Program-made: the position numbers and the translations under genes | Virus record (IMG/VR): IMGVR_UViG_3300042402_002564 | Location: 62,001 to 126,000 of that record | DNA length: 64,000 nt | Strand: one strand, 5' to 3' | Shown here: in pieces, positions 1-64,000 of the stretch | How the letters are laid out: each line of letters opens with the position of its first letter | Numbering within the stretch: the stretch's first letter is position 1 | The notes under the pieces: model-generated | The model's input: the letters and a program-made list of their open reading frames with translations, nothing else | What the model was told of the DNA's origin: nothing | Databases searched by the model: none

Positions 1-2
1 TT

Positions 3-2132
3 GAAGTACCAACAACCATTATGGGTTCTGGGCACAAAGGAACTGGAATAACACCTGGAATTACTCAAGGAACTAGAGTTTGGGGTATTTGGGGTAGCCC
101 TTCCACAAAAACTAATCCTATAATGTTGGGAGTTAAAGTAAATAATGACCAAACAAAATTAGTAAAAACTCAACCAACTAACGCTGCTTTTACTCCTTAC
201 AGTGGATATACTCCTGAAGATACTGTTGCTGGATATGATGTACCTCTAGCAAAAGGATTGCCTTTAGAGGGAATAAATTATCCAAATATATGGAGTATTT
301 CTGATTTAGACATATTAGATGAACCAAAATTTGCTGTTGCTGCACCATCAGACTGTGAAAAAATTCCTTTACGAGGAATTCAAAAAGCAATTCAGGGTTT
401 GATACAGGACATTGAAAAAACTCAACGCCAATTAAAAAGATGGCAAAATGCTGCTCAAGGATGGATTGCTGATAAACAAGCATATATTCAAAAATTAATT
501 GATAAGGCAGCAAAATTTATTGCCAAAGCACTTAAGTGGGTATTTGAAGAAATTAGAAAATTTGTATTAGAACAAATAAATGATAAGACAAAAAAACTTT
601 ATTATCTTGTAAATCCACCAGATAGAGATAAAGTAAAGGCTGCTAAAGACACTGTTGTAGAATTAATTGTTTGTTTGTTTAATAAGTTAATTGCCAACTT
701 AATTAAAATGGTTGGCAGATTCTTATTCAATGCCTTTGATAAGTTTATTACAGTTCCTGAATGTGTTGTTGAGAATTTTATTGGTAATTTGTTGGGAAAT
801 GTGTTGGGTCTTGTTGGGGGACTTGTAGATAAAATACTCGGAACTTTATCATCTATTTTAGGTGCTGTTTTTAGTATTGCTGATGGTATTCTTGGACTTC
901 TTAAAGCAATTCTTGGGTTTTTCTTGTGCGATGAAAAACAAGAATGTCCACAAGCTAAAGAATGGGATATATTTGAAGCAGGAGAACCTGGAGCAATTTT
1001 TGATTTTGATTCTATTATAAGCAAAGCTAAAAGTATTTCTGCTAGTGTAGCTGGATTGTCTAGTATTGATGATTTAAATATCAACTTTTCTAATATGATT
1101 TCTGGTGCAGGATCTGCATTTGACTCTTGTAATACTGGACCAGTATTTTGTGGACCTCCTAGTATTCAAATTTGGGGTGGTGGGGGTTCTGGTGCAGTAG
1201 GAAATGCAATAATAAGTGCTACTGGTGACTTATTGGGTGTTGATATAATTGCTGGTGGATCTGGATATACTGAGGCACCATATGTTAATTTTAAAGATTC
1301 TTGTGGAAAAGGTAAAGGTGGTAGAGGTAGAGTTATAGTTAATGATGATGGCACAGGAAATGGAACTAGTACAGTATCGAATGTAGTTATTTTAGATGAG
1401 GGTTATGGATATCTACCATCACCAAATGGAGATCTTGGTGGTGATGGAAGAACTTGGGCAACAAATAATCAAACAGTTGTTCAGAGAGTAAATGGAAGTT
1501 ATGATGTTCCCTATGATCCAGGTGAAGAAATAACACCAGAACTAAGAGATGGTGATAGAGTAATTAGACCAGAAGATAGAACAATATTAAATACAATTGC
1601 TGTTTTGGGTGGAGGTTCTAATAATCCTATTAATTTTGGACCTACAAATACTGGAATTGCTGGAAGTAGTACTGGTAGTCCAAGTATAGGATTTGCTGGA
1701 ACTGATACTGCATCTAATAATATTGCAACACCACCTATTCCAGGTTCTGGTGTTAATGGTGCAACTGATTTTAAATCTTTCCCAAGAGTTAATGTTGGTT
1801 CTTATCCTGTTATTTTATATCTTTGTGGTATTGACATTGAAAATGCTGGTATAAATTATTCTAGTGAAGATAAAATTGTTATAGAACCAAATACTGGTGG
1901 TGCTGTTGTTGAACCAATTTTTGGACCTTTTGGTGTTTTGACTGGAATTAATATTGTTGATGGTGGAAAAGGATTTACTGAAAGACCAAGTATTTACATT
2001 AATTCTGAAACAGGTTATAATGCAAAATTAAATCCTATATTTTGTGTTAGTAGATTTGGCGATGATACTGAAGGCGAAGTTCCAGAAAATGTTAATGTTA
2101 TTAGAGTAGTAGATTGTGTTGGTAAAGTTTAA
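3..2132 (+). CDS. Baseplate hub gp5-like structural protein (5' truncated by window)
   Basis: The frame is open from the window start. GTRVWGIWG...PIMLG resembles the end of the gp5 OB-fold, followed by a helical region and Gly-rich GGSGY repeats typical of cyanomyovirus baseplate proteins. No lysozyme domain is seen. Confidence 0.6.
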   Translation, partial: EVPTTIMGSGHKGTGITPGITQGTRVWGIWGSPSTKTNPIMLGVKVNNDQTKLVKTQPTNAAFTPYSGYTPEDTVAGYDVPLAKGLPLEGINYPNIWSISDLDILDEPKFAVAAPSDCEKIPLRGIQKAIQGLIQDIEKTQRQLKRWQNAAQGWIADKQAYIQKLIDKAAKFIAKALKWVFEEIRKFVLEQINDKTKKLYYLVNPPDRDKVKAAKDTVVELIVCLFNKLIANLIKMVGRFLFNAFDKFITVPECVVENFIGNLLGNVLGLVGGLVDKILGTLSSILGAVFSIADGILGLLKAILGFFLCDEKQECPQAKEWDIFEAGEPGAIFDFDSIISKAKSISASVAGLSSIDDLNINFSNMISGAGSAFDSCNTGPVFCGPPSIQIWGGGGSGAVGNAIISATGDLLGVDIIAGGSGYTEAPYVNFKDSCGKGKGGRGRVIVNDDGTGNGTSTVSNVVILDEGYGYLPSPNGDLGGDGRTWATNNQTVVQRVNGSYDVPYDPGEEITPELRDGDRVIRPEDRTILNTIAVLGGGSNNPINFGPTNTGIAGSSTGSPSIGFAGTDTASNNIATPPIPGSGVNGATDFKSFPRVNVGSYPVILYLCGIDIENAGINYSSEDKIVIEPNTGGAVVEPIFGPFGVLTGINIVDGGKGFTERPSIYINSETGYNAKLNPIFCVSRFGDDTEGEVPENVNVIRVVDCVGKV

Positions 2133-2716
2133 TGGCAAAGGCTAAAATACATAACCCACTAAGAGTTGGTAATGATTATGGACAAATAAAATTTGGGCAC
2201 ATTAACATTAATAATCATGTTGCTGGTGTAATGATTCGTAATGGTCCCCCAGCACCCGCAGCAGAGCATTACATGCAGTTCATGTCTACTGGGACTATGG
2301 CTGGTGGAACAATTAATAGATGTCCTGGAGTTTATCAAATATGGTGTGGGAATAATCCAGTAACCAATGTATCATTTGTTTTAAATGCTGTTGATGGTGA
2401 CATCATTATTCGTGCTCCAAATGGGCGAATAATGATGGAAGCAAAAAATATTGATATTAGAGCAAATGGTGATAGTAATAAAAGTGGATTTGTAAATATT
2501 GATGCTAATGAAAAAGTAGTCATTCGCTCTAAAAATATTGAAATTAATGCCTCTTCTGTGGCAAAATTTTTCTCCTCTGGATTATGTGAGATAGTTGGCA
2601 AAAATACTTTAAATTTTGCTGGCGGTTTAATTGATTGTGCAGATGGTGCTACATCTGTTAGAAAATCTAAAGGAATATCTAACTTAGAAAATCAAGAAGC
2701 AAGGGACTCGACTTAA
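2132..2716 (+). CDS. Virion/baseplate protein, beta-helix-like (gp5 C-terminal-like)
   Basis: Coupled to the upstream gene (TAATG) and carries repetitive IxIxA/NIxI beta-strand motifs. Confidence 0.45.
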   Translation: MAKAKIHNPLRVGNDYGQIKFGHININNHVAGVMIRNGPPAPAAEHYMQFMSTGTMAGGTINRCPGVYQIWCGNNPVTNVSFVLNAVDGDIIIRAPNGRIMMEAKNIDIRANGDSNKSGFVNIDANEKVVIRSKNIEINASSVAKFFSSGLCEIVGKNTLNFAGGLIDCADGATSVRKSKGISNLENQEARDST

Positions 2717-2717
2717 T

Positions 2718-3497
2718 ATGAAATTACCTGACGTAGAAGTTAAAAAAAGATTATTTGTTGGTGTTGGTGATCCGTCACTTGTACTTGGATTAGGTCCAAC
2801 AGAAATTAGAGGTTCTGCATATGTAGAAGGTCCAGAAGTTGTTGGAGACCCAAAAGTTTTTGGTGCTGGACCAAAAGCTACATTGATGGTTGGTCCAAAT
2901 AAAAACTCAGACTCCCCACCAAATATTATTCCTGGTGCTCTATGTACTGGTAATAATTCACCTTATTCTTTAGGTGTTATTGGAAATGCTGCTATCTTTA
3001 CGCATCTTGATGTAAATGGTAACATCAGTGCTGGTAACAATATTATTGCTCAGGGTGAAGTGATGTCACGTTGCGGTGGGCATATTCTTTCTGCTAAAAA
3101 GAATTTTGACATTCCACACCCAACAAAAGAAGGGTGGAGACTTCGCCATACTTGTCCAGAAGGACCATCTAATGATGTATATTTTCGTGGTAAAACTAAA
3201 AAAAATATTATAGAACTTCCAGAATATTGGTTAAATTTAGTTGATGAAGATTCTATAACTGTTAATTTAACACCGATTGGAATAAATCAAGACCTAGTTG
3301 TTGAGGATATTAAAGACAATAAAATTTATATAAAAAATAACGGATTCCCAATACATTGTTTTTATCATGTTTATGGTGAAAGAAAAGATGGTGAAAAACT
3401 AATTCCTGAATATGAGGGTTCTACCCCTGCTGATTATCCAGGTAATAATGATGAATACTCTGTATCTGGATATCATTATGATATTAAGGAGGATTAA
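2718..3497 (+). CDS. Virion structural protein with C-terminal FDIPHP...EGP...YxRG chaperone-like domain
   Basis: Motif KNFDIPHPTKEGWRLRHTCPEGPSNDVYFRG; paralog of the next gene. Confidence 0.55.
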   Translation: MKLPDVEVKKRLFVGVGDPSLVLGLGPTEIRGSAYVEGPEVVGDPKVFGAGPKATLMVGPNKNSDSPPNIIPGALCTGNNSPYSLGVIGNAAIFTHLDVNGNISAGNNIIAQGEVMSRCGGHILSAKKNFDIPHPTKEGWRLRHTCPEGPSNDVYFRGKTKKNIIELPEYWLNLVDEDSITVNLTPIGINQDLVVEDIKDNKIYIKNNGFPIHCFYHVYGERKDGEKLIPEYEGSTPADYPGNNDEYSVSGYHYDIKED

Positions 3498-3499
3498 AA

Positions 3500-4156
3500 A
3501 TGGCTGAAGAAGGAACTTTTGTATCAAAAAGAGTTGGAAGAAGGAATTGTGGGGATAAAGGTATTAAAGGACCATTCTCTACAAAGTTTGATTATATCTT
3601 AAAGTCCTTAACTGGAGATGATGATTATCCTAAAGAGGCATGTACTCCTTGGATTCATTACAACGTTAAAGTTGGTAATTTAAAAGCAGATCAAATTGTT
3701 CAGGCTGCAGATGTTAAAACTTCTGCAGTGTACTCATTGAATGCAAAGTCTGCTATTTGGGATGCTAAAAAATCTTTTGATATTCAGCACCCAACTAAAC
3801 CAGATCATCGTCTTAGATATATTTGTCTCGAAGGTCCAACAGCAGATGTATATCTGAGGGGTAAACTGATTAATGAGTCATACATTCAACTACCAGATTA
3901 TTGGAAGAATTTTGTTGATATGGACAATTTGGTAATAAATTTAACACCAAATGGGCATTGGCAAGAATTATTTGTTGATAAAATTGAATGGGGAAATAAA
4001 ATCCACATCAAAAATAATGCAGGAACTGCAATTAATTGTGATTATGTTGTATTTGGTGAGCGTATTGATACCACTAAAAATATTTCTGAATACCAAGGCT
4101 TGACACCAGCGGACTATCCAGGAGATAATAGAGAATATAATATCAACGGTAAGTGA
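3500..4156 (+). CDS. Virion structural protein, paralog of 2718..3497
   Basis: KSFDIQHPTKPDHRLRYICLEGPTADVYLRG and a shared C-terminal EYxGxTPADYPGxN. Confidence 0.55.
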   Translation: MAEEGTFVSKRVGRRNCGDKGIKGPFSTKFDYILKSLTGDDDYPKEACTPWIHYNVKVGNLKADQIVQAADVKTSAVYSLNAKSAIWDAKKSFDIQHPTKPDHRLRYICLEGPTADVYLRGKLINESYIQLPDYWKNFVDMDNLVINLTPNGHWQELFVDKIEWGNKIHIKNNAGTAINCDYVVFGERIDTTKNISEYQGLTPADYPGDNREYNINGK

Positions 4157-4830
4157 TGCATAGAGTACATGAAGCATTTCCTCTGATTGTTTATCAGGGA
4201 ATGGTGGAATCTCACGATAAAATTAAAATTTATTTAGAAGAACTTCGTGATTATTGGTTTGATGGATATCAAAATGAAAGTCCAGAGTATTCTGGTAGAA
4301 TTTTTGCACATCAAAATAAAATTTATCGTCCATTTTTTGAAGAACTTCGTACTCATGTAGATAATTATTTTGAATATCTTAATGTAGATTATTCAAAACT
4401 TGATTATCATATCATCAAATCTTGGGTAGGATATCATAAAGATGATGAGACTCCATCAATCAAACCTCATAATCACAATGCATCTGATTTGAGTTTTGTT
4501 TTTTATGTTAAAACTGATGAAACTTCGGATAAATTTTGTGTAGCACAAGAAAAAAATCTTAATGAGTGTGTTGGTGATATGTTCACTGAGGCATTGCAAA
4601 AGAATTTAATCACTGGATATAATCGTTATAATTGTAATGTATACAGTATTACTCCAATAGAGGGAAGTGTAGTAATCTTTCCTAGTAAAATTGGGCATTT
4701 TACTCAAAAATTTACTGAGAGGAAGGGTGAACGTCTTGTGATTCCTGGTGATATTCGTGTTACTTTAAAACCAGAACATCCAGATTATCACCAAGGGTCT
4801 ACTCACCCATCCCAGTGGTTACAACTTTAG
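4153..4830 (+). CDS. 2OG-Fe(II) oxygenase-like protein (TIGR02466-like)
   Basis: SW...PHNH...LSFVFY, EGSVVIFPSKIGH and a distal Arg. Confidence 0.7.
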   Translation: MMHRVHEAFPLIVYQGMVESHDKIKIYLEELRDYWFDGYQNESPEYSGRIFAHQNKIYRPFFEELRTHVDNYFEYLNVDYSKLDYHIIKSWVGYHKDDETPSIKPHNHNASDLSFVFYVKTDETSDKFCVAQEKNLNECVGDMFTEALQKNLITGYNRYNCNVYSITPIEGSVVIFPSKIGHFTQKFTERKGERLVIPGDIRVTLKPEHPDYHQGSTHPSQWLQL

Positions 4831-5539
4831 TGGGTTCATATTTTGTATAAATTTTTTGAACGTTAGACATCCAAGGTTCATCTCTCATTTTCCAATCCAT
4901 ATCATAATCGAGTGTGATATGTGCTGAACCAATATACCTATCGATGTATGATTTGATTAGGGTTTCTCCAATAGAGACATCACCCCAATCATTATCATGC
5001 ATTATTTTTATTTTTGTATATAATTTAAGATACTTCTTCATCCAATAATAATTACCGTGGGCAAAGTAATCAACATAAGAATCTTCTGGATTGCATGGTC
5101 CTGGATGAACCTTCCATACAGGTAAAACTAAATCTTTATCTGATTGAAGATTGAAATTTTTTATTGATAAATCTGCTCTACATTTAATAATAATATCATA
5201 TTCTTTTGGTTCAAAAAGATATAATCCAAGAAAGTTTGTATACCACTGTCTTAGTATTCTATAAGACCATTCTCTTCCATGTGCTTCTAATCCATTTGAT
5301 TTGAATTCAAAATTTGGAAGAGATTCTTTATCTCTAAACAAATAATTTTTTGGTTTATATTTTTCTATTACTTTATTTACATTTACTTGGACTATTTCAG
5401 ACCCCATGTAAAGTTCAGAGTAAGTATATGAACTAATATATACATCTGCCGAATACTTATCAATTATATTTTGTTTTATGTTTTGGAAGTGGTTCTCCCA
5501 ATTCCTCATATATCCAGTTAATAATAGAGCAACTTTCAT
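4799..5539 (-). CDS. Glycosyltransferase-like/polysaccharide-modifying protein
   Basis: MKVALLLTGYMR, YDIIIKCRADL and DYFAHG motifs. This is the only credible minus-strand gene. Confidence 0.5.
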   Translation of the reverse strand: MKVALLLTGYMRNWENHFQNIKQNIIDKYSADVYISSYTYSELYMGSEIVQVNVNKVIEKYKPKNYLFRDKESLPNFEFKSNGLEAHGREWSYRILRQWYTNFLGLYLFEPKEYDIIIKCRADLSIKNFNLQSDKDLVLPVWKVHPGPCNPEDSYVDYFAHGNYYWMKKYLKLYTKIKIMHDNDWGDVSIGETLIKSYIDRYIGSAHITLDYDMDWKMRDEPWMSNVQKIYTKYEPTKVVTTGMGE

Positions 5540-5585
5540 TTCGATTAAAAATGTGATATATATAAATTTATAATGATAATTTAAA

Positions 5586-6362
5586 ATGTCTGAACTTGTA
5601 AATTTATTAACATTAGAAGCATCTCAGTTAGAACAAAATTCTGAAGGACTTCCAGAATATCGTGATAGAGCTGCTGGATTGGCTGCTTCTTATAGATTGC
5701 CATCAAAACAATTTGATGACTTGGCATTAAATCTTTTAACATCTGCAAATGCAGCAAAAGTTACTGCAGTATCTTTAGGTGGTAATACTGGATTAAATAC
5801 TGCATGTTACACTGCAGATACATCTTGGATTACTTCTACATATGGAAGTCTTGTTGCTAGTGTTGGTGTTGCATCTGCAGCGTCTTTAGGTGTTGTTGGA
5901 CTGGGTTCAATATCAATTGCTTATGGTGTAATTAAAGGTGATGTTCTAGAAGCATATACTTATCCAAAAGTGGAGAGTTTGGATGTAAGTGTTGAAAATC
6001 CATTTGTTGGTGAAGGATATGTTACTGTAAATTCTGGTAATTCTGGTATTGGTAAAGATACTAGATATACTATAAATGGTGGATCTGTGATTGGGAATGT
6101 TTTTGCAGTATCCGTGGCAGGAACTTGTGGTGGGTCTACTATTGCGAGTAATGTGTCACCACTAAAAATTCAATACACAAATTCATCTGCTGGAATTTCT
6201 TCTTATAATACTTTAGCAACTAAAGTAAAAAAATATAAGACTGAATATGAATTTCATGTGTGGTCTTATAATAGGAAAATAAAAGAAAATGATGATGATT
6301 CTGCAGATCAAATTGTAGTTGCAGGAATTCTCACCGACCCTGTGTATGGTGGACCATACTAA
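5586..6362 (+). CDS. Probable virion structural protein
   Basis: Gly/Ser/Val-rich 258-aa ORF in the structural region. Confidence 0.45.
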   Translation: MSELVNLLTLEASQLEQNSEGLPEYRDRAAGLAASYRLPSKQFDDLALNLLTSANAAKVTAVSLGGNTGLNTACYTADTSWITSTYGSLVASVGVASAASLGVVGLGSISIAYGVIKGDVLEAYTYPKVESLDVSVENPFVGEGYVTVNSGNSGIGKDTRYTINGGSVIGNVFAVSVAGTCGGSTIASNVSPLKIQYTNSSAGISSYNTLATKVKKYKTEYEFHVWSYNRKIKENDDDSADQIVVAGILTDPVYGGPY

Positions 6363-6397
6363 GGGGGGGTTGACAACCCCCAAAGACCCTGCTATTA
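6362..6397 (+). promoter_or_regulatory. Sigma70-type promoter with -35 inside a GGGGG/CCCCC hairpin
   Basis: TTGACA 6369-6374, 17-nt spacer, TATTAT. Confidence 0.65.
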
Positions 6398-6430
6398 TAT
6401 GGAGGTAAACAACGCAAAACCTTGATAAAT

Positions 6431-6637
6431 ATGATTGATGAAAACATTGATGAATATTTGACTCGTTGCGTTGTTGATACCAGTACACGAACCTTTTTAA
6501 TTTACTCAAATCTGGGTGACGAAAAAGTAATTGAGTGTTCTAATAGTGAAGAGTTCTTAAATGTTCTTTCTTTTGTGAGAGGTGTTCTTGGTGAAGACAT
6601 TCTTGTTTATGCCGATCCTCTTGTAAAGAACAACTAG
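6431..6637 (+). CDS. Hypothetical phage protein
   Basis: ORF immediately upstream of tRNA-Gly. Confidence 0.55.
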   Translation: MIDENIDEYLTRCVVDTSTRTFLIYSNLGDEKVIECSNSEEFLNVLSFVRGVLGEDILVYADPLVKNN

Positions 6638-6638
6638 T

Positions 6639-6709
6639 GCGGGTGTGGTGTAGCGGTAACATACCATCCTTCCAAGTTGTAGTCACGGGTTCGATCCCCG
6701 TCACCCGCT
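6639..6709 (+). tRNA. trnG: tRNA-Gly (TCC)
   Basis: Acceptor GCGGGTG/CACCCGC, anticodon loop CT-TCC-AA, T-arm ACGGG-TTCGATC-CCCGT. Confidence 0.92.
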
Positions 6710-6780
6710 TACCAAAATTTGGATTTAATTCCATTTTTGGTCGAAAAAAATTCCGCCAAAATTTGCTAAAAAACCTTTTT

Positions 6781-6990
6781 ATGAATCCTTATAAAATTTC
6801 TTATAGGAACCTGTGCGAATCTGTAGTTAAAACAACTCCAGAAAATGTTAAAGAAGCAAATGAAGGTTTATTTAACTGTACTATGACATTGCCATCTGCT
6901 GCTAAGCATTGTGGTATGTCTCAAAAAGAAATGAAATTAACTTTTTATGAATATTTAAAGTATAATCCTTCTACTTATAAATTTGATTGA
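6781..6990 (+). CDS. Hypothetical protein, possible small HTH (LPSAAKHCGMSQKEM)
   Basis: Likely true ATG at 6781; the longer ORF overlaps the tRNA. Confidence 0.55.
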   Translation: MNPYKISYRNLCESVVKTTPENVKEANEGLFNCTMTLPSAAKHCGMSQKEMKLTFYEYLKYNPSTYKFD

Positions 6991-7043
6991 GGGGAATATC
7001 TAAAGGGATTGAGCATAACTCTCCGCCCCTCATATATAAATAA

Positions 7044-7325
7044 ATGGTGATTCTTATGAAGTATAGAATCGATACCACATATTGTTGGTATAATAAAGGA
7101 AGTATGATTGTAAAAATGTATTTTATCAATCACATACCATTCACTTTTGATGAACTTCCATCTATCTCTTTAGAAGATCCAGAATTAATCTCTATCGCTG
7201 ACAAAAATAGAAGATACGATCCAGAAGATTTGTATAAAACTTCTTTTTATTTAATTGATGAACAAGCACATCCATGCTTGTTTCCGATAGAACTGGAAAA
7301 TCCAGAAGATCTTCCAGTAGATTAA
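7044..7325 (+). CDS. Hypothetical phage protein
   Basis: ORF preceded by a TATAAATA late promoter. Confidence 0.55.
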   Translation: MVILMKYRIDTTYCWYNKGSMIVKMYFINHIPFTFDELPSISLEDPELISIADKNRRYDPEDLYKTSFYLIDEQAHPCLFPIELENPEDLPVD

Positions 7326-7329
7326 TGTA

Positions 7330-7361
7330 GTAGACCTTATAAATAAAACAACACGGTCTAC
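7330..7361 (+). promoter_or_regulatory. Late promoter TATAAATA inside a translation-blocking hairpin
   Basis: Stem GTAGACC (7330-7336)/GGTCTAC (7355-7361) encloses TATAAATA (7338-7345) and ends just before ATG 7363. Confidence 0.7.
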
Positions 7362-7362
7362 C

Positions 7363-7779
7363 ATGTTAGGAACTTGCTCTTATTGTTCGCAAAAGTTTAA
7401 GTACAAACCATCACAACAAAGTGGTAAGTATTGCTCTAACACTTGTCAGCAAGAGATTCAAAAAAGACAAAGGATTTCTGAGTGGTTATCTGGGGGAAAA
7501 CTTCCAGGTAAAACTACACTAAGAGAATATCTCACAGAAAAACACGGCTATAAATGTTCGTGCTGTGGGATAACTGAATGGAACAATAACCCAATCAGTT
7601 TAGAGGTTGACCATATTGATGGAAACCCCTATAATGATAGTCCTGACAATCTCAGGTTTATCTGTCCTAACTGTCATTCTCAAACACCTACATATAAGGC
7701 AAAGAATAAAGGTAACGGCAGAGTTCATAGACGTGAGAAAGCAAAATTAGATTTTCATAAACAAAAAATATGCTCCTAA
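7363..7779 (+). CDS. HNH (homing) endonuclease with N-terminal zinc finger
   Basis: CSYC...YCSNTC and CSCCG...LEVDHIDGNPYNDSPDNLRFICPNCH. Confidence 0.88.
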   Translation: MLGTCSYCSQKFKYKPSQQSGKYCSNTCQQEIQKRQRISEWLSGGKLPGKTTLREYLTEKHGYKCSCCGITEWNNNPISLEVDHIDGNPYNDSPDNLRFICPNCHSQTPTYKAKNKGNGRVHRREKAKLDFHKQKICS

Positions 7780-7844
7780 AGCATTTAGTGGCGATGTACC
7801 TGACTTGTAATCAGGAGAGGATGGTTCAATTCCGTCTGGGAGCT
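7772..7844 (+). tRNA. trnT: tRNA-Thr (TGT)
   Basis: Acceptor GCTCCTA/TGGGAGC, anticodon arm CCTGA-CTTGTAA-TCAGG, T-arm GATGG-TTCAATT-CCGTC. Confidence 0.9.
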
Positions 7845-7864
7845 TAAGTTTTATAAAACTTCAA

Positions 7865-8020
7865 ATGTCACTAATTTCACAACGAGATCGAGATGTTGCT
7901 ATTGAAGCACTCAATTTTTATATCTTTAGTAAAGGTGTTGATTTTACTGAAGAAAAAAGAATGGAAATCAATGCCCTTATTAATTGGTTGAAGTTGGAGA
8001 AATCTAAGAATGAAAATTAA
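7865..8020 (+). CDS. Small hypothetical protein (51 aa, below track cutoff)
   Basis: MSLISQRDRDVAIEALNFY... read directly from the sequence. Confidence 0.55.
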   Translation: MSLISQRDRDVAIEALNFYIFSKGVDFTEEKRMEINALINWLKLEKSKNEN

Positions 8021-8174
8021 TTTGTGGTATTGTAAAGATATGAATCAGTGGCGTTGGACATTGACTGATGATTATCGTCCCGTTGTCAAACAGGAATCTG
8101 GTCAGCAACCAGAATTAAGAGTTGCCATGAATGATATCGCAACTACTGTAGAATATATGCTTGACAACCATTAA
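8010..8174 (+). CDS. Small hypothetical protein (54 aa)
   Basis: MKINLWYCKDMNQWRWTL... with an upstream GGAG. Confidence 0.6.
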   Translation: MKINLWYCKDMNQWRWTLTDDYRPVVKQESGQQPELRVAMNDIATTVEYMLDNH

Positions 8175-8189
8175 AATTTCTCTTATAAT
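8161..8189 (+). promoter_or_regulatory. Consensus sigma70 promoter
   Basis: TTGACA-17 nt-TATAAT. Confidence 0.8.
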
Positions 8190-8195
8190 TAATAA

Positions 8196-8260
8196 TGCGA
8201 TACTAATTCGCAGTGACCCAAAAAGTGTGACGGTAGAACCCTCCTTGTGAGGGTTTTATT
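8196..8260 (+). ncRNA. Candidate ~60-nt small RNA
   Basis: Lies between the perfect promoter and the AACCCTC/GAGGGTT-T-tract terminator, has a 5' hairpin GCGA/TCGC and contains no ORF. Confidence 0.4.
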
Positions 8261-8323
8261 GTATTTCTATTGCGGATTTTTAAGTGAATAAATAAAACAT
8301 AATAGAAATCTTAGTATAATAAA

Positions 8324-11300
8324 ATGGGTCTCAGTCGCTTAGATAATTTCTTAAAGAATAGTAGAGGTGATATTATATATGTTGATCCCTCAAGTATAGA
8401 TTCAACTGACAGTATTGAGAATCAAGGTAATTCTCTAGTCAGACCCTTTAAAACTATTCAAAGAGCTTTAATAGAAGCAGCAAGATTTTCATATCAAAGA
8501 GGTTTAGATAATGACCGATTTGGTAGAACAACAATTATTGTATATCCAGGTGAGCATTTAATCGATAATAGACCTGGATGGATACCAATTCATGACAATC
8601 CAGTAGCTGGAAATAATTGGTTAACCAGAGGTGGTGCAGTATCTAATGAATTTCCAGAGTTTAACTTAAATTCCAACTTTGATATTAATAATGATACTAA
8701 TGATCTTTATAAAATGAATAGTGTATTCGGGGGTATTATTATTCCTCGTGGTACATCTATTGTTGGTATGGATCTTAGGAAAACTAAAATTAGGGCTAAA
8801 TTTATCCCTAATCCAGAAGATGATACTATTGATAGAACATCAATCTTTAGAGTAACTGGTTCTTGTTATTTTTATCAGTTTACGTTTTTTGACGCAGACC
8901 CAAATAGTGTAGTATTTAAAGATTATGGTCCTACAAAGTTCGTTCCAAATTTTTCACACCATAAACTAACTTGTTTTGAATATGCTGATGGTGTAAATCC
9001 TGTTATTTTCGATGACCAATATATTACATATAAGACTACAAAAACCGATCTAGATTTATATTATGATAAAATCGCACTTGCATATGGTTCATCTAGTGGA
9101 AGATTAATATCTCCAGATTTTCCAACTGATGGTGTAGATGTACAAACAAAAATTGATGAATATAGAATTGTTGGTTCAAAAGGTCAAAATGTTGGTATCA
9201 CCAGCATTAAGGCGGGTGATGGTGTAGTATCTTCGACTACAATCACCGTTGATATTGAAGAACCAATTGGTGGACTAGATGTAGATACTCCAATTAGAAT
9301 CGAAGGTGTACCTACTGCTGGTTATAATGGACAATATGTTGTAAGCACATCTGAAAGTCCTACTCGAATTACCTATAAAACTTCTTCTTCTCCAGCAAAT
9401 CCGCTTCCTACTATTGTAAGTGGAACACCTACATTAAACATTGTAGTTGATACTGTAACATCAGCTTCTCCATATATCTTTAACTGTTCTCTTAGATCAG
9501 TATTTGGTATGTGTGGTCTTCACGCTGATGGTAGTAAAGCCGATGGATTTAAATCCATGGTTGTTGCCCAGTTTACTGGTATCGGTCTACAAAAAGACGA
9601 TAATGCATTCTTAAAATATAATACTACCTCTGGTGTATATGAAGACAAAACTGCAGTATCGAATATTCACACAAATTCTTCTGCGGTATATAAACCAGAA
9701 TACGAAAACTTCCACATTAAAGCATCGAATGATGCATTCTTACAGTTAGTTTCTGTATTTGCTATTGGTTATGCAAATCACTTCTTAGCGGAAAGTGGTG
9801 GTGACCATTCTATTACAAACTCTAACTCAAACTTTGGTGCAAAATCTCTTGTTGCTAGAGGATTTAAAAAAGAAGCGTTCTCAAGAGATGACACTGGATT
9901 TATAACTCATATTATTCCACCACAAGAAATTCAAAGTGAAGATATTAATGTTGAGTATACTTCTATTGACGTAGAAACAACTGTAGGTATTGGAAGTACC
10001 ACAAGATTATATCTTTATAATGAAACTGATTTAGATAATCCACCACTATCAGTTGTTGATGGATACAGAATTGGTTCTAAAATAAATGATGAATTAAAGG
10101 TTCTTCTTAACATTAACGGGCAATCTACTACAAAAACATCTAAAATTATAATGCCAAATACCCAGTCAACTGGGATTTATGAAAGTTCTTCTTATAAAGA
10201 AGCTGTTGTTGGTAGAACAAATATTGGTATTAATAGTATTTCTTCTAATACTTTTACTTTAACTGCACCTCACCAATTCATACAAGGCGAATCTTTAAGA
10301 GTTTTTAGTAGTGATGGTGAACTTCCTGATGGATTAAATCATAATCAGGTTTATTATGCAATTACTGCTGGAATTAATTCTGACCAAATTAAACTTTCCC
10401 AAACATTTAACGATACAATTACTGAAGATGCAGTAACTGTTAACAACAAAGGTGGCATTTTAACAATTGAAAGTAGAGTATCGGATAAAAAGTCTGGTGA
10501 TATTGGGCATCCAATTCAGTTTGATAGTAATATTGGTCAATGGTATCTTACTGTTAGTGGAATATCTAGTTACAATCAAATATACTCTAGTGTTGTTGGT
10601 CTTGGAACTACTACTCTTGGAAGAACAACACCAAGAACATTTATCACTAGAAAGTCTGATACCAGATCATTAATTGATAAAATCTATAAAGTTCGTTATG
10701 TAATTCCAAAAGATTCTGCAGTTATTGCACGACCACCTAGAGATGGATTCGTAATTCAAGAATCTAATACTACTATTGGTGCTACTCAAGAAGAAATTGG
10801 CAAGTACAATAGTGTTGATGCTGTAATTTTAAATAATTCTTCTGAATTAAGAAATTACAGATTTATATCTAATGCAGTTTGGGATTCTGTTGGTATTGCT
10901 ACTCTTACAACTGAAGTTCCACACGAATTATCTGTAGGTTCATTAATTCAAATTAATAACATTAAGTCTGGATTTAACACTACAGGTGTTGGTAATAGTG
11001 GTTTTAATGGTGAATACTTTGTAACTTCAAAACTTTCGAGAAGAGAATTTACAATTGGATTAACTACAAATCCAGGACTATTCCAAAGTGACACCTCTAT
11101 TAGAGACGTAGAGTTACCATATTATAAGAGAGTTAGATTTAATAATACTTTTGTAGTATATAAGTCCGAAGAAATTCAGCAATATGTTCCAAATACAAAA
11201 GATGGTGTTTATCATTTAACTATTATTGATTCTTCAAATTCCCCATCTGTTGAACCATTTACTCAACTAAGATTCTCTCAACCAGTAAAAAATCTTTATC

Positions 11301-14161
11301 CACAACTAGATAGAGATAATATTACTTCTGACCCAGATCCAACAGTATCTTTTGCATTACCTTCTCCATTAGGATTAGTCGAAGTTAATAATCCAGAGAA
11401 TTCTGTTACTAGAGAAAGTATTGTAAAGAGCATTAATGATTTTGCTGTAGGATTTGGATTGACTGATATCCAATCTGCTACTGGATTTGCACATACATTA
11501 TATACTAGAATTGACCATGGATTAAACAGAATTACTAGAGTTGGTATAGTAAGTGCTGGTGAAAATTATGGTTCTGGTTCTGGTTCTATTGAAACTCTTT
11601 ATAATGCTAGGTTAGTAGGATTTGCTGGTTCAACAACTGGCAACTATGCAACTGCAAATATTAAAGTTGATGCTTTAGGTAGAATAACTGATGTTAGAAT
11701 TGTTGATGGTGGTTCTGCGTATGGAATTGGTAATACCCTTTCCGTGGTTGGTGTTGGTACAACATTAGGACATATTGTTGGTGTAGTATCTGTAACCCAA
11801 ATTAATAATGATATTGGTAATGTAATTTCTATAAGTGGACTATATGATAAAGTATTTGATACTTACAATAATCTTTATAGAATTACTGGAATTAACGTAG
11901 GGCAAACAAATCAAATTCAAGTTACTTCTTCTTCTGAAGTAGTTGCCCAATATCCATTTACTGGTTCTACTGCAATTGCTGGTGTTAATACTAATGGATT
12001 AAGTAAAATTAATGCAACTTTTTTAAATACTGTCGAGTCTTATGTAACTGGCAATTCTCTTGGAATCACTTCATTTACTTATAACAACTCTACTGGAATT
12101 GCTAGTGTAACAACATTACAATCTCATGGATTTGTAAATGGTACAAAGTTTAAAATTGGTGGATTTAATCAAAGTCTTTATAATGGTGATTTTATTACCA
12201 CAAAAATTGTTGGATTAAATGATTTTGAATTTAATATTGGTATAGGTACAACTTCTCCAGTATCTTCTGGAATAGCATACATTTATATTCCAGGATTTGC
12301 CGCACAAGGTGGATTATTGGCTGCGGATAATGAAGCAAATTCCAGTAGACTTGTTGCACAATATGCGGGTATTACAACTACTTTGGATGTTGCTTTAGTA
12401 GATCCAACAATCAATACATTGACAGTTACAAATGCATTAAACCGCAATTGGCAAGCTGGGGATTATATTATTGTAAACAAAGAAATAATGCGTATTAGTG
12501 AAACTGTCGTAATTGACACTGCAATAGATGTATTCCGTGGATTGTTTGGAACTTCAAAACAAGTACATCCTGCTGGATCTGTTGTTAGAAGAGTAAGATT
12601 TAAACCAATTGAATTTAGAAGAAACTCTATTCTACGTGCTTCTGGTCATACTTTTGAATATCTGGGTTATGGTCCAGGTAACTACTCTACAGCACTTCCA
12701 GAAAGACAAGATAGACAATTTATTGATGTTGAAAGAGTCTTATCACAGTCTGTAAGTGATGATGGTGGAACTCCAATTTATAATGGATTGGACGATAATG
12801 GTAATACATATACAGTTAATAAACTAACAAATGCTTCTACTGGTCAAGATTTATTAACTAAAGCACCAATCCCAACTGTCAGGGGTGAAGATATTACATC
12901 GAATACACAAGCAGTTGGATTTGATGTAGATTCCACTGATGATTTAACAGTTGCTAGAGGTTTAAAGGTTGAGGGTGGTTCTGAGTCTACTATTATTTCT
13001 GAATTTAACGGTCCCGTAATCTTTACCGAAAAAATAACATCGACTTCTGAAGATGGTATTTTGGCATCATCGTTATTCCTTCAAGGAGAATCGACAACTT
13101 CTAGAAAATATACCGTAGGAATTGCTACTCCACTATTATCTGGTAATGCTGGAGATATTGTTTATAAAGCAGATCCTAATGGCGGTGTTGCTGTTGGATG
13201 GGTTTATACTTTAGAGAATTCCTGGCAAGAATTTGGTCCTATTAAATCTGTAGGAACTGAAAGATATTGTGGTATCTTTAGTGGTGCATTTGTTGGTGAT
13301 GGTTCTGGTCTTGATAATGTATCTGATGTTTGGGTGTTCGATGGTATTGGTATCTCTACCACAAGAGCTGTTGGTATGGGAACAACTACATCTGTTCCAA
13401 GCGTTGCACTATATGTTGGTGGTAATGCAATTTTTGCTGGTGTTACAACAATTAGAACAAATCAGCTAACATTTGATGTTCCAAATGGATTCCTCGTTAA
13501 TACAGGTATAACAACCTTTAATCAGCAAGTTAATGTTAATACATTAAGAGCGATTGGTATTTCTACATTCCAAAATGACGTTATTATTACAACAAATCCA
13601 GCAACAACTGGAGATACTGCAGGTAACTTCTTAAGATTTGTTCAATCTGATACCGCAATTACTTCTGCTTATCAATATGGGGGAATTAATTGGGAGGGTA
13701 ATGATATTGGTAATACTGGAGTAAGAGGATACATTAGGGGTGTTGCCGAAGGTAGTACAGGACAGTTTGCTATTACATTTGGAACCCAACAGTCTGGTCC
13801 TTCCGCACCAATTGAACAATTAAGAATTGCTTCTGATGGTAATATTACTGCTAGTGGAGAAATTACTGCACTATCTGATGAAAGATATAAGACAAATGTG
13901 AAGAATATTGATGACCCTCTCGCTAAAGTTTTACAACTTCGTGGTGTAGAATATGATAGAATCGATAAAGAACAACATACTATTGGACTTATTGCTCAAG
14001 AAGTAGAAAAAGTTCTTCCTGAATTGGTTCACGAAAATCATGAGGGAGTAAAATCAGTTGCATATCAAAACATGGTTGCACTTCTAATTGAGGCAATTAA
14101 AGAGCAACAAAAACAAATTAGTGATTTGAAAGAAGAGGTTGACAAATTGAAGAATGTTTAG
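8324..14161 (+). CDS. Large tail fibre/virion protein with C-terminal peptidase S74 intramolecular chaperone
   Basis: 1945 aa, rich in Gly/Thr/Ser. C-terminus SDERYKTNV...IGLIAQEVEKVLPELV...LLIEAIKEQ. AATAAATA late promoter upstream. Confidence 0.85.
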   Translation: MGLSRLDNFLKNSRGDIIYVDPSSIDSTDSIENQGNSLVRPFKTIQRALIEAARFSYQRGLDNDRFGRTTIIVYPGEHLIDNRPGWIPIHDNPVAGNNWLTRGGAVSNEFPEFNLNSNFDINNDTNDLYKMNSVFGGIIIPRGTSIVGMDLRKTKIRAKFIPNPEDDTIDRTSIFRVTGSCYFYQFTFFDADPNSVVFKDYGPTKFVPNFSHHKLTCFEYADGVNPVIFDDQYITYKTTKTDLDLYYDKIALAYGSSSGRLISPDFPTDGVDVQTKIDEYRIVGSKGQNVGITSIKAGDGVVSSTTITVDIEEPIGGLDVDTPIRIEGVPTAGYNGQYVVSTSESPTRITYKTSSSPANPLPTIVSGTPTLNIVVDTVTSASPYIFNCSLRSVFGMCGLHADGSKADGFKSMVVAQFTGIGLQKDDNAFLKYNTTSGVYEDKTAVSNIHTNSSAVYKPEYENFHIKASNDAFLQLVSVFAIGYANHFLAESGGDHSITNSNSNFGAKSLVARGFKKEAFSRDDTGFITHIIPPQEIQSEDINVEYTSIDVETTVGIGSTTRLYLYNETDLDNPPLSVVDGYRIGSKINDELKVLLNINGQSTTKTSKIIMPNTQSTGIYESSSYKEAVVGRTNIGINSISSNTFTLTAPHQFIQGESLRVFSSDGELPDGLNHNQVYYAITAGINSDQIKLSQTFNDTITEDAVTVNNKGGILTIESRVSDKKSGDIGHPIQFDSNIGQWYLTVSGISSYNQIYSSVVGLGTTTLGRTTPRTFITRKSDTRSLIDKIYKVRYVIPKDSAVIARPPRDGFVIQESNTTIGATQEEIGKYNSVDAVILNNSSELRNYRFISNAVWDSVGIATLTTEVPHELSVGSLIQINNIKSGFNTTGVGNSGFNGEYFVTSKLSRREFTIGLTTNPGLFQSDTSIRDVELPYYKRVRFNNTFVVYKSEEIQQYVPNTKDGVYHLTIIDSSNSPSVEPFTQLRFSQPVKNLYPQLDRDNITSDPDPTVSFALPSPLGLVEVNNPENSVTRESIVKSINDFAVGFGLTDIQSATGFAHTLYTRIDHGLNRITRVGIVSAGENYGSGSGSIETLYNARLVGFAGSTTGNYATANIKVDALGRITDVRIVDGGSAYGIGNTLSVVGVGTTLGHIVGVVSVTQINNDIGNVISISGLYDKVFDTYNNLYRITGINVGQTNQIQVTSSSEVVAQYPFTGSTAIAGVNTNGLSKINATFLNTVESYVTGNSLGITSFTYNNSTGIASVTTLQSHGFVNGTKFKIGGFNQSLYNGDFITTKIVGLNDFEFNIGIGTTSPVSSGIAYIYIPGFAAQGGLLAADNEANSSRLVAQYAGITTTLDVALVDPTINTLTVTNALNRNWQAGDYIIVNKEIMRISETVVIDTAIDVFRGLFGTSKQVHPAGSVVRRVRFKPIEFRRNSILRASGHTFEYLGYGPGNYSTALPERQDRQFIDVERVLSQSVSDDGGTPIYNGLDDNGNTYTVNKLTNASTGQDLLTKAPIPTVRGEDITSNTQAVGFDVDSTDDLTVARGLKVEGGSESTIISEFNGPVIFTEKITSTSEDGILASSLFLQGESTTSRKYTVGIATPLLSGNAGDIVYKADPNGGVAVGWVYTLENSWQEFGPIKSVGTERYCGIFSGAFVGDGSGLDNVSDVWVFDGIGISTTRAVGMGTTTSVPSVALYVGGNAIFAGVTTIRTNQLTFDVPNGFLVNTGITTFNQQVNVNTLRAIGISTFQNDVIITTNPATTGDTAGNFLRFVQSDTAITSAYQYGGINWEGNDIGNTGVRGYIRGVAEGSTGQFAITFGTQQSGPSAPIEQLRIASDGNITASGEITALSDERYKTNVKNIDDPLAKVLQLRGVEYDRIDKEQHTIGLIAQEVEKVLPELVHENHEGVKSVAYQNMVALLIEAIKEQQKQISDLKEEVDKLKNV

Positions 14162-14189
14162 TAAGATTTGACCATAACTATATGGTATT

Positions 14190-15029
14190 ATGAATTTTAC
14201 TATATTATCAAATCCTCCATATCAAGACAATAATAAAGCAAAAAATAATAAACTTTGGTATAAATTTATTGAGTTAGATATTAATCTTCTTCAGACTGGC
14301 GGAACTATGGCAAAAGTTACGCCAGCATCTTTCATTGGAACAACGGGATTCGGTAAAAAGTTTTTTCAAAAATGTCAAACAATTTATAATTTGATTCAGA
14401 TTGACTATACTTCTGATAAGTATTTCACTGAAGGAGTATCAATTTGCTCTTGGATTTTAAAAAAAGAACCATATAAAGGAACTACAAAAGTCATACATGA
14501 GACTGGAATTTATTATTTGGATTTGAGGGATGGTCTTCCTTTATTTGGTGAAGAAAAAATATTGCATTCTATTTTTAACAAAATAGCAAACTCAAATCAT
14601 CCAAGAATACCTCTTAAGATTGGTCAGGATATTCCAAATGATGAATATTGTGATGATGGAAAATATGAGGTTTATGCCTCTGGTAAAAATATTAAAAGAA
14701 CTAATGTTGTTCCAACAACTGGAGATTTATTGAAGTTTGTAGTTCCATACTCGTGCTCATATTCTGGTAGATTTATCACAAATGGATATGTTGGTATGTT
14801 AAACTCGTGGTGCCATATTAAAAATGAAGAGGAGGGAGACCTGCTATCAAAAATTTTTGATGTTCCTCTAATACAATTGTTTGTTGAAAATTATAAAACT
14901 ACTGCTGGATTTGCTGCAGCAGTTAAAAATGCAGAAGTTCCTCTTTTAAAGAATTTTGAAAATGTGCATGAACAATTTGATTTTACACCTGAAGAACTTG
15001 AGTATTTAAAAGATAAAAATGTCATCTAA
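14190..15029 (+). CDS. N6-adenine/N4-cytosine DNA methyltransferase, catalytic (NPPY) plus TRD half, Eco57I-like
   Basis: Begins at motif IV (ILSNPPYQ), then LW..F and VTPASF. No SAM-binding motif I is present. Confidence 0.75.
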   Translation: MNFTILSNPPYQDNNKAKNNKLWYKFIELDINLLQTGGTMAKVTPASFIGTTGFGKKFFQKCQTIYNLIQIDYTSDKYFTEGVSICSWILKKEPYKGTTKVIHETGIYYLDLRDGLPLFGEEKILHSIFNKIANSNHPRIPLKIGQDIPNDEYCDDGKYEVYASGKNIKRTNVVPTTGDLLKFVVPYSCSYSGRFITNGYVGMLNSWCHIKNEEEGDLLSKIFDVPLIQLFVENYKTTAGFAAAVKNAEVPLLKNFENVHEQFDFTPEELEYLKDKNVI

Positions 15030-15438
15030 TAAAAATAAGCATAATGAGTCTTTGGGGTCTAAAGTTGAAAGATCCGACCAAAGAATTTCAGAGACTGGTG
15101 AAGTTTTTACTCCACCAGATTTAGTTAATGAGTTGATTGAGTGTATCGATGAAGATTTATTTAAAAATCCCAATTCAAAATTTCTTGATAACTCTGCTGG
15201 AAATGGAAATTTTATATTTGAATTAAAAACCAAATTATGTAAATATCATGATGAAGATTATGTGTTAAACAATATGCTATATGCTGTTGAATTGATGGAA
15301 GATAATCATAAAGAATTGTGTAAACGATTGGGGGTTCCTACAACACATCCACATTATGTTTGTGCGGATGCCCTTGAATATCACTATCGATTTGATGGTA
15401 CAATAGGTCATCCTACCTTAGACCAATTTTTTAACTGA
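15019..15438 (+). CDS. DNA methyltransferase SAM-binding half
   Basis: GEVFTP (motif X), FLDNSAGNGNF (motif I), LYAVEL (II), CADAL (III). No NPPY. Confidence 0.75.
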   Translation: MSSNKNKHNESLGSKVERSDQRISETGEVFTPPDLVNELIECIDEDLFKNPNSKFLDNSAGNGNFIFELKTKLCKYHDEDYVLNNMLYAVELMEDNHKELCKRLGVPTTHPHYVCADALEYHYRFDGTIGHPTLDQFFN

Positions 15439-15490
15439 CCACCTGCACCACCCGTGCGGGTAAATTTTGCTGTATAATAATTTTATTGAC

Positions 15491-16729
15491 ATGACACCCA
15501 TGAAACTCCGAACTCATCAGTCCGAAGCACTCTCCATCATGAGCAATACCCCCAAAGGTACTATTGTGGTTCCTACTGGCGGTGGCAAGTCCCTGATTGC
15601 CATTATGGATGCTGTGCGTCAGTTTGAGCAAGGAAACAAAACCATTGTGGTGGTTGCTCCTCGTCTCATGCTTGCACGTCAGTTGTCTGCTGAGTTTACA
15701 GAGCACATTACCAATGCTTCTGTGATGCATGTTCACTCTGGTAATGATCTTCCTTATTTTACTACTACAAAACCCAAAGAGATCTTCTCTTGGTGCTATC
15801 GCACTAATGGTAATAAGTTGATTTTTACTACTTATCAATCTTTGTATCGTATTGAGCAGGCAGATATTGTAGTTGATACAATCTATTATGATGAAGCACA
15901 CAACTCGGTCAAAAAGAGTTTTTACCCTACCGTCAAGCATTTCTCTTCTAATGCTAACCGCAGTTATTTCTTCACTGCTACTCCTAAGTATTCTGCTACT
16001 GCTTCCAAACCTGGAATGAACGATGTGGAAGTTTATGGTGGAATCATTTACAATGTTGCTGCTACACGCCTCGTCAACAACGGTTCTATTCTTCCCCCTA
16101 AGATTAACGCAATTAATATCGGTGGTATCCGTCTGAAGGGCGAGGAGGCAGCAGAGAGGGACTGTATGACCCTTCTGGATACCCTGTACAATGAAGAGCA
16201 CATGGAGAAGGTTTTGATTGCTGCTCCTAACACTAAAGTGATGATCCGTATGCTTGCAGAGACTGATTTCTTGAAAGAAGTTCAGTCTATGGGTTATGAC
16301 CTTCTTTGGATTACCAGCAAGCATGGTTCGTTCCTTAACGACAAAAAGATTTCCCGTGAGGAATTCTTTAATCTTGTTCGTGAGTTTGGTGCAGACCCTG
16401 ACAAAAAGTTCATTGTTCTTCACTATTCCATTCTCAGCGAAGGAATCTCTGTTCCTGGTCTGACTTCTTTGATTCTCATGCGTCAGATGAATGTGATTGA
16501 AATGTGTCAGTCTGTTGGTCGCGTCATTCGTCTTCATCTTGATGATGTGAAGCGTATTCAAGAAGGAACTCTTGTTCCTGGTAAACTTCAGGATTACACT
16601 AAATCTTTTGGTTTAGTTCATGTTCCTGTCTACAACAATGTTGGAATTGCTACTGTGAAGCGTCTCCAAAGTATTGTTGATACTGTATTTGTTCAAGGTC
16701 AACCTGCAATCTCTACTATTAAACGATGA
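15491..16729 (+). CDS. Superfamily 2 (DEAH) helicase, ResIII-like
   Basis: PTGGGKS, YYDEAH, FTATP, LSEGISVP and QSVGRVIR. Confidence 0.9.
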   Translation: MTPMKLRTHQSEALSIMSNTPKGTIVVPTGGGKSLIAIMDAVRQFEQGNKTIVVVAPRLMLARQLSAEFTEHITNASVMHVHSGNDLPYFTTTKPKEIFSWCYRTNGNKLIFTTYQSLYRIEQADIVVDTIYYDEAHNSVKKSFYPTVKHFSSNANRSYFFTATPKYSATASKPGMNDVEVYGGIIYNVAATRLVNNGSILPPKINAINIGGIRLKGEEAAERDCMTLLDTLYNEEHMEKVLIAAPNTKVMIRMLAETDFLKEVQSMGYDLLWITSKHGSFLNDKKISREEFFNLVREFGADPDKKFIVLHYSILSEGISVPGLTSLILMRQMNVIEMCQSVGRVIRLHLDDVKRIQEGTLVPGKLQDYTKSFGLVHVPVYNNVGIATVKRLQSIVDTVFVQGQPAISTIKR

Positions 16730-16899
16730 AAGAAGGATTTATTACAAAGGATGGATATGCCGCAGTTCCTTTCGGCAATCAACTCATGGTTATTTACAAT
16801 GGACAGCAGTTGAAAGTTTGTAGAACTGAAAATTCTGCTAGAAAGTTTATTAAAGACCATTCATCTCAACCAAAGTCTGGAACTGTTTTTATTAATTGA
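16726..16899 (+). CDS. Small hypothetical protein
   Basis: MKEGFITKDGYAAVPFG..., ATGA overlap with the helicase stop. Confidence 0.55.
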   Translation: MKEGFITKDGYAAVPFGNQLMVIYNGQQLKVCRTENSARKFIKDHSSQPKSGTVFIN

Positions 16900-16902
16900 A
16901 TT

Positions 16903-17097
16903 ATGAAATCTAAATTTATTTGCGTCTCTCCCATCACAGATAAGGCAAAAGAAAACTTTTCAACTATAATGAATTCTTTTCATTCTTGTCGAGTAAAACA
17001 AGAAAAAAAAGACATGATTTATCTTGAGTCTCTCAATAAAATGTATTATTTTTGGGTAAATAAAAGTAAAGACCCTAACTGGAAAATTGAAAAATAA
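16903..17097 (+). CDS. Hypothetical protein, paralog of 63718..63906
   Basis: Both share V-x-P...KAK..F...C.V...FWVN..KDP.W. Confidence 0.6.
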   Translation: MKSKFICVSPITDKAKENFSTIMNSFHSCRVKQEKKDMIYLESLNKMYYFWVNKSKDPNWKIEK

Positions 17098-17584
17098 TAT
17101 GTGGAAGATAAAATATCTTGAACATGGTTATGCAGATTATTTTGACAAATGGTTACCATTTTTTAAATATAAATCTGATTTAGTTCAAGATAATACGAAC
17201 AATTGTTTATCTAAAAATTGCTTTGCAACAAAAAATCTGTTAAAATTTGTGGGCGATAATGAATTTTTAGATATTATTGAAGAGTTAAAGTCTATTTGTG
17301 AGAAATGTGTAAATAAAGAACTAGAATACTTTTATTTGCATATGATTGATTATGAAAATGGAGGTGAAATGTCATCCCACAAACATGATCATAATGAAGA
17401 CTATAGTTTTATTCTTTATCTTAATTCTTGTGAAGATGGGGATACCCTTCTTCATCTTGATCCTGAAATAAAAATAAAACCAGTTAAAGATAAAATGGTG
17501 TTATTTTCTTCAGATATTGTTCATTCTGCTATTTTTTCTAATAAAAAAAGAATTCTTGTTGGAGGATTAAAACTATGTCTTTAA
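17087..17584 (+). CDS. 2OG-Fe(II) oxygenase-like protein
   Basis: HKHDH, SFILYLN, LFSSDIVH and KRILVG. Confidence 0.65.
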   Translation: MKNNMWKIKYLEHGYADYFDKWLPFFKYKSDLVQDNTNNCLSKNCFATKNLLKFVGDNEFLDIIEELKSICEKCVNKELEYFYLHMIDYENGGEMSSHKHDHNEDYSFILYLNSCEDGDTLLHLDPEIKIKPVKDKMVLFSSDIVHSAIFSNKKRILVGGLKLCL

Positions 17585-18144
17585 ATCGTTCTTTTGAAAT
17601 TCTTCATTTTTCCTATCGACATTGGCCTTCTTATCATGAACAGGGTTGTTATAATCTTAACCTTGTTTTTCGTGCGTCTGATGAAGATGATGAATATTAC
17701 AGCACTAAAGATAGATTTATGTATGAAGCTGAAGAGTGGCATAAATCTGAAATTGTTCAAGACCTTGAGTTAGAACAAAAATATGTTATGGGACTTAATG
17801 TTTTAGACGCAAGAACGGGTAAAGACCTATTAGATGGGTGGAAGGAAGAGAAAGAAAAAGAGGATTTTGATGAGAACGAACTTATTCCAATTGATATTGT
17901 GAATAAGGATGGTATAGAAAGAGAAGATGTTTATATCAAAGGATATCAAAGAAACGAAACTATGATGCTTAATTATATTGAAAAGTTTGATGTATTTCGT
18001 TTCTATGAATTTTTTGAAATTAATCCAGCAACTAAAGGTATTATTGAGTATATTGAGGATTTGAAAAAAATGGAGAATACAGATCCATATTATGCTGGTC
18101 AATTTCTCAGGGCACTTAAATCTTTAGAACTTTGGTGGGATTAG
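17575..18144 (+). CDS. Hypothetical protein
   Basis: 189-aa acidic ORF. Confidence 0.55.
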   Translation: MSLNRSFEILHFSYRHWPSYHEQGCYNLNLVFRASDEDDEYYSTKDRFMYEAEEWHKSEIVQDLELEQKYVMGLNVLDARTGKDLLDGWKEEKEKEDFDENELIPIDIVNKDGIEREDVYIKGYQRNETMMLNYIEKFDVFRFYEFFEINPATKGIIEYIEDLKKMENTDPYYAGQFLRALKSLELWWD

Positions 18145-18174
18145 TCAAATATATAATAAAGATGTTATTTTATA

Positions 18175-18420
18175 ATGTTAACTCAATTACAATTAATCTT
18201 TCTTACTATATTTGCACTTGTTGCCTATGCTATGGTAACAGATCCAAATATAGTAAGATTTTTTGATATTTGCATTAAATTGTTTAAAATAAATATCGAA
18301 AGATTAATTTGGATGATAAGATTTCATCCTTTAGTTACTACTAATCCTGTGAGTCAATGGTTAATGATGCGTAAGTATATGAAGCAGGTGGAAGAAATGC
18401 AAAAAGATTTAAATAAGTGA
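18175..18420 (+). CDS. Small membrane protein
   Basis: N-terminal hydrophobic helix. Confidence 0.55.
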   Translation: MLTQLQLIFLTIFALVAYAMVTDPNIVRFFDICIKLFKINIERLIWMIRFHPLVTTNPVSQWLMMRKYMKQVEEMQKDLNK

Positions 18421-18426
18421 TTTTAT

Positions 18427-19143
18427 ATGGAAGAAGATTTAAGAACTAAACATGCAGACATTTTAAAAGATCCAGAGGGTCCTTTGAATCATTATAATGT
18501 CATATATCCAGATGACCCTAGAACAGAAAATTATTTTGATTTCTGTGGGAATACCATCTATAGGGCATATAATGTATTGAGTTTGGAAGATAGGCAAGGA
18601 CTATTGGAAGAAATTGATGATGAATTATCTAAAAATCCTAATTGGGATTTATCTGTAGAAGCTACTAAAGAACTTAGTATTAGAAAATTAAAAAATAAAG
18701 AGTGTTGGGTTAACTTCTTTAAGATGGTAAAACATCATTTGTATAATTATGCAAAAGTAACAAATAATCCAAAAATTTTAGAATTAAAAATTCAATCTTA
18801 TTGGGCGAAGAGATTGAGAGATGTCTCTGAAGAAAAATATGCAGAAGAATTGTATATAAACTACGGAAACACCCACAGTCATCAGCATTTTGATCTGGGA
18901 TTAATTTTTTACCTACAAAATCCCTCAAGAATTTATGGAACAATAATTGAAAATGATGGGAGGGAAGTTATAATTCCTGGGGATGAAAATTCTTTACTGT
19001 TACATCATTCTGCGGTGAATCATCAACCAGCACATCCACCTCCGATGGTTGCAAAAGATTATTATAGATGTGTCATTGTTGCAGATTTTATGTATCCAGA
19101 TAAAGATAAAAAAATGAGAATCGCAGATGACAGAAAAAGATAA
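18427..19143 (+). CDS. 2OG-Fe(II) oxygenase-like protein
   Basis: HSH...LIFYL...HHSAVNH...YRCVIVADF. Confidence 0.55.
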   Translation: MEEDLRTKHADILKDPEGPLNHYNVIYPDDPRTENYFDFCGNTIYRAYNVLSLEDRQGLLEEIDDELSKNPNWDLSVEATKELSIRKLKNKECWVNFFKMVKHHLYNYAKVTNNPKILELKIQSYWAKRLRDVSEEKYAEELYINYGNTHSHQHFDLGLIFYLQNPSRIYGTIIENDGREVIIPGDENSLLLHHSAVNHQPAHPPPMVAKDYYRCVIVADFMYPDKDKKMRIADDRKR

Positions 19144-19428
19144 AAAAATCTATAAAAATATTTTTAAAAAAATATTAGATAATAAAAAAGATTCCATGAC
19201 CTATGAAGAAGGAACATGGTTAATGGAAAGACCCGAATTGATGGATTTGGCAAAAAAATTAAATGCCAAAGTGAAAATAATGGCTAGATTTCCAGAGTAT
19301 AAAAATACAATAGAAGAAATACTTTTTATTCTTGACTTATCTGACAGGTTTTTAAGATAAGAACAACTTATATGGGGTTGTTTTTTAATCGATCTTTTGC
19401 TATCATAGGCAAATAACAAAGCAGAGTT

Positions 19429-20571
19429 ATGCACTACAAATTTCCAACAATTACAAATTTGGATCAGGTTAAAACTGCCATTGAAGGTTATGATGAATTT
19501 CGCGTAACTAACAAAGGATTTTATACCGTAGTGAATTATGCTGTAGCATTCGATAATACTTTTGATATTGTCGATGAGAATGATGTTAATGGAATGATAC
19601 GTAGAGAATGTAGGGGATTAATTTTTGATGTTGATGGTAATTTAATCTCTCGTCCTTATCATAAATTTTTTAATTTGAATGAAAGGAAAGAAACCCATAT
19701 CGACACAGTTGGATTTGACCTCCACACTGTTCTTGAAAAGATGGATGGATCTATGATTAGACCAATTCCTTCTGAATATGGATTTAGACTCGCCACTAAA
19801 GCTGGGATTACTGATGTTGCAATAAATGCTGAAATTTTTATTTCAGATAAACCAGAGTATGCAAATTTTATTAATCATTGTATTTCTAGAAATCTAACCC
19901 CAATTTTTGAATGGTGCTCTCGTAAAAACAGAATCGTAGTTGATTATCCAGAAGATAAATTAGTTCTTACTGCTTTGAGAAGTATTAAAAATGGTTCTTA
20001 TTGTTCGTATAATAACCTTCGTCTTTTATCTGAACATTATGATATTCCTCTGGTTAAAAAATGGCCAGATAATATGGACATACAACAATTAGTTGAATAT
20101 GTCCGTAATCTTGAAGATGAGGAAGGTATTGTTCTTCGTTTTGATAATGGACATATGTTAAAAATCAAAGCAGAAGAATATGTTCTTCGTCATAAATCTA
20201 AAGAACAAATCAGTCAAGAAAAAAATGTCTTGGAAGTAATCATTGAAGATAAAGTTGATGATGTAATACCATTATTGAGTGATTCTGATGCCAACAGATT
20301 AAAATACTTCCAAAAGGCATTTTGGATTAATGTTGACGAGGTTGCTTTTAATTTAGCAGAAGTTTATCAAAAAGGAAAAAACTATAAAGATAAGAAATCT
20401 TTTGCTGTGGAGTTTGTTCAAAAACTTAGTCCTCACTTGCAACCATTCATGTATGCAATGAATTCTGGAAAAGGTTCTAAGAGTCTTTTGATAGAATCTA
20501 TTAAAAAGTCTACTACTTCACAAACTAAGATTGATCAATCACGTTGGATGTGGGGAAACCTAGTTTGGTAA
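19429..20571 (+). CDS. rnlA: T4 Rnl1-like RNA ligase
   Basis: RECRGLIF, RPYHKFFNLNE, EKMDGS (motif I), FEW, EGIVL and KIKAEEY. Confidence 0.92.
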   Translation: MHYKFPTITNLDQVKTAIEGYDEFRVTNKGFYTVVNYAVAFDNTFDIVDENDVNGMIRRECRGLIFDVDGNLISRPYHKFFNLNERKETHIDTVGFDLHTVLEKMDGSMIRPIPSEYGFRLATKAGITDVAINAEIFISDKPEYANFINHCISRNLTPIFEWCSRKNRIVVDYPEDKLVLTALRSIKNGSYCSYNNLRLLSEHYDIPLVKKWPDNMDIQQLVEYVRNLEDEEGIVLRFDNGHMLKIKAEEYVLRHKSKEQISQEKNVLEVIIEDKVDDVIPLLSDSDANRLKYFQKAFWINVDEVAFNLAEVYQKGKNYKDKKSFAVEFVQKLSPHLQPFMYAMNSGKGSKSLLIESIKKSTTSQTKIDQSRWMWGNLVW

Positions 20572-20575
20572 ATTT

Positions 20576-21052
20576 ATGGAAAACGTATCAATAGAACCAT
20601 ATAAAACAATATTAGTTCTTAACGCAAGTTATGAACCAATAAATTTTTGTAATTGGAAAAGAGCCGTTGTGCTTTTACTAAAAGAGAAAGCACAATTATT
20701 GTCATCTAGAGTCATACGATTGGTAAATTACATAAATTTACCAATTTCTAAAATAATTTCATGCAAACCATCTAGGCATTTAATTTACAAAAGAGATGAC
20801 CACAGATGTCAGTATTGTGGTTCTATAAAACAACTTACAATTGACCACGTAATTCCAAAATCTAAAGGTGGTAAAGATACTTGGGAAAATTTAGTGGTTG
20901 CTTGTATGCCATGTAATACAAAAAAAGGTGATAGAACTCCAGAAGAATGGGGAACTCCTCTATATCAAAAACCAAAAGCATTATATAATAAAATGCTAAT
21001 ATCTTTAAAATCTTCTAATGTTCCTGAATGGAAGGAGTACGTTTATGCCTGA
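20576..21052 (+). CDS. HNH endonuclease (McrA-like, bacterial LVLNASYEP type)
   Basis: RDDHRCQYCG, TIDHVIPKSKGG, WENLVVACMPCNTKKG. Confidence 0.9.
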   Translation: MENVSIEPYKTILVLNASYEPINFCNWKRAVVLLLKEKAQLLSSRVIRLVNYINLPISKIISCKPSRHLIYKRDDHRCQYCGSIKQLTIDHVIPKSKGGKDTWENLVVACMPCNTKKGDRTPEEWGTPLYQKPKALYNKMLISLKSSNVPEWKEYVYA

Positions 21053-21521
21053 ATGTGTAATGTTGTGTGGAATTCCTACTTGTGGGAAGTCCACATATGT
21101 TAAAAAATTACAATCTTTAAACTATTGGAAAGATGCTGTAGTATTATCTACCGACAATTATATTGAGAAGCAGGCACAAAGGATGGGTCTGACTTATAAT
21201 CAAATTTTTGATGATGTGATTGATGATGCAACTCGGGAACTTGAACTTGAGTTCAATATGGCAAAGGACAAGGGAAAAGACATCATTTGGGATCAGACAA
21301 ACTTATCAATTAAGTCCAGAAAGAAAAAACTTTCTAAACTTCCTTCCTATTACAGGAGAGAGGCGGTATACTTTGAAATAACATTGGAGGAAGCACTAAA
21401 ACGAAATGAATGCCGTGAAGGCAAATTCATTCCCAAAAGTATTCTTCATAGAATGTACCATCAGTTTGAATTTCCAACCTTAGAAGAGGGATTTGATTAT
21501 GTTGAAAAAATTAAAGTTTAA
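21045..21521 (+). CDS. Polynucleotide kinase-like P-loop kinase (AAA_33)
   Basis: CGIPTCGKST, STD, WDQTN and KRNECR lid. Confidence 0.85.
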   Translation: MPECVMLCGIPTCGKSTYVKKLQSLNYWKDAVVLSTDNYIEKQAQRMGLTYNQIFDDVIDDATRELELEFNMAKDKGKDIIWDQTNLSIKSRKKKLSKLPSYYRREAVYFEITLEEALKRNECREGKFIPKSILHRMYHQFEFPTLEEGFDYVEKIKV

Positions 21522-21726
21522 ATCTCCATACAATCATCATTTTGAATATACTAGCGATATTGAACGTATCGTAAAAATCTTTGCCGATCGTGGATATGAG
21601 ATTTCACATCAAGATGCTGTTCATGCTTGGGAAGAATTTTCTGACAGTATGTGTGCAGGTTGGATGTGCTTAGGTGAAGATGATGAAGTCTTTCAAGACG
21701 CATTTTATTATTTTGAGGAAGTTTGA
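21499..21726 (+). CDS. Hypothetical protein
   Basis: Small ORF between the kinase and the phosphatase. Confidence 0.5.
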   Translation: MLKKLKFKSPYNHHFEYTSDIERIVKIFADRGYEISHQDAVHAWEEFSDSMCAGWMCLGEDDEVFQDAFYYFEEV

Positions 21727-22190
21727 TGGCAGAAAAAAAGAAAAATTGTTTTATATTTGACTTAGATGGAACGATTTGTAATGTAAGTCATCGTAGACAA
21801 TATGTTGTAACCAAACCACGTAACTGGGATGCTTGGAACAAAGGTCTCATTAATGATGTACCTAACGTAGCAGTTCAAAAGGTATTCCAAGCACTTCGCA
21901 ATGCTAATGATTACGATACTGATTTGATTATTGTTTCTGGTCGCTCAGACGATTATAAAGAACAAACGGTCAAGTGGTTGACTGATAATGAAATCTTTTA
22001 CGATGAAATTTATATGAGAAAGTATAAAGATCATCGGGATGATGCTGTTGTTAAAGCAGAAATTGCTGACGAAATTGAAAAAACTCACCAAATTCTTGGT
22101 GTGTTTGATGACCGTCAGAGGGTTGTGAATATGTGGATTGAGCGTGGTATCTGGGTGTTCGACGTTGGGCAAGGTAAGGGCAATTTTTGA
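21726..22190 (+). CDS. HAD-family 3'-phosphatase (PseT C-terminal domain-like)
   Basis: FDLDGT, VSGR, MR...R.D..VK, FDDR and GNF end. Confidence 0.88.
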   Translation: MAEKKKNCFIFDLDGTICNVSHRRQYVVTKPRNWDAWNKGLINDVPNVAVQKVFQALRNANDYDTDLIIVSGRSDDYKEQTVKWLTDNEIFYDEIYMRKYKDHRDDAVVKAEIADEIEKTHQILGVFDDRQRVVNMWIERGIWVFDVGQGKGNF

Positions 22191-22255
22191 ACTGGCACAT
22201 ACAATCCCACATCTGAGTTTTTTTAACCTATAATCATCTTGTACGAAAATTAACA

Positions 22256-22543
22256 ATGAGTTTTTCCAAAACTGTTTCCGTTTTCGCTGCACTTGCAAGT
22301 ATTTTTGCTGCTGGAGCTACTGGTTGGAAACTTGCAAATTCCCAACAAGAAGTTCCTTTGAATCCATTAGACCAAAAAGTAATGGAGTTGGAAAAAAAGA
22401 TTGAAGAAGTAACAACTGAAAAACCAATTGAGCAAGTGGTACAACCACAAGTAGAATTGCAACCTAAACCAACTATACCTCCAGTACCACCACTACCCCC
22501 GCTTCCAGCACCTACAGAGGACACAAATGAACAAACTCCGTAA
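22256..22543 (+). CDS. Exported/membrane-anchored Pro-rich protein
   Basis: Signal-like N-terminus and Pro-rich tail. Confidence 0.55.
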   Translation: MSFSKTVSVFAALASIFAAGATGWKLANSQQEVPLNPLDQKVMELEKKIEEVTTEKPIEQVVQPQVELQPKPTIPPVPPLPPLPAPTEDTNEQTP

Positions 22544-23570
22544 ACTTGCTTCCATCAAACCTATCACCTATATCAAACCGATTGAAGGTGCTGATGCTAT
22601 TGAGTGTGCTATTGTTGATGGTGGTTGGCCTGTAGTTGTCAAAAAAGGTGAGTATAAGGTTGGGGATATTGCCATCTACCTTGAGATTGATAGTTGGGTG
22701 CCCCACAAACTTGCTCCATTCCTTAGTAAGGGTCAAGAACCCCGTGAGTATAATGGTGTAAAGGGTGAGCGTCTTCGTACTGTTAAACTTCGTGGTCAAG
22801 TTAGTCAGGGTCTTCTGCTGCCGATTGAACTTACGTTCTGGCGTGATATTGGCACGGACCTTACAGAATCTCTGGGTATTCAGAAGTGGGAACCGCCCAT
22901 CCCTGCTCAACTTCAGGGTACGATGAAGGGTAACTTCCCACACTTCATTCCTAAAACTGATCAAGAGCGTTGCCAAAATCTTCGTAAAGACATCTTTGAG
23001 ACTCATAAAGAGGAGATTTATGAAGTCACCGTCAAACTTGATGGTAGTAGCACCACTATCTATGTCAAAGATGGTGAGGTTGGTGTATGTTCGCGGAATA
23101 TTGACCTCATTGAAACTGAGGGCAATAGTTTCTGGAAAGCAGCACGGGAGCAGAATATTATCGAACCTCTTCTTGAATTGTGTAAAGAAAAGGGTGAAGA
23201 ATATGCTATTCAAGGTGAATTGATTGGTGAAGGTATTCAGGGTAATCCTGAAAAAATCAAAGGTCAACGATTCTATTTGTTTGATATTTACAGTATTACC
23301 TGTGGTGAATATTTTAAAGCAAATGTTCGATATAGTATTCTCGATAAACTAAAGATGCTTGGTGCTGATATTGAGCACGTTCCTATTGTTGATGTTGATG
23401 TTCGTGTTGCTCAAGCATACGACAGTATTGATGACCTTCTTGAGTTTGCTGAGGGTCCATCGTTGAATCCTCAGACCAAACGTGAAGGTCTGGTCTTCAA
23501 ATCGTGGGAAAGTGACTTTACTTTTAAAGCAATTTCTAACTCTTATCTCCTAAAGCATAAAGACCGATGA
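22527..23570 (+). CDS. RNA ligase, DRB0094/Rnl5-like with N-terminal OB domain
   Basis: RKLAS...PIEGADAIE, LRGQVSQGLL, FIPKTDQER, KLDGSS, QGELIG, FDI, REGLVFK and KAISN. Confidence 0.88.
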   Translation: MNKLRKLASIKPITYIKPIEGADAIECAIVDGGWPVVVKKGEYKVGDIAIYLEIDSWVPHKLAPFLSKGQEPREYNGVKGERLRTVKLRGQVSQGLLLPIELTFWRDIGTDLTESLGIQKWEPPIPAQLQGTMKGNFPHFIPKTDQERCQNLRKDIFETHKEEIYEVTVKLDGSSTTIYVKDGEVGVCSRNIDLIETEGNSFWKAAREQNIIEPLLELCKEKGEEYAIQGELIGEGIQGNPEKIKGQRFYLFDIYSITCGEYFKANVRYSILDKLKMLGADIEHVPIVDVDVRVAQAYDSIDDLLEFAEGPSLNPQTKREGLVFKSWESDFTFKAISNSYLLKHKDR

Positions 23571-24367
23571 AAGTAAAAGTTGTATCCGATTTACATTTAG
23601 AATGTTGTGAATACGGTCACGGTGTTCCTGACCTTGGAGAGGGAGAAGTCTTAATTCTTGGTGGTGATATTCTCTGTGCTCGACACTTCAAAAAAGACGG
23701 AAACCTTCACAAGGTTTATACCGACTTCTTGAAGAAGTGTGCCGACAACTTCATGCACGTTCTGTATATCGCAGGAAATCATGAAGCATATGGATACAAC
23801 TATGAAGGAACTTGGAATGTTCTCAAAGAAAACCTTCCCAATGGTATTCATCTGATGGAAGATAGTGTAGTGAAGATTGCGGACTGGGTTTTTATTGGTT
23901 CGACTTTTTGGACTGATTTCCGCAATGGAAATGCCCTGGAAATGATGGAAGCAGCACAGTGTATGAATGATTATAAGACCATTCGCATTACTCCAAAGTA
24001 TCGCAAGATGAATCCTGATGATACTTATGCCTTTCATAACAAATCAAAGCAATTTCTACTGGATCAGTTAGAACTTTTTAAAAATCAAAAAATTTGGGTT
24101 CTCACGCACCATGCACCATCTTATCAATCAGTTCATGAGCAGTATAAAACAAGTGGTATTGCGAATGGTGCATATGTCAGCGATCTTGATGATTTTATTT
24201 TAGAACATCCAGAGATTAGAATTTGGTCTCATGGACATACACATAACTCATTTGATTACAAAATTGGTGATTGTAGAGTTGTCTGTAATCCCAGAGGGTA
24301 CTATAATGGATATAATAATTCTGGTTTGAATTTAGATTTTGATCCAAATTTTGAAATTGAGTTATGA
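23567..24367 (+). CDS. Calcineurin-like metallophosphoesterase
   Basis: SDLH, GD, GNHE, THHAP, HGHTH and NPRGY. Confidence 0.92.
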   Translation: MKVKVVSDLHLECCEYGHGVPDLGEGEVLILGGDILCARHFKKDGNLHKVYTDFLKKCADNFMHVLYIAGNHEAYGYNYEGTWNVLKENLPNGIHLMEDSVVKIADWVFIGSTFWTDFRNGNALEMMEAAQCMNDYKTIRITPKYRKMNPDDTYAFHNKSKQFLLDQLELFKNQKIWVLTHHAPSYQSVHEQYKTSGIANGAYVSDLDDFILEHPEIRIWSHGHTHNSFDYKIGDCRVVCNPRGYYNGYNNSGLNLDFDPNFEIEL

Positions 24368-24721
24368 ATTATAAAACTTTTGATGATTGGTTTGATGAAC
24401 TGGAAGGTTATTCTTATCGTTCTGAAAGATTTTGGGATGATTTTGAATACGCAGCAAAAACTAAAGATTATCCCATGATCAAAAAATGGTTGAAGACTGC
24501 ATGGGAAGTGGGATATGAGACATCCGAAAATAAATTTTATGGTGGAACAAAAAATGATTGATACTGCTAGATTTCCTTATCCAAATTTCCCATTTAGATT
24601 AGAATACGAAGAAAACAAAGTTAAAAGAGTTTGTCATTTTGAGTGTAAAGAACATCTCAATAAATATTTGGAACGTCATAAACTTAAAAAGAATAAAGTT
24701 ACAATCGAAACTCGTAAATGA
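24364..24721 (+). CDS. Two small hypothetical proteins (24364..24561, ~24554..24721)
   Basis: Tightly coupled small ORFs. Confidence 0.5.
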
Positions 24722-25551
24722 AAATATTTAAAGTCCCTCACATAGAATTACATGTAACGCATACTTGCAATTTTAGTTGTGAAGGATGTTCTCATTATTC
24801 TAATCATGGACATTCTGGGTCTTTAACTTTAAAAGAATGTGATGAATGGTTGTATTCTTGGAGTAGAAGATTACAACCAGAACTATTCACTATACTTGGT
24901 GGTGAGCCAACTCTTAATAAAAATTTGATTGATATAATTTATCTGGTTCGGATGATGTGGCCAGATACTGCAACTGCTATTGATCTTGTATCAAATGCTA
25001 GTTTTTTACATACACATCCAAATTTACCGCAGGCATTATTGGATACTGACAGTACTTTAGCAATATCTATTCATAGTAAAGTACATGCTGGATATGTAAA
25101 TAAATTTAAAAAAGGTTATAGATTGACAAAAGAATGGAGAAAGCAATACGGAATTAATTTAGAATTTTGGGATTTTACCACAGATACCTGGACTCCTCAA
25201 TATAATGGATTTGGGAATAATATGCTTCCCTATGAAGATAATAATCCAAGAAAGAGTTGGGAGAAGTGTCTATCTAAAAAAGCTCTACAAATACATGAGG
25301 GTAAATTGTGGAAATGTCCACCATTGGCATATTTACCAATGCAAGCAAAAAAATATAATCTTGACAAAAAATGGGATCCTTATTTAAAATATAAACCATT
25401 AGATTCGGATTGTTCTGATCAAGAACTTGAAGAATTTTTAAATAAAGAAGATGAATGTTTTTGTTCTATGTGCCCTGCAAATATGGATAATCCTTATAAA
25501 AAAAATGATCCAACTCTTCCAGTAAGTTATTGGGAGAAGTTAAATTCATGA
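24718..25551 (+). CDS. Radical SAM protein
   Basis: CNFSCEGC (CxxxCxxC), GGEP and C-terminal cysteines. Confidence 0.9.
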   Translation: MKIFKVPHIELHVTHTCNFSCEGCSHYSNHGHSGSLTLKECDEWLYSWSRRLQPELFTILGGEPTLNKNLIDIIYLVRMMWPDTATAIDLVSNASFLHTHPNLPQALLDTDSTLAISIHSKVHAGYVNKFKKGYRLTKEWRKQYGINLEFWDFTTDTWTPQYNGFGNNMLPYEDNNPRKSWEKCLSKKALQIHEGKLWKCPPLAYLPMQAKKYNLDKKWDPYLKYKPLDSDCSDQELEEFLNKEDECFCSMCPANMDNPYKKNDPTLPVSYWEKLNS

Positions 25552-26972
25552 TTACCTGGGGAATATCATCAGAGAGTCATAATGCTGCACTTTCTGTATT
25601 TGTTAATGATAGTCTAGTCTTCGCAAGCGAAAGTGAAAGATTCAGTGGTATAAAAAATGATGCTTATTTAAATAATGGCATTATTGACTATGCACTAAAG
25701 TTTGGAAAACCAGAATTGGTATGCTGGTATGAGAATCCATATAAGAAAACGTTTAGACAACTTCTTGCAGGTCAAGGATGGATTCAGAACGTCAAAAAGT
25801 ATGTTGATGTTCCAATCAAGTATTATGACCATCACTATACTCATGCTTGTGCTGGTTACTTTACCAGTCAGTTTGACGAGTGTTGTGTGGTGGTTATTGA
25901 TGCTATAGGAGAATTCCAAACACTTACTATCTGGGAAGCAAGAGGTAATAAATTAAAACTTAAATTTCAACGTAAATATCCACACAGCGTTGGACTTTGG
26001 TATTCTGCAATGACACAAAGGTGTGGATTAAAACCAAATGAAGAAGAGTATATCCTCATGGGCATGTCTGCTTATGGGGATAAAACACGTTATGAAGATG
26101 ATATCTATAAAGATTTCATAGGATTTAGAACAGCAACCTTTAAAAAGAATTTACATAAAGGATGTGTTGATTGGAGACCAGATATTAAAAACACTTTTGA
26201 TATCGCTGCTGCAACTCAAAACATTTATGAAACAATTTTTAGAGATATTATGCAAGTAGCATCCAATAAAGTAAAAAGTAAAAATTTAGTTCTAATGGGT
26301 GGATGTGCGTTAAATTGTGTTGCAAATCCAATTGCATATTATTATTTTGACAATTTATGGATTATGCCTGCACCTGGAGATAATGGGTCTGCCATTGGTT
26401 CTGTGCTTGCACATAAAAAGAAACATATTGATTGGCATGGACCTTATCTTGGATATTATATTAAATCAGTTGCATCAAACGAAGAAATTGTTAACCACTT
26501 AATGGATTATGGTCTTTGTGGAGTTGCAAGAGGTTGTGCAGAGTTTGGTCCTAGGGCACTGGGGAATCGTAGTTTATTTGCAGACCCTAGAGATCCACAA
26601 ATTAAATCAATGGTCAACAATATTAAACAAAGACAACAGTTTAGGCCATTTGCACCAGTAATTATGGAAGAATATGTACACGATTACTTTAGAATGCCTA
26701 CAAATTCTTCACCATACATGCAATATGCTGTAAAATGTAGATATTCTAAAAAGTTTCCAGCAATTGTTCACATAGATAAAACAAGTAGAGTTCAAACTGT
26801 TAATAGACAACAAAATACAGAACTTTATGATCTTTTAAAGATGTGGAATGAAAAAACAGGTTGTCCTATGTTATTGAATACTAGTTTGAATATTAAAGGG
26901 AAACCGATGGTAAATGATGAAAAAGATTGTAAAGAATGGGAAGAAACTTATGGGGTTAAAATATTCTCATGA
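25548..26972 (+). CDS. Carbamoyltransferase (NodU/CmcH family)
   Basis: ESERFS, HHYTHA, DAIGE, GGCALN, GDNG, EFGPRALGNRS, FRPFAP and LNTSLN. Confidence 0.93.
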   Translation: MITWGISSESHNAALSVFVNDSLVFASESERFSGIKNDAYLNNGIIDYALKFGKPELVCWYENPYKKTFRQLLAGQGWIQNVKKYVDVPIKYYDHHYTHACAGYFTSQFDECCVVVIDAIGEFQTLTIWEARGNKLKLKFQRKYPHSVGLWYSAMTQRCGLKPNEEEYILMGMSAYGDKTRYEDDIYKDFIGFRTATFKKNLHKGCVDWRPDIKNTFDIAAATQNIYETIFRDIMQVASNKVKSKNLVLMGGCALNCVANPIAYYYFDNLWIMPAPGDNGSAIGSVLAHKKKHIDWHGPYLGYYIKSVASNEEIVNHLMDYGLCGVARGCAEFGPRALGNRSLFADPRDPQIKSMVNNIKQRQQFRPFAPVIMEEYVHDYFRMPTNSSPYMQYAVKCRYSKKFPAIVHIDKTSRVQTVNRQQNTELYDLLKMWNEKTGCPMLLNTSLNIKGKPMVNDEKDCKEWEETYGVKIFS

Positions 26973-27706
26973 ATATTATAGATAATTTAAACAATAAAAA
27001 CTTTTTTCCTATTGATAAACCAAATAACAAATTTTGGTATGACCAAGATACAAAAGAACGATATATTCATAATTTAAAAGTTCAACCAGAAGAATGGCAT
27101 TATAGAGATAAAATAGTTTATTATTTGACAAATTCTTTTGGATATAGAACTAAGCCATTTAAAGATATTGATTGGAGAAAATGTATTGTTTTATTTGGGT
27201 GTTCTTACATTTACGGTGTTGGTAGTGCAGAAGATGAAACTGTAACTGGATATTTGGAACAAATAACTGGAATTCCTGTAATTAATATGGGAGCACCTGG
27301 ATCTTCACCAACCTTTTCTTTACATAATTCTGGAATTTTGAGTGCAAAATATCCAAATCCAAAAGCAGTTGTTTATGGTTGGTCTTCTCAATATAGATGT
27401 CCTTTTTATACTAAAAATGAAGTTATTCATTGTGGTAATTGGTTAAAAGATTCTAAAAAAATGGGAGAATCGTGGAATAGTAATGAAGAACATCCTGCAG
27501 TAAATTTAAAATTATCATCTATTATTTCTAAAGAAATGTGGAATAATAGAACAAAATATTATGAATTTACATTCTTTAAGACAGTTTCGGACGTTTTAAA
27601 TTGTGATTATATAAAACAAGTTGATTATGCAAGAGATTTGGGACATTCTGGAAAAGAAACTAATAAAATTGCTGCTGAAACTATTGCTAAAAATTTGAAC
27701 TTGTGA
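26969..27706 (+). CDS. SGNH hydrolase-like protein
   Basis: FGCSYIYG, NMGAPGSS and ARDLGH. Confidence 0.6.
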   Translation: MNIIDNLNNKNFFPIDKPNNKFWYDQDTKERYIHNLKVQPEEWHYRDKIVYYLTNSFGYRTKPFKDIDWRKCIVLFGCSYIYGVGSAEDETVTGYLEQITGIPVINMGAPGSSPTFSLHNSGILSAKYPNPKAVVYGWSSQYRCPFYTKNEVIHCGNWLKDSKKMGESWNSNEEHPAVNLKLSSIISKEMWNNRTKYYEFTFFKTVSDVLNCDYIKQVDYARDLGHSGKETNKIAAETIAKNLNL

Positions 27707-27836
27707 TAAAATTTAATTTTTAAAACAAACACTATGGCAACAAGAACTTATACTCAAAAAGATGGGACTATTTGGGAATGGAAAGAAACTTCCGAACTTC
27801 TCAGCATTCTTGCCCAAATCCATAGCCAAAAAAATA

Positions 27837-28052
27837 ATGAGCAACAAAAATCTAATTGACGAATCATTTTATATCAAACAATCCCAATGGGGAACATGGA
27901 GGTCATTTGATGTAAACGGGAAAGAATTAATCACTGCATTAAATGAAGAGAATTGTATAAGTGCCACAAGATTTTACTTAAAAGGTGTGCAGGAAGGGTG
28001 GAGTAATGTTGATTCTGTTAAATATGAAGGCACTGTGGGTGGCAAATTATAA
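27837..28052 (+). CDS. Hypothetical phage protein
   Basis: Likely start MSNKNLIDE; ends YEGTVGGKL. Confidence 0.5.
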   Translation: MSNKNLIDESFYIKQSQWGTWRSFDVNGKELITALNEENCISATRFYLKGVQEGWSNVDSVKYEGTVGGKL

Positions 28053-28161
28053 TGAGTAATTTAATTCAAAAGATTATTATACATATTAGTGAATATATTG
28101 AAAAAATAAAACTAAAAAGATTAGAGAAAAAAATTAAAAAAGAAGATAACTTCATATATAA

Positions 28162-28968
28162 ATGATAAACCGATTTAACTTAAAATTTAATAATAGAAAT
28201 ATTATTAAATCAATTAGAAATAATCAATTTTTACCCCTTGCAAATCATACAGTTTATAATGAAAATGGATATATACCTGCTAATAGGTTAACTCTAAAGG
28301 GAACTTGGGATTATTCTGGAACAGATAACCAAGAAAAATATTATGAACATTTACAAACACAACCTGAAGATTGGTATTATCGTCATAATAAAGTAAAATA
28401 TACTTTAAATTCTGAAGGATATAGAACTAAGGAATTTGATGAATTAGATTGGAAAAATTCTATCGTTATGTTTGGGTGCTCGTATGTATTTGGAACTGGA
28501 GTTGATGATAAACATACTATTTCTTCTTTTTTAGAGGAGATAACTGGTATTCCCGTTATTAACATGGGTGTAGGTGGGTCATCTATTCAATTGGCACTGC
28601 ATAATTCCATGATTTTAAATGATCGTTATGGACCACCTGCAGCTGTTGTATATGGATGGACTTCATTAATGAGGTATCTTGTATATCACCCACTTTATTT
28701 TGATAATAAAATACCTACAGACAGCGTAAAAGTAAAACCTGCTGAGCATCTGGTTCCTTTTAACATGATGAATGTTAAAATAGTTCGTAATCTTTGGAAG
28801 GATAAATGTAAATATTATGAATTTAGTCTTTTTGATACGACAGCAAAAATTTTAAATTGCGACTTTTATCAACCAAAAGACGATTATGCAAGAGACTTAA
28901 GGCATTGTGGTATAGAATCAAATAAAGAATTTGCAGAACTTATAAATGTAAATTTATCACTATTATGA
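28162..28968 (+). CDS. SGNH hydrolase-like protein, paralog of 26969..27706
   Basis: QPEDWYYR, NSEGYRT, FGCSYVFG and ARDLRH. Confidence 0.6.
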   Translation: MINRFNLKFNNRNIIKSIRNNQFLPLANHTVYNENGYIPANRLTLKGTWDYSGTDNQEKYYEHLQTQPEDWYYRHNKVKYTLNSEGYRTKEFDELDWKNSIVMFGCSYVFGTGVDDKHTISSFLEEITGIPVINMGVGGSSIQLALHNSMILNDRYGPPAAVVYGWTSLMRYLVYHPLYFDNKIPTDSVKVKPAEHLVPFNMMNVKIVRNLWKDKCKYYEFSLFDTTAKILNCDFYQPKDDYARDLRHCGIESNKEFAELINVNLSLL

Positions 28969-29107
28969 ACTATCACATATTAGACCCAACAACTCCCTGG
29001 TATGAATTTTTATCTTATCAAGAATGTTGTCTTAGTTTGGGAGTTCCTTGTAGAATGGGAAGTTTTTTAAGATATCATGCATATTTAAAAGAGATAGGGA
29101 TAAAATA

Positions 29108-29743
29108 ATGATTAAAAATATATTCAATAAATTTTTTGATCGTTTTTTAAAAGATTATGACTTAAAAACTTATAATATAAATTTGGTAGATAGGAAGAAT
29201 GAAAGAATTTCTCTCGCAGATGAAATTGCAAACCTTCATTCTAGAATAAGATATCTTGAAAGAGAAAATGTTTGTATGTCAAATGCAATGTATGAGATGG
29301 AGAACAGACTACAAGCACAAATTGACAAAATTAATCCTACAGTGTTAGATTTAAAGAACTTTAGTTTGGGAGACACTTAATGTACGAGTCTTTAACAGAA
29401 TTCGAAAGAGCACTTGCTCGTTTTGGAGATAAAGTTCAACTGATAGTTGGACTTGAAATTGGAGATAAAATGAGTCCTGAAATTGCATATCAGGAAATCA
29501 AAGAGATGTTGAAAGAACTTAAAAAACTTCGTAAAAAAGAAAAATCTAATTGGGAAGAAGATGACAAATAAAAAAGATAGTTTAAGAGTAACTGAAGAAA
29601 AAGATGGTAGTTTTACCGTTGAATGGGACTCAGATGACCCAGCATACTCTTGGTTAAGTACAAAAACAGAAGAGGAATTGACAGAAATTTTAACAGAGCA
29701 GATTGAAAATTATTTAAATCAACTTAAAAATAATGAGCGATAA
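29108..29743 (+). CDS. Three small hypothetical proteins
   Basis: Coupled ORFs 29108..29380, 29380..29571 and 29561..29743. Confidence 0.5.
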
Positions 29744-29987
29744 AGTAATCAAATGGTCTTTACCTGTACAATATGATCCAGAATCTGGTGATTATTTTAT
29801 CTCTTTTCCAGAAGATCTTTTACATGCTGCAAATTTAAAAGAAGGTGACCAAGTATTTTGGGTTGATAATGGCGACAAGACTTTTACAATAAAAAAAGTA
29901 AAAGAAGATGCACCAAAAACTTATCAGGATATGATTGCTGATGGGTGGGAAATGACTGTAGATGGATTCTGGATAAAGGAGAATTAA
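29733..29987 (+). CDS. AbrB/MazE-like DNA-binding protein
   Basis: YFISFPEDLLHAANLKEGDQVFW...FTIKK fits the swapped-hairpin pattern. Confidence 0.6.
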   Translation: MSDKVIKWSLPVQYDPESGDYFISFPEDLLHAANLKEGDQVFWVDNGDKTFTIKKVKEDAPKTYQDMIADGWEMTVDGFWIKEN

Positions 29988-30032
29988 AATTACAATAAAT
30001 AAGTAAATAAAAGAAAATAATATCGTTATAAA

Positions 30033-30593
30033 ATGGCAGTATTAACCGCAACTGGTATTCTATTTAATGATAGTACGTCATTAAATTCAAGATATGATGT
30101 TATAGCACAATCATCAGTAGCAATTTTTTATCAAGCTTCGGCACCTACTGGGTGGACTAAAGTAACAACACATAATGATAAGGCACTTAGAGTTGTTAGT
30201 GGGACTGGTGGCGGATTTGGATATGGTGGAGTATCTGGTGCAGGAGGAATAACATTTACTTCTGCATTCCCTTCTAATTTAAAAAATCTCAGTATTCCAA
30301 TTAGTGTTAGTGCTGGAATTGCTGGAACAGTTGGTAATACAACTCTTTCTGTTTCGCAAATTCCAAATCATACTCACGATAGCTTAACTGGTGGCACTAG
30401 TTCTGCAGCATCTGGTGGTGCTTCATTTAGAACTCCAGGAACTAATGCTACTGGTGGAGTAGTAAGTCCTACAGGAACAGGAGGAGCACACAACCACCCC
30501 TTTACGGGAAGTGTTGGGATTACTTCAACTGCAACTGGATCTTTGGATTTAAGAGTCCAATATATAGATGTAATTATCTGCAGCTTCGATTAA
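30033..30593 (+). CDS. Short tail-fibre/collar-like protein
   Basis: FYQASAPTGW, TTLSVSQIPNHTH, GGAHNH and VQYIDVIIC. Confidence 0.7.
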   Translation: MAVLTATGILFNDSTSLNSRYDVIAQSSVAIFYQASAPTGWTKVTTHNDKALRVVSGTGGGFGYGGVSGAGGITFTSAFPSNLKNLSIPISVSAGIAGTVGNTTLSVSQIPNHTHDSLTGGTSSAASGGASFRTPGTNATGGVVSPTGTGGAHNHPFTGSVGITSTATGSLDLRVQYIDVIICSFD

Positions 30594-30594
30594 T

Positions 30595-31152
30595 ATGGCA
30601 TCTTTAACTAGTGGCGGGATAAGATTTAGTTTAACTGATTTCACCAATATAATTGAATCTTTTTATTGGATGTATCCTGCGGGGACTAAAAAGGTATTTT
30701 ATCAAGCAGAAGCACCAACTGGTTGGGTAAAAGATACAACTCAAAATAATAAAATGTTAAGAGTTGTTAGTGGAAGTGGTGGAGTTTCTGGTGGAACAAT
30801 TTCAGCATCTAATGCCTTTATATCTACAGGAACTGAAGTATCTTTCCCATTTGCTGGTTCTTATCCCGCAAGTGGTACTGTTGGTAATACTACTCTTTCA
30901 TTAGGACAACTTCCAAATCACACTCATGAAGGAACTATGGGTTCAAATGGAGGTTCTTCTGCAACTCCATTCAGTAATGCTGGTTCTAGAACTGTTTTTG
31001 GTAGTGTTGCGACTAGTGGTATGCTAGAATCTACTGGTGGAGGTTCTCATACACATCCTTGGTCTGGTACACTAAACTTAAATGCTAATATTACTAGCAC
31101 TACAGATCTTAGTGTGCAATATGTTGATGTGATTATTTGCACATTATCATAA
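30595..31152 (+). CDS. Short tail-fibre/collar-like protein, paralog
   Basis: FYQAEAPTGW, QLPNHTH, GGSHTH and VQYVDVIIC. Confidence 0.7.
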   Translation: MASLTSGGIRFSLTDFTNIIESFYWMYPAGTKKVFYQAEAPTGWVKDTTQNNKMLRVVSGSGGVSGGTISASNAFISTGTEVSFPFAGSYPASGTVGNTTLSLGQLPNHTHEGTMGSNGGSSATPFSNAGSRTVFGSVATSGMLESTGGGSHTHPWSGTLNLNANITSTTDLSVQYVDVIICTLS

Positions 31153-31190
31153 ATATGTTATACTAATTATTAAAATCCCGTGTATTAATT

Positions 31191-31532
31191 ATGAAAATTG
31201 AGAATGGAAAATATTGTCCTCTTCTTAAAAAAGATTGTATTGGATTGAAATGTTCTTGGTATACTCAAGTTAGAGGCGTAAATCCTAATACAGGGCAAGA
31301 AGTTGATGAATGGTCGTGTGCTATTACTTGGCTTCCTATGATGTTAATTGAAAATTCTCAGCAACAAAGGTCTACAGGTGCTGCTGTTGAATCATTTAGA
31401 AATGAAATGGTTAAAGCAAATCAAACCAACATTAATGTTTTATCTGCTGCAGCACAAATGCTTCAAGCAACTATGGATGAAAACACAAATAAAATTCTAC
31501 CAACAGATGTAAAAGAGGTAACAGATCAATGA
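31191..31532 (+). CDS. Cys-rich hypothetical protein
   Basis: CPLLKKDCIGLKCSW...CAITWLP followed by a coiled coil. Confidence 0.6.
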   Translation: MKIENGKYCPLLKKDCIGLKCSWYTQVRGVNPNTGQEVDEWSCAITWLPMMLIENSQQQRSTGAAVESFRNEMVKANQTNINVLSAAAQMLQATMDENTNKILPTDVKEVTDQ

Positions 31533-32305
31533 GAGTAACTGTTATTTACCCTGACAAATTTATCAGTGTTGATGGCAAAGGAATGTATTTTGCTGAAAAC
31601 TGGCCTTTTGAGGAAACTGATATTCACGCAATTCAGTGGAATGGAGATAAGGGGGAATTAGAATATACTACACCAATTCCAAATAAAGAAATTACAAATA
31701 AATCAGAAATTAAAAAATATGTAGATTTGTTCACTGAAGGATATCAGAAGTGGATGAAGGAACAAGAGATTCTTGCAGAAATTGAAAAAGAAAAATTGAT
31801 GACATGGGAAGATGCCATGAAGGAACTTGAACTTCAATTAGATGTGATGCAAAAGAATCATGAATTTGAATTGGAACAAATGCTAAAGGAACAAGATAAG
31901 CATTTGGAAGGAGTTAAAGAAGAATTCGAACTACAAGTAGAACAAATCTATAATAAAGTTCAAGAGAATCAACTTAATCTTTATTATGCAGAAAATGCAA
32001 TTGAGGATGAATCTAAAGAAAAAAGTTATGACAGCATGACTATTTTTGATAGTAATATTGATCCATCTCTATTTGATGATAGCTTCGACCCAACAGAGGA
32101 TGATAGTGAAGAAGATGGTGAAGAAACTGAAATTGAAGAGTCTTCAGATATTCAAGACTTTAAAAACTTTGATTTAAGTCTTCTGGAAGATGAATTTAAC
32201 TTAGAAATGCTTTTTGAAGACGAAGACACCCCAATTGTAAATGAAATTGAAGAACTTATTGAACAAGAACAACAAGTAGACGCTGCAGAAATTCCAGACA
32301 ATTAA
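31529..32305 (+). CDS. Tail-fibre-assembly-like protein with acidic C-terminus
   Basis: IHAIQWNG.GELEY N-terminal domain and an Asp/Glu-rich tail. Confidence 0.45.
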   Translation: MRVTVIYPDKFISVDGKGMYFAENWPFEETDIHAIQWNGDKGELEYTTPIPNKEITNKSEIKKYVDLFTEGYQKWMKEQEILAEIEKEKLMTWEDAMKELELQLDVMQKNHEFELEQMLKEQDKHLEGVKEEFELQVEQIYNKVQENQLNLYYAENAIEDESKEKSYDSMTIFDSNIDPSLFDDSFDPTEDDSEEDGEETEIEESSDIQDFKNFDLSLLEDEFNLEMLFEDEDTPIVNEIEELIEQEQQVDAAEIPDN

Positions 32306-32320
32306 TAAACTACTTTTATT

Positions 32321-33487
32321 ATGAATCAATCTTTAGTTGAAAACGGATATATTATAATACCAAATTTTATATGTTCGGAACGTGCAAAAAATTTATCCAA
32401 AGAATTTGCACAAGTATGTAAAGAAAATAATATAGATGGAGATGAGCAAGTTCCGACTTCAAAATCTCAATATGACTATATTTCTTTTTTAGAATTACTT
32501 TGTGAAAAAACTCCTGAAGTATCATCTATTATTGGCGAAACTGTTTTACCAACTTATAGTTATGCTAGAGTATATGAAAAAGGAAGCACTTTACCATCGC
32601 ATACTGACAGAAAAGAATGTGAAATATCAATAACTATCAATTTAGATTCTGATGTATCTTGGCCTATTTGGGTCATGACACCAGATAAAAAGCAAAAAAG
32701 AATCATTTTAAATCCAGGGGATGGTCTTCTTTACTTGGGCATAGATATACCTCATTGGAGAGAAGAATTAAAAGGAAATTATTGCACTCAAGTATTTTTA
32801 CATTATGTAAGAAGTAGAGGACCTAATGTTGCCTTGTATTTTGATAAAGAGAATAGAAAATTTTGCAACTTCAATGAGATTAAAAAAAGTCCAGAAGTGA
32901 TGATAAAAACTGAAAATTATAAGAGTAAAAATCCATTGGATGAATACATTAAAATATATTACTCTGCAATTCCAGATTATGTTTGTGATTTGATTTTAGA
33001 AGAGTATAAAAATTGTGAAGATTGGAATCCAAGTAGAACAGGAAACGGAGAAGTAAATAAATTCGTTCGCAATTGTGATACTATTGGATTGTCGATGGCA
33101 AATGTTATCAACAAAAATTTAGAAACCAGAAAGAAAATCGATACCTTATTATTTGAACATTCTGGTAATACCCTTAAAAAATATGTTGAAGAATTTCCAC
33201 ACTGCCAATTAATTTCTGATAGTGGATATGATCTCTTGAGATATGATATGGGAGGATATTATTCTATTCATACAGATTCTCATAAAACTACACCTAGAAC
33301 AGTGTCCTGTTCTTTTAATTTGAATGATGATTATGAAGGTGGAGAATTTGCATTCTTTGATAGAGAATTAATCATTAAAGCACCAAAAGGGTCTGCAATT
33401 GTATTTCCATCGAATTTTATGTATCCTCATGAAATTATGGAAGTTAAATCTGGATCCAGATATTCTATTGTGACTTGGTTCGTTTAA
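32321..33487 (+). CDS. Tandem two-domain 2OG-Fe(II) oxygenase (prolyl-hydroxylase-like)
   Basis: Domain 1: HTDR...HWRE...QVFLHY. Domain 2: HTD...EGGEF...FPSNFMYPHE...RYSIVTW. Confidence 0.85.
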   Translation: MNQSLVENGYIIIPNFICSERAKNLSKEFAQVCKENNIDGDEQVPTSKSQYDYISFLELLCEKTPEVSSIIGETVLPTYSYARVYEKGSTLPSHTDRKECEISITINLDSDVSWPIWVMTPDKKQKRIILNPGDGLLYLGIDIPHWREELKGNYCTQVFLHYVRSRGPNVALYFDKENRKFCNFNEIKKSPEVMIKTENYKSKNPLDEYIKIYYSAIPDYVCDLILEEYKNCEDWNPSRTGNGEVNKFVRNCDTIGLSMANVINKNLETRKKIDTLLFEHSGNTLKKYVEEFPHCQLISDSGYDLLRYDMGGYYSIHTDSHKTTPRTVSCSFNLNDDYEGGEFAFFDRELIIKAPKGSAIVFPSNFMYPHEIMEVKSGSRYSIVTWFV

Positions 33488-33545
33488 CCGAACATTGACA
33501 GAATAAAAATATTAATCTATTATTAAATTAACTTTATATTAACCA

Positions 33546-34012
33546 ATGGCACTATCAAAATCTGTTGAAGAATCTTTAAGAGAAGCAGAGTCTTCCCTTA
33601 GAAATGCCCTTGCTTTTGCAGCAAGACAAGAAAAACCCTTTGTTGGTAAGCATATTGCCTGTATGATTGCTGACCTTGATGCCCTTATTAAAACTGATGA
33701 ATTAATGGATAAACTTGAGAGTAGACTAAAAGGAGATAAGGGGACGTGGGGACCTTTTGGTGAATAATAAGATTTGTAACATCAATAATTAAGAGACTAT
33801 TAAAAATTCCATAGATAATCATGGAATGTGTTAAAATCAACACAGTTGCACAAAAACAAATGGAATTAACACAAGAAGAGTGGAACGAATTGGTTGCTCT
33901 TAAAGACGCAATTAATTACGATCCATCTCAAGTCCATTATGAAAAAATGGAAAGGTTTACTGAATTATTTGTTAAAACTTTGGAAGGTAAAGGTGACAAT
34001 TGCCCAATGTGA
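33546..34012 (+). CDS. Two small hypothetical proteins
   Basis: ORFs downstream of a TTGACA-17-TATTAT promoter (33495-33523). Confidence 0.55.
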
Positions 34013-34042
34013 TACATAATTAATAAAGGTATCATAAAATAA

Positions 34043-34456
34043 ATGGATACAAATCTTTTCACTCAAACTAGTGATGAAAAATCTATTTTGTTAAAAACAG
34101 GGTTCTTATGTTTAAAATTGACTAAAAATTATTTTAATGAAGTTTCTTCTATTGCTAAGAAATTAATTAGAGATAATATTGATGTAAGAAGTAACAAGTT
34201 CAAATTAAAAGAACTTGATAATTACCTTGATTTGGGTTCTTTTTTTATTGAGGAAACAAAAAAATATTATAAAGTTTATCAATTTACAGATGAATCTGAT
34301 TCAAAAATTCACTGTTTTGTTGATAAAGAGAGTGGTTTAGTTTATAAACCACTCAATAGAAATTCTCCTAATAAAAGAAGAGTGTATGAAATTGATAAGT
34401 GTATATTACATGCTGATTGGAGAGGGTATTATTTGAATGATGTGACACCTCAGTAA
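34043..34456 (+). CDS. Hypothetical protein, paralog of 37503..37958
   Basis: Shared KYxKV...HCFxDK.xG.VYK...ADWxGxY motif. Confidence 0.6.
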   Translation: MDTNLFTQTSDEKSILLKTGFLCLKLTKNYFNEVSSIAKKLIRDNIDVRSNKFKLKELDNYLDLGSFFIEETKKYYKVYQFTDESDSKIHCFVDKESGLVYKPLNRNSPNKRRVYEIDKCILHADWRGYYLNDVTPQ

Positions 34457-34501
34457 CTGTCCACTGCCCCTTGACGGGGCATTTTTTATGGCGTATATTA
34501 C

Positions 34502-35555
34502 ATGAGTAAACCAAGCACACCAATGATTTCTCTTCCAAACTTTGCTGAATTTGCTGAGAGCGTCAATACTGATGAAGAATTGACCGAGAAAAATTATTGT
34601 GACCAACAATCGGTCACAATGGAGTTTACTTATGAAGAGCATGACCTTCTAAATTCCATTCTTTGCCATGCATCCGATGCTATGGATCTTGCTATTCCTT
34701 TTGTTTATGAATTGGAAGAGGATTCGGAAATTCGCCAGCGTTATCATCTGCTAGAACAAATGAAAAATCGTTCTTACGACCTCTGGAAAAACCGTTTCGG
34801 TAATAAGTGATGACTACTTGGAAAGCTGATGTATTTGTCAACTCTCAAGTTGGCAAAATTTCGACAGAAGTTGAAGCGGCAACTTTCTCTGGTGCTAAAG
34901 AACAAATCTATGCAAAGCATGGTGATGTTCAACAAATTTATAATCTGAGGCAAGTATCTTCAGATTCTTCTTCTGGATTTACTTCATCTTCTGGAGGTAG
35001 TACGTCTGGTAGTATTGCCCTTGTAGGTCTTGTTGCTGCTGGTTGGGCATTTATTACGTTTACTCCTTGGATTCTCATGTTTGGTGGTGGAATAGCATCA
35101 ACTTGGATTATTCAAAAACTTCTGAGAACTGATTTGGAATCTGCTTCGGATTCTGGTAATAATGGTGCTGTTGCATTAATTTTAGGCACAGCTATTTTGT
35201 TTGGTGGTGTTGGATTTGTGCAGGGAGAATCTATTCGCAAATCTTTTGAAACCCCAGAAGTTCCATCAACTCAAGTTCAAAAACAACAATGAAGTTTACT
35301 GATCTTAACTTTGAGGAACATTATTTTGGAGGTGTACATGCTGTTCATTTTTTTGAAAATGGATATGGTGTGAGTGTGGTTTGTTTTCCTGGATCATATG
35401 GTTATGAGCAGGGATTGTATGAAGTAGCAATTCTTAAAGGCAATCCAGATAAATTTGAGTTGTGCTATGATACTCCCATCACTGATGATGTTTTTGGTCA
35501 TCGTGATGAGAATGATGTAGAAAACATTATGAAAGAGGTTGCTGATTTATCATGA
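34502..35555 (+). CDS. Three early hypothetical proteins, one with transmembrane helices
   Basis: ORFs 34502..34810, 34807..35292 and 35289..35555 behind an early promoter. Confidence 0.55.
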
Positions 35556-35738
35556 TTGCTCGTATTCTTGGTGTTGGGGCAGGAGTATTTCTAATCCTGT
35601 TCGTTCTTCTCTCAAGGGGACTTCCTGTGCTATTCTTCATCAAGATGTTCCCCCTCATTCTTCTTGTTCTTGTAGCAGCAGCACTAATCTATGCTGGTGT
35701 TACTTCTGACTGATTGTTCTTTATCAATTAACTAAATT

Positions 35739-36557
35739 ATGTCTACTACAAAAATTGCTCTGGGTGCTGGTGCTGCTGTTCTTGCTCTAGTGCTTACTGC
35801 TGGTCAATTCACCACCATCAACACTGGAGAAAATGGTCTCTACGTTGGATTTGATGGTCAGGTGAAGAATGAAGTGCTGACGCCTGGTATTAAATACGAT
35901 GGTTTCGGTTCTATCAAAGTCTTCAACACTCGTAAGATTACGGTACAATCTAACGATTTGACTCCGAAGACTAAAGACAACACCATCATGAAAGATATGG
36001 ATGTTGTGGTTACTTACAGCATTGCTCCCACTTCACTCTATAGCTTCTATACTGGTTACGATATGAGTAACCATGGTGTCAGTGAGAATGGACAGATTGA
36101 ACTGATGTCCACGTTTATCAAGCGTCTGATTACGTCTGCCGTGAACCAATCGGTTGACGAATATGCTGCCCTGGATGTGAACAGCAGTCTGGATAAGATT
36201 CAAGATACCATCAAACAGAATCTGAACCTTGCCCTGGAGAAGAACAACCTTGCTGGTAAGATTGATATTGAATCCGTTGTGGTTGTAAAAGCAGACTTGC
36301 CTGAGGATCTGGTTGCTGCTGTGAATCGTGTGGTGACTGCTCAATCTGCTGAAAAGGAGCAAATTGTGAAGAACCGTACTGCTGAACTGAAAGCAAACGA
36401 GAACAAGTCTCTTGCTTCTACTATCACTCCTCAGTACCTTGAGTACCAACGTAATGAAATCATGAAGGAAGCATTCAAGAATGGTGGCATTGAAAAGATG
36501 ATCATTGTGAATGGTTCTTCGATGAACTTCCTGCCTGGTGGTCTGACTGGTAAGTGA
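35739..36557 (+). CDS. SPFH/band 7 (prohibitin-like) membrane protein
   Basis: N-terminal TM, INTGENG...FDG.V...L.PG, TKDN...DVVVTY and a C-terminal coiled coil. Confidence 0.85.
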   Translation: MSTTKIALGAGAAVLALVLTAGQFTTINTGENGLYVGFDGQVKNEVLTPGIKYDGFGSIKVFNTRKITVQSNDLTPKTKDNTIMKDMDVVVTYSIAPTSLYSFYTGYDMSNHGVSENGQIELMSTFIKRLITSAVNQSVDEYAALDVNSSLDKIQDTIKQNLNLALEKNNLAGKIDIESVVVVKADLPEDLVAAVNRVVTAQSAEKEQIVKNRTAELKANENKSLASTITPQYLEYQRNEIMKEAFKNGGIEKMIIVNGSSMNFLPGGLTGK

Positions 36558-36764
36558 TTATGATTGAACTCCTCGCTAGTGCTATTATTGCTTCAAGCAA
36601 TCAATCTGAGCAAATCAACCGATTCTGTGCTTATGTTGTTGGTATTCCATATGCTAGTGATAACTTCACCGACGAGGAGTGGGGGAGGTTTGAATACTGT
36701 AGGGAACACTTAAAAATTACTGATTAACTTTATTGGGGAGAATGAACTTCTCCCCCTTTATCTT

Positions 36765-37433
36765 ATGTACGAATTTAATGATTTTACTTTTAAATGTTGT
36801 GTTTGGTATTATGCCAAAAGATTGGGAGTAATTGATGCTTTAACCTGGGAAATAATCATTGCCAAATCAACAAATAGTCAATGGATTCCTGGGGATCATT
36901 TTATGGCAGATGTTGTAAATTCAGAATATCTCTGCAACGTCAAGTCATTAAAAAAGAAATTTGCTAAAGGCGATAAACAATCTTTAACTTACGTTCAATG
37001 TAGGGCACCAATTACCAAAGACAGGACATTATTGGACGATGAGTTGGGAAATGAAATTATTTCAACTTTAATTAAAAAAAAGCAAGAAAGTTTTGAACAA
37101 TTTTCTTGTAATGTAATGAAGGATTATATGATTCAACATTGCAGAGATGGTGAAAAATATTTTGCTAGAGTATTCTTGTGTGACCATCCAAATTTTAATG
37201 AGTATGATTTGCAATGGAAAGATGGTGAAGGTAAATTAGAAGGTTCAAAAACTTGGTTTTTAAAACGTGCATATGGAGATTCTAAGCACGGTCAAAACTG
37301 CGTTCACATTAAAAAGGTTTTTGAAAAATCTATGTTAATTGCGGATATTGTTGTTGAATGTCCAGATGAACACAATGTTTCCAATGAATTAATTGTTGAA
37401 GAATATATGAAATATCACCAGGGGGACGGATGA
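36765..37433 (+). CDS. Hypothetical protein, possible restriction-endonuclease-like fold
   Basis: WE...ADV...NVKSLK resembles a PD-(D/E)xK variant. Confidence 0.35.
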   Translation: MYEFNDFTFKCCVWYYAKRLGVIDALTWEIIIAKSTNSQWIPGDHFMADVVNSEYLCNVKSLKKKFAKGDKQSLTYVQCRAPITKDRTLLDDELGNEIISTLIKKKQESFEQFSCNVMKDYMIQHCRDGEKYFARVFLCDHPNFNEYDLQWKDGEGKLEGSKTWFLKRAYGDSKHGQNCVHIKKVFEKSMLIADIVVECPDEHNVSNELIVEEYMKYHQGDG

Positions 37434-37502
37434 ACCACTGTCCACTGGAACGAACCAACCTGAGAACTTTGCCCTATAATAACTTCAGTTCAAACAAAGG
37501 AC

Positions 37503-37958
37503 ATGACCACCACCTTCGCTGAATACTCTGCTTCTGCTGAGGCAAGGAAGGACATTGCAACTGCTGTTCTGGGTCATACGTATGCTCTCTGTGAGGCACT
37601 GCGTCAGAACTACATTGACTATTCCATTCGTAGTCATGAACGTTCTTTACAGCGTCTTGAGGGTAATACTGACACTGGTATTAAATATCACAAAGAACAG
37701 ATTGCTAAACTCAAGCAAGGAACTTGTGATTACGATTTCTACCCCGAGTCTGGTAGAAAGTATCATAAGGTAATCATGAATGCCAATGGTAATAAGTCCG
37801 TTCATTGCTTCATCGACAAGAAAACTGGTGAAGTCTACAAGTCTGCATCATGGAAGGCACCTGCCAAGGGTGTGCGATATGATCTGCGTATCATCAATCA
37901 GCGTGAGTGGTTGCTTCAAAATGCTGATTGGGCAGGTAGTTATCTTTATATGCGTTGA
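37503..37958 (+). CDS. Conserved early phage protein
   Basis: GRKYHKV...VHCFIDKKTGEVYKSASWKAPAKGVRY. Confidence 0.7.
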   Translation: MTTTFAEYSASAEARKDIATAVLGHTYALCEALRQNYIDYSIRSHERSLQRLEGNTDTGIKYHKEQIAKLKQGTCDYDFYPESGRKYHKVIMNANGNKSVHCFIDKKTGEVYKSASWKAPAKGVRYDLRIINQREWLLQNADWAGSYLYMR

Positions 37959-38022
37959 ATATGACAAAAACTGACAAACTTATCTTCATCTCTTCGTTTA
38001 TTTGGTTTCTTCACTGGGGCAC

Positions 38023-38475
38023 ATGTATTACCTCGAAACTTCTGGTTATGGCTATCGAAAGCGAGTCTGTGAGAGCGTTACCGATTGGTTTATGAATCGG
38101 TATATGCCAAGACATCACATTGGTCTTCGCATTGTCCACAAAGGACTTAAACGAGAATTTGTCTATGGTTATTGTGACGTTGATGGTGAAATTAAACGTC
38201 CTCGTGACTTTTTGATTGAACTACAATCGCATATGGACCTTGAGACCTATACAAAAACTTTAATTCATGAGTTAGTTCATGTTCGTCAATGGGTTTTTGG
38301 TGATCTCCGTGATAAAAGGGGAAAGATGTATTATGGTTCCGTAAAAGTGGAAGAACTAGATTATGAAGATCAACCACATGAGATTGAAGCGAGAGAGCAG
38401 GAAGAAACTTTGTATATTACCTATTTGATAGAGACTGGGCAGATGAAATTTAAATCATCCAAATCTAGACTTTGA
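38023..38475 (+). CDS. Zincin-like metallopeptidase
   Basis: HELVH (HExxH) and Y..QPHEIEA. Confidence 0.75.
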   Translation: MYYLETSGYGYRKRVCESVTDWFMNRYMPRHHIGLRIVHKGLKREFVYGYCDVDGEIKRPRDFLIELQSHMDLETYTKTLIHELVHVRQWVFGDLRDKRGKMYYGSVKVEELDYEDQPHEIEAREQEETLYITYLIETGQMKFKSSKSRL

Positions 38476-38480
38476 ACTAT

Positions 38481-38506
38481 AAGGGTGGAATATTCCACCC
38501 TTTTTT
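38481..38506 (+). terminator. Rho-independent terminator
   Basis: AAGGGTGGAA-TA-TTCCACCCTT followed by a T-tract. Confidence 0.8.
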
Positions 38507-38543
38507 GTTAAATAATTAATGAATATTAGTAGTAGATGTATAA

Positions 38544-39488
38544 ATGGAGAAGATAATTTATTGTATTATCAATAAAAATATGAACTCCGAAGATACTGCT
38601 TTTGGGAATAGGATGTATATATGGACTCAACTTTATTATGTGTCTTATAGAACTAATTTTGAGTATAAAATTGCGGTTCAAAAAGAGAAATGGCCAGAAT
38701 TAAAATTTTTAAATTTACCAAATACCATTGCATTAAAAGAAGAATATTTTTGTAAAAATGAAAAAGTATATAAAATTAGTGAAAGTCACCTTAAACTAAT
38801 AATTCATAAAAATAATATTGAGTATTTAAAAACTAATAATTATTGGTATCTAGATGAATGGTTGATCTATGAAGGTCAATATGATAAACTCAATCTTCCA
38901 AATCCATATTCTTTGATAAAATTTAAAAATCCATCTATAAATGATATTTTGAGTGAATATTTCAAATCTTTTGTTTCTATTCACATTAGAAGATATCACG
39001 GAACATATTATACTGAAGATGATTTGAGTGAAATGCCTTTAAATTTAAGGGAACAATATTTAAAAGAATCTTATTTTCCAACAACATTAACACATTACAC
39101 TTATATAAAAGATGCTGTTTATTTTAAAATAATAGAAAAATTAATAAATTCCAATGAAAATGTAAAAATTTACATTAGCACCGATTTACCTTTAAAATTT
39201 TATAAACACTATAAAACAAGATACTTTAAAAAAAATATAAAAGATAAGTATGATTACTACGAAAAATTTAAGAACATTTTAAAGCAATGTTTTACTGATG
39301 ATTATATTGATAATAATAAGAAAATAGTTGAAGATTTATTAGACTTTTTTGTTATTGCTTATTCTAAATTTATCATTATGCCAAATTACTCTACTTGGAG
39401 CAGAATTGCTAAAAAAGTCAAAAATACTAAATGTCTCAACTTACCTATTTCCGAGGTTGCACTAGAACTTTTACAATTTAGGATATGA
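38544..39488 (+). CDS. Fucosyltransferase-like glycosyltransferase (GT11/GT23-like)
   Basis: FGNRM, SIHIRR, IYISTD, D...A.SK and STWS. Confidence 0.65.
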   Translation: MEKIIYCIINKNMNSEDTAFGNRMYIWTQLYYVSYRTNFEYKIAVQKEKWPELKFLNLPNTIALKEEYFCKNEKVYKISESHLKLIIHKNNIEYLKTNNYWYLDEWLIYEGQYDKLNLPNPYSLIKFKNPSINDILSEYFKSFVSIHIRRYHGTYYTEDDLSEMPLNLREQYLKESYFPTTLTHYTYIKDAVYFKIIEKLINSNENVKIYISTDLPLKFYKHYKTRYFKKNIKDKYDYYEKFKNILKQCFTDDYIDNNKKIVEDLLDFFVIAYSKFIIMPNYSTWSRIAKKVKNTKCLNLPISEVALELLQFRI

Positions 39489-39624
39489 CACTTAAAAAAG
39501 TGACCATTGAACCTTTAAATAGGTGTTAAAGATAGTATACTATGAGAGGTTCGATAGAAATGAACCCATTTATTGACAAACCCCAACATTTAACCTAGAC
39601 TAAAAAAGTTCTTTAAATCAAAAA

Positions 39625-40910
39625 ATGAAGTATCTCTACATCGTTGACTATTGGATTCCATTTCCTTCCTCTGAATATGGTGGTCTCTTTAACGTAATTG
39701 CTGAAAGCGATACTGAGTGCCATGATATTCTTTTAGATTGGAGAGAAGAATATGATAGTGAATATGATAGTCGTATTATGGAACGAGTTGTTTCTGCACC
39801 TAAGTTCTTACTCGCAGAAAATCAAGAGTCCCGAATTGTAGAAAGTTTTACCACTTGATATGACACACCATAACGTCTCTCACGCAAACAACATTCTTAA
39901 AGAGTTGAAAGAACAACATCAAAAAAGAATTGAATATCTAGAAAGTAAAATTGAAGACATGCAAACTGAGATTGAAATTCTCAACACCTATCAAAATAGA
40001 ATTTACGACTGTTAATCATTATGAATCTTGAATTAAATGAAATCCGAGAAGATTGTATTACAAATGTAGAAAACTATTTTTGTAGTAGGATTATTGATCA
40101 TATGGATTGTGGCAATCTCTTTGATGCCCAAGCAATTCACGAAGAATTTGTGATTGATGAAGAAGATATTCCCAAAAATTGGTTGTTTTTGAACGACCTT
40201 ACTGGTGATGATTATTGAAGAAGGAAAATTGGTCAAATACAAAGATTATGTTGGAAAAATCAAATTTATTACAACAGAATATTTGACTATATGTAATCCT
40301 GGTTCTCGTTGGGACATTTGTGTTGTTGTTTATTCTACAGATTTTCATTTAATTCATGAAGTACCAAGTAACGTATAAAAATCCTAAAAATAAAGAGGGA
40401 TTTTACTCAAACCAAAAAGCAGTATTTTTAGATGTGTCTGATGCAATTATGTGGCAAGAACATGTTAAAAAACAAGGGGCAATTGATATTGAAATGGTAG
40501 TTGACTTCTCATGAAACTCATTCAAACTTGTGGTTCTTATAATCCAGATGATGGGTACTCTATTTGTATTGCCCTTAGTGAAAGACATGTCATTACATTA
40601 GATGGACTGAATGAAGAAGATATGTTAGAATTAAAGTCTTGCATTGATTGCATGATTTTTGATCTATATGAAGAAGAAGAACTTTATGAAGGAGAATTCT
40701 AAGTCCTTTTGGAGATGGTGGGCAAAGGCATTAGGGGAGAAAGCTTCTAAATGCGATCGAGAGTCGGATACTGTTGCACGTATCCGAACTTTTATTTTTT
40801 TAACTTACTTGATTACTAACTTTTTTATTGTGGCTGGAGTTATCAGACATTGGAATGATTCACCTATAGAAATTAAAATTGAAGTTCTTGATGACCCCAA
40901 AATGATCTAA
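39625..40910 (+). CDS. Run of small hypothetical proteins
   Basis: Contiguous 45-85-aa ORFs behind promoters at about 39487-39601. Confidence 0.5.
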
Positions 40911-40953
40911 CAATAGTCATTATTAAATAAATAAATTATCGTTTTATATTAAT

Positions 40954-42054
40954 ATGATTAAAATAAGATTAGAGCACAATGCAACTGGAAATGGATTGGG
41001 TTATCAAATATCTTCATATGTTTTGCTTAAAAGTCTTGCAAAACACTTTGGGTATGAATACGGTACTGATGAGTTCGAATTCTTAAATTTAAGATCAACT
41101 TTTGAGGGTGTCTCCTTTGATGGTACAACAAGACCTGACACAGAATACGATAAGTTTCTTGAATTTTCGGATAATGAGTCTTTTGATACTATTGTAAGTA
41201 AAGGTCTTGAAGATGAAAGTTTGATATTTGGATATCCAAGTCCAACAAATTTTTACAAAAAGGAATACTTTGAAGAAGTAAAAAAAGATTTGGTATTTCG
41301 TAAAATTATAAAAGATAAGTGTTCAGAATTTGTTAATAAATTTGAAGGACAAGAAATCATATCCTTACACATAAGAAGGGGAGATTTTTTAGATCCAATT
41401 AGCGGAATGTTTGTTTGTGGTGATGATTATTATCAGAACGCATTAAAACTTCTTCCAGAAGATGCAAAAGTTTTTATATTCACAAATGATAAAGAATATG
41501 TAAAAAATAATCCACTCTATCAAGATGACAGATTTGTATTGATAACTGATATCTACAATGACAACCAACCAATTAATTGTGATTATGGCCAATTAATTGA
41601 TAAAATGCTTGATTTTAGTGGTCATTCTAGATTTAATTATAAGTTTGTTATCTCTCAAATTGCAGCAAAAGAAGTACGTACCATAAAATCTATTGTCGAT
41701 GAACTTCATCCAAAATATTTGGAAAAACTAAAAAATAAACTATATAATCATTCATTTGATTTGTGTTTGATGACAATGTGTGATTATCACATTTCAGCAA
41801 ATAGCACATTTGGTATGTGGGGAACGACATTATCTAATAGTAAAAAAGTCATATATCCAAAGTATTGGATGCATGGACATGTACCAAATCCTTTGGAACT
41901 TGAGAGAAAATTGGATCTTGGTGATTATGACCAGACTAAAGATATTGGTGGAGAATTCATGCGTGACCAACAAAAGAATTCTATTGGTATTGAAAATCCA
42001 GACCAAATTATAAGTCAACTAGAAAGTGAAATAAATACTATAAAGGGTGTATAG
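40954..42054 (+). CDS. Alpha-1,2-fucosyltransferase-like glycosyltransferase (GT11)
   Basis: GLGYQ, SLHIRRGDF, YY..AL, IFTND and DLCLMTMCDYHISANSTFGMWG. Confidence 0.85.
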   Translation: MIKIRLEHNATGNGLGYQISSYVLLKSLAKHFGYEYGTDEFEFLNLRSTFEGVSFDGTTRPDTEYDKFLEFSDNESFDTIVSKGLEDESLIFGYPSPTNFYKKEYFEEVKKDLVFRKIIKDKCSEFVNKFEGQEIISLHIRRGDFLDPISGMFVCGDDYYQNALKLLPEDAKVFIFTNDKEYVKNNPLYQDDRFVLITDIYNDNQPINCDYGQLIDKMLDFSGHSRFNYKFVISQIAAKEVRTIKSIVDELHPKYLEKLKNKLYNHSFDLCLMTMCDYHISANSTFGMWGTTLSNSKKVIYPKYWMHGHVPNPLELERKLDLGDYDQTKDIGGEFMRDQQKNSIGIENPDQIISQLESEINTIKGV

Positions 42055-42058
42055 AATC

Positions 42059-43034
42059 ATGTCAGAAAGAGCAGAACGTTTATCTAATCTTTATTTAAAT
42101 ACTTTGGCTCTCACTTCTAGAAGAACCAGGTTAAAAAAACATCAAGTTGGTGCTAAAGCACTTGCAACCTTTTTGTCTGCAGTTATTGATGAATGTGAAA
42201 CAATGACTATGAAAACCAGTAAGGAAATTTATCAGATTATAGATGAGCTTGAAAACATTGATTAATCAGACAGTGTGCCTGGTGTCACAGACAAACCCAA
42301 CGAAGCAAGTCTAGCCCCTATACTGTGGGAGTAATCGACGGAGCACTCCTACGATGTCTCTCTCCTTCCCATCTAGGTCGCATCATACCGCAGCACTGTA
42401 CGATGCCTGTAAACTAATTGTAGACACATATAACAATACAGATCTTCTTGATCTTTATGAGGAAAAAGGTCTTGGTGATGCTTATCAATTATCATCAACA
42501 TGTCGGGAAATCATCAATCTTATTGTTGAGGGGTCTATCAAATGAAACCCTATCCTCTTGGTTTGGACAATCCCTACGTTATCCGTGGTATTATTGGTAG
42601 TTCGCGGTGGGGATTGTATCGTCGTGAACCGTTTGAGAAAGTTGCTGAATTTGCTTCTCAAACACAAGCATACGATGCCCGTCGTGCTATTTTAAAAATT
42701 CAGGGTTATGATTCATGAAGTATTTTATTGGTTTTGGACTTTTTGCAATGGTTGGATGGAATGTTTTTTTGATTCAACGCGATCAAAGTCTTTTCAAAAC
42801 ATATGATGCTTGCACACAATTTACATATCATCCTGATTGCCCTTACAACAAATGAAACCTAAATTTCGCACTGTATTAGAAATGGCACTTGAAGAAGGTG
42901 TTCGATTTGGTTGGAACCGTGCCCATAAACACAATTCTAATCCTGATGTAGATGCTGCTGCTGATGCCATTGTGTCGGAGATTATGAACTCTCTTGACAC
43001 TTGGTTTGAGATGGAGGATGGAGTTTACAAATGA
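42059..43034 (+). CDS. Run of small hypothetical proteins
   Basis: Several coupled small ORFs. Confidence 0.45.
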
Positions 43035-43630
43035 AATATAAAGAATATAATGAACTTGAAGAAAAAGATATTGATTTGATTTGTGATTATCTTTTGAATC
43101 CTTCAACTAATGCAAATCAAGATAAGCAACGAAGAAAAGAACTTTACGATTTAAATATTGTAAAAAAAACAAAAACCAATGAAACAAATCAGAAGTATTT
43201 GAGTGGTCCTCTTGGTGAAGCGATTGTTCGATTATACTTTGATAAAATTGATAAAATTTTTATTCCTAAACCACCAGAAGTAAAATATTTTAATTCACAA
43301 AAAGAATTGATTGTTCTTCGTCCTGATGGTTTGCATGTTAGGGGAGAGTATAACATTTGGATTGAATCTAAAATGAGGTCATATTTTTCTGATGGAACAG
43401 CACATGAAAAAATTCATGGTGTCCCAGAAAAATATTGTCATATGCATGGAAAACTAATGCTATTTCTTCTTGCTGATGATGAGCATAAGTATAATAAAAA
43501 TTGGACTAAACTTCGTCGCGGAGAAATCTTACCACAGAATAAATGTGAAGAATATCATATGTTGGGAGATTTAGAGGTTCTTGACTCTATTGTTCTTGGA
43601 ACAGAAGTTGCAAAAGTTTTAAAAGCATAA
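43031..43630 (+). CDS. PD-(D/E)xK nuclease-like protein
   Basis: LGE, RPDG...WIESK and GTAHEKI. Confidence 0.65.
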   Translation: MKYKEYNELEEKDIDLICDYLLNPSTNANQDKQRRKELYDLNIVKKTKTNETNQKYLSGPLGEAIVRLYFDKIDKIFIPKPPEVKYFNSQKELIVLRPDGLHVRGEYNIWIESKMRSYFSDGTAHEKIHGVPEKYCHMHGKLMLFLLADDEHKYNKNWTKLRRGEILPQNKCEEYHMLGDLEVLDSIVLGTEVAKVLKA

Positions 43631-43655
43631 TAAAATAGTAAAAATATCATTAATC

Positions 43656-44468
43656 ATGAACAAATCCTTTCTCAAATGGGCAGGAAATAAGTATCGGGTT
43701 CTTCAACATATTTTACCCGAAATTCAATTCCCCAATCAATTTATTGAACCTTTTATTGGGTCTGCCTCTGTAACTCTTAATGTTTGTGCAGATACTTATG
43801 TGATTAATGATTTTAATAATGATTTAATTTCATTATATTCTTTTATACTTCACGATAATTCATTTATTGATGATTGTGAAAATTATTTTTATAATAAAAA
43901 CACTGAGGAATTATATTATTCTTGTCGTGAGGAGTTTAATACAACCGATGACAAAAGACTTAAAGCAATGTTGTTTGTCTATTTGAATCGTCATTGTTTC
44001 AATGGACTTACACGTTATAATAAATCTGGTCAGTTTAATGTTCCTTATGGAAAATATAAGTCTCTTTATTTTCCAAAAAAAGAGATGGAAAACTTTAAGA
44101 CAAATTTAAATCAAAGAAGTATTCAGTTATTTTCTGGTGATTTTGCAAATCCGAAAATTTATACTAATCTAACTGAGGATACAGTTGTTTATTTTGACCC
44201 CCCATATCTACCACTGACGAATACCGCAAATTTTAGTGATTATGCAACTGGTGGATTCTCTTATGATGACCAAGTAAGACTTAAAAATTTGGCATTAGGT
44301 CTACAATCTCAGGGAGTAAAAGTTATTATTAGTAATCATGATACTGAGGTGTCTAGAGAATTATATTCTTCTGCTTCTAGAATTCACAGTTTTAATGTTG
44401 GTAGATTTATTGCAGCAAAAGGAGTGTCAAGGCAACCCGTTAAAGAAATACTTGCTGTTTTTTGTTGA
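43656..44468 (+). CDS. dam: DNA adenine methyltransferase (Dam family)
   Basis: FLKWAGNK, EPFIGSASV, LNRHCFNGLTRYN, FNVPYG, DPPY and SNH. Confidence 0.93.
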   Translation: MNKSFLKWAGNKYRVLQHILPEIQFPNQFIEPFIGSASVTLNVCADTYVINDFNNDLISLYSFILHDNSFIDDCENYFYNKNTEELYYSCREEFNTTDDKRLKAMLFVYLNRHCFNGLTRYNKSGQFNVPYGKYKSLYFPKKEMENFKTNLNQRSIQLFSGDFANPKIYTNLTEDTVVYFDPPYLPLTNTANFSDYATGGFSYDDQVRLKNLALGLQSQGVKVIISNHDTEVSRELYSSASRIHSFNVGRFIAAKGVSRQPVKEILAVFC

Positions 44469-44554
44469 GACTCAGACCAATTATCGATCTGGCACACCCC
44501 ACCTTCACAGGTGGGGTGTTTTGCTTTATAATATCAACAGTTAAATCAAAATCC

Positions 44555-47500
44555 ATGTCCAGCAACTCTTCCTCTTCCTCCAGCGGTATCGGTTTTCCTG
44601 GTCTGCTGACTGTTCTGTTTATTGGTCTGAAACTTACTGGTCATATTACTTGGCCCTGGGTCTGGGTTCTTTCTCCCCTGTGGATTAGTGCTTTGATTGG
44701 TCTTACTATTATTGCTATCATTTTGATTGTTGGTGTTGCCTCTGGCATCTGGAAGTGATACGAAAAATTCTTAATCAGTTTCCTGCTCGCTATGGATCTT
44801 ATTCTGCTGAAGGTAACAAAATCCGTAGGACATTCTCCAACGGTTTTAGTTACATCGTAGAAGAATGTAAGTCACCACAAGAAGCACAACGCATCGTAAA
44901 AGATCTCAATCAACTTTTAAGCAAATGACTGAAACCAAAACCTATCCCTATCTGAAGTACATTCCACACTTTGTTGCACTTAGAATAGTTGTACTTGGTC
45001 CGTTTGCCATTGCACAAGCAACGGCAGAGTTCATCTCCAACTCTCTGGACAAAGTGTGCCATAAGATTGATAAATTTCTTCCATCACCTTATGTTGAAAA
45101 GCAAGTAGAATGGGATCAGTTGCCCAAACGAAATCAAGAAGCGATTGAACAACTTGCAAAAGCACGGGACACTACCAAAGAACGAATTCTCATTCAAACT
45201 GTGAAACCATGACTAAAATCCAACTCAAAGCAATCACAGTTACATACACCAGAACTCTCACAGTTTCTCCCACAACTGAAATGTTTGAGGACTGGGAGGA
45301 TTATCCAGATCAAGAAGCATTTGAGAGTTTAGTGCTTAATGAATTGTTTGATAAAATCCATTATGAGATGGGAGGACCTGCAAATCCTATGCCTTACACT
45401 AATGTAGAGCAGTTTGAAACCGTTGAGATTGACTGGGGGAGTGATGAAGAGGAGGATGAAGAATGACTGAAGAACTCCCAGTATCAAACGAATTCGTCAC
45501 ATTTGTAAGAATTCAACTTGACCACGAACAAAAGCAACAACTCAATCGTTTCCTAAATCTCCATTATCTTGGTGATGTGAATTGTAATGAGTATGATGAG
45601 AACTTCAAACTTGTTCCCAAATACCCAGAGAAAGAAACAGAAGAGTTCAAAGATGCTATGTGGAGAGCAGGTATGTGTGTAGATTATCAAGTCAAAGTGG
45701 TTTATGATGTGAATGGTGGTTGTAAATTGGAGTTGCTATGAAGTTATTTCAATACGATAAAAAGGTTTGGGATGATGGTGATACTGACCGCACTTGGCAG
45801 TTTGGTATCATCAACAATAAAACATTACTCTGGGTTCATTATGAAAATCCCAGTCGTTTAGTTTTTAGTGATGGTGGATTACACATCCTATTCTCATTCT
45901 TTACTAATTCTTTATTTGGTGTAGATTTTCAAGTTGCTAAGATTGGTTTGAGTTTCAACTTTTTTACTGAATACTTTGATGGGTGGGATGAATGACTGAC
46001 GAACAAATCCTTGAACTTGTGAGATTTCACTTTGAAGAGGGTGGGTTGAGAGACGATGGTAGTTGTTCTGAATATTTCGGAACTCCTGAAGATTTTATTG
46101 AGTTTGCCCAAGCAATTTATGAAATGGGTAATGAAAATGGTTGGGAAAGTCACCAAGAAAGTGTATACTTGAACTCCTCTTATCCTACTGATTATAACTA
46201 TGACTGACGCAGCATACAAAGTTTGGGAAGCATTCAAAGGTGAATTGATTGTTGAACCCACAGATGATATGAAAGAAGCACTTGCTACTGCTATCCGTGA
46301 GATTGCTGACCAACTTTATTTTGACCCTGATGTAGATTATCTAAATCGTCTTTCCTATAATGTGGAGGCACTATGACTGAACGAGCACAAAAGATTATGA
46401 AAGCATACGAAGCAGAGGATACTTACAACTTTCCAAAAGATGGAGTTGTTGCTGTTATTCGTGCTATTGTGAATGAACATCAATACTATCAGTGTTGTAG
46501 AGACCAGGATATAGAAGATATGGTAGTTGATGCTCGGGTGCTCTATGACCTTGCTGATGAATTGGAGGAACTGAAATGACTGAAACCGACATCTCTAAAG
46601 TTCTCATAGAAGGAGAATACGCAACCATTATGGGTGTGAAATATAAGAGAGTGGAAGAACCAAAGACACCAGCAGAAGAGGCATATAAAGATTGGTGGGG
46701 GGAATATCCTCCAACCAGTCCAGATGCTGATAGAAGAGACATAGCAAGGTGGCATGGTTTTCAAGCAGGTTATTATGCCTCACAAGAACCCAAAAAAGAG
46801 ACACAAAATGACTGACGAACAACTACTCAATTCACTACAAGGAACTATGGCTAAGATTGACCCGTATTCAGTTAAAAAAGAAGCAATTGATGAATATCTT
46901 ATAGACACAATTGAGGAACGACTTACTCGTATTGAAGATAAAGTTGATTTACTCATTACTCAACTTAAAATAGAGTTTTATAAGAAAAATGACTGAACCA
47001 ACACTAAAAATAGGACCATCAGGGTATAAACTGAACCCAGAGAAACTGAAAGGAGCACCTCAAAGTATTCTTCCTTATGTTTGTGGTGCCTTTTATTACA
47101 CCGAAGATTTTGAGTATTTTGATGTAATCAAACCTTATCTTGATATTCCAGAGAAACCTAAAACTCTGGAAGAAATCTCACAAGAGTTTGATGAGAAGAT
47201 TGATAAACGAATTGAGAGTATCAAGCATAAGTTTGCTGAACTCAAATGTCATCAAGAGTATCTTTACAATCAAAGGTTCAATAGAATTATTGAGGACTTT
47301 GAGTATGCGAAGAAGAACGGACAATTCCCACTAAAACCTAAATTTACTATAGGCACTACTCTTTCTGCGAATAGTAATATTACTTCCACTTTTGTAATCA
47401 AACAAGGAAATAAACACGAAGGGTATTATACAATTGGAAATGGTTATTTGAGGTTTTATATGCCTTATAAACCAAATGCTATTACTCGTTGGTTTATGAA

Positions 47501-50500
47501 TAAATGTCTTTCTATTAGATGGGTGGATGAGAAAAATGACTAAACTATCAGCAGCAGACCTTATGGTAATCCATAATACTCTTTATAAAAGTTTGAGTGT
47601 CGTTGGAAATAGTATTTGGACACAAGAAACCAGAGAAAGAGTTATGGATAAGGTGTCTATTATTATGGAAAATATGAACGCAGAAGTTGTCTGTGGTGAT
47701 GTAGAACCTATTGTAGTGAGTGGAGATGTTGGTGGATAGTATTGAAGAAATTCAAAAATACTTGGATGATAATAACATCACCTTTGAAGAGTATATGAGA
47801 GAAAATATGATTACTGATGAAGACAGGAAATATTTTGATAAGATATGGGTGGATGCGATTTATAAGAACTTGGGTGAGGACACTTGAAGAACTGGCACAG
47901 GGGATGCTCTGGGTGCCTCTGTGGGTGCTATAATACTTTCATACACAAAGGAACTCAAATGTTTTCTGAAGAAACTCAAGGCAAACTCTATAAACTTAAG
48001 GAAGAACTCAATTTTTCATCTTCTACTGTTACAGAAGTTTATAAACTGATGAAGGATGCTTATAGAGAAGGATTTGATTATGGATGTGTTCGGTCAAGTG
48101 AAGAAATGGTTTCTCTTGGTGTTCTTGCTGATATGACCGTTCAACAACTTGCTAATCTAATTGGAAGGGAGGACTGACACTTGAAGAACTGGTACAGGGG
48201 ATGCTCTGGGTGCCTCTGGATGCCCTATAATACTCTCATACACACAGACACCTGATGACTGACTTCTCTCAAGAACAATTTGTTGATTTGGGACAAACAC
48301 TCTATGTTGAGTGGTTGAAAACTTGTTCTAATATGCAAAGTGCTACTGAACAAGAACGACGAGAAGTGTTCAAGTTTGGTGCTGAACTTGCATTTGAGGC
48401 AGCAGAAGAGTTTGCTAAAGTATTCCATAATCAAGAGGAGAACTGAAATGTCTATCAGAGCAACTGAACTTCTCAAACTCTTTTCTAAAGCAAAACAACT
48501 TGATTTAAGTGTTGAGGTTTATGAGGACAAAGATGATGATTATGTAATTCGCATTTACGAAATGTTCCGTTCAGAAGGATTTGATGAAAAAATGTTCATC
48601 ACTCAAAAGGGTGAGAGCAACTGGAATAAGGCATCATACACTATTGATGGTATGATGGATATTCTTGATGTACAGTTGGAAGAAAAACGACAAGAGAAAA
48701 TCAAAGAACAAAAACGACAAGAACTTCTTGCTCGTTTGACTGATGAAGAAAAAAAACTTCTGGGGGTAAAATGACTACCGAAGAAAAACTCACACTTCTC
48801 CTCAAGGTTCTCAAAGAAGTAGCAGAGGTAAAACACTGCTATGAAGGTCTATTTGGAGATGATTATACTCCAAGTGCTGGTAGTTATGATGATGCCTTTG
48901 AAGATGGTTGTGCTTATGGTGAGATTACCTTTGCCCGCACTATGTTAGAATGTATTGGTGAAAAGTTTGAATACCCTTGTATGAAAGAAAATGACTGAAC
49001 GAGTAAAATTCAAAAGTATCACACGAGTAATTGACCCAAAGACCCGTATTCATTATCTTGATGCTGTTGATGAGAACGGGTATCACTGGATGGCACAAAT
49101 GGATCATAAAACTGAACCACACCTGTGCTATACTAAGGTATGGTATAAAGACCCGCAACAACCTTATGACGTTTGAAGAAATCCTAGAAGAATACGGACA
49201 GGAAGTATTAGACACATACTACGAACTGTTCCCAGACAAGAATGTATCAAAGTTTGGTGATAGGTGTTGTGGTTTTGTTGGTTCTTATGATGACTTTTTA
49301 GAAGATGTTTATCATTCAACGGGTAGTGATGAACTGGAAACAATTGATGATTTTGCTAATGGAGTGTTTTTAGAGTATTATTACTATGATGAAGGCACAG
49401 GTGTTGGATTTGTATTTTATAATGAGGAACGATGAGGATTGAAATTAACCATATTCCTCAAGACGATCAATATTTTATGAAAATCTATGATGGTCCAGAT
49501 GGGGTGGATGAAGATAGTTTTGTTTGTCGCAATCTTGGGGAATGTTTTGAGCAGATTATAATGTGGAGAACACTAAACGCACAACAGTATGTTGGAGGAA
49601 CTGAAAATGACTGAATTTCAACCAACTCCACAAACACCAGAGCAAGTTGCTGATGGACTTCGTGATGCCTTTAGACAAGCAATCAAAGATGGTGTGATGG
49701 ATGCTACTCCTTATCTTAAACAAATGACTTTCAAATCTGATATTGAAAAGACAGAAGCAGAAATAAAAGTGCTTCAAAAGAAACTGGAACTCCTCAAGGA
49801 GATTGAGAAACATAAATCTCAACCCAAAATGGAATTTAGTTTTGGTGGTAAGTTTGAGGTCGTCTCTTATAATGATGAGGTTTATTATCGTCTTGAATTT
49901 CCTGATGAATTTTATTGGTATAAAAAAAAGTATTCTGATGAGGGTTTGCTGATGGTTGCTATTATTGATGGTGAAACTCTTCGTCTTCTTGAAGGTGTAT
50001 GGTTTAATGATGTGAAGAAGGGGAAGTATGATGATGAACCTTATTGTCCTGATGAACCTCCTGAATATGATGAAGTAGAGTGGGATGAGAAAGACAACCC
50101 AAAACCTATGGATGAGGTTGTGAATAGGTTGATAAAACAACACCAAGCACAAAAACTCTACAATAGATTGTATGATGAACTTGGTTGTAATTTTGATACT
50201 CGTGAACAGATTGTAAATTTGGTTGAAGAATGGTTGCCTGAACCACAATCTGCTGCAGGAAGTCAAAATGTAGATACTGAATTGCTTGTTGATGGATTTA
50301 ATGATTGTTTGCGTAAAATCAAGGGGATGCTACGATGACTGAACGCAACTTTGCCAAAGAACTTTGCCATCACCGCTATATTGATATGGAGGATGGGAAT
50401 GATACTGAAACTATTTGCTATCCTTCTTTGATTTGTATTATCACCGAGTTGTGTGATAGGATTGAGAAACTTGAAAAGAAGTTAGAAAAACAAGAAGAGT

Positions 50501-52267
50501 ATGCTGCGGAGCAAAATGAACAATGATATGCCTTGGGTTAATCTCACACAAGAAGAAGTAGAAGAACTCCGCAACAAAAAACACGAACTCACTGAATACG
50601 GCAAAGAGAAACTGAGGAAACTTATGATGAATCAAGAACCATATCCAGACGAAATGTTTGAAGAGGCAGAACGTCGTGAGAAGAGTAATCGTGTTCTTCA
50701 ACGGTATAATGACTTCTACAATATGGAATGTGCTGGACTTCCTCACGGCACACCTATCACACCAGAACATCAACAAATGATTGCATTTCAATCTATGATT
50801 GATGCTCTACGGTGTGAGAACCTCAATCGTGAGTATAATGAGATTGCAATTAGTGATATTGAGGATTTGATTGCACGATTGGATGAACAAGCAACTGCAT
50901 TTCTTGAAAGAGTGAGAAAGAACAATGAGTGACAAACCATTCTATCGTTTCTTTGCGATTGATTATTGTGCGACTGGTGAAGGTCGTTCATTCTGGTTGA
51001 AGATCTGTCGCAACTATCAAAGAGTTGATGATAGAGACCGTGAATATGAAAAGTTTGCAAAGTTTGTTGATTGCGATCATTATATGCACGGATTTGATGA
51101 ACTCACAGAGAGGGAGTTTCTGGACAAATACACAAGGTTCATTCCATATTTTGTCGCAGAAATGATGCAAAGGAAAGACCAACCAGCATTCACTTGGGAA
51201 ACACATTTACACTTTAATTACTCATAATATATGTCTAAAAACTCTATGGAGAAAACTAAAATGAAAATCGAAACGAAGCGTCAACGACTATTTGATTTTA
51301 TTACTACATGGGAATCTGCTGTTTTTACTGAAAAAGAACATAAAGATAGGTTCTATACGTATCTTGGTTTGATTATTCAGTCTAGACTGATGAGTGACTT
51401 TGTACATCTCAATTCCGAAGATTATCCTGCATATGGAATTTTAGGTGATATTCCACTTTATGAACATATGAATGATTATGATATTGATGAAATTTATAAC
51501 AAATGCTTAAAAAAGACTAACGAGTAAAAATGGAAGTCACTGAACATAATGTTGATGCTGATTGGAACCATCATGAGATTGAAGCATTGATGGCACTGGT
51601 CAAAGGTCAAATGTTACGGGATGACAACGATAAGTTTATTCATTTGTTTTATGCCAAAATCTATGGTAAACTGATGGGAATGAAGCACGAGTTACTATGA
51701 CCAAACTCTGTAAAGATTGTAAGTGGTATCGTAAATCTTGGATAGAACATATCTTTTTTAGAACCAATAGGTATGATATGTGTGCCTCTCCAAATACCAC
51801 TGACGACCTTGTAACTGGTCGTAGACAACGATTTTGTGATATGTTGAGGTCAACTAGATGGGAGATTCTTGATTATTCTTGTGGTCCTGATGGTAGATAT
51901 TGGGAGGCAAAATGAAAGCATTTAAAATATGTTTTGAGTTGTGGAAGCAACTGATGACTTATGATGGTCGTGACCCTGAATGGGACTTTGAAGATTATCA
52001 AGGTATTTTTTGGGATTATCTAAACTACTCTTACATTAGAACAGAGTGGAGTATCAAGAGTGAATGGGAGTGGAAAAAATGACTAAATTAGTAAATTGGA
52101 CTGAAAACCCAGATGAGATTGTACTGGAAGAGGTGAAGTTGTTTCATCTGGAAAGTATGAATGAACGAGCACTGTGGATTGGTGTTTATGGACAAGATGG
52201 TAAGATTTATCATTTGAATATCACTGGTGATCAACTAAAATACTACTGGAGTGATGAAACAGTTTGA
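44555..52267 (+). CDS. Hyperplastic region of about 30 small, translationally coupled hypothetical genes
   Basis: Continuous + strand ORFs with 4- or 8-nt start/stop overlaps and no recognisable families. Confidence 0.6.
47879..48244 (+). repeat. 69-bp direct repeat (47879-47947 and 48176-48244) carrying an early promoter and flanking one gene
   Basis: 62/69 identical; GACACTTGAAGAACTGGYACAGGGG...TATAATACT. Confidence 0.9.
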
Positions 52268-52298
52268 GTAACTAAATATCTAAAAAAGCATTTATAAA

Positions 52299-52727
52299 AT
52301 GGCAATCAATAATACAACTTACCGATTACTTGTAGAGAAATTGGGAAACTCAGATCCTTCCTTATTTGTTGGTAATGAGGGAGAGGTATTTTATGATCCT
52401 GATGCAATATCTCCTATTTTTAAATTATCTGATGGATCTACTCCTGGTGGAATTCCATTTGATCCAAGTGTTATTCAAGACTTAAACGTTACCGATTATC
52501 TGCACATTGCTGGTATTGGTGTATCCCCACCACCATCAACTCAAACAAAACTTTTTGTTGGTGGTGAATCGGAAATTGCTAGTAATTTAAGCGTGAGTGG
52601 AATTGTAACTTCTTTTGGTGGATTTATTAGTGGAATAAGCACTGCAGCAGTTGAAATTACTATTTCTGGAAACAGATTAGTATTTACTGCTGCAGGAATT
52701 GGATCTACATCTTTTATATTGTCCTGA
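52299..52727 (+). CDS. Small virion/fibre-like protein
   Basis: FVGNEGEVFYD...LSDGSTPGG, Gly/Ser-rich, with a late-promoter-like CTAAATA upstream. Confidence 0.55.
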   Translation: MAINNTTYRLLVEKLGNSDPSLFVGNEGEVFYDPDAISPIFKLSDGSTPGGIPFDPSVIQDLNVTDYLHIAGIGVSPPPSTQTKLFVGGESEIASNLSVSGIVTSFGGFISGISTAAVEITISGNRLVFTAAGIGSTSFILS

Positions 52728-52806
52728 TCCACTTACAAAACTGCACATCAGGTGCCTTGCGAGGCACTTTTTTTATGCTATAATTGCTTTATGAAATCAA
52801 AGACCG

Positions 52807-53764
52807 ATGACTCTCCTTGACCGCTACAAAAACTGGACTCGCAAACAGTACAACAAACACTATTTTGAGTATGATTTCAAACCCCATTTCAAGTGGAATC
52901 CATTTGACACTGATAATGATTGGGTCTATGATAATGAGAAGTGGAGAAACTTCATTTGGGGGTGGCAGAGTGTGGGATATGCCTGGGAAGCATGGAGTTA
53001 TTGGATGAGGGATATGAAGTATCAATATAAACTTCCTCATGCGATTTGGTCAGAACTAAATGATGGTTATATGGCAATGTACATTTACTCCTGGACAAAG
53101 AAATGAAGATTTTTTATTATTTTTATCAAGAAGATTATGGTCATGAACTATATCTAAATATCTTCGCTTTTAAGATGTTTAATATATTTCAATTAGAATT
53201 CATGTGGGATGCTTGTCCAACATGGATCCCCTATCTTACGCTATCTTTTTTGGGACATTATGGTAGTCTTATTGGTATTACATTAGGATTTGGTAAATTA
53301 AGGTTCTCTTTTGACTTCCTTGCCTACCAACCCAAAAACTTGGATTATCTTCGTAGGTAGTATGGCAAAGATTAAATACTTCTTCTTAGATTTGTGGTAT
53401 AAGTATAAATCATGGAGATTTGAACGTAAGTGTATTAAACATCTTGGTATGAAGCCACAAAAAATGTATGTGACCAAAGAGCAATATGATGCTTTGGTTG
53501 AAGCAATCAACAAACCACCAGACCCTAAAGTAGTAGAAAGATTTAAAGAAATTATGAATAGAAAAGCACCTTGGGAAGATTAGTATGAAGGTTCCAACTA
53601 AAGCAGAACTAATACATCTTAAAATTCAAGCAGCAATGCGAGAGAAGAATTTTCCTGATGATGAGATTAAATACTTAGGTGAACGTGAAGGAACACATTG
53701 GTATCTTGTTGCTGGGAAATATGAAGTTCCAGTAGAAGATATTGTCGAATTTGAGGGAACATAA
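52807..53764 (+). CDS. Four small hypothetical proteins
   Basis: ORFs behind an early promoter at 52727-52784. Confidence 0.5.
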
Positions 53765-54138
53765 TGAACAATCAATACGATAGAGAAGAAGAACAAATAG
53801 AGTATACATTTAATGTAAACACTTCTGGAATGATTGAGATTGAATCCAAATCAATTCCAACTACAGAAACAATTATTAACAATGCTGCAGAGAAGGCAGC
53901 AAAAATTTTAAATGTTGACATAACCAATATAGATAAGATTAAGTTTTTAAGATTGTATCTTGCACTTTACTCATTGTGTGGATATAATAAAGAAAATCAA
54001 TCTGAGGGAGATAATATGATGCGTTGGTGGTTAAATACTGATAATAAACATCTTGGTTATGTTCCAGCAAATTATCTTCAACATCCAATTCAAATGGATG
54101 AAATTATTCGTTACTTAGAATCATTTAACAATCATTAA
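53764..54138 (+). CDS. Xre/MbcA/ParS-like antitoxin C-terminal domain protein
   Basis: FLRLYLALYSL...MRWWLNTDNKHLGYVPANYL...IIRYLE matches the W-L-x-x-x-N-x-x-L-G-x-x-P pattern. Confidence 0.65.
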   Translation: MNNQYDREEEQIEYTFNVNTSGMIEIESKSIPTTETIINNAAEKAAKILNVDITNIDKIKFLRLYLALYSLCGYNKENQSEGDNMMRWWLNTDNKHLGYVPANYLQHPIQMDEIIRYLESFNNH

Positions 54139-54145
54139 TTCAATT

Positions 54146-54692
54146 ATGCTCTCTACACAATACCGTCTTAAACTTCAGGCAATCTGCGATAAAATTGTTA
54201 ATCAAGAATCTGTAGATTTACATGATATGATTTGGGCAGAGAAACTTGCAAAAGTAAATCGAACTGCTGCAACAATGCTACGTCAGGCACGAAGAACCGC
54301 AGAGAATCCAGATATGCAAGAAGGAGATTTAGATGATTTTTTAAATCAACTTGATATTGGTGGTATTGGGCATGAGCGTAAAGGTATTCGCAGATTTGAT
54401 ACTGTTGATGAAATTGTAGACTTTTTTACGGAGGATAAACCCGATGACTGGAGACAGAGAGACTAAATCAACTGAGAGTTATGAACAACTTATTGAAAGG
54501 TTCAATAAGAGGACAACTCAATTAGAGATACGAAAAGAACAACTTCATCCCATGTATTCTGAATACGTTCAAATTGAAAGAGATTTAGAACGTTTACGTG
54601 GTTCCTTACAGGTTGCCGAATATCTTGCTTATGGTACATTACCAGGTGATGGTAATCATGATGGTATGAGACATCATAAACCGAGGAGATGA
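54146..54692 (+). CDS. Two hypothetical proteins
   Basis: ORFs 54146..54466 and 54444..54692. Confidence 0.55.
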
Positions 54693-54696
54693 TGTC

Positions 54697-54897
54697 ATGA
54701 AGACACTTCAAGATTTTTTGTCAGAGGAAGAAAAGTCTTCCAAAAGAACAGCAGAATATCAAAATGAACCAAAGGGTAATGAGAAGTGCTCTAATTGTAA
54801 TATGTGGCGAGAACCAAATGAATGTACTGCTGTAAAAGGAAAAATCTCTCCCGATGGTTGGTGTAAGTGGCATCAGTATGACCGAAAAAATCAGTGA
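54697..54897 (+). CDS. High-potential iron-sulfur protein (HiPIP)-like
   Basis: YQ..P...C-x2-C-x8-C-x12-C with VKGKISPDGWC; RBS GAGGAG. Confidence 0.8.
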   Translation: MKTLQDFLSEEEKSSKRTAEYQNEPKGNEKCSNCNMWREPNECTAVKGKISPDGWCKWHQYDRKNQ

Positions 54898-55335
54898 TTG
54901 GGATTTAATGAAGAAGGGAGATTCTGTAACTTTTCTCAGTTGTAGTACCTTCCAAATTCAATGGGGTAATAATGACGACCCATATCCAATTTTAGAAGAA
55001 GGTAAGATTTATACTGTTGAAGATGTAAGAATACATAGTTTACACACCAAAATCAAACTAATTGGTTATGATGGGTGGTATAATAGTGTTTGTTTTATAA
55101 GGAACGAATTATGAATGCAATTTTATGGAGTGGTACATTAGACAATCGTTATGAATGTACTGTAGAGCATACATCTCAATACAAAGGTCAATTACGTATC
55201 TTTGATAATCAGAACAACTCAGTTCTTTTGATTGAAGAAGTTGGTGTATCTTATGGTGCAACCTTTGGTGCTGATATGGGTGATGTATCTGATTGGCAAA
55301 ATCGCTGTGCAGAGTTTATTGATTCAATGACATGA
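54878..55335 (+). CDS. Two small hypothetical proteins
   Basis: Coupled ORFs. Confidence 0.5.
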
Positions 55336-55871
55336 GTGATATTCAAATTTATGATGATTATCTACCAGAGAATTATTTTAATCATCTACAAAATATTCTA
55401 TTGCATAAAGACCCAAACTTTGCATGGTATTATAATGATAATGTAGTCGATGAGAATGATCAGGACTTCCAATTTGTACATGTGTTCTATAAGAATCATG
55501 TACCAAATAGTCCTTATTTTAATGAACTCTCATTTGCGATTCAATCATTAAATCCATTGTCATTGATACGCATTAAGGCAAATCTATTACCACGTACACC
55601 AGAACATATTGAACATGGTATGCATGTAGATGTTCCTGATTCTGATTGTTCACATCTAAAGACTGCAATTCTATACATGAATACCAATAATGGTTATACA
55701 CTGTTTGAGGATGGTACAAAGGTCAATAGTGTGGCAAATCGTATGGTCATCTTCCCTACGCAAATGCATCATACTGGTGCCACATGTACGGATGAGAAGG
55801 TAAGAATAGTCATTAACTTTAATTACCTGTGCCAATCACAATTCAATTTACCAGGAATTCAAAATGGATAA
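55332..55871 (+). CDS. 2OG-Fe(II) oxygenase
   Basis: RIKANL, HVD, TAILYMNTNNGYT, HTG and RIVINFNY. Confidence 0.85.
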   Translation: MSDIQIYDDYLPENYFNHLQNILLHKDPNFAWYYNDNVVDENDQDFQFVHVFYKNHVPNSPYFNELSFAIQSLNPLSLIRIKANLLPRTPEHIEHGMHVDVPDSDCSHLKTAILYMNTNNGYTLFEDGTKVNSVANRMVIFPTQMHHTGATCTDEKVRIVINFNYLCQSQFNLPGIQNG

Positions 55872-56334
55872 TTTAGAGCAAAATGCCTTATGGGTCATCA
55901 TGGACCCCTGGTATCCTACACCATACAAATGGGATTTAGAACAATATCCAAACATTGATGAATTGAATGAAGTTGTATTGGATAGAATTATAGATTATAT
56001 TCCAAACTTAAAGCATGTTTGTATCTCCTGCCCATTAACCATTATGGAGGACGATAAGGTTAAAGCAGTCACAGCACATCCAAAAGTATCTCATCTTCAT
56101 AATTTAGAAAACAGTGTATTTAAGTTATACTTTTATATGAAGAAGCATAATCTGAAGTCCATTGTGTATTGTGGATTTCATTATGGACGTTGTATTTTAG
56201 ACAAAGACGACGGGGCAATGAATATGTCAAAGCATTGTGATGTATGGGTTAAAAAAGACTTATGTGGATTGTATCCAGAAGATGATTGGGAATCAACAGA
56301 CAAAGAAACACTTAAGTATGCAAAAATAATTTGA
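55864..56334 (+). CDS. Isochorismatase/cysteine-hydrolase-like protein
   Basis: VIMDPW and YCGFHYGRCI. Confidence 0.45.
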   Translation: MDNLEQNALWVIMDPWYPTPYKWDLEQYPNIDELNEVVLDRIIDYIPNLKHVCISCPLTIMEDDKVKAVTAHPKVSHLHNLENSVFKLYFYMKKHNLKSIVYCGFHYGRCILDKDDGAMNMSKHCDVWVKKDLCGLYPEDDWESTDKETLKYAKII

Positions 56335-56362
56335 TTCAAAATAAATACTTCTTAAAAAGTAT

Positions 56363-57328
56363 ATGAGTAAGACCTATACAGAGAGAATGCAGTATTTAAA
56401 CCGAACTGGTTTGTTCAGTGGTATTACTCATGCCCTTTTAGAAGATAAGGTTAGGAATAATTTTTATAGTGATATTTTAAAAAGTGCAAAAGGTAAACGT
56501 GTTGTTGATGTAGGTTCTGGGAGTGGACTCTTAGGATTCCTAGCATTAAAGCACGGGGCAGAACATGTTACTTTTATAGAACAGGATAAGGTATCATCAA
56601 ATCATATTATGAATGTGATTCGTAGGATGAAGATTGATGAATCAAAGTATCGTGTGATTAATGATGAATTTGTTGCAAGTCGTTGGGATGAATATGAACT
56701 CATTAATCCTGATATGATTGTACATGAAATTATTGGTAATTTTATTTGGAATGAAACAATGACTTGTGCATTTGATGTTCATTTACCAAATGTAGAGATT
56801 ATACCAAGTTCTTATCAATTAAAGTATAGTATTGTTCCACTTACTGATGAAGGATTTAAATTCTTTTGTGATTATGAGAATAGGAATGCAAAGAATAAAC
56901 CAGACCTTGATGTTGATTTAGTAGGGTCTGTATTTGTTGATTATTATACAAAGGTCTTAAGTCTTTATAATACTGAGGTTAGTACAAAACCATCAATATT
57001 GAATCATATAAGAGATAAGGATATTTTAAATGATATCTATTCTAAGGCAATTCATCATTATGACCATGTAGTGAATATTAATGATGAGAATGACTTTAAT
57101 CATAAAAGAAGAGTTAAATTCAAGTTACCTAAAACAAAACGTCCTTATTTAATTCTATGTGAACCATTTGTTCATCATGGTGAGTATACACTTGAGTTTA
57201 AGTCTACCTCATCATTTAATGGTTATAATCAACCTATCTTAGTTCCACCTAATTTAAAGTGTAAGTATTATGAATATGTTTTTGATATTCAACATACTTA
57301 TACGAAGATAGATAATTATTATGCGTAA
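56363..57328 (+). CDS. Class I SAM methyltransferase, PRMT-like
   Basis: LLEDKVRNNFY, VVDVGSGSGLL, FIE and DMIVHEIIGNFIWNE. Confidence 0.8.
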   Translation: MSKTYTERMQYLNRTGLFSGITHALLEDKVRNNFYSDILKSAKGKRVVDVGSGSGLLGFLALKHGAEHVTFIEQDKVSSNHIMNVIRRMKIDESKYRVINDEFVASRWDEYELINPDMIVHEIIGNFIWNETMTCAFDVHLPNVEIIPSSYQLKYSIVPLTDEGFKFFCDYENRNAKNKPDLDVDLVGSVFVDYYTKVLSLYNTEVSTKPSILNHIRDKDILNDIYSKAIHHYDHVVNINDENDFNHKRRVKFKLPKTKRPYLILCEPFVHHGEYTLEFKSTSSFNGYNQPILVPPNLKCKYYEYVFDIQHTYTKIDNYYA

Positions 57329-57338
57329 GATGTTTTAA

Positions 57339-58304
57339 ATGGCAAAATATTCGGAACGAATGATTCATGAGAATCAAAGACCAAATGGTTATAATGGCAT
57401 TTGTTTTGGTCTATTAGAAGATGCCGCAAGAAATAAGTTTTATGATGAATCACTCAAAAGAGCAAAGGGTAAACGTGTTGTTGATGTAGGTTCTGGTAGT
57501 GGATTGTTAGGGTTTTTAGCATTAAAACACGGGGCAAAGCATGTTACTTTTATTGAGCAGAATATTGTATCTTATTCTCATATCAGAAGAGTATCTGAAA
57601 TCATGAAGATTGATAAGTCCCGTTATCGTATCATTAATGATGAATTTGTTGCAAGTCGTTGGGATGAATATGATTTAAAAAACCCCGATATGATTGTACA
57701 TGAATTAGTTGGTAGTTATATTTGGAATGATACAATTGGACAAGCATTTAATCAGTTTATACCAAACGTAGAGATTATACCAAATTTATATGAATTAAAG
57801 TTTAGTATTATTCCTTTAAGCGAATCTGGTTTTAATTACCTTCGTAAGTATCAGAATGAGAAGTCTATTGAGAAGAGAAGATTCCTTGATGTACGTGTTC
57901 CTATTGATAAGAAGTTTATTGCTTATTATGAAAATGTTTTAAATGATTATGATTATGAGATAGGTATCGTTCCTAGAATAATGAGGTCATTGCATGATGA
58001 GTTGTTTAATAAACTATACTCAAAGGATAGAATAGAGTATTATACACATGTATTTGATATTAATAAAGAGAAGGATTATAAGAGTAATACTATTGCATCG
58101 TTTAATTTACCTAAGACAGATAATCCTTATTTAATCTTTATTCATCCGTATCTTCACTCTAAGAAGAATACATTAGACTTTGTAGAGAGTACCTCTTTTA
58201 GTGGTCATCGTAAACCTATACTGATTCCACCTAAAGCGAATTGTAATAAGTTAAGGTATGATGTATTGAAGAATTATATGACGATTGATGATGTAAAAGT
58301 ATAG
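57339..58304 (+). CDS. Class I SAM methyltransferase, PRMT-like paralog
   Basis: LLEDAARNKFY, VVDVGSGSGLL and DMIVHELVGSYIWND; same length as its neighbour (321 aa). Confidence 0.8.
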   Translation: MAKYSERMIHENQRPNGYNGICFGLLEDAARNKFYDESLKRAKGKRVVDVGSGSGLLGFLALKHGAKHVTFIEQNIVSYSHIRRVSEIMKIDKSRYRIINDEFVASRWDEYDLKNPDMIVHELVGSYIWNDTIGQAFNQFIPNVEIIPNLYELKFSIIPLSESGFNYLRKYQNEKSIEKRRFLDVRVPIDKKFIAYYENVLNDYDYEIGIVPRIMRSLHDELFNKLYSKDRIEYYTHVFDINKEKDYKSNTIASFNLPKTDNPYLIFIHPYLHSKKNTLDFVESTSFSGHRKPILIPPKANCNKLRYDVLKNYMTIDDVKV

Positions 58305-58491
58305 TTTTTAATGTTTTTATATTAAAAAATGTATTAAAAAACATATATTAGTGTTTTTAATGTGGTATTATACTAGTGTTATATGGTAGTCTTATACTCT
58401 TATAATCTCTCTTATATCCATTATAATCGTGCCAGATCCTTTGAGTTTTATGCTTATTATACCTCTGGATCCTTGTGATCTTAGGCTGCGT

Positions 58492-58580
58492 ATTATAGCA
58501 CAACCGCGAAAAAATGTCAAGACCCCCGCTCCAAAAACATAAGGACGCGGCATTTTACCATAAGACGCCCCGTGTGTCAA
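58492..58580 (-). promoter_or_regulatory. Two tandem leftward sigma70 promoters
   Basis: On the minus strand: TTGACA-17-TATAAT (58520-58492) and TTGACA-17-TAAAAT (58580-58552). Confidence 0.75.
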
Positions 58581-58588
58581 CTCCCAGA

Positions 58589-58833
58589 ATCTCGACGAGA
58601 ATACACGGTTATATCTCGACTAGATTACATCACGATATAACAGTATCATTATATCTTATAATCTCGACGAGTATATCACATAAGATCTCGTCGAGTCATA
58701 TTACAATATAACATTAGTATTATATCATACAATCTCGACGATACATTGTCACAGTATCATAACATAACTTCATAATTAGTCATAATTATCTCGACGAGTA
58801 TCATATATACCATCAATAAGATCTCGACGAGAT
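58589..58833. repeat. Array of seven ATCTCGWCGAGAT-like palindromes
   Basis: Copies start at 58589, 58613, 58661, 58685, 58732, 58788 and 58821. Confidence 0.92.
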
Positions 58834-58848
58834 GTGCGTCAGATTCCC

Positions 58849-58877
58849 TTGACAGGTCTTGCTGCATCATGTACAAT
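58849..58877 (+). promoter_or_regulatory. Sigma70 promoter
   Basis: TTGACA-17-TACAAT. Confidence 0.7.
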
Positions 58878-58901
58878 GTACACAGTTCGCACAAAGTTCT
58901 C

Positions 58902-60346
58902 ATGGGTAACACCGCATTTATGGAAGCACAAAAGCATAAGTATCGCGTCACTCTAGAACTCGACGTTCTTGGTGACTTCGACCCCCATAATATTAATTGG
59001 GAGAAGCTCTTTGACCTTAATCCTACAGAGAGTGTGAAGTCTTATGTGGAGGACTTGGACTATCCTTGGTAACAGAATATTATACCATAAGGGCATCTAA
59101 TGCGTCAAGTGCTGACGCACCCTTATGTGTATAAGTATTTCAAAGCTGGGGAAGTGACGATGTATTGTCGTCTGCAGGGATACCCTTCCCCTCTTCTGGT
59201 TGTCTGCAAATGATACATCAGAACGCCCGCAAAACCTGCATTGGGTGCCAGTTTGGTGAACCGTCCACCTGTGGCACAAAGACCCAGAAGATGTGGTGTA
59301 CAGTTGCTGGGCAAACGCAATTCGACCGATGATTTTTTTGACATCTACCAATCATGGTTGTGTGTATACTCTGTCTCAAGAGGACGGTGATGAGTTGTAC
59401 TTTGCACCCATCTATGCAAACGGAACTATTAATCTGGAGGAGTTTGCTCCTGTGGATATGAGTACTGTTGACATGGATGACATGGAGGTGTATGATATCC
59501 GTAACCGACTGGTTGCCATGTCCAATATTTGAACTGGCACAAGGGGGTTGACAAGACCCCCACCATCGGTTAAATTTAAATCGTTCACCACTCAACCAAA
59601 CAATGGGAACCCGCTCTCGCATCGGTTACGAACTTCCTGATCACTCCGTGGTTAGTGTTTACTGCCACTGGGATGGTTATGTAGAGAACAACGGTCGCAT
59701 TCTGGTAGAGCACTATCAGAACCGCGATGATGTACAAGAACTGATTGATGGTGGTTCTATGTCTTCTCTTCGCACAACTCATCTGTGGGAGACTGCAGCA
59801 GTACGTGATGAGGATGGTAAGATTGTAGAGAACCCTGATGGTAGTTGGGTTATGTCTCCAACCCGCGATGCACAACCTCTTTATCACACTGAGCGTGGTG
59901 AAGATCTGAATGTGGATCACACTTCATTTGATAAGTTTGTATCAGGTGATTGGGGTGAGGATTATGCTTACCTGTACGACCTCAACGGTAACTGGAAAGC
60001 ATATAAGATTGGGTGGGGACCTGTTGAGCGTGTGGACATCCCCAACTACGTGACAGCGTAGGAACTGGCACACGGGTCCTGGGTCATGACCTAAAACTGA
60101 CCTATACTTCTCTCAGTTCACACCACTCCGCTAATGGCACTCTCAAATCAATCCATGAATAAAATTGCAAGTGCAATGGTTCAAGAGGTTGTTGAGGAAC
60201 TTTATGAGTCCGATGAATGGATGGATTTCCTCTATACTAACATCGGTGGTATCATTGTTGGCAAACTTGGTCAAATTGATGATACTGTCCTGGCAGAATT
60301 GATTATGGGTGTTGCAGACCGTATTAGTCTCAAAGCACACACATAA
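58902..60346 (+). CDS. Early hypothetical genes (58902..59072, ~59329..59532, 59603..60061, 60134..60346)
   Basis: Each sits behind its own promoter. The 59603 ORF has the MGTRSRIG...YCHWDGY motif common in phage early proteins. Confidence 0.6.
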
Positions 60347-60423
60347 TCTCGACTAGATGCGTGTCACGTATCAAATCAATCTCGACGAGATACGTGACAC
60401 ATCATTTGACATCATCTCGATTA
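60346..60423. repeat. Second palindrome cluster plus 12-bp inverted repeat at the tRNA-Leu promoter
   Basis: Copies at 60346, 60379 and a half site at 60414; GTGTCACGTATC/GATACGTGACAC; TTGACA-17-TATCAT at 60406-60434. Confidence 0.85.
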
Positions 60424-60448
60424 TATGTTATCATATAATCAACCACAT

Positions 60449-60532
60449 GGGGATGTGGTGGAATCGGTAGACACAACAGACTTAAAATCTGTCGGAGGCA
60501 ACTCTGTGGGGGTTCAAGTCCCCCCGTCCCTA
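60449..60532 (+). tRNA. trnL: tRNA-Leu (TAA)
   Basis: Acceptor GGGGATG/CGTCCCT, anticodon arm ACAGA-CTTAAAA-TCTGT, long variable arm, GGTTCAAGTCC T-loop, no intron. Confidence 0.92.
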
Positions 60533-60592
60533 TTACCACTCTCAAGGTATATTATACCTGAGGTGGTCCAAACTCTTCTCCTAGAGGCACTC

Positions 60593-60733
60593 ATGCACGA
60601 ATCCACGCTTGATTTGTTTTGCTCTCATGATAATGATAATTTGGATATTGATGATGCTTTCATGTGTGCATTTGAGGAAGAAGCGTCTAAACTGGAAATC
60701 ACAGTAGATTATTATATCGCAGAGTTCCTATAA
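60593..60733 (+). CDS. Small hypothetical protein
   Basis: MHESTLDLF...YYIAEFL with a GAGG RBS. Confidence 0.55.
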   Translation: MHESTLDLFCSHDNDNLDIDDAFMCAFEEEASKLEITVDYYIAEFL

Positions 60734-60814
60734 TATAATGGGGAAGGTGTTTGCCCTAAAAGTTACACTGTTAGATATTAATATTCTATAAAACTAGTGG
60801 GTGGATATTATACA

Positions 60815-60844
60815 GACCTGGGGTGGTGCCCAGGTCTTTTTTTA
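60815..60844 (+). terminator. Rho-independent terminator
   Basis: AGACCTGGG/CCCAGGTCT followed by a T-tract. Confidence 0.75.
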
Positions 60845-60914
60845 TGTTTTGTAACAGACCTCGACAGGGGGTGCTGGTGTGGTATGATTTGAGAGTCAAC
60901 ACGGGAACCTCCCA

Positions 60915-63906
60915 TGTCTCTGGTTTGTGCCTCTGACCTTGCCACCCGCCGCCTGGTGTGGGTGAAGAACAACACCGCCACTGGTGTGCCAGCTGCCGCA
61001 CCGTCCGTCGTCTGGGCAGAGTTCGGTCGCCGTGGTATGATTTGATAGTTCGCAACCGAACCTCATGACCGTCCGCACCAACGTCCTTCCCCTGGATCTC
61101 TGCACTGTCACCCTCACCGAGGCACAGTGGAGCACGATCCGAACTGCTGTGCTCTGCCTCGCTTGTGATTGCCGCATCGCTGGCAAGACCACTGACGCAG
61201 ACTACTATCTGAACGCCTACAACAACCTGAAGGCAGCGATGGGGATGGACGCCTGACCTAGTGGCACAGGGGGACTTGCAAAGGTCCCCCACACCCCCTA
61301 CACTACATTTGTTCATTCAAAAACACCAATGCCAATCAATCTCACCAAAGAAGACCTCAACTTCTACGAAGAAAACTATTCTAATGTCATGCAACTTGGC
61401 ATGATTAACACCTTCGATGAGCGGAGTGATCGGATTCGCTTCCGTTCGATTGCAAAGGCAATTCAGGAGCAAATTGATTCTCTGCAAGTTGAGGATCAAA
61501 AGCGTGTTCCTTTTACAAAGGATGAGATTGTACCTGTTTTTGAAGAGTATCTGTGTTCTTATACTCTCAACGGTCAAGTGAAAGTTTTTGACCGCAAACT
61601 TGCTGCTTCTGGTATTCAATCGTTCCGAAAGAATCCTGTTGCTTCGGTGATGGGTATTCATGGTCAGATTGCATACTACGATCAATACAACGATGTTATC
61701 ACCAAATCGTTTGATCGTGCTGGTAACACTCTGAAGGAGATGCTCCGCCAGTATAATGAAATGATGGGTGTTGAGCGGTTCGCCCTGGACTGATTAACAA
61801 CCCTTATGGGTCAGGGGGTTGACTCCTGACCCATTCCATCCCATACTGTCTTTGTTCACCACTTGAACCTCATGCCCGAAATCACCTGGATTAACGACAT
61901 TCCGATGCCCACAATGTGGGAAGAAGATTATCAAGAAACAGAGTATAAAGATTACGAGGAATCTGATTGGTATAATGACCCTAACTGTGTCATGTCCCGC
62001 CATCATTATTGAACAATGATTGAAGTTCTTGCCGCTTACGTTGTCGGAATGATGCAGGTTGCACCTAATCTCATTCAGACAGATTACCTCAACGAAGACA
62101 AGCAAATCATTTCCGTCACTGAAGTAATCCAAGAGGTTCCACAATCATGACACTCACACACCTCAACTATCAAGAGATTGATGCCCTGATGGCAATTCTT
62201 GAGAGTAGTGATTGGCATTATCTGACTGAACTTGTGGATGCAGACATTCCGCTTCTGTATGACAAACTCACCGAAATGAGGGATGAACTGTGACTGAAAC
62301 TCTCCGACAGTATCACTTCACTGACGAACAGATTGACTTCCTGATGCGAATTGTGCGGAACAATGCACAATTTGAAGATGGTGAAGACCGTGAGTTCATG
62401 GAAGAACTTGCCAATCAAATTGAAGATCAAATCGTCAACCATCCTGACAACGACTGATGACACCTAACGCACCCTACGGTTGCCAAACCTATAAAGATCT
62501 GCTGGTCATGTTACAATCTATGACAGCAGAGCAGTTGGACTGCACTCCTACGGTGTATGATCCTGATGCGGATGAGTATTATCCTATCACCACACTTCTC
62601 ACCGCATCTGACACCAACGACGTGTTAGACTCTGATCATCCCTACCTCTCCTTCTGATGAACCGTTCTGAACTGCAAGACCAACTCATTCAGCAGATGTT
62701 GGATGACATGGATCTCAAGACAATGACCCAACTCTGTTATGATTATCTGGATGAGGGTTATGGTAAGTATTCTGATGAGGAATTGATCACTGAATGTGAA
62801 GAATACTACCCCGATTTGCTTGAAAATCAATAAAGTATAAATTATTACAGGATGGGTTGGTATCCTGATTGTCACCGATACCATAAAACTCTACAGAGTC
62901 TTTCCCGTCCTACCCAATCCCTGAACTGGCACAGACCCCTTGACAGGGTGCCAGGAATCGCTTAATCTAAGAAAACAAGCGGGGGTGAAGCATCCCGCTC
63001 AAAACACTTCACTCAAACCCTTACAATGTGATTTAATTATGTCTCAGTTCGCTTTTACTTCTTCCGCCATCGAAAGCATCTCTGATGTGAATGATGGTAA
63101 AGTGACTATCACCTTCAACGGTGGTCGTGAGTATACCTACGGTGTGCAAGATGTTGAGATGTTCGTGTCTCAACTGAGCACCGTGATTGCCGAACAGCAG
63201 TCCGTGGGTCGTTTTGTAAATAATGCTATCAAAACGGAACAACTGCTCGCAGTGACCGCCGCCTGATAGTATAATACGGGGGGAGGCAACTCCTCCCATC
63301 ACACTACTCCCAAAGAACAATGACTGATTACTTCGACCCTAACGAACAGTTTTCAATCCTTGATCTTATTGATGATTCACAACCTTATGAAGATTTCTCT
63401 CCTGAGGTTAGACAAATGCTTAACGAAGTTGAGTATTACGATGACTACTCTTATGGGGTAGAAGTCGATAATGATTACGACTAATCTCGACTAGTTAATC
63501 ATCATAATCTCGTCGAGATCACGTCATTAAATCTCGACGAGATACGCACACAAATCACTTGAAATTCTTCTCTTTAACATGGAAAATCGTTCGCTCCTGC
63601 TTTCGCTTCTTCGTAAAGGTCAAACTGGTGAAGAAATTCTCCAGATTCTGGAAACTATCATTGGCAGCGATGATGATAGTGATGGTCCTACCCTAAACCC
63701 CATCGATTTCTGATACAATGGAAACTGCATTTGTGACACCCGTATCTAAGAAAGCAAAAAACCGTTTTGCTAATCTTATGGGTGGACTTGATGAGTGTAT
63801 TGTAGAACAACACAAAGGAGACAAAGTGTTCCTCACAAGTGCAAACGGTAAAAACCATTTCTGGGTTAACATTAACAAAGATCCAGACTGGATTGTAGAG
63901 TTCTAA
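60915..63906 (+). CDS. Early region of small hypothetical genes
   Basis: For example 61065..61256, 61329..61793, 62457..62657, 63039..63266 (KTSC-like: SSAIESI...TFNGGREYTY) and 63718..63906. Confidence 0.55.
63484..63543. repeat. Third cluster of three ATCTCGWCGAGAT-like palindromes
   Basis: Copies at 63484, 63507 and 63531 (spacing 23 and 24). Confidence 0.9.
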
Positions 63907-63917
63907 GATTATACCAT

Positions 63918-63943
63918 CCCCCGCCAAGTGCGGGGGTTTTTTT
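63918..63943 (+). terminator. Rho-independent terminator
   Basis: CCCCCGC/GCGGGGG followed by T7. Confidence 0.8.
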
Positions 63944-64000
63944 ATACTTTATAGTATGCTTCCCACCCCTCCCGCCCTCTAGCGTAGGGGCGATGCCCCC

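What the first reader, a model, noticed from the sequence alone, without database searches (positions are those of the whole stretch)
14190..15438. DNA methyltransferase split into two genes in swapped order
Seen: the first ORF starts at catalytic motif IV (NPPY) and carries a TRD-like region. The overlapping second ORF holds motifs X, I, II and III (GEVFTP, DNSAGNGNF) and stops before NPPY. The halves are complementary, and the C-terminal half comes first, so a frameshift or sequencing error cannot explain it. Inference: a heterodimeric amino-methyltransferase, or an intermediate of circular permutation with an exchangeable specificity subunit. It is followed by a ResIII-like helicase, although that gene has its own promoter.
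Basis: partly seen in the sequence, partly recalled or inferred. Interest (0 to 1): 0.65.

Follow-up and report, generated by a model that had tools for sequence, protein, structure and literature searches.

The report
Split, order-swapped phage adenine methyltransferase
A freshwater T4-like cyanophage encodes a DNA adenine methyltransferase as two overlapping genes, catalytic half first and cofactor-binding half second; the arrangement is conserved in many related phages and looks like a natural intermediate in the circular permutation of these enzymes.

Summary
ORF1 (14190-15029, 279 aa) starts at motif IV (NPPY, residues 8-11), and its frame closes four codons upstream. ORF2 (15019-15438, 139 aa) carries motifs X, I, II and III and overlaps ORF1 by 11 nt. 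It is not an error. Contigs from independent lake metagenomes match exactly. In 71 related viral contigs an NPPY-bearing gene lies just upstream of the ORF2 homologue, and in 40 of them it starts at NPPY. Both genes are under strong purifying selection (dN/dS 0.06-0.07). A complex model pairs ORF1's strand beta-4 with ORF2's strand beta-1 (ipSAE 0.83, best control 0.26). The most likely reading is a two-subunit, TaqI/CamA-like N6-adenine DNA methyltransferase. One thing is unexplained: ORF2 is also kept beside relatives whose catalytic gene has its own compact, selected cofactor-binding half, so ORF2 is probably more than a spare half. I rate it a new variant of a known kind, of moderate interest. 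No methylation or binding has been measured.

The parts
14139..14167 (+). sigma-70-like promoter match (TTGACA-17-TAAGAT) 22 nt upstream of ORF1
   Evidence: The number of such matches in the region is no higher than in shuffles (13 found against 12.3 expected), so this is weak evidence.
14190..15029 (+). ORF1, 279 aa: the catalytic half of a gamma-type N6-adenine methyltransferase (motif IV NPPY at nt 14211-14222, then the strands after beta-4) plus a C-terminal region of about 170 aa that is a TRD by position
   Evidence: open frame of 283 codons only. One search found relatives of 47-90% identity. One search gave dN/dS 0.064. One search gave a weak profile hit to HsdM residues 255-336. The TRD assignment rests on position only.
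15019..15029 (+). 11-nt overlap of the ORF1 stop with the ORF2 start (ATGTCATCTAA), a layout typical of translational coupling
   Evidence: Overlaps in relatives are 4, 11, 14, 17, 20 or 32 nt with no shared slippery site.
15019..15438 (+). ORF2, 139 aa: the AdoMet-binding half. It holds motif X GEVFTP (nt 15097-15114), motif I DNSAGNGNF (nt 15187-15213), motif II YAVELMED and motif III YVCADAL
   Evidence: One search showed the motif residues invariant in 40 sequences. One search gave dN/dS 0.071. One search gave a profile hit to CamA residues 30-83 (E 8e-4). One search matched the C-terminus of the fused Aeh1p090 (98% probability).
15441..15461 (+). terminator-like hairpin with a T-rich tail, directly after the ORF2 stop
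   Evidence: one found against 1.4 expected in shuffles, so only suggestive. An RNA-library contig at 15348-15492 runs across it.
15467..16729 (+). SF2 helicase (ResIII/DEAD plus Helicase_C), 420 aa, a conserved downstream neighbour of the pair. Its GC content is 0.40-0.44 against about 0.30 in the flanks
   Evidence: distant hits to UvsW and XPB. Its link to the methyltransferase rests on gene neighbourhood only.

Best explanation
ORF1 and ORF2 are the two subunits of one N6-adenine DNA methyltransferase of the gamma (M.TaqI / CamA / Eco57I-like) type, split between motifs III and IV. The catalytic half plus target-recognition region is encoded first. The AdoMet-binding half (motifs X, I, II, III) is encoded second and is probably translationally coupled to it through the 11-nt overlap. 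ORF2's strand beta-1 pairs with ORF1's strand beta-4 and restores the 3-2-1-4-5-7-6 Rossmann-like sheet. ORF2 then binds AdoMet, ORF1's NPPY loop takes the flipped adenine, and ORF1's C-terminal region reads the DNA sequence. The likely role is methylation of phage DNA to protect it from host restriction. Shown here: the motifs, the closed frame, conserved synteny, purifying selection, and the existence of canonical-order and fused permuted relatives. Inferred only: the heterodimer, AdoMet binding, adenine-N6 chemistry, DNA as the substrate, and the biological role. In evolutionary terms, this is the two-gene stage between the canonical order and the fused permuted order seen in Aeromonas phages. 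The direction of that change is not resolved.
For: Contigs of three independent lake metagenomes bridge the ORF1 start and the ORF1/ORF2 junction with no differences and no indels, and at least 18 runs hold the stretch. Of 80 viral loci with an ORF2 homologue, 71 have an NPPY-bearing ORF ending at or overlapping its start. In 40 of those the ORF begins at NPPY (residues 8-17). NPPY-first forms occur in both partner families, so they arose more than once. Against the 90%-identical lineage L011, dN/dS is 0.064 for ORF1 and 0.071 for ORF2 at dS of about 0.74. The genome holds exactly one copy of each gene. The complex model scored ipSAE 0.83 (runs 0.85, 0.81, 0.83) against a best control of 0.26. 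That mark was reached by 58 of 80 solved complexes and 2 of 110 mismatched pairs. The runs share at least 81% of contacts and the partner's pLDDT is at least 75. The tightest contacts are ORF1 residues 3-7 with ORF2 residues 53-58, that is beta-4 against beta-1. The fused relative Aeh1p090 has NPPY at residue 9, FFTP at 295 and EPSCGDGNI at 322, and it is one ORF in four Aeromonas phage records. The canonical-order relative is the NatCom_35866 methyltransferase, with VFTP at 26 and NPPY at 190. A model of a 56%-identical relative hits CamA, M.TaqI, M.BseCI and HsdM in Foldseek (E 1e-11 to 1e-9).
Against: No binding or methylation has been measured. The complex score may only reflect the program rebuilding a familiar single-chain fold from two pieces, and my own alignments were used, so the calibration counts hold only roughly. 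ORF2 is kept just as faithfully next to partners that have their own compact beta1-beta3 half. That half folds confidently in the model and is under purifying selection (omega 0.09-0.20). MA01 and Bellamy have only such a partner plus one ORF2. So supplying the missing half cannot be ORF2's only role in the family. On their own, ORF1 and ORF2 score just below the Pfam cut-offs. The TRD is assigned by position only.
Confidence: 0.7

Rival explanations
1. ORF2 is a dedicated accessory or regulatory AdoMet-binding subunit of a phage helicase-linked methyltransferase module, not simply the missing half. ORF1 in this phage would then be a 5'-truncated derivative of the roughly 1050-aa helicase-methyltransferase fusion of relatives, and it works, if at all, only because ORF2 happens to fit the vacant site.
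For: ORF1's nearest relatives outside its own lineage are the C-terminal 281-283 aa of proteins of 1043-1101 aa. These carry an N-terminal ResIII-like region and their own mini N-half. ORF2 follows them with the same 11-nt overlap. The mini N-half is under selection and folds as beta1-alpha-beta2-alpha-beta3. The number of ORF2 copies equals the number of Eco57I-like modules in P-SSM2, S-CAM7, MA01 and Bellamy. Other cyanophages shuffle a cassette of nuclease-like protein, methyltransferase, helicase and ORF2.
Against: In the window genome the large N-terminal region and the nuclease-like protein are absent, yet ORF1 and ORF2 remain under strong purifying selection. The fused Aeh1p090 has no other beta1-beta3 than the ORF2-like part. 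ORF2 keeps every AdoMet-binding motif invariant.
Confidence: 0.2
2. The two ORFs are joined during translation by a programmed +1 frameshift in the 11-nt overlap, giving a single-chain permuted enzyme like Aeh1p090.
For: A fused homologue with exactly this order exists. ORF2 lies in the +1 frame and overlaps the end of ORF1.
Against: The overlaps differ among relatives (ATGA in S-CAM7; 11, 14, 17, 20 or 32 nt elsewhere) and share no slippery motif. ORF2 has its own ATG, and its sequence is conserved from the first residues onward. In ACG-2014f, Bellamy, MA01, L024 and L027 the ORF2 homologue is separated from the methyltransferase gene by a gap or by other genes.
Confidence: 0.04
3. The pair is a decaying remnant or an assembly or sequencing artefact of one gene and has no function.
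For: ORF1 lacks any AdoMet-binding half and looks like the tail of a larger gene of relatives. Both ORFs fall just below Pfam cut-offs.
Against: Identical sequence turns up in independent metagenomes without indels. dN/dS is 0.06-0.07. The same architecture is seen in 40 contigs and in two partner families.
Confidence: 0.03
4. The enzyme methylates something other than DNA adenine, for example RNA or protein glutamine (HemK-type NPPY enzymes), or DNA cytosine-N4.
For: NPPY also occurs in HemK/PrmC-type and some RNA methyltransferases. ORF1 gives a weak hit to the MTS family. No product has been measured.
Against: The best sequence and fold neighbours are all DNA N6-adenine methyltransferases: Eco57I, N6_Mtase, CamA, M.TaqI, M.BseCI, HsdM and PglX. 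The neighbourhood holds helicases and, in relatives, nuclease-like genes.
Confidence: 0.03

Closest known systems
Gamma-class N6-adenine DNA methyltransferases (M.TaqI, CamA, M.BseCI, Eco57I-like PF07669 / N6_Mtase PF02384)
   Same: The motif set is the same: X (xxFxTP), I (DxxxGxGxF), II, III and IV (NPPY). The fold neighbours are the same, and a target-recognition region follows the catalytic half.
   Different: Those enzymes are single chains in the order X-I-II-III-IV...TRD. Here the chain is cut between motifs III and IV, and the second piece is encoded first.
Beta-class amino-methyltransferases (order IV-VIII, TRD, X, I-III; e.g. M.PvuII, M.RsrI, CcrM; class definitions from my own knowledge)
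   Same: The order of motifs along the DNA is the same, and it is the same in the fused relative Aeh1p090.
   Different: The sequence family is different: there is no PF01555 hit and the motifs are of the gamma/Eco57I type. The window's version is two polypeptides.
Aeromonas phage Aeh1 Aeh1p090 and phrog_11371 (annotated as hypothetical or 'similar to type III restriction endonuclease')
   Same: It starts at MxFDxxIxNPPY and ends with an ORF2-like X-I-II-III region (hhalign probability 98%, E 5.5e-14, 33% identity).
   Different: It is one 415-aa chain. Its middle (TRD) region cannot be aligned with ORF1. It is untested experimentally, as far as the records show.
Naturally split C5-cytosine methyltransferases M.AquI and M.EcoHK31I, and engineered split or permuted M.HaeIII, M.SssI and M.MpeI (PMC5944983, PMC3404938)
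   Same: Two polypeptides assemble into one methyltransferase. Laboratory permutants of M.HaeIII that start between motifs III and IV are active (as summarised in PMC5944983), and that is the cut site seen here.
   Different: Those are C5-cytosine enzymes. [quoted passage not shown] Here it is an amino-methyltransferase cut at III|IV with the gene order swapped.
Type ISP / Type IIG helicase- or nuclease-methyltransferase fusions (LlaGI, MmeI-like) and BREX PglX
   Same: Relatives of ORF1 are fused to a ResIII-like N-terminal region (MA01, 1074 aa). An SF2 helicase is a conserved neighbour. ORF1 gives a weak hit to PglX, and the helicase gives marginal hits to LlaGI and Type IIG models.
   Different: The window genome has no fused translocase and no nuclease. 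No nuclease domain was found in the large relatives. A separate ORF2 subunit is not a feature of those systems.

Membership tests
Gamma-class N6-adenine DNA methyltransferase (Eco57I-like / M.TaqI-like) | Catalytic motif IV (N/D)PP(Y/F) after strand beta-4 | tested here: met
   NPPY is at ORF1 residues 8-11 and is invariant in 24 relatives.
Gamma-class N6-adenine DNA methyltransferase (Eco57I-like / M.TaqI-like) | AdoMet-binding motifs X, I, II and III | tested here: met
   ORF2 has GEVFTP, DNSAGNGNF, YAVELMED and YVCADAL. The key residues are invariant in 40 sequences, and the profile hits CamA residues 30-83.
Gamma-class N6-adenine DNA methyltransferase (Eco57I-like / M.TaqI-like) | All motifs in one chain in the order X-I-II-III-IV-...-TRD | tested here: not met
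   There are two ORFs, with the IV...TRD piece first. The ORF1 frame closes 4 codons upstream of its ATG.
Gamma-class N6-adenine DNA methyltransferase (Eco57I-like / M.TaqI-like) | Score above the curated Pfam cut-off | tested here: inconclusive
   ORF1 scores 23.6 bits against the Eco57I cut-off of 25.3. ORF2 scores 16.9 bits against the N6_Mtase cut-off of 20.4. Longer relatives score 29-60 bits. Each half covers only part of a profile.
Gamma-class N6-adenine DNA methyltransferase (Eco57I-like / M.TaqI-like) | Transfers methyl to the N6 of adenine in a specific DNA sequence | not testable with these tools
   This needs expression and methylome sequencing.
Beta-class (permuted) amino-methyltransferases | Motif order IV-VIII, TRD, X, I-III | tested here: met
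   The order along the DNA in the window matches, and so does the order within the single chain Aeh1p090.
Beta-class (permuted) amino-methyltransferases | Membership of the N6_N4_Mtase (PF01555) sequence family in a single polypeptide | tested here: not met
   There is no PF01555 hit at E up to 1, the best hits are Eco57I and N6_Mtase, and there are two polypeptides.
Naturally split (two-subunit) DNA methyltransferases | Two separately translated polypeptides, each lacking essential motifs | tested here: met
   ORF1 lacks motifs X and I-III, and ORF2 lacks IV-VIII and the TRD. The split is conserved in 40 NPPY-first loci.
Naturally split (two-subunit) DNA methyltransferases | The subunits bind each other and are active only together | tested here: inconclusive
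   The model supports binding (ipSAE 0.83 against a best control of 0.26; the mark was reached by 58 of 80 solved complexes and 2 of 110 mismatched pairs; contacts agree in at least 81%; partner pLDDT at least 75). No experiment has been done.
Type ISP / Type IIG restriction-modification fusion enzymes | Nuclease plus translocase or helicase plus methyltransferase plus TRD in one protein | tested here: not met
   ORF1 has no N-terminal extension. The large N-terminal region of relatives and the nuclease-like protein are absent from this genome.

The most novel reading that the evidence does not exclude
ORF2 is a universal, separately encoded AdoMet-binding subunit that this whole family of phage methyltransferases requires, including members that carry their own cofactor-binding half. 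That would imply a mode of assembly or regulation not described for DNA methyltransferases, such as a second AdoMet site or exchange of the cis half for the trans subunit. Taken together, the cyanophage and Aeromonas phage genes would preserve all three stages of circular permutation by fission and fusion: canonical order, split with swapped order, and fused permuted order.
Probability: 0.3. Interest if true: 0.7.

Novelty: new variant of a known kind. Interest (0 to 1): 0.55.

Why it matters
Circular permutation of DNA methyltransferases is a textbook case of change in protein topology. The natural intermediates known so far are C5-cytosine enzymes that keep the canonical gene order. This looks like an abundant, selected, natural two-gene stage of an adenine methyltransferase, cut at the site (III|IV) where laboratory permutants of M.HaeIII remain active. 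A canonical-order relative and a fused permuted relative are both available for comparison. It also gives a likely function to two widespread cyanophage gene families annotated as hypothetical (phrog_4376; T4-GC 33 and 34 of P-SSM2). It further suggests a conserved cofactor subunit combined with interchangeable catalytic and specificity subunits, which could be tested directly and might serve as a natural split-methyltransferase scaffold.

Tried and rejected
1. AlphaFold2 of the fused Aeromonas protein, using a 4-sequence alignment, gave mean pLDDT 45 and pTM 0.36. That is uninformative, so it was not used.
2. The six-frame Eco57I match in the own genome extends 129 nt upstream of ORF1 but crosses 5 stops and lies inside the tail-fibre gene. 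I treated it as noise, not as a decayed N-half.
3. I looked for extra NPPY-first genes sharing one ORF2. The weak Eco57I hits in P-SSM2 (PSSM2_187 and PSSM2_078) are complete small methyltransferases of other kinds. Only ACG-2014f has two modules for one ORF2.
4. The large N-terminal region of relatives and the 199-aa protein next to some relatives' methyltransferases are absent from this genome. I suspected that 199-aa protein to be a PD-(D/E)xK nuclease from its sequence alone. It gives no Pfam or PADLOC hit. The large N-terminal region gives no PDB sequence hit.
5. The terminator-like hairpin is a single match.
6. Literature searches found natural split C5 enzymes and engineered permutants, but no report of a natural split amino-methyltransferase or of these cyanophage genes. 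The library is incomplete, and Bujnicki 2002 was not held.
7. The genome-contig scan gave one hit, a 'Rhodobacteraceae' MAG contig with the same three genes, probably a mis-binned phage contig. The scan finds close relatives only.
8. The large representative protein search was not run, as the operators advised, because no claim here rests on an absence of relatives.

Full report
**What is there**

The window lies at 62001-126000 of a 246.5-kb viral record with terminal repeats, rated complete. Its relatives are T4-like cyanomyoviruses (Kyanoviridae). The sequence is held by at least 18 lake or freshwater metagenome runs.

ORF1 (14190-15029) encodes 279 aa beginning MNFTILSNPPYQ. Motif IV sits at residues 8-11. 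The open frame is only 283 codons long, and a 1945-aa tail-fibre gene with a Peptidase_S74 end stops at 14161. ORF1 therefore cannot carry an upstream cofactor-binding half.

ORF2 (15019-15438) encodes 139 aa with GEVFTP (motif X), DNSAGNGNF (motif I), YAVELMED (motif II) and YVCADAL (motif III), and it has no NPPY. The genes overlap by 11 nt, with ORF2 in the +1 frame.

Pfam and PHROG scans see the two halves of an Eco57I/N6_Mtase-type enzyme. Each scores just under the curated cut-off, because each covers only part of a profile. ORF2 matches phrog_4376 ('unknown function') end to end. The genome has one copy of each gene.

**Is it real?**

Contigs from three independent lake metagenomes bridge both the ORF1 start and the ORF1/ORF2 junction with no differences and no indels.

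A scan of IMG/VR found 293 relatives of ORF2, and I examined the best 80 loci.
- In 71 loci, an NPPY-bearing ORF ends at or overlaps the start of the ORF2 homologue.
- In 40 of those, that ORF begins at NPPY (residues 8-17).
- In the remaining 31, NPPY lies further in, at residue 70 or beyond; these forms carry N-terminal extensions, and in the sequences I inspected the extension includes a cofactor-binding half of their own.
- Of the other 9 loci, 7 are cut by the contig end. Two (L024, L027) have the methyltransferase two genes upstream.

The isolates P-SSM2 (genes 036/037) and S-CAM7 (gp076/077 and gp056/057) show the same order.

Against the lineage L011-L015, which has the same tail-fibre, ORF1, ORF2, helicase architecture, dN/dS is as follows at dS of about 0.74:

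| gene | dN/dS |
|---|---|
| ORF1 | 0.064 |
| ORF2 | 0.071 |
| helicase | 0.10 |
| tail-fibre C-terminal part | 0.35 |

The pair is therefore neither an artefact nor a decaying remnant.

The conclusion that this is not an error is right. The reason given is not. Aeromonas phage Aeh1 protein Aeh1p090 (415 aa) starts MHFDYMIANPPY and ends with FFTP...EPSCGDGNI...YACEYMLDN. It is a single chain in the same order, IV...TRD-X-I-II-III.

The ORF2 profile aligns to its residues 283-369 with 98% probability (E 5.5e-14). It is one intact ORF in four Aeromonas phage records of 69-100% identity. A frameshift in such a gene would mimic the window's picture.

A canonical-order relative also exists: the NatCom_35866 methyltransferase, with VFTP at residue 26 and MKFDVIIGNPPY ending at 193. 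All three topologies therefore occur among phage relatives: canonical, split and swapped, and fused permuted.

**Do the halves fit?**

I folded the pair using alignments of 24 ORF1-type and 40 ORF2-type sequences.
- The score was ipSAE 0.83 (runs 0.85, 0.81, 0.83) against a best control of 0.26.
- That mark was reached by 58 of 80 solved complexes and 2 of 110 mismatched pairs.
- The runs agree in at least 81% of contacts, and the partner's pLDDT is at least 75.
- The counts hold only roughly, because my own alignments were used.

The tightest contacts are ORF1 residues 3-7 against ORF2 residues 53-58. That is strand beta-4 beside strand beta-1, the junction a class-I methyltransferase sheet needs. 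The motif-X helix packs on ORF1's first helix.

This shows structural complementarity, not binding. The program may simply be rebuilding a known fold from two pieces.

Sequence profiles hit CamA (ORF2) and HsdM (ORF1). A model of a 56%-identical relative (pLDDT 74) matches CamA, M.TaqI, M.BseCI and HsdM by Foldseek. The enzyme type is therefore a gamma-class N6-adenine DNA methyltransferase.

**What does not fit the simple story**

ORF1's nearest relatives outside its own lineage are the last 281-283 residues of proteins of 1043-1101 aa. MA01's 1074-aa version has a ResIII-like N-terminal region. Shorter forms of 337-346 aa and 435-468 aa also exist.

All of these carry, just before NPPY, a compact beta1-alpha-beta2-alpha-beta3 unit (for example YMFGDPSGSH...ITVWES) that lacks motif X. 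That unit folds confidently in the model and is under purifying selection (omega 0.09-0.20). ORF2 still follows these genes with the same overlap.

| phage | Eco57I-like modules | ORF2 copies |
|---|---|---|
| MA01 | 1 (own N-half) | 1 |
| Bellamy | 1 (own N-half) | 1 |
| S-CAM7 | 2 | 2 |
| ACG-2014f | 2 | 1 |

From beta-4 onward, the partners fall into two unrelated families: 187-217 aa with 44 members, and 279-283 aa with 27 members. Each family contains both NPPY-first and N-extended forms. The cis half has therefore been lost or gained repeatedly, while ORF2 (60-69% identical throughout, motifs invariant) is always kept.

In the window phage ORF2 must supply the only cofactor-binding half. 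Why it persists beside complete domains is unexplained. This is the basis of the main rival reading, that ORF2 is an obligate extra subunit.

**Context**

The 420-aa SF2 helicase after ORF2 is a conserved neighbour. It directly follows the pair in every family-B locus where sequence is available, and lies one gene further in P-SSM2-type loci.

In other cyanophages a 199-aa protein (no family-scan match; possibly a nuclease), a methyltransferase, a helicase and ORF2 form a cassette whose gene order varies. The window genome lacks both that 199-aa protein and the large N-terminal region.

A terminator-like hairpin separates ORF2 from the helicase. The helicase gene is a GC-rich island. A wetland metatranscriptome holds two identical 151-nt contigs over the 3' part of ORF2 and the intergenic region. 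DNA carry-over cannot be excluded.

**Verdict**

The most likely reading (about 0.7) is a two-subunit, TaqI/CamA-like adenine methyltransferase with swapped gene order. It would be a natural two-gene stage of circular permutation. The closest known cases are the gamma-class enzymes (same motifs, one chain), the beta-class order (same order, different family) and the split C5 enzymes M.AquI and M.EcoHK31I (different chemistry, different cut site, canonical order; PMC5944983).

I found no report of a natural split amino-methyltransferase or of these genes, but the library is incomplete. I rate it a new variant of a known kind, with interest 0.55. Nothing here measures activity.

Noticed in passing
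window 8324-14161 (+): A 1945-aa tail-fibre-like protein with a C-terminal Peptidase_S74 intramolecular-chaperone domain (E 3.9e-16) lies directly upstream of ORF1. Its C-terminal 850 aa evolve much faster than the neighbours (dN/dS 0.35 against L011). P-SSM2-type loci also place a fibre-like gene before the methyltransferase pair.
   Followed up: partly
window 15400-16600: The helicase gene is a GC island (0.40-0.44) in a region of about 0.30 GC. It carries a 376-aa antisense ORF (15431-16561, minus strand), which is most likely a by-product of the composition. This may indicate a different origin from the ORF1-ORF2 pair.
   Followed up: no
L003 3482-4084, L005 3378-3941, L027 666-1265: A conserved protein of 187-200 aa sits next to ORF2 homologues and Eco57I-like methyltransferases in ACG-2014f, Bellamy and several contigs. 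It has a pattern like GxDGxG...Q(F/I)K(F/Y)K that suggests a PD-(D/E)xK nuclease. It gives no Pfam or PADLOC hit and is absent from the window genome.
   Followed up: partly
L004 119-3343 (MA01); L016 865-4008 and similar loci: Proteins of about 1050-1100 aa fuse a long N-terminal region (ResIII-like in MA01) to a complete mini methyltransferase domain and the ORF1-type TRD. GenBank annotates them as a 'type II R-M restriction subunit' or 'Eco57I'. No nuclease domain was detected, so their function in a lytic phage is unclear.
   Followed up: partly
L091 493-2426 (Klebsiella phage KpV477): A standalone ORF2-like protein of 153 aa (kpv477_028, annotated as DNA methyltransferase) follows a 381-aa ORF and a 110-aa ORF. 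The 381-aa ORF has a GIY-YIG-like N-terminus and NPPY at residue 239. The 110-aa ORF resembles the end of the Aeh1p090 middle region. This may be another split, or a gene interrupted by a homing endonuclease.
   Followed up: no
L099 (PAHT02000089.1, 'Rhodobacteraceae' MAG): The only hit among 185,579 species genomes is a 20-kb MAG contig with the same ORF1-type, ORF2 and helicase order. It is probably a cyanophage contig binned into a bacterial MAG.
   Followed up: partly
window 17087-17584, 19429-20571: Downstream genes include a 2OG-Fe(II) oxygenase (PF13640, E 5e-6) and a T4 Rnl1-type RNA ligase (E 3e-25).
   Followed up: no
window 15175-15492: Two 151-nt contigs of a wetland metatranscriptome run are identical or nearly identical to the 3' part of ORF2 and the ORF2-helicase spacer, and they run across the terminator-like hairpin. 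This hints at read-through transcription or DNA carry-over.
   Followed up: no
L007 2486-3391 (ACG-2014f gp191): An NPPY-first methyltransferase half of 301 aa lies about 100 kb from the genome's only ORF2 homologue. It overlaps the end of an 892-aa gene annotated as 'cytitidyltransferase'. This is a case where the two halves are not adjacent.
   Followed up: partly

What the first reader, a model, noticed from the sequence alone, without database searches (positions are those of the whole stretch)
44925..55339. Recurrent ATGA(C/G)TRA junction: a start codon carrying stops in both other frames
Seen: at least 16 genes start with ATGACTGA, ATGACTAA or ATGAGTGA (44925, 45209, 45463, 45992, 46200, 46373, 46576, 46808, 46989, 47536, 48991, 49607, 50335, 50925, 52079, 55332). 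Upstream genes end at either the first TGA (4-nt overlap) or the second stop (8-nt overlap, giving C-termini such as END*, KND* and QND*). Inference: a universal plug-in junction that terminates and translationally couples whichever out-of-frame ORF lands upstream, and supplies microhomology for shuffling gene cassettes in the hyperplastic region.
Basis: partly seen in the sequence, partly recalled or inferred. Interest (0 to 1): 0.6.

Follow-up and report, generated by a model that had tools for sequence, protein, structure and literature searches.

The report
Frame-independent stop–start connector in cyanophage ORFan genes
In the fast-shuffling small-gene block of this freshwater T4-like cyanophage and its relatives, many genes begin with ATGACT(G/A)A, a start codon carrying stop codons in both other reading frames, so any upstream gene ends right at the next gene's start.

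Summary
All 16 sites exist, and each is a gene start where the upstream ORF ends: nine 4-nt overlaps and seven 8-nt overlaps. A 17th start lies at 48255.

The window belongs to a complete 246.5-kb Kyanoviridae phage. The motif marks 15 of 39 starts in the block against 7 of 286 elsewhere (OR 25). Synonymous-codon and codon-shuffle nulls give 7-8.5.

The same clustering appears in S-SRM01, in the S-PM2 "ORFanage" and in 79 IMG/VR relatives (994 coding-strand hits against 68 reverse). It is absent from T4 and Syn9.

In one-vote-per-family tests, tightly joined genes carry the stop they do not currently use. The effect holds without ACT and is not significant for genes with upstream gaps over 10 nt. 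Near-identical genes sit behind a -4 partner in one phage and a -8 partner in another.

Homology breakpoints fall at start codons. Translational coupling is inferred, not tested.

The microhomology-for-shuffling idea has correlational support: motif families show more recent partner swaps, and recombinant junction types rise with shared letters. Against it, the S-PM2d deletion and the population variants do not break inside the motif.

Verdict: a real, apparently undescribed variant of known stop-start overlaps.

The parts
44925..44932 (+). ATGACTGA start of a 95-aa ORF. Upstream ORF 44755-44928 ends at the first TGA (4-nt overlap).
45209..45216 (+). ATGACTAA start of an 85-aa ORF. 4-nt overlap with 44925-45212.
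45463..45470 (+). ATGACTGA start of a 92-aa ORF. 4-nt overlap. This gene is absent in co-occurring lake variants (joint 45437->45747).
45992..45999 (+). ATGACTGA start of a 71-aa ORF. 4-nt overlap with 45738-45995.
46200..46207 (+). ATGACTGA start of a 58-aa ORF. 8-nt overlap; the upstream protein ends ...NYD*.
46373..46380 (+). ATGACTGA start of a 68-aa ORF. 4-nt overlap.
46576..46583 (+). ATGACTGA start of a 79-aa ORF. 4-nt overlap. The 98.6%-identity homology with L013 ends at 46572, just before this start. The gene is absent in some lake variants.
46808..46815 (+). ATGACTGA start of a 62-aa ORF. 8-nt overlap; the upstream protein ends ...QND*.
46989..46996 (+). ATGACTGA start of a 184-aa ORF. 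8-nt overlap; the upstream protein ends ...KND*.
47536..47543 (+). ATGACTAA start of a 67-aa ORF. 8-nt overlap; the upstream protein ends ...KND*.
48255..48262 (+). It is the first gene after a 77-nt intergenic promoter-like repeat, so neither stop is in use. A 96%-identity single-gene homology island in L013 begins exactly here.
48991..48998 (+). ATGACTGA start of a 61-aa ORF. 8-nt overlap; the upstream protein ends ...END*.
49607..49614 (+). ATGACTGA start of a 243-aa ORF. 8-nt overlap; the upstream protein ends ...END*. The JGI gene call on a near-identical contig uses the same start.
50335..50342 (+). ATGACTGA start of a 63-aa ORF. 4-nt overlap. In L013 a different gene follows the same upstream gene; the two sequences share the 8-mer and diverge right after it.
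50925..50932 (+). ATGAGTGA start of a 100-aa ORF. 8-nt overlap; the upstream protein ends ...NNE*.
52079..52086 (+). ATGACTAA start of a 62-aa ORF. 4-nt overlap. A 95%-identity single-gene homology island in L013 begins exactly here.
55332..55339 (+). ATGAGTGA start of a 179-aa ORF (PHROG 274). 4-nt overlap.
44494..44532 (+). Hairpin followed by a T-run, overlapping a sigma-70-like promoter (TTCACA-17-TATAAT). Likely start of the operon that runs 44555-47887 without gaps.
   Evidence: fold z -3.9
47879..47950 (+). First copy of a 72-nt intergenic repeat carrying an extended -10 box (TGCTATAAT).
48176..48247 (+). Second copy of the 72-nt repeat (89% identical). A lake contig joins the two copies through 25 shared letters, deleting the gene between them.
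52750..52784 (+). Hairpin with T-run followed by a TGCTATAAT promoter-like site. Likely end of the operon that begins at 48255.
43656..44468 (+). Dam-type (D12 class) N6-adenine methyltransferase immediately upstream of the block. The Dam gene of S-PM2 likewise precedes its ORFanage.

Best explanation
ATGA-N-T-(G/A)A, mostly ATGACTGA(A), is the standard 5' end of small ORF cassettes in the polycistronic, promoter-poor ORFan block of this cyanophage lineage. ATG is the start codon. TGA at bases 2-4 closes one alternative frame, and TGA or TAA at bases 6-8 closes the other.

Whichever frame the preceding ORF is in, its ribosomes therefore stop 1-5 nt past the A of the next start codon, giving -4 or -8 spacing. 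From there they can reinitiate by termination-reinitiation coupling. No long out-of-frame overlap can arise.

The connector travels with the downstream gene, because homology begins at the ATG. Upstream partners are replaced on a time scale shorter than about 7% sequence divergence. Starts that close both frames therefore keep working after each swap and are retained, including the stop that is idle at present.

Shown: the anatomy, the enrichment, its conservation across relatives, the idle-stop enrichment, the use of both stops by the same gene family, and breakpoints at start codons.

Inferred: ribosome reinitiation, early-operon expression, and selection through partner turnover.
For: Anatomy and local enrichment.

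The proteins are not paralogues, so shared ancestry does not explain the shared start.

The same clustering occurs in three genera and in 79 uncultured relatives: 54/12 forward/reverse hits in S-SRM01, 42/7 in S-PM2, and 994/68 pooled, with controls of 133/96.

Codon-level signal: ACT makes up 82% of Thr second codons against 49% internally. RA follows ACT in 72% of cases, against 26-41% after other Thr codons and 26% after internal ACT.

Idle-stop test, one vote per family:
- In -4 families, NNT is followed by a stop-forming dinucleotide in 68% against 23% for NNV (p 2e-9).
- Excluding ACT, the figures are 62% against 27% (p 1e-4).
- In -1/gap 0-10 families, 62% against 21% (p 0.001).
- In gap >10 families, 33% against 26% (not significant).
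- In -8 families the idle ATGA is present in 35/39, against 73/127 (p 2e-4).

Both stops are used by the same family in 11 of 18 families. There are 29 recent -4/-8 switches in motif genes against 2 in non-motif genes.

Of about 900 recent homology ends, 46-48% lie within 8 nt of a start.

Operon layout: 14 gap-free genes lie between promoter/hairpin elements.

-4 and -8 spacings are each known to be enriched in overlapping gene pairs (PMC12548453).

T4 and Syn9 lack the signal, which argues against a general T4-like or host-driven start bias.
Against: - No expression or coupling data were obtained. RNA contigs were uninformative.
- ACT is favoured among Thr second codons even in genes with long upstream gaps (79%). 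About half of the region's excess survives as an amino-acid preference for M-T-E/D/K. An ordinary N-terminal preference therefore contributes.
- TAG is almost absent among idle second stops (1 of 323, against 5% of real stops). ACT dominates over the equally suitable ATT, AAT and AGT. Pure selection for stops predicts neither result.
- Selection for an idle stop through partner turnover is a second-order argument and was not modelled.
- Most counts rest on my own simple gene caller. GenBank and JGI annotations agree where checked.
Confidence: 0.6

Rival explanations
1. The 8-9-nt connector is itself the recombination substrate. Short-homology or microhomology-mediated exchange between identical junctions excises, inserts and swaps cassettes. 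The motif is common because recombination spreads and homogenises it. This can coexist with the connector function.
For: - Motif families show a recent precise upstream-partner change more often: 17/42 against 21/116 non-motif tight families, OR 3.1, p 0.006.
- Where one upstream gene has two different downstream genes, both carry the motif in 59 of 211 cases. By my arithmetic, independence at the 27.5% base rate for tight junctions would give about 16.
- The share of junction-type pairs with an observed recombinant type rises steadily with shared letters: 2.0% at 3 nt, 2.9% at 4-5, 4.9% at 8, 5.9% at 9 and 11.5% at 12 or more.
- That excess beats 300 of 300 permutations even within dual-stop x gap-class strata (z 8.9). 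Letters upstream of the ATG contribute too.
- One specific sequence, ATGACTGAA, dominates over other dual-stop options.
Against: - The spontaneous S-PM2d deletion removes about 20 motif junctions, yet its ends lie 12 nt into p017 and in mid p050, with 1 nt of homology.
- Lake-population variants lacking whole cassettes have 13-19 replaced letters and no shared letters at the joint. The only joint with real shared sequence (25 nt) lies between the 72-nt promoter-like repeats.
- All-time neighbour diversity is the same for motif and non-motif families (p 0.58).
- Half of the junction-located breaks share only ATGA.
- Alignment breakpoints mark where homology ends, not where crossovers happened.
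- Undetected homology between short fast-evolving ORFs, and regional heterogeneity, could produce these correlations.
Confidence: 0.3
2. This is ordinary N-terminal and second-codon bias. These genes prefer Met-Thr-(Glu/Asp/Lys/Asn) with ACU at codon 2, for initiation efficiency or N-terminal processing, and the two stops are by-products.
For: - ACT is 79% of Thr second codons even in genes with upstream gaps over 10 nt.
- Keeping the amino acids fixed already predicts 7.1 of the 15 motif starts.
- TAG is depleted and ACT is preferred over ATT, AAT and AGT.
Against: - The bias is local: 39% of starts in the block against 4% elsewhere in the same genome.
- It is absent from T4 and from Syn9, which also infects marine Synechococcus. 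ATGACTRA counts in P-SSM2 are no higher than the reversed-pattern controls.
- Codons 2 and 3 are coupled at the nucleotide level: RA follows ACT in 72% of cases but follows ACA/ACC/ACG in 26-41%.
- The same T-then-RA coupling holds for non-ACT codons, and only in tight junctions.
Confidence: 0.12
3. The conserved letters around the AUG are an operator for an RNA-binding regulator, such as a RegA-type translational repressor of early genes. Alternatively, they act as a backup terminator for ribosomes that shift +1 at the weak UGA-C stop.
For: There is nucleotide-level conservation centred on the start codon of one gene class. From my own knowledge, not tested here: T4-type phages encode RegA, which binds initiation regions, and UGA followed by C is a weak termination context.
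Against: - The G/A degeneracy at base 7 and the extension to other NNT codons fit stop codons better than a binding site.
- There is no enrichment in T4 or Syn9.
- No regulator was identified or tested.
Confidence: 0.05

Closest known systems
ATGA (-4) stop-start overlap with termination-reinitiation coupling (PMC6728339; review PMC12548453)
   Same: Nine of the 16 sites are classical ATGA overlaps between co-directional genes in one operon.
   Different: Here the same start also carries a second stop in the remaining frame. That stop is enriched even when idle. The review does not describe a combined form (no occurrence of 'both frames' or 'out-of-frame').
-8 spacing, NTGNNTGA (mentioned as a minor enriched class in PMC12548453)
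   Same: Seven of the 16 sites are 8-nt overlaps of exactly this form.
   Different: In this gene pool, 35 of 39 -8 families also carry the unneeded ATGA. A single sequence, ATGACTGAA, accounts for 8% of all starts.
PeSL mobile regulatory cassettes that mediate modular shuffling in T4-type phages (PMC2839356, PMC4122927)
   Same: Repeated short elements at gene borders in hyperplastic regions, associated with gene gain, loss and replacement.
   Different: PeSLs are intergenic promoter-plus-stem-loop elements tens of nucleotides long. The connector is 8-9 nt of coding sequence with no promoter or hairpin. Separate PeSL-like elements do exist here at low density, and one pair shows a repeat-mediated deletion in a lake population. 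Puxty et al. noted the low PeSL density in the S-PM2 ORFanage and called the shuffling mechanism unclear (PMC4503421).
Phage mosaicism with joints at gene boundaries (illegitimate or short-homology recombination followed by selection; e.g. PMC2327257, abstract only, plus own knowledge)
   Same: Homology blocks end at gene borders. Here 46-48% of recent ends fall within 8 nt of a start.
   Different: The border itself is standardised and frame-independent. This would raise the fraction of random joins that stay functional.
Off-frame 'hidden stop' (ambush) idea (own knowledge, not checked in the library)
   Same: Stop codons are kept in non-coding frames.
   Different: Here they sit at one defined position, act on the upstream gene's ribosomes rather than on frameshifted ones, and are enriched only in tight junctions.

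Membership tests
-4 ATGA stop-start overlap (translationally coupled pair) | The start codon overlaps the upstream stop as ATGA, and the genes are co-directional | tested here: met
   9 of 16 sites
-4 ATGA stop-start overlap (translationally coupled pair) | Downstream translation depends on upstream translation | not testable with these tools
   Needs reporters or ribosome profiling. Laid RNA contigs were uninformative.
-8 overlap (NTGNNTGA) | The upstream stop occupies bases 6-8 of the downstream gene | tested here: met
   7 of 16 sites
PeSL mobile regulatory cassette | An intergenic sigma-70-like promoter with an adjacent stem-loop, repeated around variable genes | tested here: not met
   The 8-mer lies inside overlapping coding sequence. 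The upstream 24 nt are not conserved beyond a weak SD-like G. Distinct PeSL-like elements lie at 44494-44532, 47879-47950, 48176-48247 and 52750-52784.
PeSL mobile regulatory cassette | Deletions or replacements with end points inside the repeated element | tested here: inconclusive
   For the 8-mer: the S-PM2d deletion and the lake variants do not end in it, but recombinant types correlate with shared junction letters. For the 72-nt repeat: one joint with 25 shared letters.
Tandem paralogue family sharing an N-terminus | Detectable sequence similarity between the proteins | tested here: not met
   All-against-all BLASTP of 43 region proteins gave no convincing hit; the best E-value was 0.003, over 16 residues.
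Genome-wide or host-driven second-codon bias | The same start context across the genome and in other phages of similar hosts | tested here: not met
   4% of starts outside the block. No enrichment in T4 or Syn9, and ATGACTRA at control level in P-SSM2.

The most novel reading that the evidence does not exclude
The ORFan gene pool shared by freshwater and some marine T4-like cyanophages uses a standardised 8-9-nt connector, ATGACTGAA, with two roles. It is a frame-independent translational coupler, and it is the short-homology site at which the phage recombination machinery swaps single-gene cassettes. That would make it a recombinase-free analogue of an integron cassette system, kept in place by second-order selection for exchangeability and by frequency-dependent spread.
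Probability: 0.3. Interest if true: 0.8.

Novelty: new variant of a known kind. Interest (0 to 1): 0.6.

Why it matters
Hyperplastic ORFan regions hold most of the unknown genes of T4-like phages, and how they are shuffled without wrecking expression is an open question. Puxty et al. called the mechanism in the S-PM2 ORFanage unclear.

A start sequence that closes both alternative frames gives a simple rule. Any cassette can be dropped behind any other and still be terminated and, presumably, coupled. This yields several practical consequences:
- It predicts true start sites in these genomes. Several GenBank starts in S-PM2 lie 3-9 nt upstream of a motif that coincides with the upstream stop.
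- It offers a natural design for frame-independent synthetic operon junctions.
- It provides a concrete, mutable 8-mer for testing whether microhomology drives cassette exchange in phages.

Tried and rejected
- Paralogy of the small proteins: rejected.
- Genome-wide second-codon bias: rejected.
- General T4-like or host-driven bias: rejected for T4 and Syn9. P-SSM2 does show the idle-stop effect at -4 junctions with AGT as a frequent second codon (11/17 against 6/28, p 0.005), so the phenomenon is patchy within Kyanoviridae.
- An extended conserved upstream element: only a weak SD-like G was found, and SD-like motifs occur in about half of motif and non-motif tight junctions alike.
- S-PM2 against S-PM2d as a natural test of motif-mediated deletion: the breakpoints are not at motifs.
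- All-time upstream-neighbour diversity: no difference between motif and non-motif families.
- Literature search for the 8-mer and for a combined -4/-8 junction: nothing found.
- Logan contigs of lake metagenomes and one metatranscriptome: these gave cassette presence/absence variants but no information on transcription or coupling.
- Pfam and PHROGs: nearly all genes in the block have no annotated function.
- The large protein searches, structure prediction and complex prediction were not used, because no claim here rests on them.
Full report
**What the window is.** The window is bases 62001-126000 of a complete 246.5-kb virus record with direct terminal repeats.
- The nearest named relatives are T4-like cyanophages of the family Kyanoviridae: the freshwater Synechococcus phage S-SRM01 (240.8 kb) and, in pieces, the marine S-PM2.
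- Lake-water metagenomes hold near-identical sequence.
- The finding lies in a block of small + strand ORFs that starts right after a Dam-type methyltransferase (43656-44468). The S-PM2 "ORFanage" likewise starts after S-PM2p001 Dam.
- Almost none of the proteins match Pfam or annotated PHROGs.

**The observation.** All 16 coordinates carry ATGA[CG]T[AG]A.
- The ORF table shows the upstream ORF ending at bases 2-4 at nine sites and at bases 6-8 at seven sites. The predicted ...ND*/...NE* tails are present.
- 48255 is a 17th motif start, behind a 77-nt gap.
- The + strand of the 10.4-kb region has 18 hits against 3.2 +/- 1.7 in Markov simulations.
- The genome has 36 forward hits, about half of them in this region.
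- With a simple gene caller of my own, the motif is at 15 of 39 starts in the block and 7 of 286 elsewhere (OR 25, p 1e-10). ACT is the second codon in 15 of 38 starts against 11 of 281.
- Keeping amino acids 2 and 3 and redrawing synonymous codons gives 7.1 +/- 1.9. Shuffling codon 3 among the region's genes gives 8.5 +/- 1.6. Both fall well short of the observed 15.
- The proteins are not paralogues.
- JGI gene calls on a near-identical contig use the same starts.

**It is a lineage feature.**
- S-SRM01 has 54 forward and 12 reverse hits, clustered at 50.8-59.7 and 67-76 kb.
- S-PM2 has 42 forward and 7 reverse hits, about 24 of them in the first 23 kb, which is its ORFanage.
- In the S-SRM01 GenBank annotation the motif also heads genes with no overlap at all, behind upstream gaps of 2-244 nt. 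It is therefore a property of the gene start, not only of overlaps.
- 79 IMG/VR loci found with one protein of the block hold 994 coding-strand hits against 68 reverse, with reversed-pattern controls of 133 and 96.
- T4 and Syn9 show no enrichment. In P-SSM2, ATGACTRA counts are no higher than the reversed-pattern controls. S-CRM01 has a small cluster.

**Is it more than codon bias?** I called genes on the window plus 81 loci, giving 3,922 genes in 729 families and 2,369 unique junction contexts.
- ACT is the top second codon: 615, against ACA 47, ACC 61 and ACG 22. Inside the same genes ACT is only 49% of Thr codons.
- RA follows ACT in 72% of starts. It follows the other Thr codons in 26-41%, and internal ACT in 26%.
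- The motif fraction by junction class is 61% (-8), 29% (-4), 20% (-1), 25% (gap 0-10) and 6.6% (gap over 10).

With one vote per family:

| Junction class | NNT followed by a stop-forming dinucleotide | NNV | p |
|---|---|---|---|
| -4 | 68% | 23% | 2e-9 |
| -4, ACT excluded | 62% | 27% | 1e-4 |
| -1 / gap 0-10, ACT excluded | 62% | 21% | 0.001 |
| gap over 10, ACT excluded | 33% | 26% | not significant |

- Conversely, 35 of 39 -8 families also carry the unneeded ATGA, against 73 of 127 NNT families behind long gaps (p 2e-4).
- So in tightly joined genes, the stop that is not currently used is nevertheless kept.
- In whole-genome controls the -4 test is negative in T4 (3/16 against 7/19) and Syn9. 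It is positive in this genome (11/20 against 4/28) and in P-SSM2 (11/17 against 6/28).

**Caveats on the codon evidence.**
- TAG is nearly absent among idle stops (1 of 323).
- ACT far outnumbers ATT, AAT and AGT.
- ACT is favoured even behind long gaps (79%).
- An ordinary preference for Met-Thr therefore contributes to the signal.

**Both stops are really used.**
- Of 18 families that nearly always carry the motif, 11 occur with -4 partners in some phages and -8 partners in others.
- Among gene copies at least 93% identical whose upstream sequence is unrelated, 29 motif cases pair a -4 junction with a -8 junction, against 2 non-motif cases.

**Shuffling and breakpoints.**
- Gene order in the block differs widely between relatives. 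The 243-aa protein at 49607 is two modules that lie apart in many loci.
- Against L013, 98.6% identity stops at 46572, just before the start at 46576.
- Single-gene islands of 95-96% identity begin exactly at 48255 and 52079.
- At 50335 the two phages share the 8-mer and diverge right after it, into different genes.
- Of 460 right ends and 440 left ends of HSPs at least 93% identical, 46-48% fall within an 8-nt span at a start codon. 93 left ends sit exactly on the A of ATG.
- Lake-population contigs show co-occurring variants that lack whole cassettes: g45463, g46576, g48771, and g48771 together with g48991. Homology resumes 2-7 nt before the next ATG in three of these joints and 9 nt past it in the g45463 joint.
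- The unit of exchange therefore runs from one start codon to the next.

**Does the motif drive the shuffling?** The evidence is mixed.

For:
- 17 of 42 motif families show a recent precise partner change, against 21 of 116 non-motif tight families (OR 3.1, p 0.006).
- Both downstream genes carry the motif in 59 of 211 right-hand breaks.
- The share of junction-type pairs for which a recombinant type exists rises from 2.0% at 3 shared letters to 4.9% at 8, 5.9% at 9 and 11.5% at 12 or more, after removing BLAST-related families.
- That excess beats all 300 permutations, including permutations within dual-stop x gap-class strata (z 8.9).

Against:
- The spontaneous 9,541-bp S-PM2d deletion ends 12 nt into p017 and in mid p050, with 1 nt of homology.
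- The lake variants have replaced tails and no shared letters at the joint. The only joint with real shared sequence (25 nt) is between the two 72-nt promoter-like repeats.
- Neighbour diversity over all divergences is equal for motif and non-motif families.
- Half of the junction-located breaks share only ATGA.
- Alignment breakpoints record where homology ends, not where a crossover happened. A frame-independent connector would by itself let more recombinants survive. Remote homology between short ORFs could inflate the correlation.

**Mechanism.** The block is organised as long gap-free operons between a few hairpin-plus-promoter elements at 44494-44532, 47.9, 48.2 and 52.75 kb.
- Within them each start closes both foreign frames, so upstream ribosomes always terminate at -4 or -8.
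- Both of these spacings are known to be enriched in overlapping pairs, and the overlaps are linked to termination-reinitiation coupling (PMC12548453; PMC6728339 and PMC10666635, abstracts).
- About half the junctions also have an SD-like element, equally for motif and non-motif junctions.
- Coupling itself was not tested.

**Novelty.**
- -4 and -8 overlaps, PeSL-mediated shuffling and mosaic joints at gene borders are all known.
- I found no description of a combined, frame-independent start with an enriched idle stop, nor of its dominance in the ORFanage-type gene pool.
- Puxty et al. state that the recombination mechanism for this region is unclear.
- I rate it a new variant of a known kind.

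Noticed in passing
window 47879-47950 and 48176-48247: A 72-nt direct repeat (89% identical) flanks the 72-aa gene at 47959. It carries an extended -10 box (TGCTATAAT) and is also repeated in related loci such as L060. One lake contig (run X8) joins the two copies through 25 shared letters, deleting the gene. An RNA-library contig shows the reverse joint. It resembles the PeSL cassettes of T4-type phages.
   Followed up: partly
window 44494-44532 and 52750-52784: Strong hairpins with T-runs overlap or abut sigma-70-like promoters (TTCACA-17-TATAAT; TGCTATAAT). They probably delimit the operons that hold the motif genes. The first folds at z -3.9.
   Followed up: partly
window 49607-50338: The 243-aa protein is a fusion of two modules (about aa 1-142 and 149-243). 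In many relatives these are encoded apart, e.g. L042 7224-7642 and 9974-10450.
   Followed up: partly
pooled loci; e.g. window 46568-46578, 48440-48450, 49598-49609: GAACTGAA directly before the ATG is the commonest upstream 8-mer (55 of 2,275 starts). It is read in different frames in different upstream genes (LEELK* against GGTEND*). Together with ATGA it also stops two frames.
   Followed up: partly
S-PM2 record AJ630128 (L003), e.g. record 7285/7288, 7689/7695, 11880/11889, 13342/13351: Several GenBank start codons lie 3-9 nt upstream of an ATGACTRA that coincides with the upstream gene's stop. The motif position is the more likely start.
   Followed up: no
P-SSM2 whole genome (L106-L118): The idle-stop effect at -4 junctions is present (11/17 against 6/28, p 0.005), with AGT rather than ACT as a frequent second codon. 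T4 and Syn9 lack the effect.
   Followed up: partly
window 55332-55871: The 179-aa protein matches PHROG 274, labelled 'DNA endonuclease V' (E 2e-55). In Pfam it has only a sub-threshold 2OG-Fe(II) oxygenase hit, so the PHROG label may be wrong.
   Followed up: no
window 53764-54138: The 124-aa protein has a sub-threshold Pfam hit to the Xre/MbcA/ParS antitoxin C-terminal domain (E 1.6e-4, below the cut-off).
   Followed up: no
window 58001-64000: G+C rises to 0.40-0.46, against 0.29-0.37 in the rest of the window, and GC skew flips to about zero or negative.
   Followed up: no
window 44900-50890 in lake metagenomes X1, X2, X8: Logan contigs over the block are very short (about 200-450 nt) and numerous (about 200-265 laid per run). 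This fits many co-occurring variants of this region in single lake samples.
   Followed up: partly

What the first reader, a model, noticed from the sequence alone, without database searches (positions are those of the whole stretch)
54697..54897. HiPIP-like [4Fe-4S] protein with a T4 capsid-targeting-like leader instead of a Tat signal
Seen: a C-x2-C-x8-C-x12-C domain ending GWC, preceded only by MKTLQDFLSEE. Known: cellular HiPIPs are periplasmic and carry Tat signals, while T4 internal head proteins begin with an MKT(F/Y)xEF..E capsid-targeting sequence that gp21 cleaves after L/I-x-E. Inference: this may be a redox Fe-S protein packaged in the head and injected with the DNA, possibly to alter host electron flow or protect against oxidation. 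Caveat: no clear late promoter lies directly upstream.
Basis: partly seen in the sequence, partly recalled or inferred. Interest (0 to 1): 0.75.

Follow-up and report, generated by a model that had tools for sequence, protein, structure and literature searches.

The report
Phage HiPIP with capsid-targeting leader
A freshwater cyanophage encodes a tiny iron-sulfur electron-carrier protein whose bacterial export signal is replaced by the ten-residue tag that phage T4 uses to load proteins into its head, so it is probably carried in the virus particle.

Summary
The ORF is real (window 54697-54897, 66 aa) and under strong purifying selection. Residues 12-60 are a PioC-type minimal HiPIP. It has the same C-x2-C-x8-C-x12-C spacing, a profile E-value of 2.4e-13 to PioC, and a confident model whose best PDB matches are all HiPIPs.

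Cellular relatives carry twin-arginine signals. This protein instead starts MKTLQDFLSE, 6/10 identical to the T4 IPII/IPIII capsid-targeting sequence MKTYQEFIAE, with the residues T4 needs at positions 4, 7, 8 and 10.

In the 246.5-kb genome this leader occurs four times in six frames, always straight after a start Met (0 in 30 simulations). The same DNA pattern finds ipII and ipIII in T4.

One other carrier lies in the prohead-core gene cluster. Another is a homolog of the cyanophage NMNAT/cytidyltransferase repeatedly found in virion proteomes. The genome encodes gp21-type protease and gp22 scaffold.

Elsewhere the HiPIP domain is fused to prohead proteases, MuF, DUF2213 and GH19.

Packaging, cleavage after Glu10, cluster content and function are all untested. 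The window copy lacks a late-promoter motif that most relatives have.

The parts
54697..54897 (+). Complete ORF, 66 aa plus stop: leader followed by a PioC-type HiPIP domain.
54697..54726 (+). Leader M1-E10 (MKTLQDFLSE), similar to the T4 capsid-targeting sequence. L8-S9-E10 is the only L/I-x-E site in the protein and is the predicted gp21-type cleavage point.
   Evidence: In the model it has pLDDT about 60, forms a helix at residues 4-12, and lies outside the HiPIP core.
54730..54876 (+). HiPIP core, residues 12-60. It aligns to mature PioC residues 3-51.
   Evidence: pLDDT is 90-97.
54787..54864 (+). Span holding the four predicted [4Fe-4S] ligands: C31 (54787-89), C34 (54796-98), C43 (54823-25) and C56 (54862-64).
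   Evidence: C31 and C34 are invariant and C43 and C56 are at least 90% conserved in 133 sequences.
54683..54688 (+). GAGGAG ribosome-binding site, 8 nt before the ATG. The stop of the upstream ORF (54690-54692) lies between them.
54146..54466 (+). phrog_507 gene (106 aa), a core cyanomyovirus gene. In relatives it heads the unit phrog_507-(small ORF)-HiPIP.
54444..54692 (+). phrog_10366 gene (82 aa) between phrog_507 and the HiPIP gene. It is absent at this position in S-SRM01.
54115..54145 (+). Site that corresponds to the late-promoter-like element of relatives (AATAAATA 29 nt before the phrog_507 ATG). The motif is not intact here.
52750..52784 (+). Terminator-like hairpin followed by a sigma-70-like promoter (TTGCGA-16-TATAAT with TG). 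It is the only obvious start of the gap-free run of small genes 52807 onward that contains the HiPIP gene.

Best explanation
The gene encodes a minimal PioC-type high-potential iron-sulfur protein. It has four Cys ligands for one [4Fe-4S] cluster and a conserved aromatic shield.

Its ancestral twin-arginine export signal has been replaced by a ten-residue T4-type capsid-targeting sequence, M-K-[ST]-[FL]-x-[EQD]-F-[LI]-x-E.

Inferred mechanism, in order:
1. The holo-protein folds in the cytoplasm of the infected cyanobacterium.
2. The leader docks it onto the gp22/gp67-type scaffolding core of the prohead.
3. The gp21-type protease cuts after L8-S9-E10 and frees a 56-aa, 6.6-kDa, mildly basic HiPIP inside the head. 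This is almost exactly the size of mature PioC.
4. The small, compact, oxygen-tolerant protein leaves with the DNA at the next infection.

What it does there is not known. The most likely role is a one-electron redox partner or sensor acting at the very start of infection, or a redox buffer for the packaged DNA.

Shown here: the HiPIP fold and ligands; the leader and its recurrence; the protease and scaffold genes; and virion detection of another protein with the same leader.

Inferred: packaging of this protein, its cleavage, its cluster content, its ejection and its function.
For: HiPIP identity:
- Pfam HIPIP 22.9 bits against a cut-off of 22.
- Profile hit to PioC 6xyv at E 2.4e-13 with identical Cys spacing.
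- AF2 model with pLDDT 87. Foldseek top hit is PioC (TM 0.79, rmsd 1.4 A) and the next 15 are all HiPIPs.
- Y21, C31 and C34 are invariant; P25, P40, C43, V46, G48, G54, W55 and C56 are at least 90% conserved.

Leader:
- The T4 IPII/IPIII CTS is MKTYQEFIAE. In T4, positions 4 and 7 govern targeting and 8 and 10 govern processing, and the cleavage motif is L/I-x-E (PMC9026906). The window has L4, F7, L8 and E10.
- In G000 the motif occurs 4 times in six frames, each time directly after a start Met on the coding strand. It occurred 0 times in 30 Markov simulations, and a looser pattern adds nothing.
- The codons differ between the four copies, so conservation is at protein level.
- In T4 the same DNA pattern hits only ipII, ipIII and 61.1, with 0 hits for the reversed control.
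- The four G000 carriers are the HiPIP; a 106-aa phrog_1742 protein between the portal/gp67-like genes and gp21/gp22/gp23; a 60-aa basic ORF; and a 196-aa homolog of the cyanophage NMNAT/cytidyltransferase.
- That NMNAT starts MKSFLQFLKE in S-SCSM1 and MKSFSQFLTE in P-SSM2. It was detected in virion proteomes of S-SCSM1, S-CBWM1 and S-CREM2 (PMC9602691 and PMC10665884).
- gp23 has L-M-E56 at the position of the T4 maturation site.

Homologs and neighbours:
- Diverged HiPIP homologs keep the leader and cellular ones have RR signals.
- HiPIP genes sit next to other leader genes in L023, L025, L034/35 and L028.
- The HiPIP domain is fused to Peptidase_S78, Phage_Mu_F, DUF2213 and GH19.
- In viral structure models it is fused to prohead protease, XkdF, SppA, zeta toxin and ParB.

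Timing:
- Late-promoter-like NATAAATA lies 27-32 nt before four other leader genes and before the first gene of the operon that holds the fifth, phrog_1742.
- It lies 29 nt before the phrog_507-HiPIP unit in S-SRM01 and in about 47 of 72 IMG/VR relatives.
- Plasmid-expressed IPIII fusions are packaged in T4, so late timing is not strictly required.
Against: - There are no virion data for this protein or for any phage HiPIP.
- The window copy has no NATAAATA within 8.7 kb upstream. It lies in a gap-free run of small genes behind a sigma-70-like promoter, which looks early.
- L034 also has a TGnTATAAT promoter ahead of its unit.
- T4 61.1 and the G000 60-aa ORF carry the leader inside replication-gene clusters and are not known virion proteins.
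- The phrog_1742 homolog was not flagged as a virion protein in S-SCSM1.
- Syn9 has no match to the leader pattern, even with one mismatch, so the signal is not universal in Kyanoviridae.
- About 31 'bare' HiPIP homologs have no leader at all.
- The authors of the NMNAT proteomes could not exclude carry-over contamination.
- The Pfam score is only just above threshold.
- Metal content cannot be read from sequence.
Confidence: 0.55

Rival explanations
1. The protein is a cytoplasmic auxiliary electron carrier. It would be made early, stay in the infected cell and serve a phage or host redox enzyme, for example one of the neighbouring 2OG-Fe(II) oxygenases. Under this reading the N-terminal ten residues are inherited baggage or a simple helix with no packaging role for this protein.
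For: - There is a sigma-70-like promoter plus terminator at 52750-52784 and no late motif upstream in the window.
- 2OG-Fe(II)-oxygenase genes lie within 0-1.8 kb downstream in the window (55332-55871), L024, L030 and L032/33.
- Leaderless HiPIP homologs exist in phage-like contexts.
Against: - The leader is under purifying selection at protein level with near-saturated synonymous change. It keeps exactly the positions T4 needs.
- Most relatives have a late-type motif ahead of the unit.
- The 2OG-oxygenase neighbourhood also exists in Syn9 next to phrog_507 without any HiPIP. It therefore tracks phrog_507, not the HiPIP.
- No cytoplasmic high-potential partner is known in cyanobacteria (own knowledge).
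- This rival is not exclusive of packaging.
Confidence: 0.3
2. The shared leader is a real signal in these phages but has a purpose other than head targeting. Examples would be recruitment to a replication or assembly compartment, to a chaperone or to a membrane. The resemblance to the T4 CTS would then be convergent or would reflect a broader role.
For: - T4 61.1 and G000:192188 carry the leader in replication-gene clusters.
- phrog_1742 is not listed as a virion protein in S-SCSM1.
- Syn9 lacks the leader altogether.
Against: - In T4 these ten residues are sufficient to load foreign proteins into the head (PMC9026906).
- The only carrier with proteomic data, the NMNAT, is found in virions of several cyanophages.
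- One carrier lies inside the prohead-core operon, and the gp21 and gp22 homologs are present.
- Small scaffold-like proteins are expected to be degraded and lost, like T4 gp68, which has 0 copies in the mature head (table).
Confidence: 0.15
3. The domain has the HiPIP fold but no longer holds a [4Fe-4S] cluster. It would be a Zn-binding or purely structural four-Cys knot, used as a small hard module in virion proteins.
For: - It recurs as a fusion partner of proteases, MuF, lysins and giant multidomain proteins, which is more typical of a structural or adaptor module.
- The Pfam score is marginal.
Against: - All four ligands and the aromatic residues that shield the cluster in HiPIPs (Y21, W/F37, W55) are conserved across 133 sequences that include bona fide Tat-exported cellular HiPIPs.
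- It is 37% identical to PioC over the core, with rmsd 1.4 A.
Confidence: 0.1

Closest known systems
PioC, the 54-residue HiPIP of Rhodopseudomonas palustris TIE-1 (PDB 6XYV/7A4L/7A58)
   Same: - The Cys spacing is the same, C-x2-C-x8-C-x12-C.
- The conserved Y-Q, P-x-G and G-W-C motifs are shared.
- It is 37% identical over 49 aligned residues, with TM 0.79 and rmsd 1.4 A to the model.
- The predicted mature size is nearly the same, 56 against 54 aa.
   Different: PioC is made with a twin-arginine signal and works in the periplasm in photoferrotrophic iron oxidation (own knowledge of the pio operon). The phage protein has no RR motif and no hydrophobic signal, only a ten-residue T4-CTS-like leader, and it is encoded by a cyanophage.
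T4 internal head proteins IPII and IPIII and their capsid-targeting sequence
   Same: - The leader has the same length and pattern. MKTYQEFIAE in T4 compares with MKTLQDFLSE here, and relatives reach 7-8 of 10 identical.
- Positions 4 and 7 are hydrophobic or aromatic, and L/I-x-E occupies 8-10.
- The predicted cargo is small and mildly basic.
- Several unrelated cargo genes share one leader.
- gp21-type protease and gp22-type scaffold are present.
   Different: - The cargo is a cofactor-bearing redox protein, not a DNA-binding or anti-restriction protein.
- There is no sequence similarity beyond the leader.
- The window gene is not behind a recognisable late promoter.
- Packaging has not been demonstrated.
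Virion-carried enzymes: T4 Alt and the cyanomyovirus NMNAT/cytidyltransferase
   Same: These are non-structural proteins carried in the particle. The cyanophage NMNAT has the same leader as the HiPIP, and its G000 homolog is one of the four leader ORFs.
   Different: These are enzymes of 40-75 kDa. The NMNAT leader had not been linked to the T4 CTS in the papers read here.
MuF-fused effectors and 'polyvalent proteins' of phages (Iyer et al. 2017, PMC5512222)
   Same: In other phages the HiPIP domain occurs in the same kinds of architecture. These include Phage_Mu_F, prohead protease, DUF2213, ParB_N, zeta toxin and GH19, in proteins of 300 to 1573 aa.
   Different: The window protein is a stand-alone domain that uses a cleavable leader rather than a fusion. 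HiPIP and Fe-S domains are not mentioned in that survey.

Membership tests
HiPIP (Pfam PF01355) | Sequence matches the family model above its curated threshold | tested here: met
   The score is 22.9 bits against a cut-off of 22, E 1.1e-4, which is marginal. It is reinforced by the profile hit to PioC at E 2.4e-13 and to two further HiPIP structures.
HiPIP (Pfam PF01355) | Four Cys ligands in the HiPIP order and spacing, with the conserved aromatic shield | tested here: met
   C31, C34, C43 and C56 have the same spacing as PioC. Y21, C31 and C34 are invariant, and C43, W55 and C56 are at least 90% conserved in 133 homologs.
HiPIP (Pfam PF01355) | HiPIP fold | tested here: met
   The AF2 model has pLDDT 87. 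The 16 best PDB matches are all HiPIPs, with PioC first.
HiPIP (Pfam PF01355) | Binds one [4Fe-4S] cluster cycling 2+/3+ at high potential | not testable with these tools
   This needs recombinant protein, UV-vis, EPR and voltammetry.
HiPIP (Pfam PF01355) | Twin-arginine signal and periplasmic location (typical of cellular members) | tested here: not met
   No RR motif or hydrophobic stretch precedes the domain. By a rough regular-expression sort, 62 of 162 retrieved homologs have such signals. This concerns location, not fold membership.
T4-type CTS-bearing internal head proteins | N-terminal ten-residue leader resembling MKTYQEFIAE, hydrophobic at positions 4 and 7 | tested here: met
   It is 6 of 10 identical, and relatives reach 7-8 of 10. 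L/F is at position 4 and F at 7. The T4 requirements come from PMC9026906.
T4-type CTS-bearing internal head proteins | L/I-x-E cleavage motif at positions 8-10 | tested here: met
   L8-S9-E10 is the only such site in the protein. The motif is cited.
T4-type CTS-bearing internal head proteins | The same leader is shared by several unrelated proteins of one phage | tested here: met
   There are four ORFs in G000, three in S-SRM01, three in P-SSM2 and two in S-SCSM1. The reversed-pattern controls gave 0.
T4-type CTS-bearing internal head proteins | The phage encodes the gp21 prohead protease and gp22 scaffolding core | tested here: met
   Peptidase_S77 scores E 2.6e-40 and T4_CASP scores E 1.3e-75 in G000.
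T4-type CTS-bearing internal head proteins | The protein is present in virions with its leader removed | not testable with these tools
   Support is indirect only: the NMNAT with the same leader is found in virion proteomes.
T4-type CTS-bearing internal head proteins | Made when proheads assemble (late transcription) | tested here: inconclusive
   The window has no late motif. S-SRM01 and about 47 of 72 relatives have AATAAATA 29 nt before the unit.

The most novel reading that the evidence does not exclude
Large T4-like myoviruses of cyanobacteria, and other aquatic myoviruses, may load a [4Fe-4S] HiPIP into the capsid through a capsid-targeting sequence conserved from T4, and deliver it with the DNA. 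More broadly, the PioC-like HiPIP domain may be an unrecognised, widespread module of head-internal or ejected phage proteins. It occurs stand-alone with a CTS, or fused to prohead protease, MuF, DUF2213, GH19 lysin, zeta toxin, or NMNAT-ParB giant proteins. That would make it the first redox metallocofactor protein known to travel inside a virion.
Probability: 0.4. Interest if true: 0.85.

Novelty: new variant of a known kind. Interest (0 to 1): 0.72.

Why it matters
Four consequences follow if this holds.

1. HiPIPs are known as periplasmic electron carriers of purple and iron- or sulfur-oxidising bacteria. A phage-borne, signal-less version with a head-loading tag would be a new biological setting for the family, and possibly a new kind of injected phage factor.

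2. The same leader gives a concrete mechanism for a published puzzle: why an NMNAT/cytidyltransferase keeps turning up in cyanophage virion proteomes.

3. It suggests the T4 capsid-targeting system, so far described for T-even phages, is conserved in part of the Kyanoviridae. That would allow packaged proteins to be predicted from sequence alone.

4. It is directly testable, because S-SRM01 is an isolate with a cultured host and carries an 83% identical copy.

Tried and rejected
- PHROGs gave no family for the HiPIP ORF.
- Megablast of 6 kb around it found no phage record. tblastn found only S-SRM01.
- The precomputed Pfam tag PF28414 on two relatives is 'BAS4 (weak)', a fungal effector family. 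I treated it as spurious, and it is not in the local library.
The narrow one, A2, returned only close relatives.
- The domain tree has 50 columns and is poorly resolved. Only the clade of 19 leader-bearing sequences (SH-aLRT 95) and the loose grouping of non-Tat forms are usable, and the careful search did not finish.
- Syn9 was scanned as a further proteome-backed test and has no leader match at all.
- T4 ipII, ipIII and 61.1 show no exact TATAAATA within 120 nt upstream. Absence of an exact motif is therefore weak evidence.
- Contexts of the MuF fusion (P0043) and of a bare form (P0037) were too short to be informative.
- Literature searches linking CTS with cyanophage, or HiPIP with phage, found nothing relevant. 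The S-SRM01 paper mentions neither HiPIP nor a virion proteome.
- A spurious ORF was rejected on dN/dS.
- No RNA or read data were sought, because the genome is an uncultured IMG/VR record.

Full report
**1. The observation**

The window holds an ORF at 54697-54897 (+) of 66 aa. A GAGGAG ribosome-binding site lies 8 nt before the ATG. The stop of the preceding ORF falls between them, and there is no other in-frame start upstream.

The gene is real. Against five relatives dN/dS is 0.03-0.05 with saturated synonymous change. The first 11 codons alone show near-saturated synonymous sites but few replacements.

The window is bases 62001-126000 of a complete 246.5-kb virus record with terminal repeats. 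Its nearest isolate is the freshwater Synechococcus myovirus S-SRM01 (Kyanoviridae), which has an 83% identical copy annotated as hypothetical.

**2. It is a HiPIP of the PioC type**

- Pfam HIPIP scores 22.9 bits against a cut-off of 22.
- A profile of 15 close relatives hits the solved structure of PioC, the 54-residue HiPIP of Rhodopseudomonas palustris, at E 2.4e-13. Profile positions 12-60 align to PioC residues 3-51, with identical Cys spacing. Two further HiPIPs follow.
- An exhaustive profile search found 2087 relatives at E up to 0.001.
- In an alignment of 133 of them, Y21, C31 and C34 are invariant. P25, P40, C43, V46, G48, G54, W55 and C56 are at least 90% conserved.
- The AlphaFold model has mean pLDDT 87, with 90-97 for residues 11-60 and about 60 for the first ten residues, which form a separate short helix.
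- Its 16 best PDB matches are all HiPIPs. PioC is first, with TM 0.79, rmsd 1.4 A and 37% identity.
- UniProt already auto-labels the S-SRM01 copy as a HiPIP-profile protein.
- Whether the cluster is really bound cannot be tested here.

**3. The leader**

I sorted the retrieved homologs with a rough regular expression.

- 62 have twin-arginine signals.
- 26 have a short M-K-x-F-x-x-F-[LI]-x-E type start.
- 31 are bare.
- 22 are fusions.

The window protein sits in a clade of 19 (SH-aLRT 95). All of them carry the leader. A looser group holds 75 of the 79 leader, bare and fusion forms but only 14 of the 62 Tat forms. The tree is weak, with only 50 columns.

The leader is therefore conserved well beyond close relatives. 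It stands exactly where cellular proteins have their export signal.

**4. Comparison with T4**

I read the T4 sequences from the genome record. IPII and IPIII both begin MKTYQEFIAE.

A review of Black's work states three things (PMC9026906).

- These ten residues suffice for head incorporation.
- Positions 4 and 7 matter for targeting, and positions 8 and 10 for processing.
- gp21 cuts after L/I-x-E.

The window has MKTLQDFLSE, which is 6/10 identical, with L4, F7, L8 and E10. Relatives reach 7/10. LSE at 8-10 is the only L/I-x-E site in the protein, so cleavage would spare the domain. The product would be 56 aa with pI about 8.5, essentially the size of mature PioC.

**5. The leader is a shared signal in this genome**

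In all six frames of the 246.5-kb genome the motif K-[ST]-[FYL]-x-[EDQ]-F-[LIVM]-x-E occurs four times. Each occurrence is directly after a Met that opens an ORF on the coding strand. Thirty third-order Markov simulations gave none, and a looser pattern adds no further ORF start. The four DNA versions differ at synonymous positions, so selection acts on the peptide.

As a control, the same DNA pattern was run on T4. It hits ipII, ipIII and one more gene, 61.1 (MKTFKEFIKE). The reversed pattern gave no hits in any genome.

S-SRM01 has three hits, P-SSM2 three and S-SCSM1 two. Syn9 has none, even with one mismatch. The signal is therefore not universal in the family.

**6. The other carriers**

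(a) G000:170808 is 106 aa, phrog_1742, starting MKSFKQFISE. It lies between the portal and a gp67-like gene on one side and gp21 (Peptidase_S77, E 2.6e-40), gp22 (T4_CASP) and gp23 on the other. This is the place of the T4 prohead-core genes. Homologs occur in 139 cyanophage records, nearly all matching from residue 1.

(b) G000:211324 is 196 aa, starting MKSFSQFLNE. It is a shortened homolog of the cyanomyovirus 'cytidyltransferase/NMNAT'.
- The full-length proteins start MKSFSQFLTE in P-SSM2 and MKSFLQFLKE in S-SCSM1.
- This protein was found by mass spectrometry in S-SCSM1 virions. According to the same authors it was also found in S-CBWM1 and another estuarine phage, and again in S-CREM2.
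- The authors found this puzzling and could not exclude carry-over (PMC9602691, PMC10665884).
- A T4-type CTS on exactly this protein explains the finding. It is the best available evidence that the leader works as a head-loading tag in cyanophages.

(c) G000:192188 is 60 aa, starting MKTFQQFIAE (8/10 identical to T4). It is basic and of low complexity, and it lies in the replication cluster, much like T4 61.1.

(d) S-SRM01 and P-SSM2 also have a long, basic, low-complexity leader protein just after nrdB.

gp23 of G000 has L-M-E56 at the position of the T4 maturation site.

**7. Neighbours and fusions of the HiPIP domain elsewhere**

Neighbours:
- In a 50-kb metagenomic contig, the HiPIP gene (MKTLNDFLDE) directly follows a 111-aa gene starting MKTFQEFISE.
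- In two others it is directly followed by genes starting MKTFKELSEG or MKTFKEFINE.
- In a large-phage contig, five consecutive genes start with a one-residue-shorter variant (for example MKIFEIITEE and MRYHEIISEA). One of them is a leader-HiPIP-GH19 protein, and they lie next to an NMNAT-like gene.
- These arrays recall the T-even internal-protein gene clusters.

Fusions:
- The domain is fused to Peptidase_S78 plus ChaB, Phage_Mu_F, DUF2213, NUDIX plus DUF2213, and GH19.
- In viral structure models it is fused to prohead protease, XkdF, SppA, zeta toxin and ParB.
- It also lies inside 1100-1600-aa proteins that start with the NMNAT motif.
- Head proteases, MuF and such giant proteins are the classic carriers of virion-delivered effectors (PMC5512222). 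That survey does not mention HiPIP.

**8. Timing**

T4-type late promoters are in use here. TATAAATA occurs 17 times on the + strand and once on the - strand of G000, mostly 18-37 nt before gene starts.

NATAAATA lies 27-32 nt before each of the following.
- G000:211324.
- The gp67-like gene that heads the gp67-like/phrog_1742 operon.
- The S-SRM01 447-aa leader gene.
- PSSM2_211.
- The S-SCSM1 NMNAT.

The window HiPIP has none in 8.7 kb upstream. It lies in a gap-free run of small genes that begins after a terminator and a sigma-70-like promoter at 52750-52784.

However, S-SRM01 and about 47 of 72 IMG/VR relatives have AATAAATA 29 nt before the phrog_507 gene, which heads the unit phrog_507-(small ORF)-HiPIP. 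Many of those relatives are near-identical, but they fall into several arrangement classes. The window has a degenerate version of that site.

phrog_507 is a core cyanomyovirus gene present in 461 records. In Syn9 it lies between gp23 and gp3.

In T4, IPIII fusions made from a plasmid are packaged, so late transcription is helpful but not required.

**9. Conclusion and limits**

- The HiPIP assignment is solid.
- The leader is a genuine, shared, protein-level signal.
- That it targets the prohead is the best-supported reading, but it rests on analogy with T4 and on one proteomically supported carrier.
- Packaging of the HiPIP itself, its cleavage, its ejection and its role are inferred.
- The role could be a redox partner or sensor at the start of infection, a reductant for damaged packaged DNA, or merely a hard structural module.
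- I found no paper that links the CTS to cyanophages or HiPIPs to phages. The library searched is open-access only.

Noticed in passing
L018:967-1131 (-), T4 gene 61.1 (NC_000866 18966-19130): T4 gp61.1 is a 54-aa hypothetical protein next to the primase gene. It starts MKTFKEFIKE, a near-perfect CTS (7/10 identical to IPII/IPIII) with I-K-E at positions 8-10. It is the only T4 hit of the leader pattern besides ipII and ipIII.
   Followed up: partly
L004:5189-5371 (+) = G000:C1:192188-192370 (outside the window): This 60-aa basic, Ser/Gly/Asp-rich ORF starts MKTFQQFIAE. It lies just upstream of the DNA polymerase gene. In size, composition and neighbourhood it parallels T4 61.1.
   Followed up: partly
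L005:5325-5915 (+) = G000:C1:211324-211914 (outside the window): The G000 homolog of the virion-associated cyanophage NMNAT/cytidyltransferase is only 196 aa. It keeps the leader, the N-terminal 85 residues and the C-terminal domain, but lacks the central nucleotidyltransferase core found in P-SSM2_194 and S-SCSM1 ORF91. CATAAATA lies 27 nt before its ATG.
   Followed up: partly
L003:4809-5129 (+) = G000:C1:170808-171128 (outside the window): phrog_1742 (106 aa, leader MKSFKQFISE) lies between a gp67-like gene and the gp21 protease, in the slot of T4 gp68. It occurs in 139 cyanophage records and is always annotated hypothetical, so it is a candidate prohead-core protein.
   Followed up: partly
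L028:6444-11597: A large-phage contig (with DnaJ, ClpB and peptide deformylase nearby) has an NMNAT-like gene. After one intervening gene without the leader, five consecutive genes follow that start with related leaders: MKIFEIITEE, MRYHEIISEA, MRITDLSESK, MRFTDFNIINE and MRLRDLYEFS. One of them is a HiPIP-GH19 fusion of 617 aa.
   Followed up: partly
L029:8001-17580: Two adjacent giant genes lie on a 198-kb contig. One is 1573 aa, with an NMNAT motif at the start, a weak ParB_N hit and a HiPIP domain at 572-624. The other is 1613 aa with a weak Amidoligase_2 hit. They look like polyvalent virion-delivered proteins.
   Followed up: no
window 55332-55871: PHROGs labels this 179-aa protein 'DNA endonuclease V' (phrog_274, E 2e-55). 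Pfam points to 2OG-Fe(II) oxygenase instead, below its threshold. The PHROG name looks misleading.
   Followed up: no
window 56363-57328 and 57339-58304: Two tandem 321-aa ORFs have similar N-termini. The first has class-I methyltransferase hits (Cons_hypoth95, PrmA). They are probably paralogs.
   Followed up: no
window 53764-54138: This 124-aa ORF has a sub-threshold match to the antitoxin Xre/MbcA/ParS C-terminal toxin-binding domain (22.0 bits against a cut-off of 24.5).
   Followed up: no
G000:C1:166988-170619 (-), outside the window: Two paralogous genes of about 600 aa lie on the minus strand between the portal gene and the gp67-like gene. They are the only minus-strand genes in the head module. 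Their function was not examined.
   Followed up: no
L116 (Syn9, NC_008296): Syn9 has no ORF matching the leader pattern, even with one mismatch. The CTS-like signal is therefore confined to part of the Kyanoviridae or has diverged there.
   Followed up: partly

What the first reader, a model, noticed from the sequence alone, without database searches (positions are those of the whole stretch)
56363..58304. Tandem pair of protein-arginine-methyltransferase-like enzymes
Seen: two 321-aa paralogs behind an AATAAATA late promoter, with near-identical SAM-binding N-halves and divergent C-halves. Known: eukaryotic PRMT1 has MLKDEVRT before motif I and a double-E loop (E-x8-E). Here the equivalents are LLEDKVRN and E-IIGNFIWN-E; copy 2 has E-x8-D. 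No canonical THW loop is present. Inference: these may be phage enzymes that methylate Arg or another amine on virion or host proteins, with the duplicates diverged in substrate or product.
Basis: partly seen in the sequence, partly recalled or inferred. Interest (0 to 1): 0.7.

Follow-up and report, generated by a model that had tools for sequence, protein, structure and literature searches.

The report
Phage tandem arginine-methyltransferase-like enzyme pair
A large freshwater cyanophage-like virus carries two adjacent copies of an enzyme with the full architecture of eukaryotic protein arginine methyltransferases, an enzyme family not yet described in phages; what it methylates is unknown.

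Summary
Two 321-aa ORFs (56363-57328 and 57339-58304, + strand) are paralogs with 51% identity: 67% in the N half and 37% in the C half, so "near-identical" overstates the N half. An AATAAATA motif lies 15 nt upstream of copy 1.

The PRMT reading is supported by sequence and predicted structure.
- The best solved-structure sequence matches are all PRMTs (family profile vs T. brucei PRMT7, E 5.6e-13).
- Both AlphaFold models (pLDDT 86 and 88) match PRMT cores over almost their whole length. The top 15 PDB clusters are all PRMTs (Z 15-19). The next match, PrmA, scores Z about 11 and covers the Rossmann half only.
- The D-x-x-R helix, motif I and the double-E loop are conserved.
- The THW loop is degenerate (SSF in copy 1, TSF in copy 2).
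- Copy 2 carries E-x8-D. This is the position where the E181D change alters product type in TbPRMT7.
- A heterodimer prediction gives the PRMT-type arm-on-Rossmann interface (0.69 vs control 0.00).

The family is rare. It was found only in uncultured T4-like phages, not in any cultured phage, and has no close bacterial homologue. Each paralog also occurs alone in related phages. The substrate is unknown; protein arginine is the best guess.

The parts
56340..56347 (+). AATAAATA, a T4-type late-promoter-like motif 15 nt upstream of the copy 1 start codon
   Evidence: All 7 copies in the window are on the + strand. Most lie 23-59 nt upstream of an ORF start, including the 1945-aa tail-fibre gene at 8324. 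The motif is conserved in close relatives L008-L010 but not in distant ones. No transcript data were available.
56363..57328 (+). Copy 1, a 321-aa PRMT-family methyltransferase-like protein with an E-x8-E loop
   Evidence: Model pLDDT is 85.7. VIA Z is 18.4-18.6 against CARM1, with model residues 3-321 aligned.
57339..58304 (+). Copy 2, a 321-aa paralog with an E-x8-D loop and no promoter motif of its own in the 10-nt spacer, so probably co-transcribed
   Evidence: Model pLDDT is 87.6. VIA Z is 19.1 against PRMT3.
56435..56458 (+). Copy 1 residues 25-32, LLEDKVRN, on the N-terminal helix. D28 and R31 align with the D and R of the PRMT 'D-x-x-R' motif (copy 2: 57411-57434, LLEDAARN)
   Evidence: Alignments. 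Among 167 relatives, R31 is kept in 163 and D28 in 141.
56501..56527 (+). Copy 1 motif I, VVDVGSGSG (SAM binding); copy 2: 57477-57503, identical
56723..56761 (+). Copy 1 double-E loop, HEIIGNFIWNETM (E122, E131)
   Evidence: It aligns with TbPRMT7 SEIFGTMMLGES (E172, E181, 5eku numbering). Among 167 relatives E122 is kept in 164; position 131 is E in 128, D in 16 and Q in 14.
57699..57737 (+). Copy 2 double-E loop variant, HELVGSYIWNDTI (E122, D131)
   Evidence: The D is shared by its orthologs P0006, P0007 and L015.
56840..57049 (+). Copy 1 helical insertion in the beta-barrel (residues about 160-229), the predicted dimerisation arm (copy 2: 57816-58031)
   Evidence: Secondary structure. In the complex prediction, residues 180-199 of copy 1 and 181-201 of copy 2 contact helices 21-36, 54-63 and 81-89 of the other chain. 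Y194 is invariant and Y195 nearly invariant in the family.
57209..57217 (+). Copy 1 S283-S284-F285, the degenerate equivalent of the PRMT THW loop (copy 2: T285-S286-F287, 58191-58199)
   Evidence: MAFFT alignment A2 and the profile alignment of 167 relatives. The F column is W in 91 and F in 31; the column before it is H in 43 and S in 35. Family members P0016 and P0019 still have THF.

Best explanation
[quoted passage not shown] Each protein has a Rossmann SAM-binding domain with the D-x-x-R helix, motif I and a double-E loop. This is followed by a beta-barrel that carries a helical dimerisation arm. By analogy with PRMTs, I infer that SAM binds in the Rossmann domain, with R31 at its carboxylate and E73 at the ribose. 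The two acidic residues of the loop (E122 plus E131 in copy 1, D131 in copy 2) would hold a guanidinium group, most likely a protein arginine side chain, next to the methyl donor. The enzyme would work as a head-to-tail dimer in which each arm clamps the partner's Rossmann domain. The pair arose by a duplication specific to this phage lineage. Both copies keep all cofactor and catalytic motifs, and each occurs alone in related phages. Both are therefore probably active enzymes that have diverged in target or in product (mono- versus dimethyl-arginine), not an enzyme/dead-partner pair. The genes probably form one late transcription unit. Shown here: the ORFs, their paralogy, the family membership by sequence and predicted fold, motif conservation, and the genomic distribution. 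Inferred: SAM use, the guanidino/arginine substrate, dimerisation in vivo, late timing, and the divergence in product.
For: Sequence: the phmmer PDB hits of copy 1 are PRMT7, PRMT3, PRMT8, PRMT1 and CARM1 (best E 6.8e-8). With the family profile, the 42 best PDB hits are all PRMTs (5.6e-13), and the first non-PRMT appears at 1.3e-6. The best hits of copy 2 are PRMT6 and PRMT7. Fold: the top 50 Foldseek PDB hits are all PRMTs. An exhaustive VIA search of 48,161 PDB clusters puts 15 PRMT clusters at Z 15.1-18.4 (265-285 residues aligned, model residues 7-321). It then drops to PrmA at Z 10.9 with 141 residues. Copy 2 behaves the same way, Z 14.9-19.1 and then 10.6. The AFDB hits are type I PRMT and CARM1. 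Motifs: D28, R31, DVGSGSG, E73, H121, E122, G125 and W129 are invariant in the family, and they are kept across 167 relatives. Dimer: the copy 1 + copy 2 prediction scores ipSAE 0.69 against a best control of 0.00. That mark was reached by 58 of 80 solved complexes and 2 of 110 mismatched pairs. The three runs share at least 56% of contacts, and partner pLDDT is at least 83. The interface is reciprocal, arm on Rossmann helices, which is the PRMT dimer mode described in PMC8226133. Independence of the copies: the copy 2 type occurs alone in L015 (90% identity) and the copy 1 type alone in L021 and L022. The pair occurs in L008, L009 and L023. In the tree, the copy 1 and copy 2 clades are sisters (support 100/99) nested among single-copy phage homologues.
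Against: No biochemical or transcript data exist for any member. The THW loop, a canonical PRMT substrate-pocket element, is degenerate here (SSF/TSF, no His, Phe in place of Trp), so the pocket may accept something other than arginine. Pfam's PRMT_C model does not hit these proteins, and the Pfam and NCBIfam hits are weak and generic (RsmD, PrmA, MTS). No RGG-rich candidate substrate is encoded in the phage genome. According to PMC3417536, bacterial sister groups of PRMTs act on secondary-metabolite peptides. The complex score may partly reflect the predictor's memory of solved PRMT dimers, and it cannot distinguish a heterodimer from homodimers. The residue-level mapping of the THW loop rests on sequence alignment, not on a 3D superposition; hhalign stopped four residues before it.
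Confidence: 0.6

Rival explanations
1. These are PRMT-fold enzymes that methylate a non-protein guanidino or amino substrate, such as free arginine or agmatine, a small peptide or metabolite, or an amine on a modified nucleotide or sugar. They would then be auxiliary metabolic genes, not protein modifiers.
For: The THW loop is degenerate. PMC3417536 places the bacterial relatives of eukaryotic PRMTs in peptide secondary-metabolite operons alongside dioxygenases. The locus sits in a region of accessory genes: a 2OG-Fe(II) oxygenase-like ORF two genes upstream, a GT11-type glycosyltransferase directly upstream and overlapping in L021 and L022, and a ketoacyl synthase upstream in L005.
Against: None of these neighbours is consistently linked across relatives. 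The double-E loop and the D-x-x-R helix are conserved as in protein-arginine enzymes. Every structural neighbour above Z 15 is a protein arginine methyltransferase.
Confidence: 0.22
2. These are RNA methyltransferases, for example RsmD-like rRNA m2G enzymes, as some database names ('predicted RNA methylase') and the top Pfam hit suggest.
For: The best Pfam and NCBIfam hits are Cons_hypoth95/RsmD (E 8e-9 and 2.7e-11). JGI names a distant relative 'predicted RNA methylase'.
Against: The NCBIfam scores are far below the curated cut-off (43.5 vs 117.5 bits), and all these hits cover only residues about 27-103. RsmD-like structures match only the Rossmann half, with Z about 10 and about 140 residues, against Z 15-19 and about 270-285 residues for PRMTs. 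At the motif IV position these proteins have the PRMT double-E loop (HE-x8-E/D). They lack the (D/N)PP(Y/F) motif of exocyclic-amine nucleic-acid methyltransferases (sequence; the motif definition is from general knowledge).
Confidence: 0.06
3. The pair forms an enzyme/pseudo-enzyme (prozyme) obligate heteromer like T. brucei PRMT1 ENZ/PRO, with copy 2 (E-x8-D) catalytically dead.
For: The genes are in tandem and probably co-transcribed. The heterodimer prediction passes. 6dnz is among the structural matches.
Against: Copy 2 keeps motif I, E73, R31, E122 and an acidic residue at 131. D at 131 is common in single-copy family members (P0009, P0016, P0017, P0019, P0021). The copy 2 type occurs alone in L015, and the copy 1 type alone in L021 and L022. 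After the duplication the two copies have similar branch lengths, 0.44 and 0.52.
Confidence: 0.07

Closest known systems
Eukaryotic PRMT catalytic cores, especially Trypanosoma brucei PRMT7 (4m36/4m38/5eku), CARM1/PRMT4, PRMT3 and PRMT1
   Same: They share a core of about 320 aa: the N-terminal helix with D-x-x-R, the Rossmann domain with motif I (VxDVGxGxG) and an acidic post-I residue, the double-E loop, and a beta-barrel carrying a helical arm. The predicted dimer is head-to-tail, with the arm on the partner's Rossmann domain.
   Different: Sequence identity is only 12-19%. The THW loop is SSF/TSF. The first Glu is preceded by His (HE), where most eukaryotic PRMTs have Ser (SE). The helical arm region is longer, about 70 residues. 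There are no extra N-terminal domains. The genes are encoded by a bacteriophage, and Pfam PRMT_C does not detect them.
Uncultured-virus 'PrmA-like/AdoMet_MTase' proteins (e.g. UniProt A0A6J5L7A5, uncultured Caudovirales phage; ESM Atlas viral clusters; P0022-P0165)
   Same: They have the same fold (BFVD top hit, E 6.8e-16). They keep R31, E122 and the acidic residue 131. They are found in T4-like phage contigs; for example L014 lies beside gp13 and gp15. The nearest Atlas clusters are 86-100% viral.
   Different: Most of these keep a (G/T/S)HW loop and share only 20-30% identity. None has been characterised or named as a PRMT.
Bacterial PRMT-like peptide methylases in secondary-metabolite operons (Aravind and co-workers; PMC3417536)
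   Same: They are prokaryotic members of the PRMT radiation.
   Different: Those sit in NRPS/dioxygenase operons or are domains of giant synthetases. Here the genes are stand-alone in a phage. No close bacterial homologue was found in 185,579 species genomes; the best hits are 23-35% identical over the N half only.
PrmA (ribosomal protein L11 methyltransferase) and RsmD (16S rRNA m2G966 methyltransferase)
   Same: They share the class I Rossmann methyltransferase domain and give weak profile hits.
   Different: Only the Rossmann half matches (Z about 10-11, 112-141 residues). They have no beta-barrel with an arm and no double-E loop.

Membership tests
PRMT (protein arginine N-methyltransferase) family | Class I Rossmann SAM-binding domain with motif I (VxDVGxGxG) and an acidic post-I residue | tested here: met
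   VVDVGSGSG at residues 47-55 and E73 are invariant in the family. Among 167 relatives, G51, G53 and G55 are kept in 165-166 and E73 in 160.
PRMT (protein arginine N-methyltransferase) family | N-terminal helix motif (PRMT1 'MLKDEVRT'), whose conserved D and R contact the active site and the SAM carboxylate | tested here: met
   LLEDKVRN in copy 1 and LLEDAARN in copy 2 align to PRMT MLKDKVRT / MMNDEERN. R31 is kept in 163 of 167 relatives and D28 in 141. The roles of these residues come from general knowledge of PRMT1 and were not tested.
PRMT (protein arginine N-methyltransferase) family | Double-E loop (E-x8-E) that holds the guanidinium group | tested here: met
   Copy 1 has E122 and E131, aligned to TbPRMT7 E172 and E181. 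Copy 2 has E122 and D131. Position 131 is E, D or Q in 158 of 167 relatives.
PRMT (protein arginine N-methyltransferase) family | THW loop in the beta-barrel | tested here: not met
   The equivalent is SSF in copy 1 and TSF in copy 2. Only the aromatic position is kept, as F, and the His is lost. Related family members have THF, and most distant relatives have xHW. Some active eukaryotic PRMTs also deviate in this loop; in TbPRMT7 its guanidino-contacting residue is Q329 (PMC8226133).
PRMT (protein arginine N-methyltransferase) family | C-terminal beta-barrel domain | tested here: met
   In the predicted models, residues about 145-321 align with PRMT barrels. The full-length matches have Z 15-19 with 263-292 residues aligned. 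This rests on predicted, not solved, structures.
PRMT (protein arginine N-methyltransferase) family | Dimerisation arm that contacts the partner's SAM-binding domain | tested here: inconclusive
   A helical insertion at residues 160-229 is present. The predicted copy 1/copy 2 interface is arm on Rossmann helices, score 0.69 against a best control of 0.00. It is a prediction only, and it may reflect the predictor's memory of solved PRMT dimers.
PRMT (protein arginine N-methyltransferase) family | SAM-dependent methylation of protein arginine | not testable with these tools
   This needs enzyme assays or methyl-arginine proteomics.
RsmD / Cons_hypoth95 (PF03602) | A protein of about 190 aa that scores above the curated cut-off and carries the amino-methyltransferase motif IV | tested here: not met
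   The Pfam hit of 35.8 bits covers only profile positions 26-100 of 182. NCBIfam TIGR00095 scores 43.5 bits against a cut-off of 117.5. The motif IV position holds the HE...E loop.
PrmA (PF06325) | N-terminal L11-recognition domain followed by a C-terminal methyltransferase domain | tested here: not met
   The match covers only residues 43-128 on profile positions 161-239. NCBIfam prmA scores 24 bits against a cut-off of 183. The fold match is Z 10.6-10.9 over the Rossmann part only.

The most novel reading that the evidence does not exclude
These are the first bacteriophage-encoded bona fide protein arginine methyltransferases. They belong to a viral PRMT radiation that is widespread in uncultured T4-like phages. 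The two paralogs differ at the acidic residue that controls product type in TbPRMT7, and would deposit different methyl-arginine marks, or mark different targets, on host or virion proteins late in infection of freshwater picocyanobacteria. That would mean arginine methylation is used in phage-host conflict in bacteria.
Probability: 0.35. Interest if true: 0.8.

Novelty: new variant of a known kind. Interest (0 to 1): 0.62.

Why it matters
Protein arginine methylation by PRMTs is regarded as essentially a eukaryotic regulatory system. Prokaryotic relatives are known only from comparative genomics, and I found no paper describing a phage PRMT. A compact 321-aa phage enzyme with the full PRMT core would have several uses.
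- It would be a minimal model for PRMT catalysis and product specificity. The natural E/D and SSF/THF/xHW variants amount to a ready-made mutational series.
- It would point to an unexplored type of host or virion protein modification in cyanophage infection.
- It bears on the evolutionary origin of eukaryotic PRMTs.

If the substrate turns out to be a small molecule, the pair would instead be a new auxiliary metabolic gene in freshwater cyanophages.

Tried and rejected
1. PHROGs had no family for either protein.
2. tblastn against 50,697 cultured or deposited phage records found nothing, whether with copy 1 or with two distant relatives. The nearest isolate, S-SRM01, has an unrelated 338-aa ORF at the syntenic place.
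3. I looked for functional linkage to neighbouring genes: the 2OG-Fe(II) oxygenase-like ORF, the 156-aa ORF, GT11 and the ketoacyl synthase. None is consistently adjacent across relatives.
4. A scan of the whole 246.5-kb genome for RGG/RG-rich or Arg-rich ORFs as candidate substrates found nothing convincing.
5. I tested for gene conversion between the copies. Nucleotide identity is 73% in the N half and 58% in the C half, and the longest identical word is 41 nt, so this was rejected.
6. The obligate prozyme model was rejected, because each paralog occurs alone in other phages.
7. No RNA sequencing runs were listed, so expression and promoter use could not be checked.
8. hhalign of the family against THW-bearing relatives (E 4e-44) ended four residues before the loop. 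The THW mapping therefore rests on the MAFFT and HMM alignments.
9. The genome-contig scan with alignment A2 failed for lack of a conserved stretch. With A1 it found only distant hits to the N half.
10. Rfam found nothing in the non-coding stretch downstream except a tRNA.
Full report
**What is there**

The window is bases 62001-126000 of a 246,502-bp virus record with direct terminal repeats. Its gene content is that of a T4-like myovirus:
- a gp5-like baseplate hub;
- a 1945-aa long tail fibre;
- two RNA ligases;
- a helicase;
- a carbamoyltransferase;
- 2OG-Fe(II) oxygenases.

The nearest cultured relative is the freshwater Synechococcus phage S-SRM01 (Kyanoviridae), with 57% helicase identity. 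At least 20 lake or freshwater metagenome runs from 2016-2024 hold the locus.

Two 321-aa ORFs lie at 56363-57328 and 57339-58304 on the + strand, 10 nt apart. They are 51% identical over their full length (E 1e-110). Identity is 67% in residues 1-160 and 37% in the rest.

AATAAATA lies at 56340-56347, 15 nt before the ATG. All seven copies of this octamer in the window are on the coding strand. Most lie 23-59 nt upstream of an ORF start, including the tail-fibre gene. This fits a T4-type late promoter; TATAAATA in T4 is general knowledge. It is not proven, because no RNA run was listed.

The tandem arrangement is real. It recurs in independent contigs L008, L009 and L023. Logan contigs bridge the junction between the genes in three of four independent lake runs. 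Those contigs break only at a 41-nt word that the two genes share.

**What the proteins are**

Generic libraries say little. Pfam and NCBIfam give weak hits to RsmD, PrmA and MTS that cover only residues about 27-128. All the NCBIfam hits are far below the curated cut-offs. PHROGs gives nothing.

Solved structures are more informative.
- Copy 1 matches T. brucei PRMT7 (E 6.8e-8), then PRMT3, PRMT8, PRMT1 and CARM1.
- A profile of the 19-member family raises the PRMT7 match to 5.6e-13. Its 42 best hits are all PRMTs, and the first non-PRMT (an RsmD-like protein) comes at 1.3e-6.
- The best hits of copy 2 are PRMT6 and PRMT7.

AlphaFold2 models of both copies are confident: pLDDT 85.7 and pTM 0.82 for copy 1, pLDDT 87.6 and pTM 0.84 for copy 2.
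- The top 50 Foldseek PDB hits for copy 1 are all PRMTs.
- An exhaustive VIA search of 48,161 PDB clusters puts 15 PRMT clusters on top. Z is 15.1-18.4 for copy 1 and 14.9-19.1 for copy 2, with 263-285 residues aligned and model residues about 3-321 covered.
- The next match is PrmA at Z 10.6-10.9, which covers only the Rossmann half with 112-141 residues.

**Motifs**

Within the family, these residues are invariant: D28, R31, F34, Y35, D49-G55 (motif I), E73, Q74, E102, H121, E122, G125 and W129. Position 131 is always E or D.

The HMMER alignment to full-length TbPRMT7 (5eku numbering) places E122 on E172 and E131 on E181. It places I21 on F71.

According to the review PMC8226133, E172 and E181 each make two hydrogen bonds to the substrate guanidinium. 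The same review reports that the E181D mutant turns the mono-methylating TbPRMT7 into an asymmetric-dimethylating enzyme, and that F71I also allows dimethylation. The E/D difference between the paralogs therefore sits on a residue known to govern product type in the closest solved relative. This is suggestive only. D131 also occurs in several single-copy family members.

The THW loop is not canonical. A MAFFT alignment with distant relatives and canonical PRMT-like proteins puts (T/S/G)HW on S283-S284-F285 of copy 1 and on T285-S286-F287 of copy 2. An HMM-guided alignment of 167 relatives agrees. In it the last column is W in 91 and F in 31. The middle column is H in 43 and S in 35. Two family members retain THF. 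The hhalign alignment (E 4e-44) stopped just before this loop, so the mapping is based on sequence alignment only.

**Quaternary structure**

PRMTs dimerise through an arm in the barrel that grips the partner's SAM-binding domain (PMC8226133). Both models have a helical insertion at about residues 160-230.

A complex prediction of copy 1 with copy 2 supports binding.
- The score was ipSAE 0.69, against 0.00 for the best of three controls. That mark was reached by 58 of 80 solved complexes and 2 of 110 mismatched pairs.
- The three runs share at least 56% of their contacts, and partner pLDDT is at least 83.
- The counts hold only roughly, because my own alignments were used.
- The interface is reciprocal. 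Arm residues 180-199 of copy 1 and 181-201 of copy 2 contact helices 21-36, 54-63 and 81-89 of the other chain. Among them are the invariant Y194, the nearly invariant Y195 and the nearly invariant H81.

This is the PRMT dimer mode. The result may reflect the predictor's memory of solved PRMT dimers, and it cannot separate a heterodimer from homodimers.

**Evolution and distribution**

Only 17 close relatives exist among 5.8 billion clustered proteins, and none has a functional name. An exhaustive search of 1.84 billion representatives gives 457 proteins at E up to 1e-3, but only 6 at E up to 1e-30. IMG/VR holds 6 loci.

A maximum-likelihood tree places the copy 1 clade (6 sequences) and the copy 2 clade (3 sequences) as sisters, with support 100/99. 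They nest among single-copy homologues from related phage contigs, and the post-duplication branches have similar lengths, 0.52 and 0.44.

Single-copy relatives occupy the same syntenic slot. It lies at the end of a run of small genes and before a non-coding gap and a conserved 152-154-aa gene.

Each paralog also occurs alone.
- A copy 2 type, 90% identical, occurs alone in L015.
- A copy 1 type, 73% identical, occurs alone in L021 and L022, overlapping the stop of a GT11-like glycosyltransferase gene.

This argues that both copies are independently functional, and against an obligate enzyme/prozyme pair.

More distant relatives (20-30% identity) also lie in T4-like phage contigs. One of them sits next to gp13 and gp15. 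The nearest ESM Atlas clusters are 86-100% viral. The top BFVD structure is an unnamed protein from an uncultured Caudovirales phage.

No cultured phage record contains any of these proteins. In 185,579 prokaryotic species genomes, no hit exceeded 35% identity except over short motif-I stretches, and all hits were confined to the N half. I found no paper on phage or cyanophage PRMTs. Bacterial PRMT-like peptide methylases are known from comparative genomics (PMC3417536).

**Mechanism and rivals**

The best-supported reading is a dimeric, SAM-dependent guanidino-N-methyltransferase of the PRMT family, most likely acting on protein arginine. It would be expressed as a two-gene, probably late, unit, with paralogs that have diverged in target or product.

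My confidence that the proteins belong to the PRMT structural family is about 0.9. My confidence in the full statement, including protein arginine as substrate, is about 0.6.

The main rival is a non-protein guanidino or amine substrate (0.22). The degenerate THW loop and the accessory-gene neighbourhood keep it alive. An RNA methyltransferase (0.06) and a prozyme pair (0.07) are poorly supported.

**Verdict**

This is a new, phage-borne variant of a known enzyme family. It is worth biochemical follow-up.

Noticed in passing
window 58305-59600, 60346-60391, 63484-63543: About 1.3 kb right after copy 2 has no convincing ORF. The 11-mer ATCTCGACGAG occurs 16 times (up to 1 mismatch; 0.2 expected) in three clusters, embedded in 33-42-nt direct repeats, and some copies are palindromic. 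Perfect or near-perfect sigma-70 consensus sites lie here too, for example TTGACA-17-TATAAT on the minus strand at 58520..58492. This may be an early-promoter or regulatory repeat region.
   Followed up: partly
window 58317-58566: Contigs from four independent lake metagenomes fray into different sequences at 58317-58357. Word depth also spikes 2-6 fold at 58325-58566. This points to a population-variable boundary, or an element repeated in other genomes, just downstream of the methyltransferase pair.
   Followed up: no
window 55864-56334: A 156-aa ORF with no Pfam or PHROG hit lies immediately upstream of the methyltransferase gene in the close relatives L008, L010, L015 and L023, and nearby in L021. 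Its function is unknown.
   Followed up: partly
window 55332-55871: A 179-aa ORF matches phrog_274 (E 2e-55; that PHROG is labelled 'DNA endonuclease V') and weakly matches 2OG-Fe(II) oxygenase models. It is probably one of the 2OG-Fe(II) oxygenase-like genes common in cyanomyoviruses, and it is not consistently linked to the methyltransferase.
   Followed up: partly
window 58000-64000; tRNA at 60448-60533: G+C rises from about 0.31-0.35 to 0.40-0.46 after the gene pair. A tRNA-Leu(taa) lies here, and tRNA-Gly and tRNA-Thr lie at 6639-7844. The long minus-strand ORFs at 60786-61316 look like compositional artefacts.
   Followed up: no
L021:4029-6046 and L022:315-2332: In relatives that carry only the copy 1 type, its start overlaps the stop of a GT11-like (fucosyltransferase family, weak Pfam hit) gene, which suggests translational coupling there. 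A similar GT11-like gene lies about 1 kb upstream in L008 and L009.
   Followed up: no
L005:6564-8011: In one single-copy relative, a 392-aa ketoacyl-synthase gene and a 90-aa ORF directly precede the methyltransferase homologue. This is an unusual auxiliary gene for a T4-like phage contig.
   Followed up: no
window 14190-15029 and 25530-26972: The window also encodes a DNA-methyltransferase-like protein (phrog_3689) and a Nol-like carbamoyltransferase (phrog_1601). A ferrochelatase/2OG-oxygenase-like fusion lies at 32321-33487.
   Followed up: no
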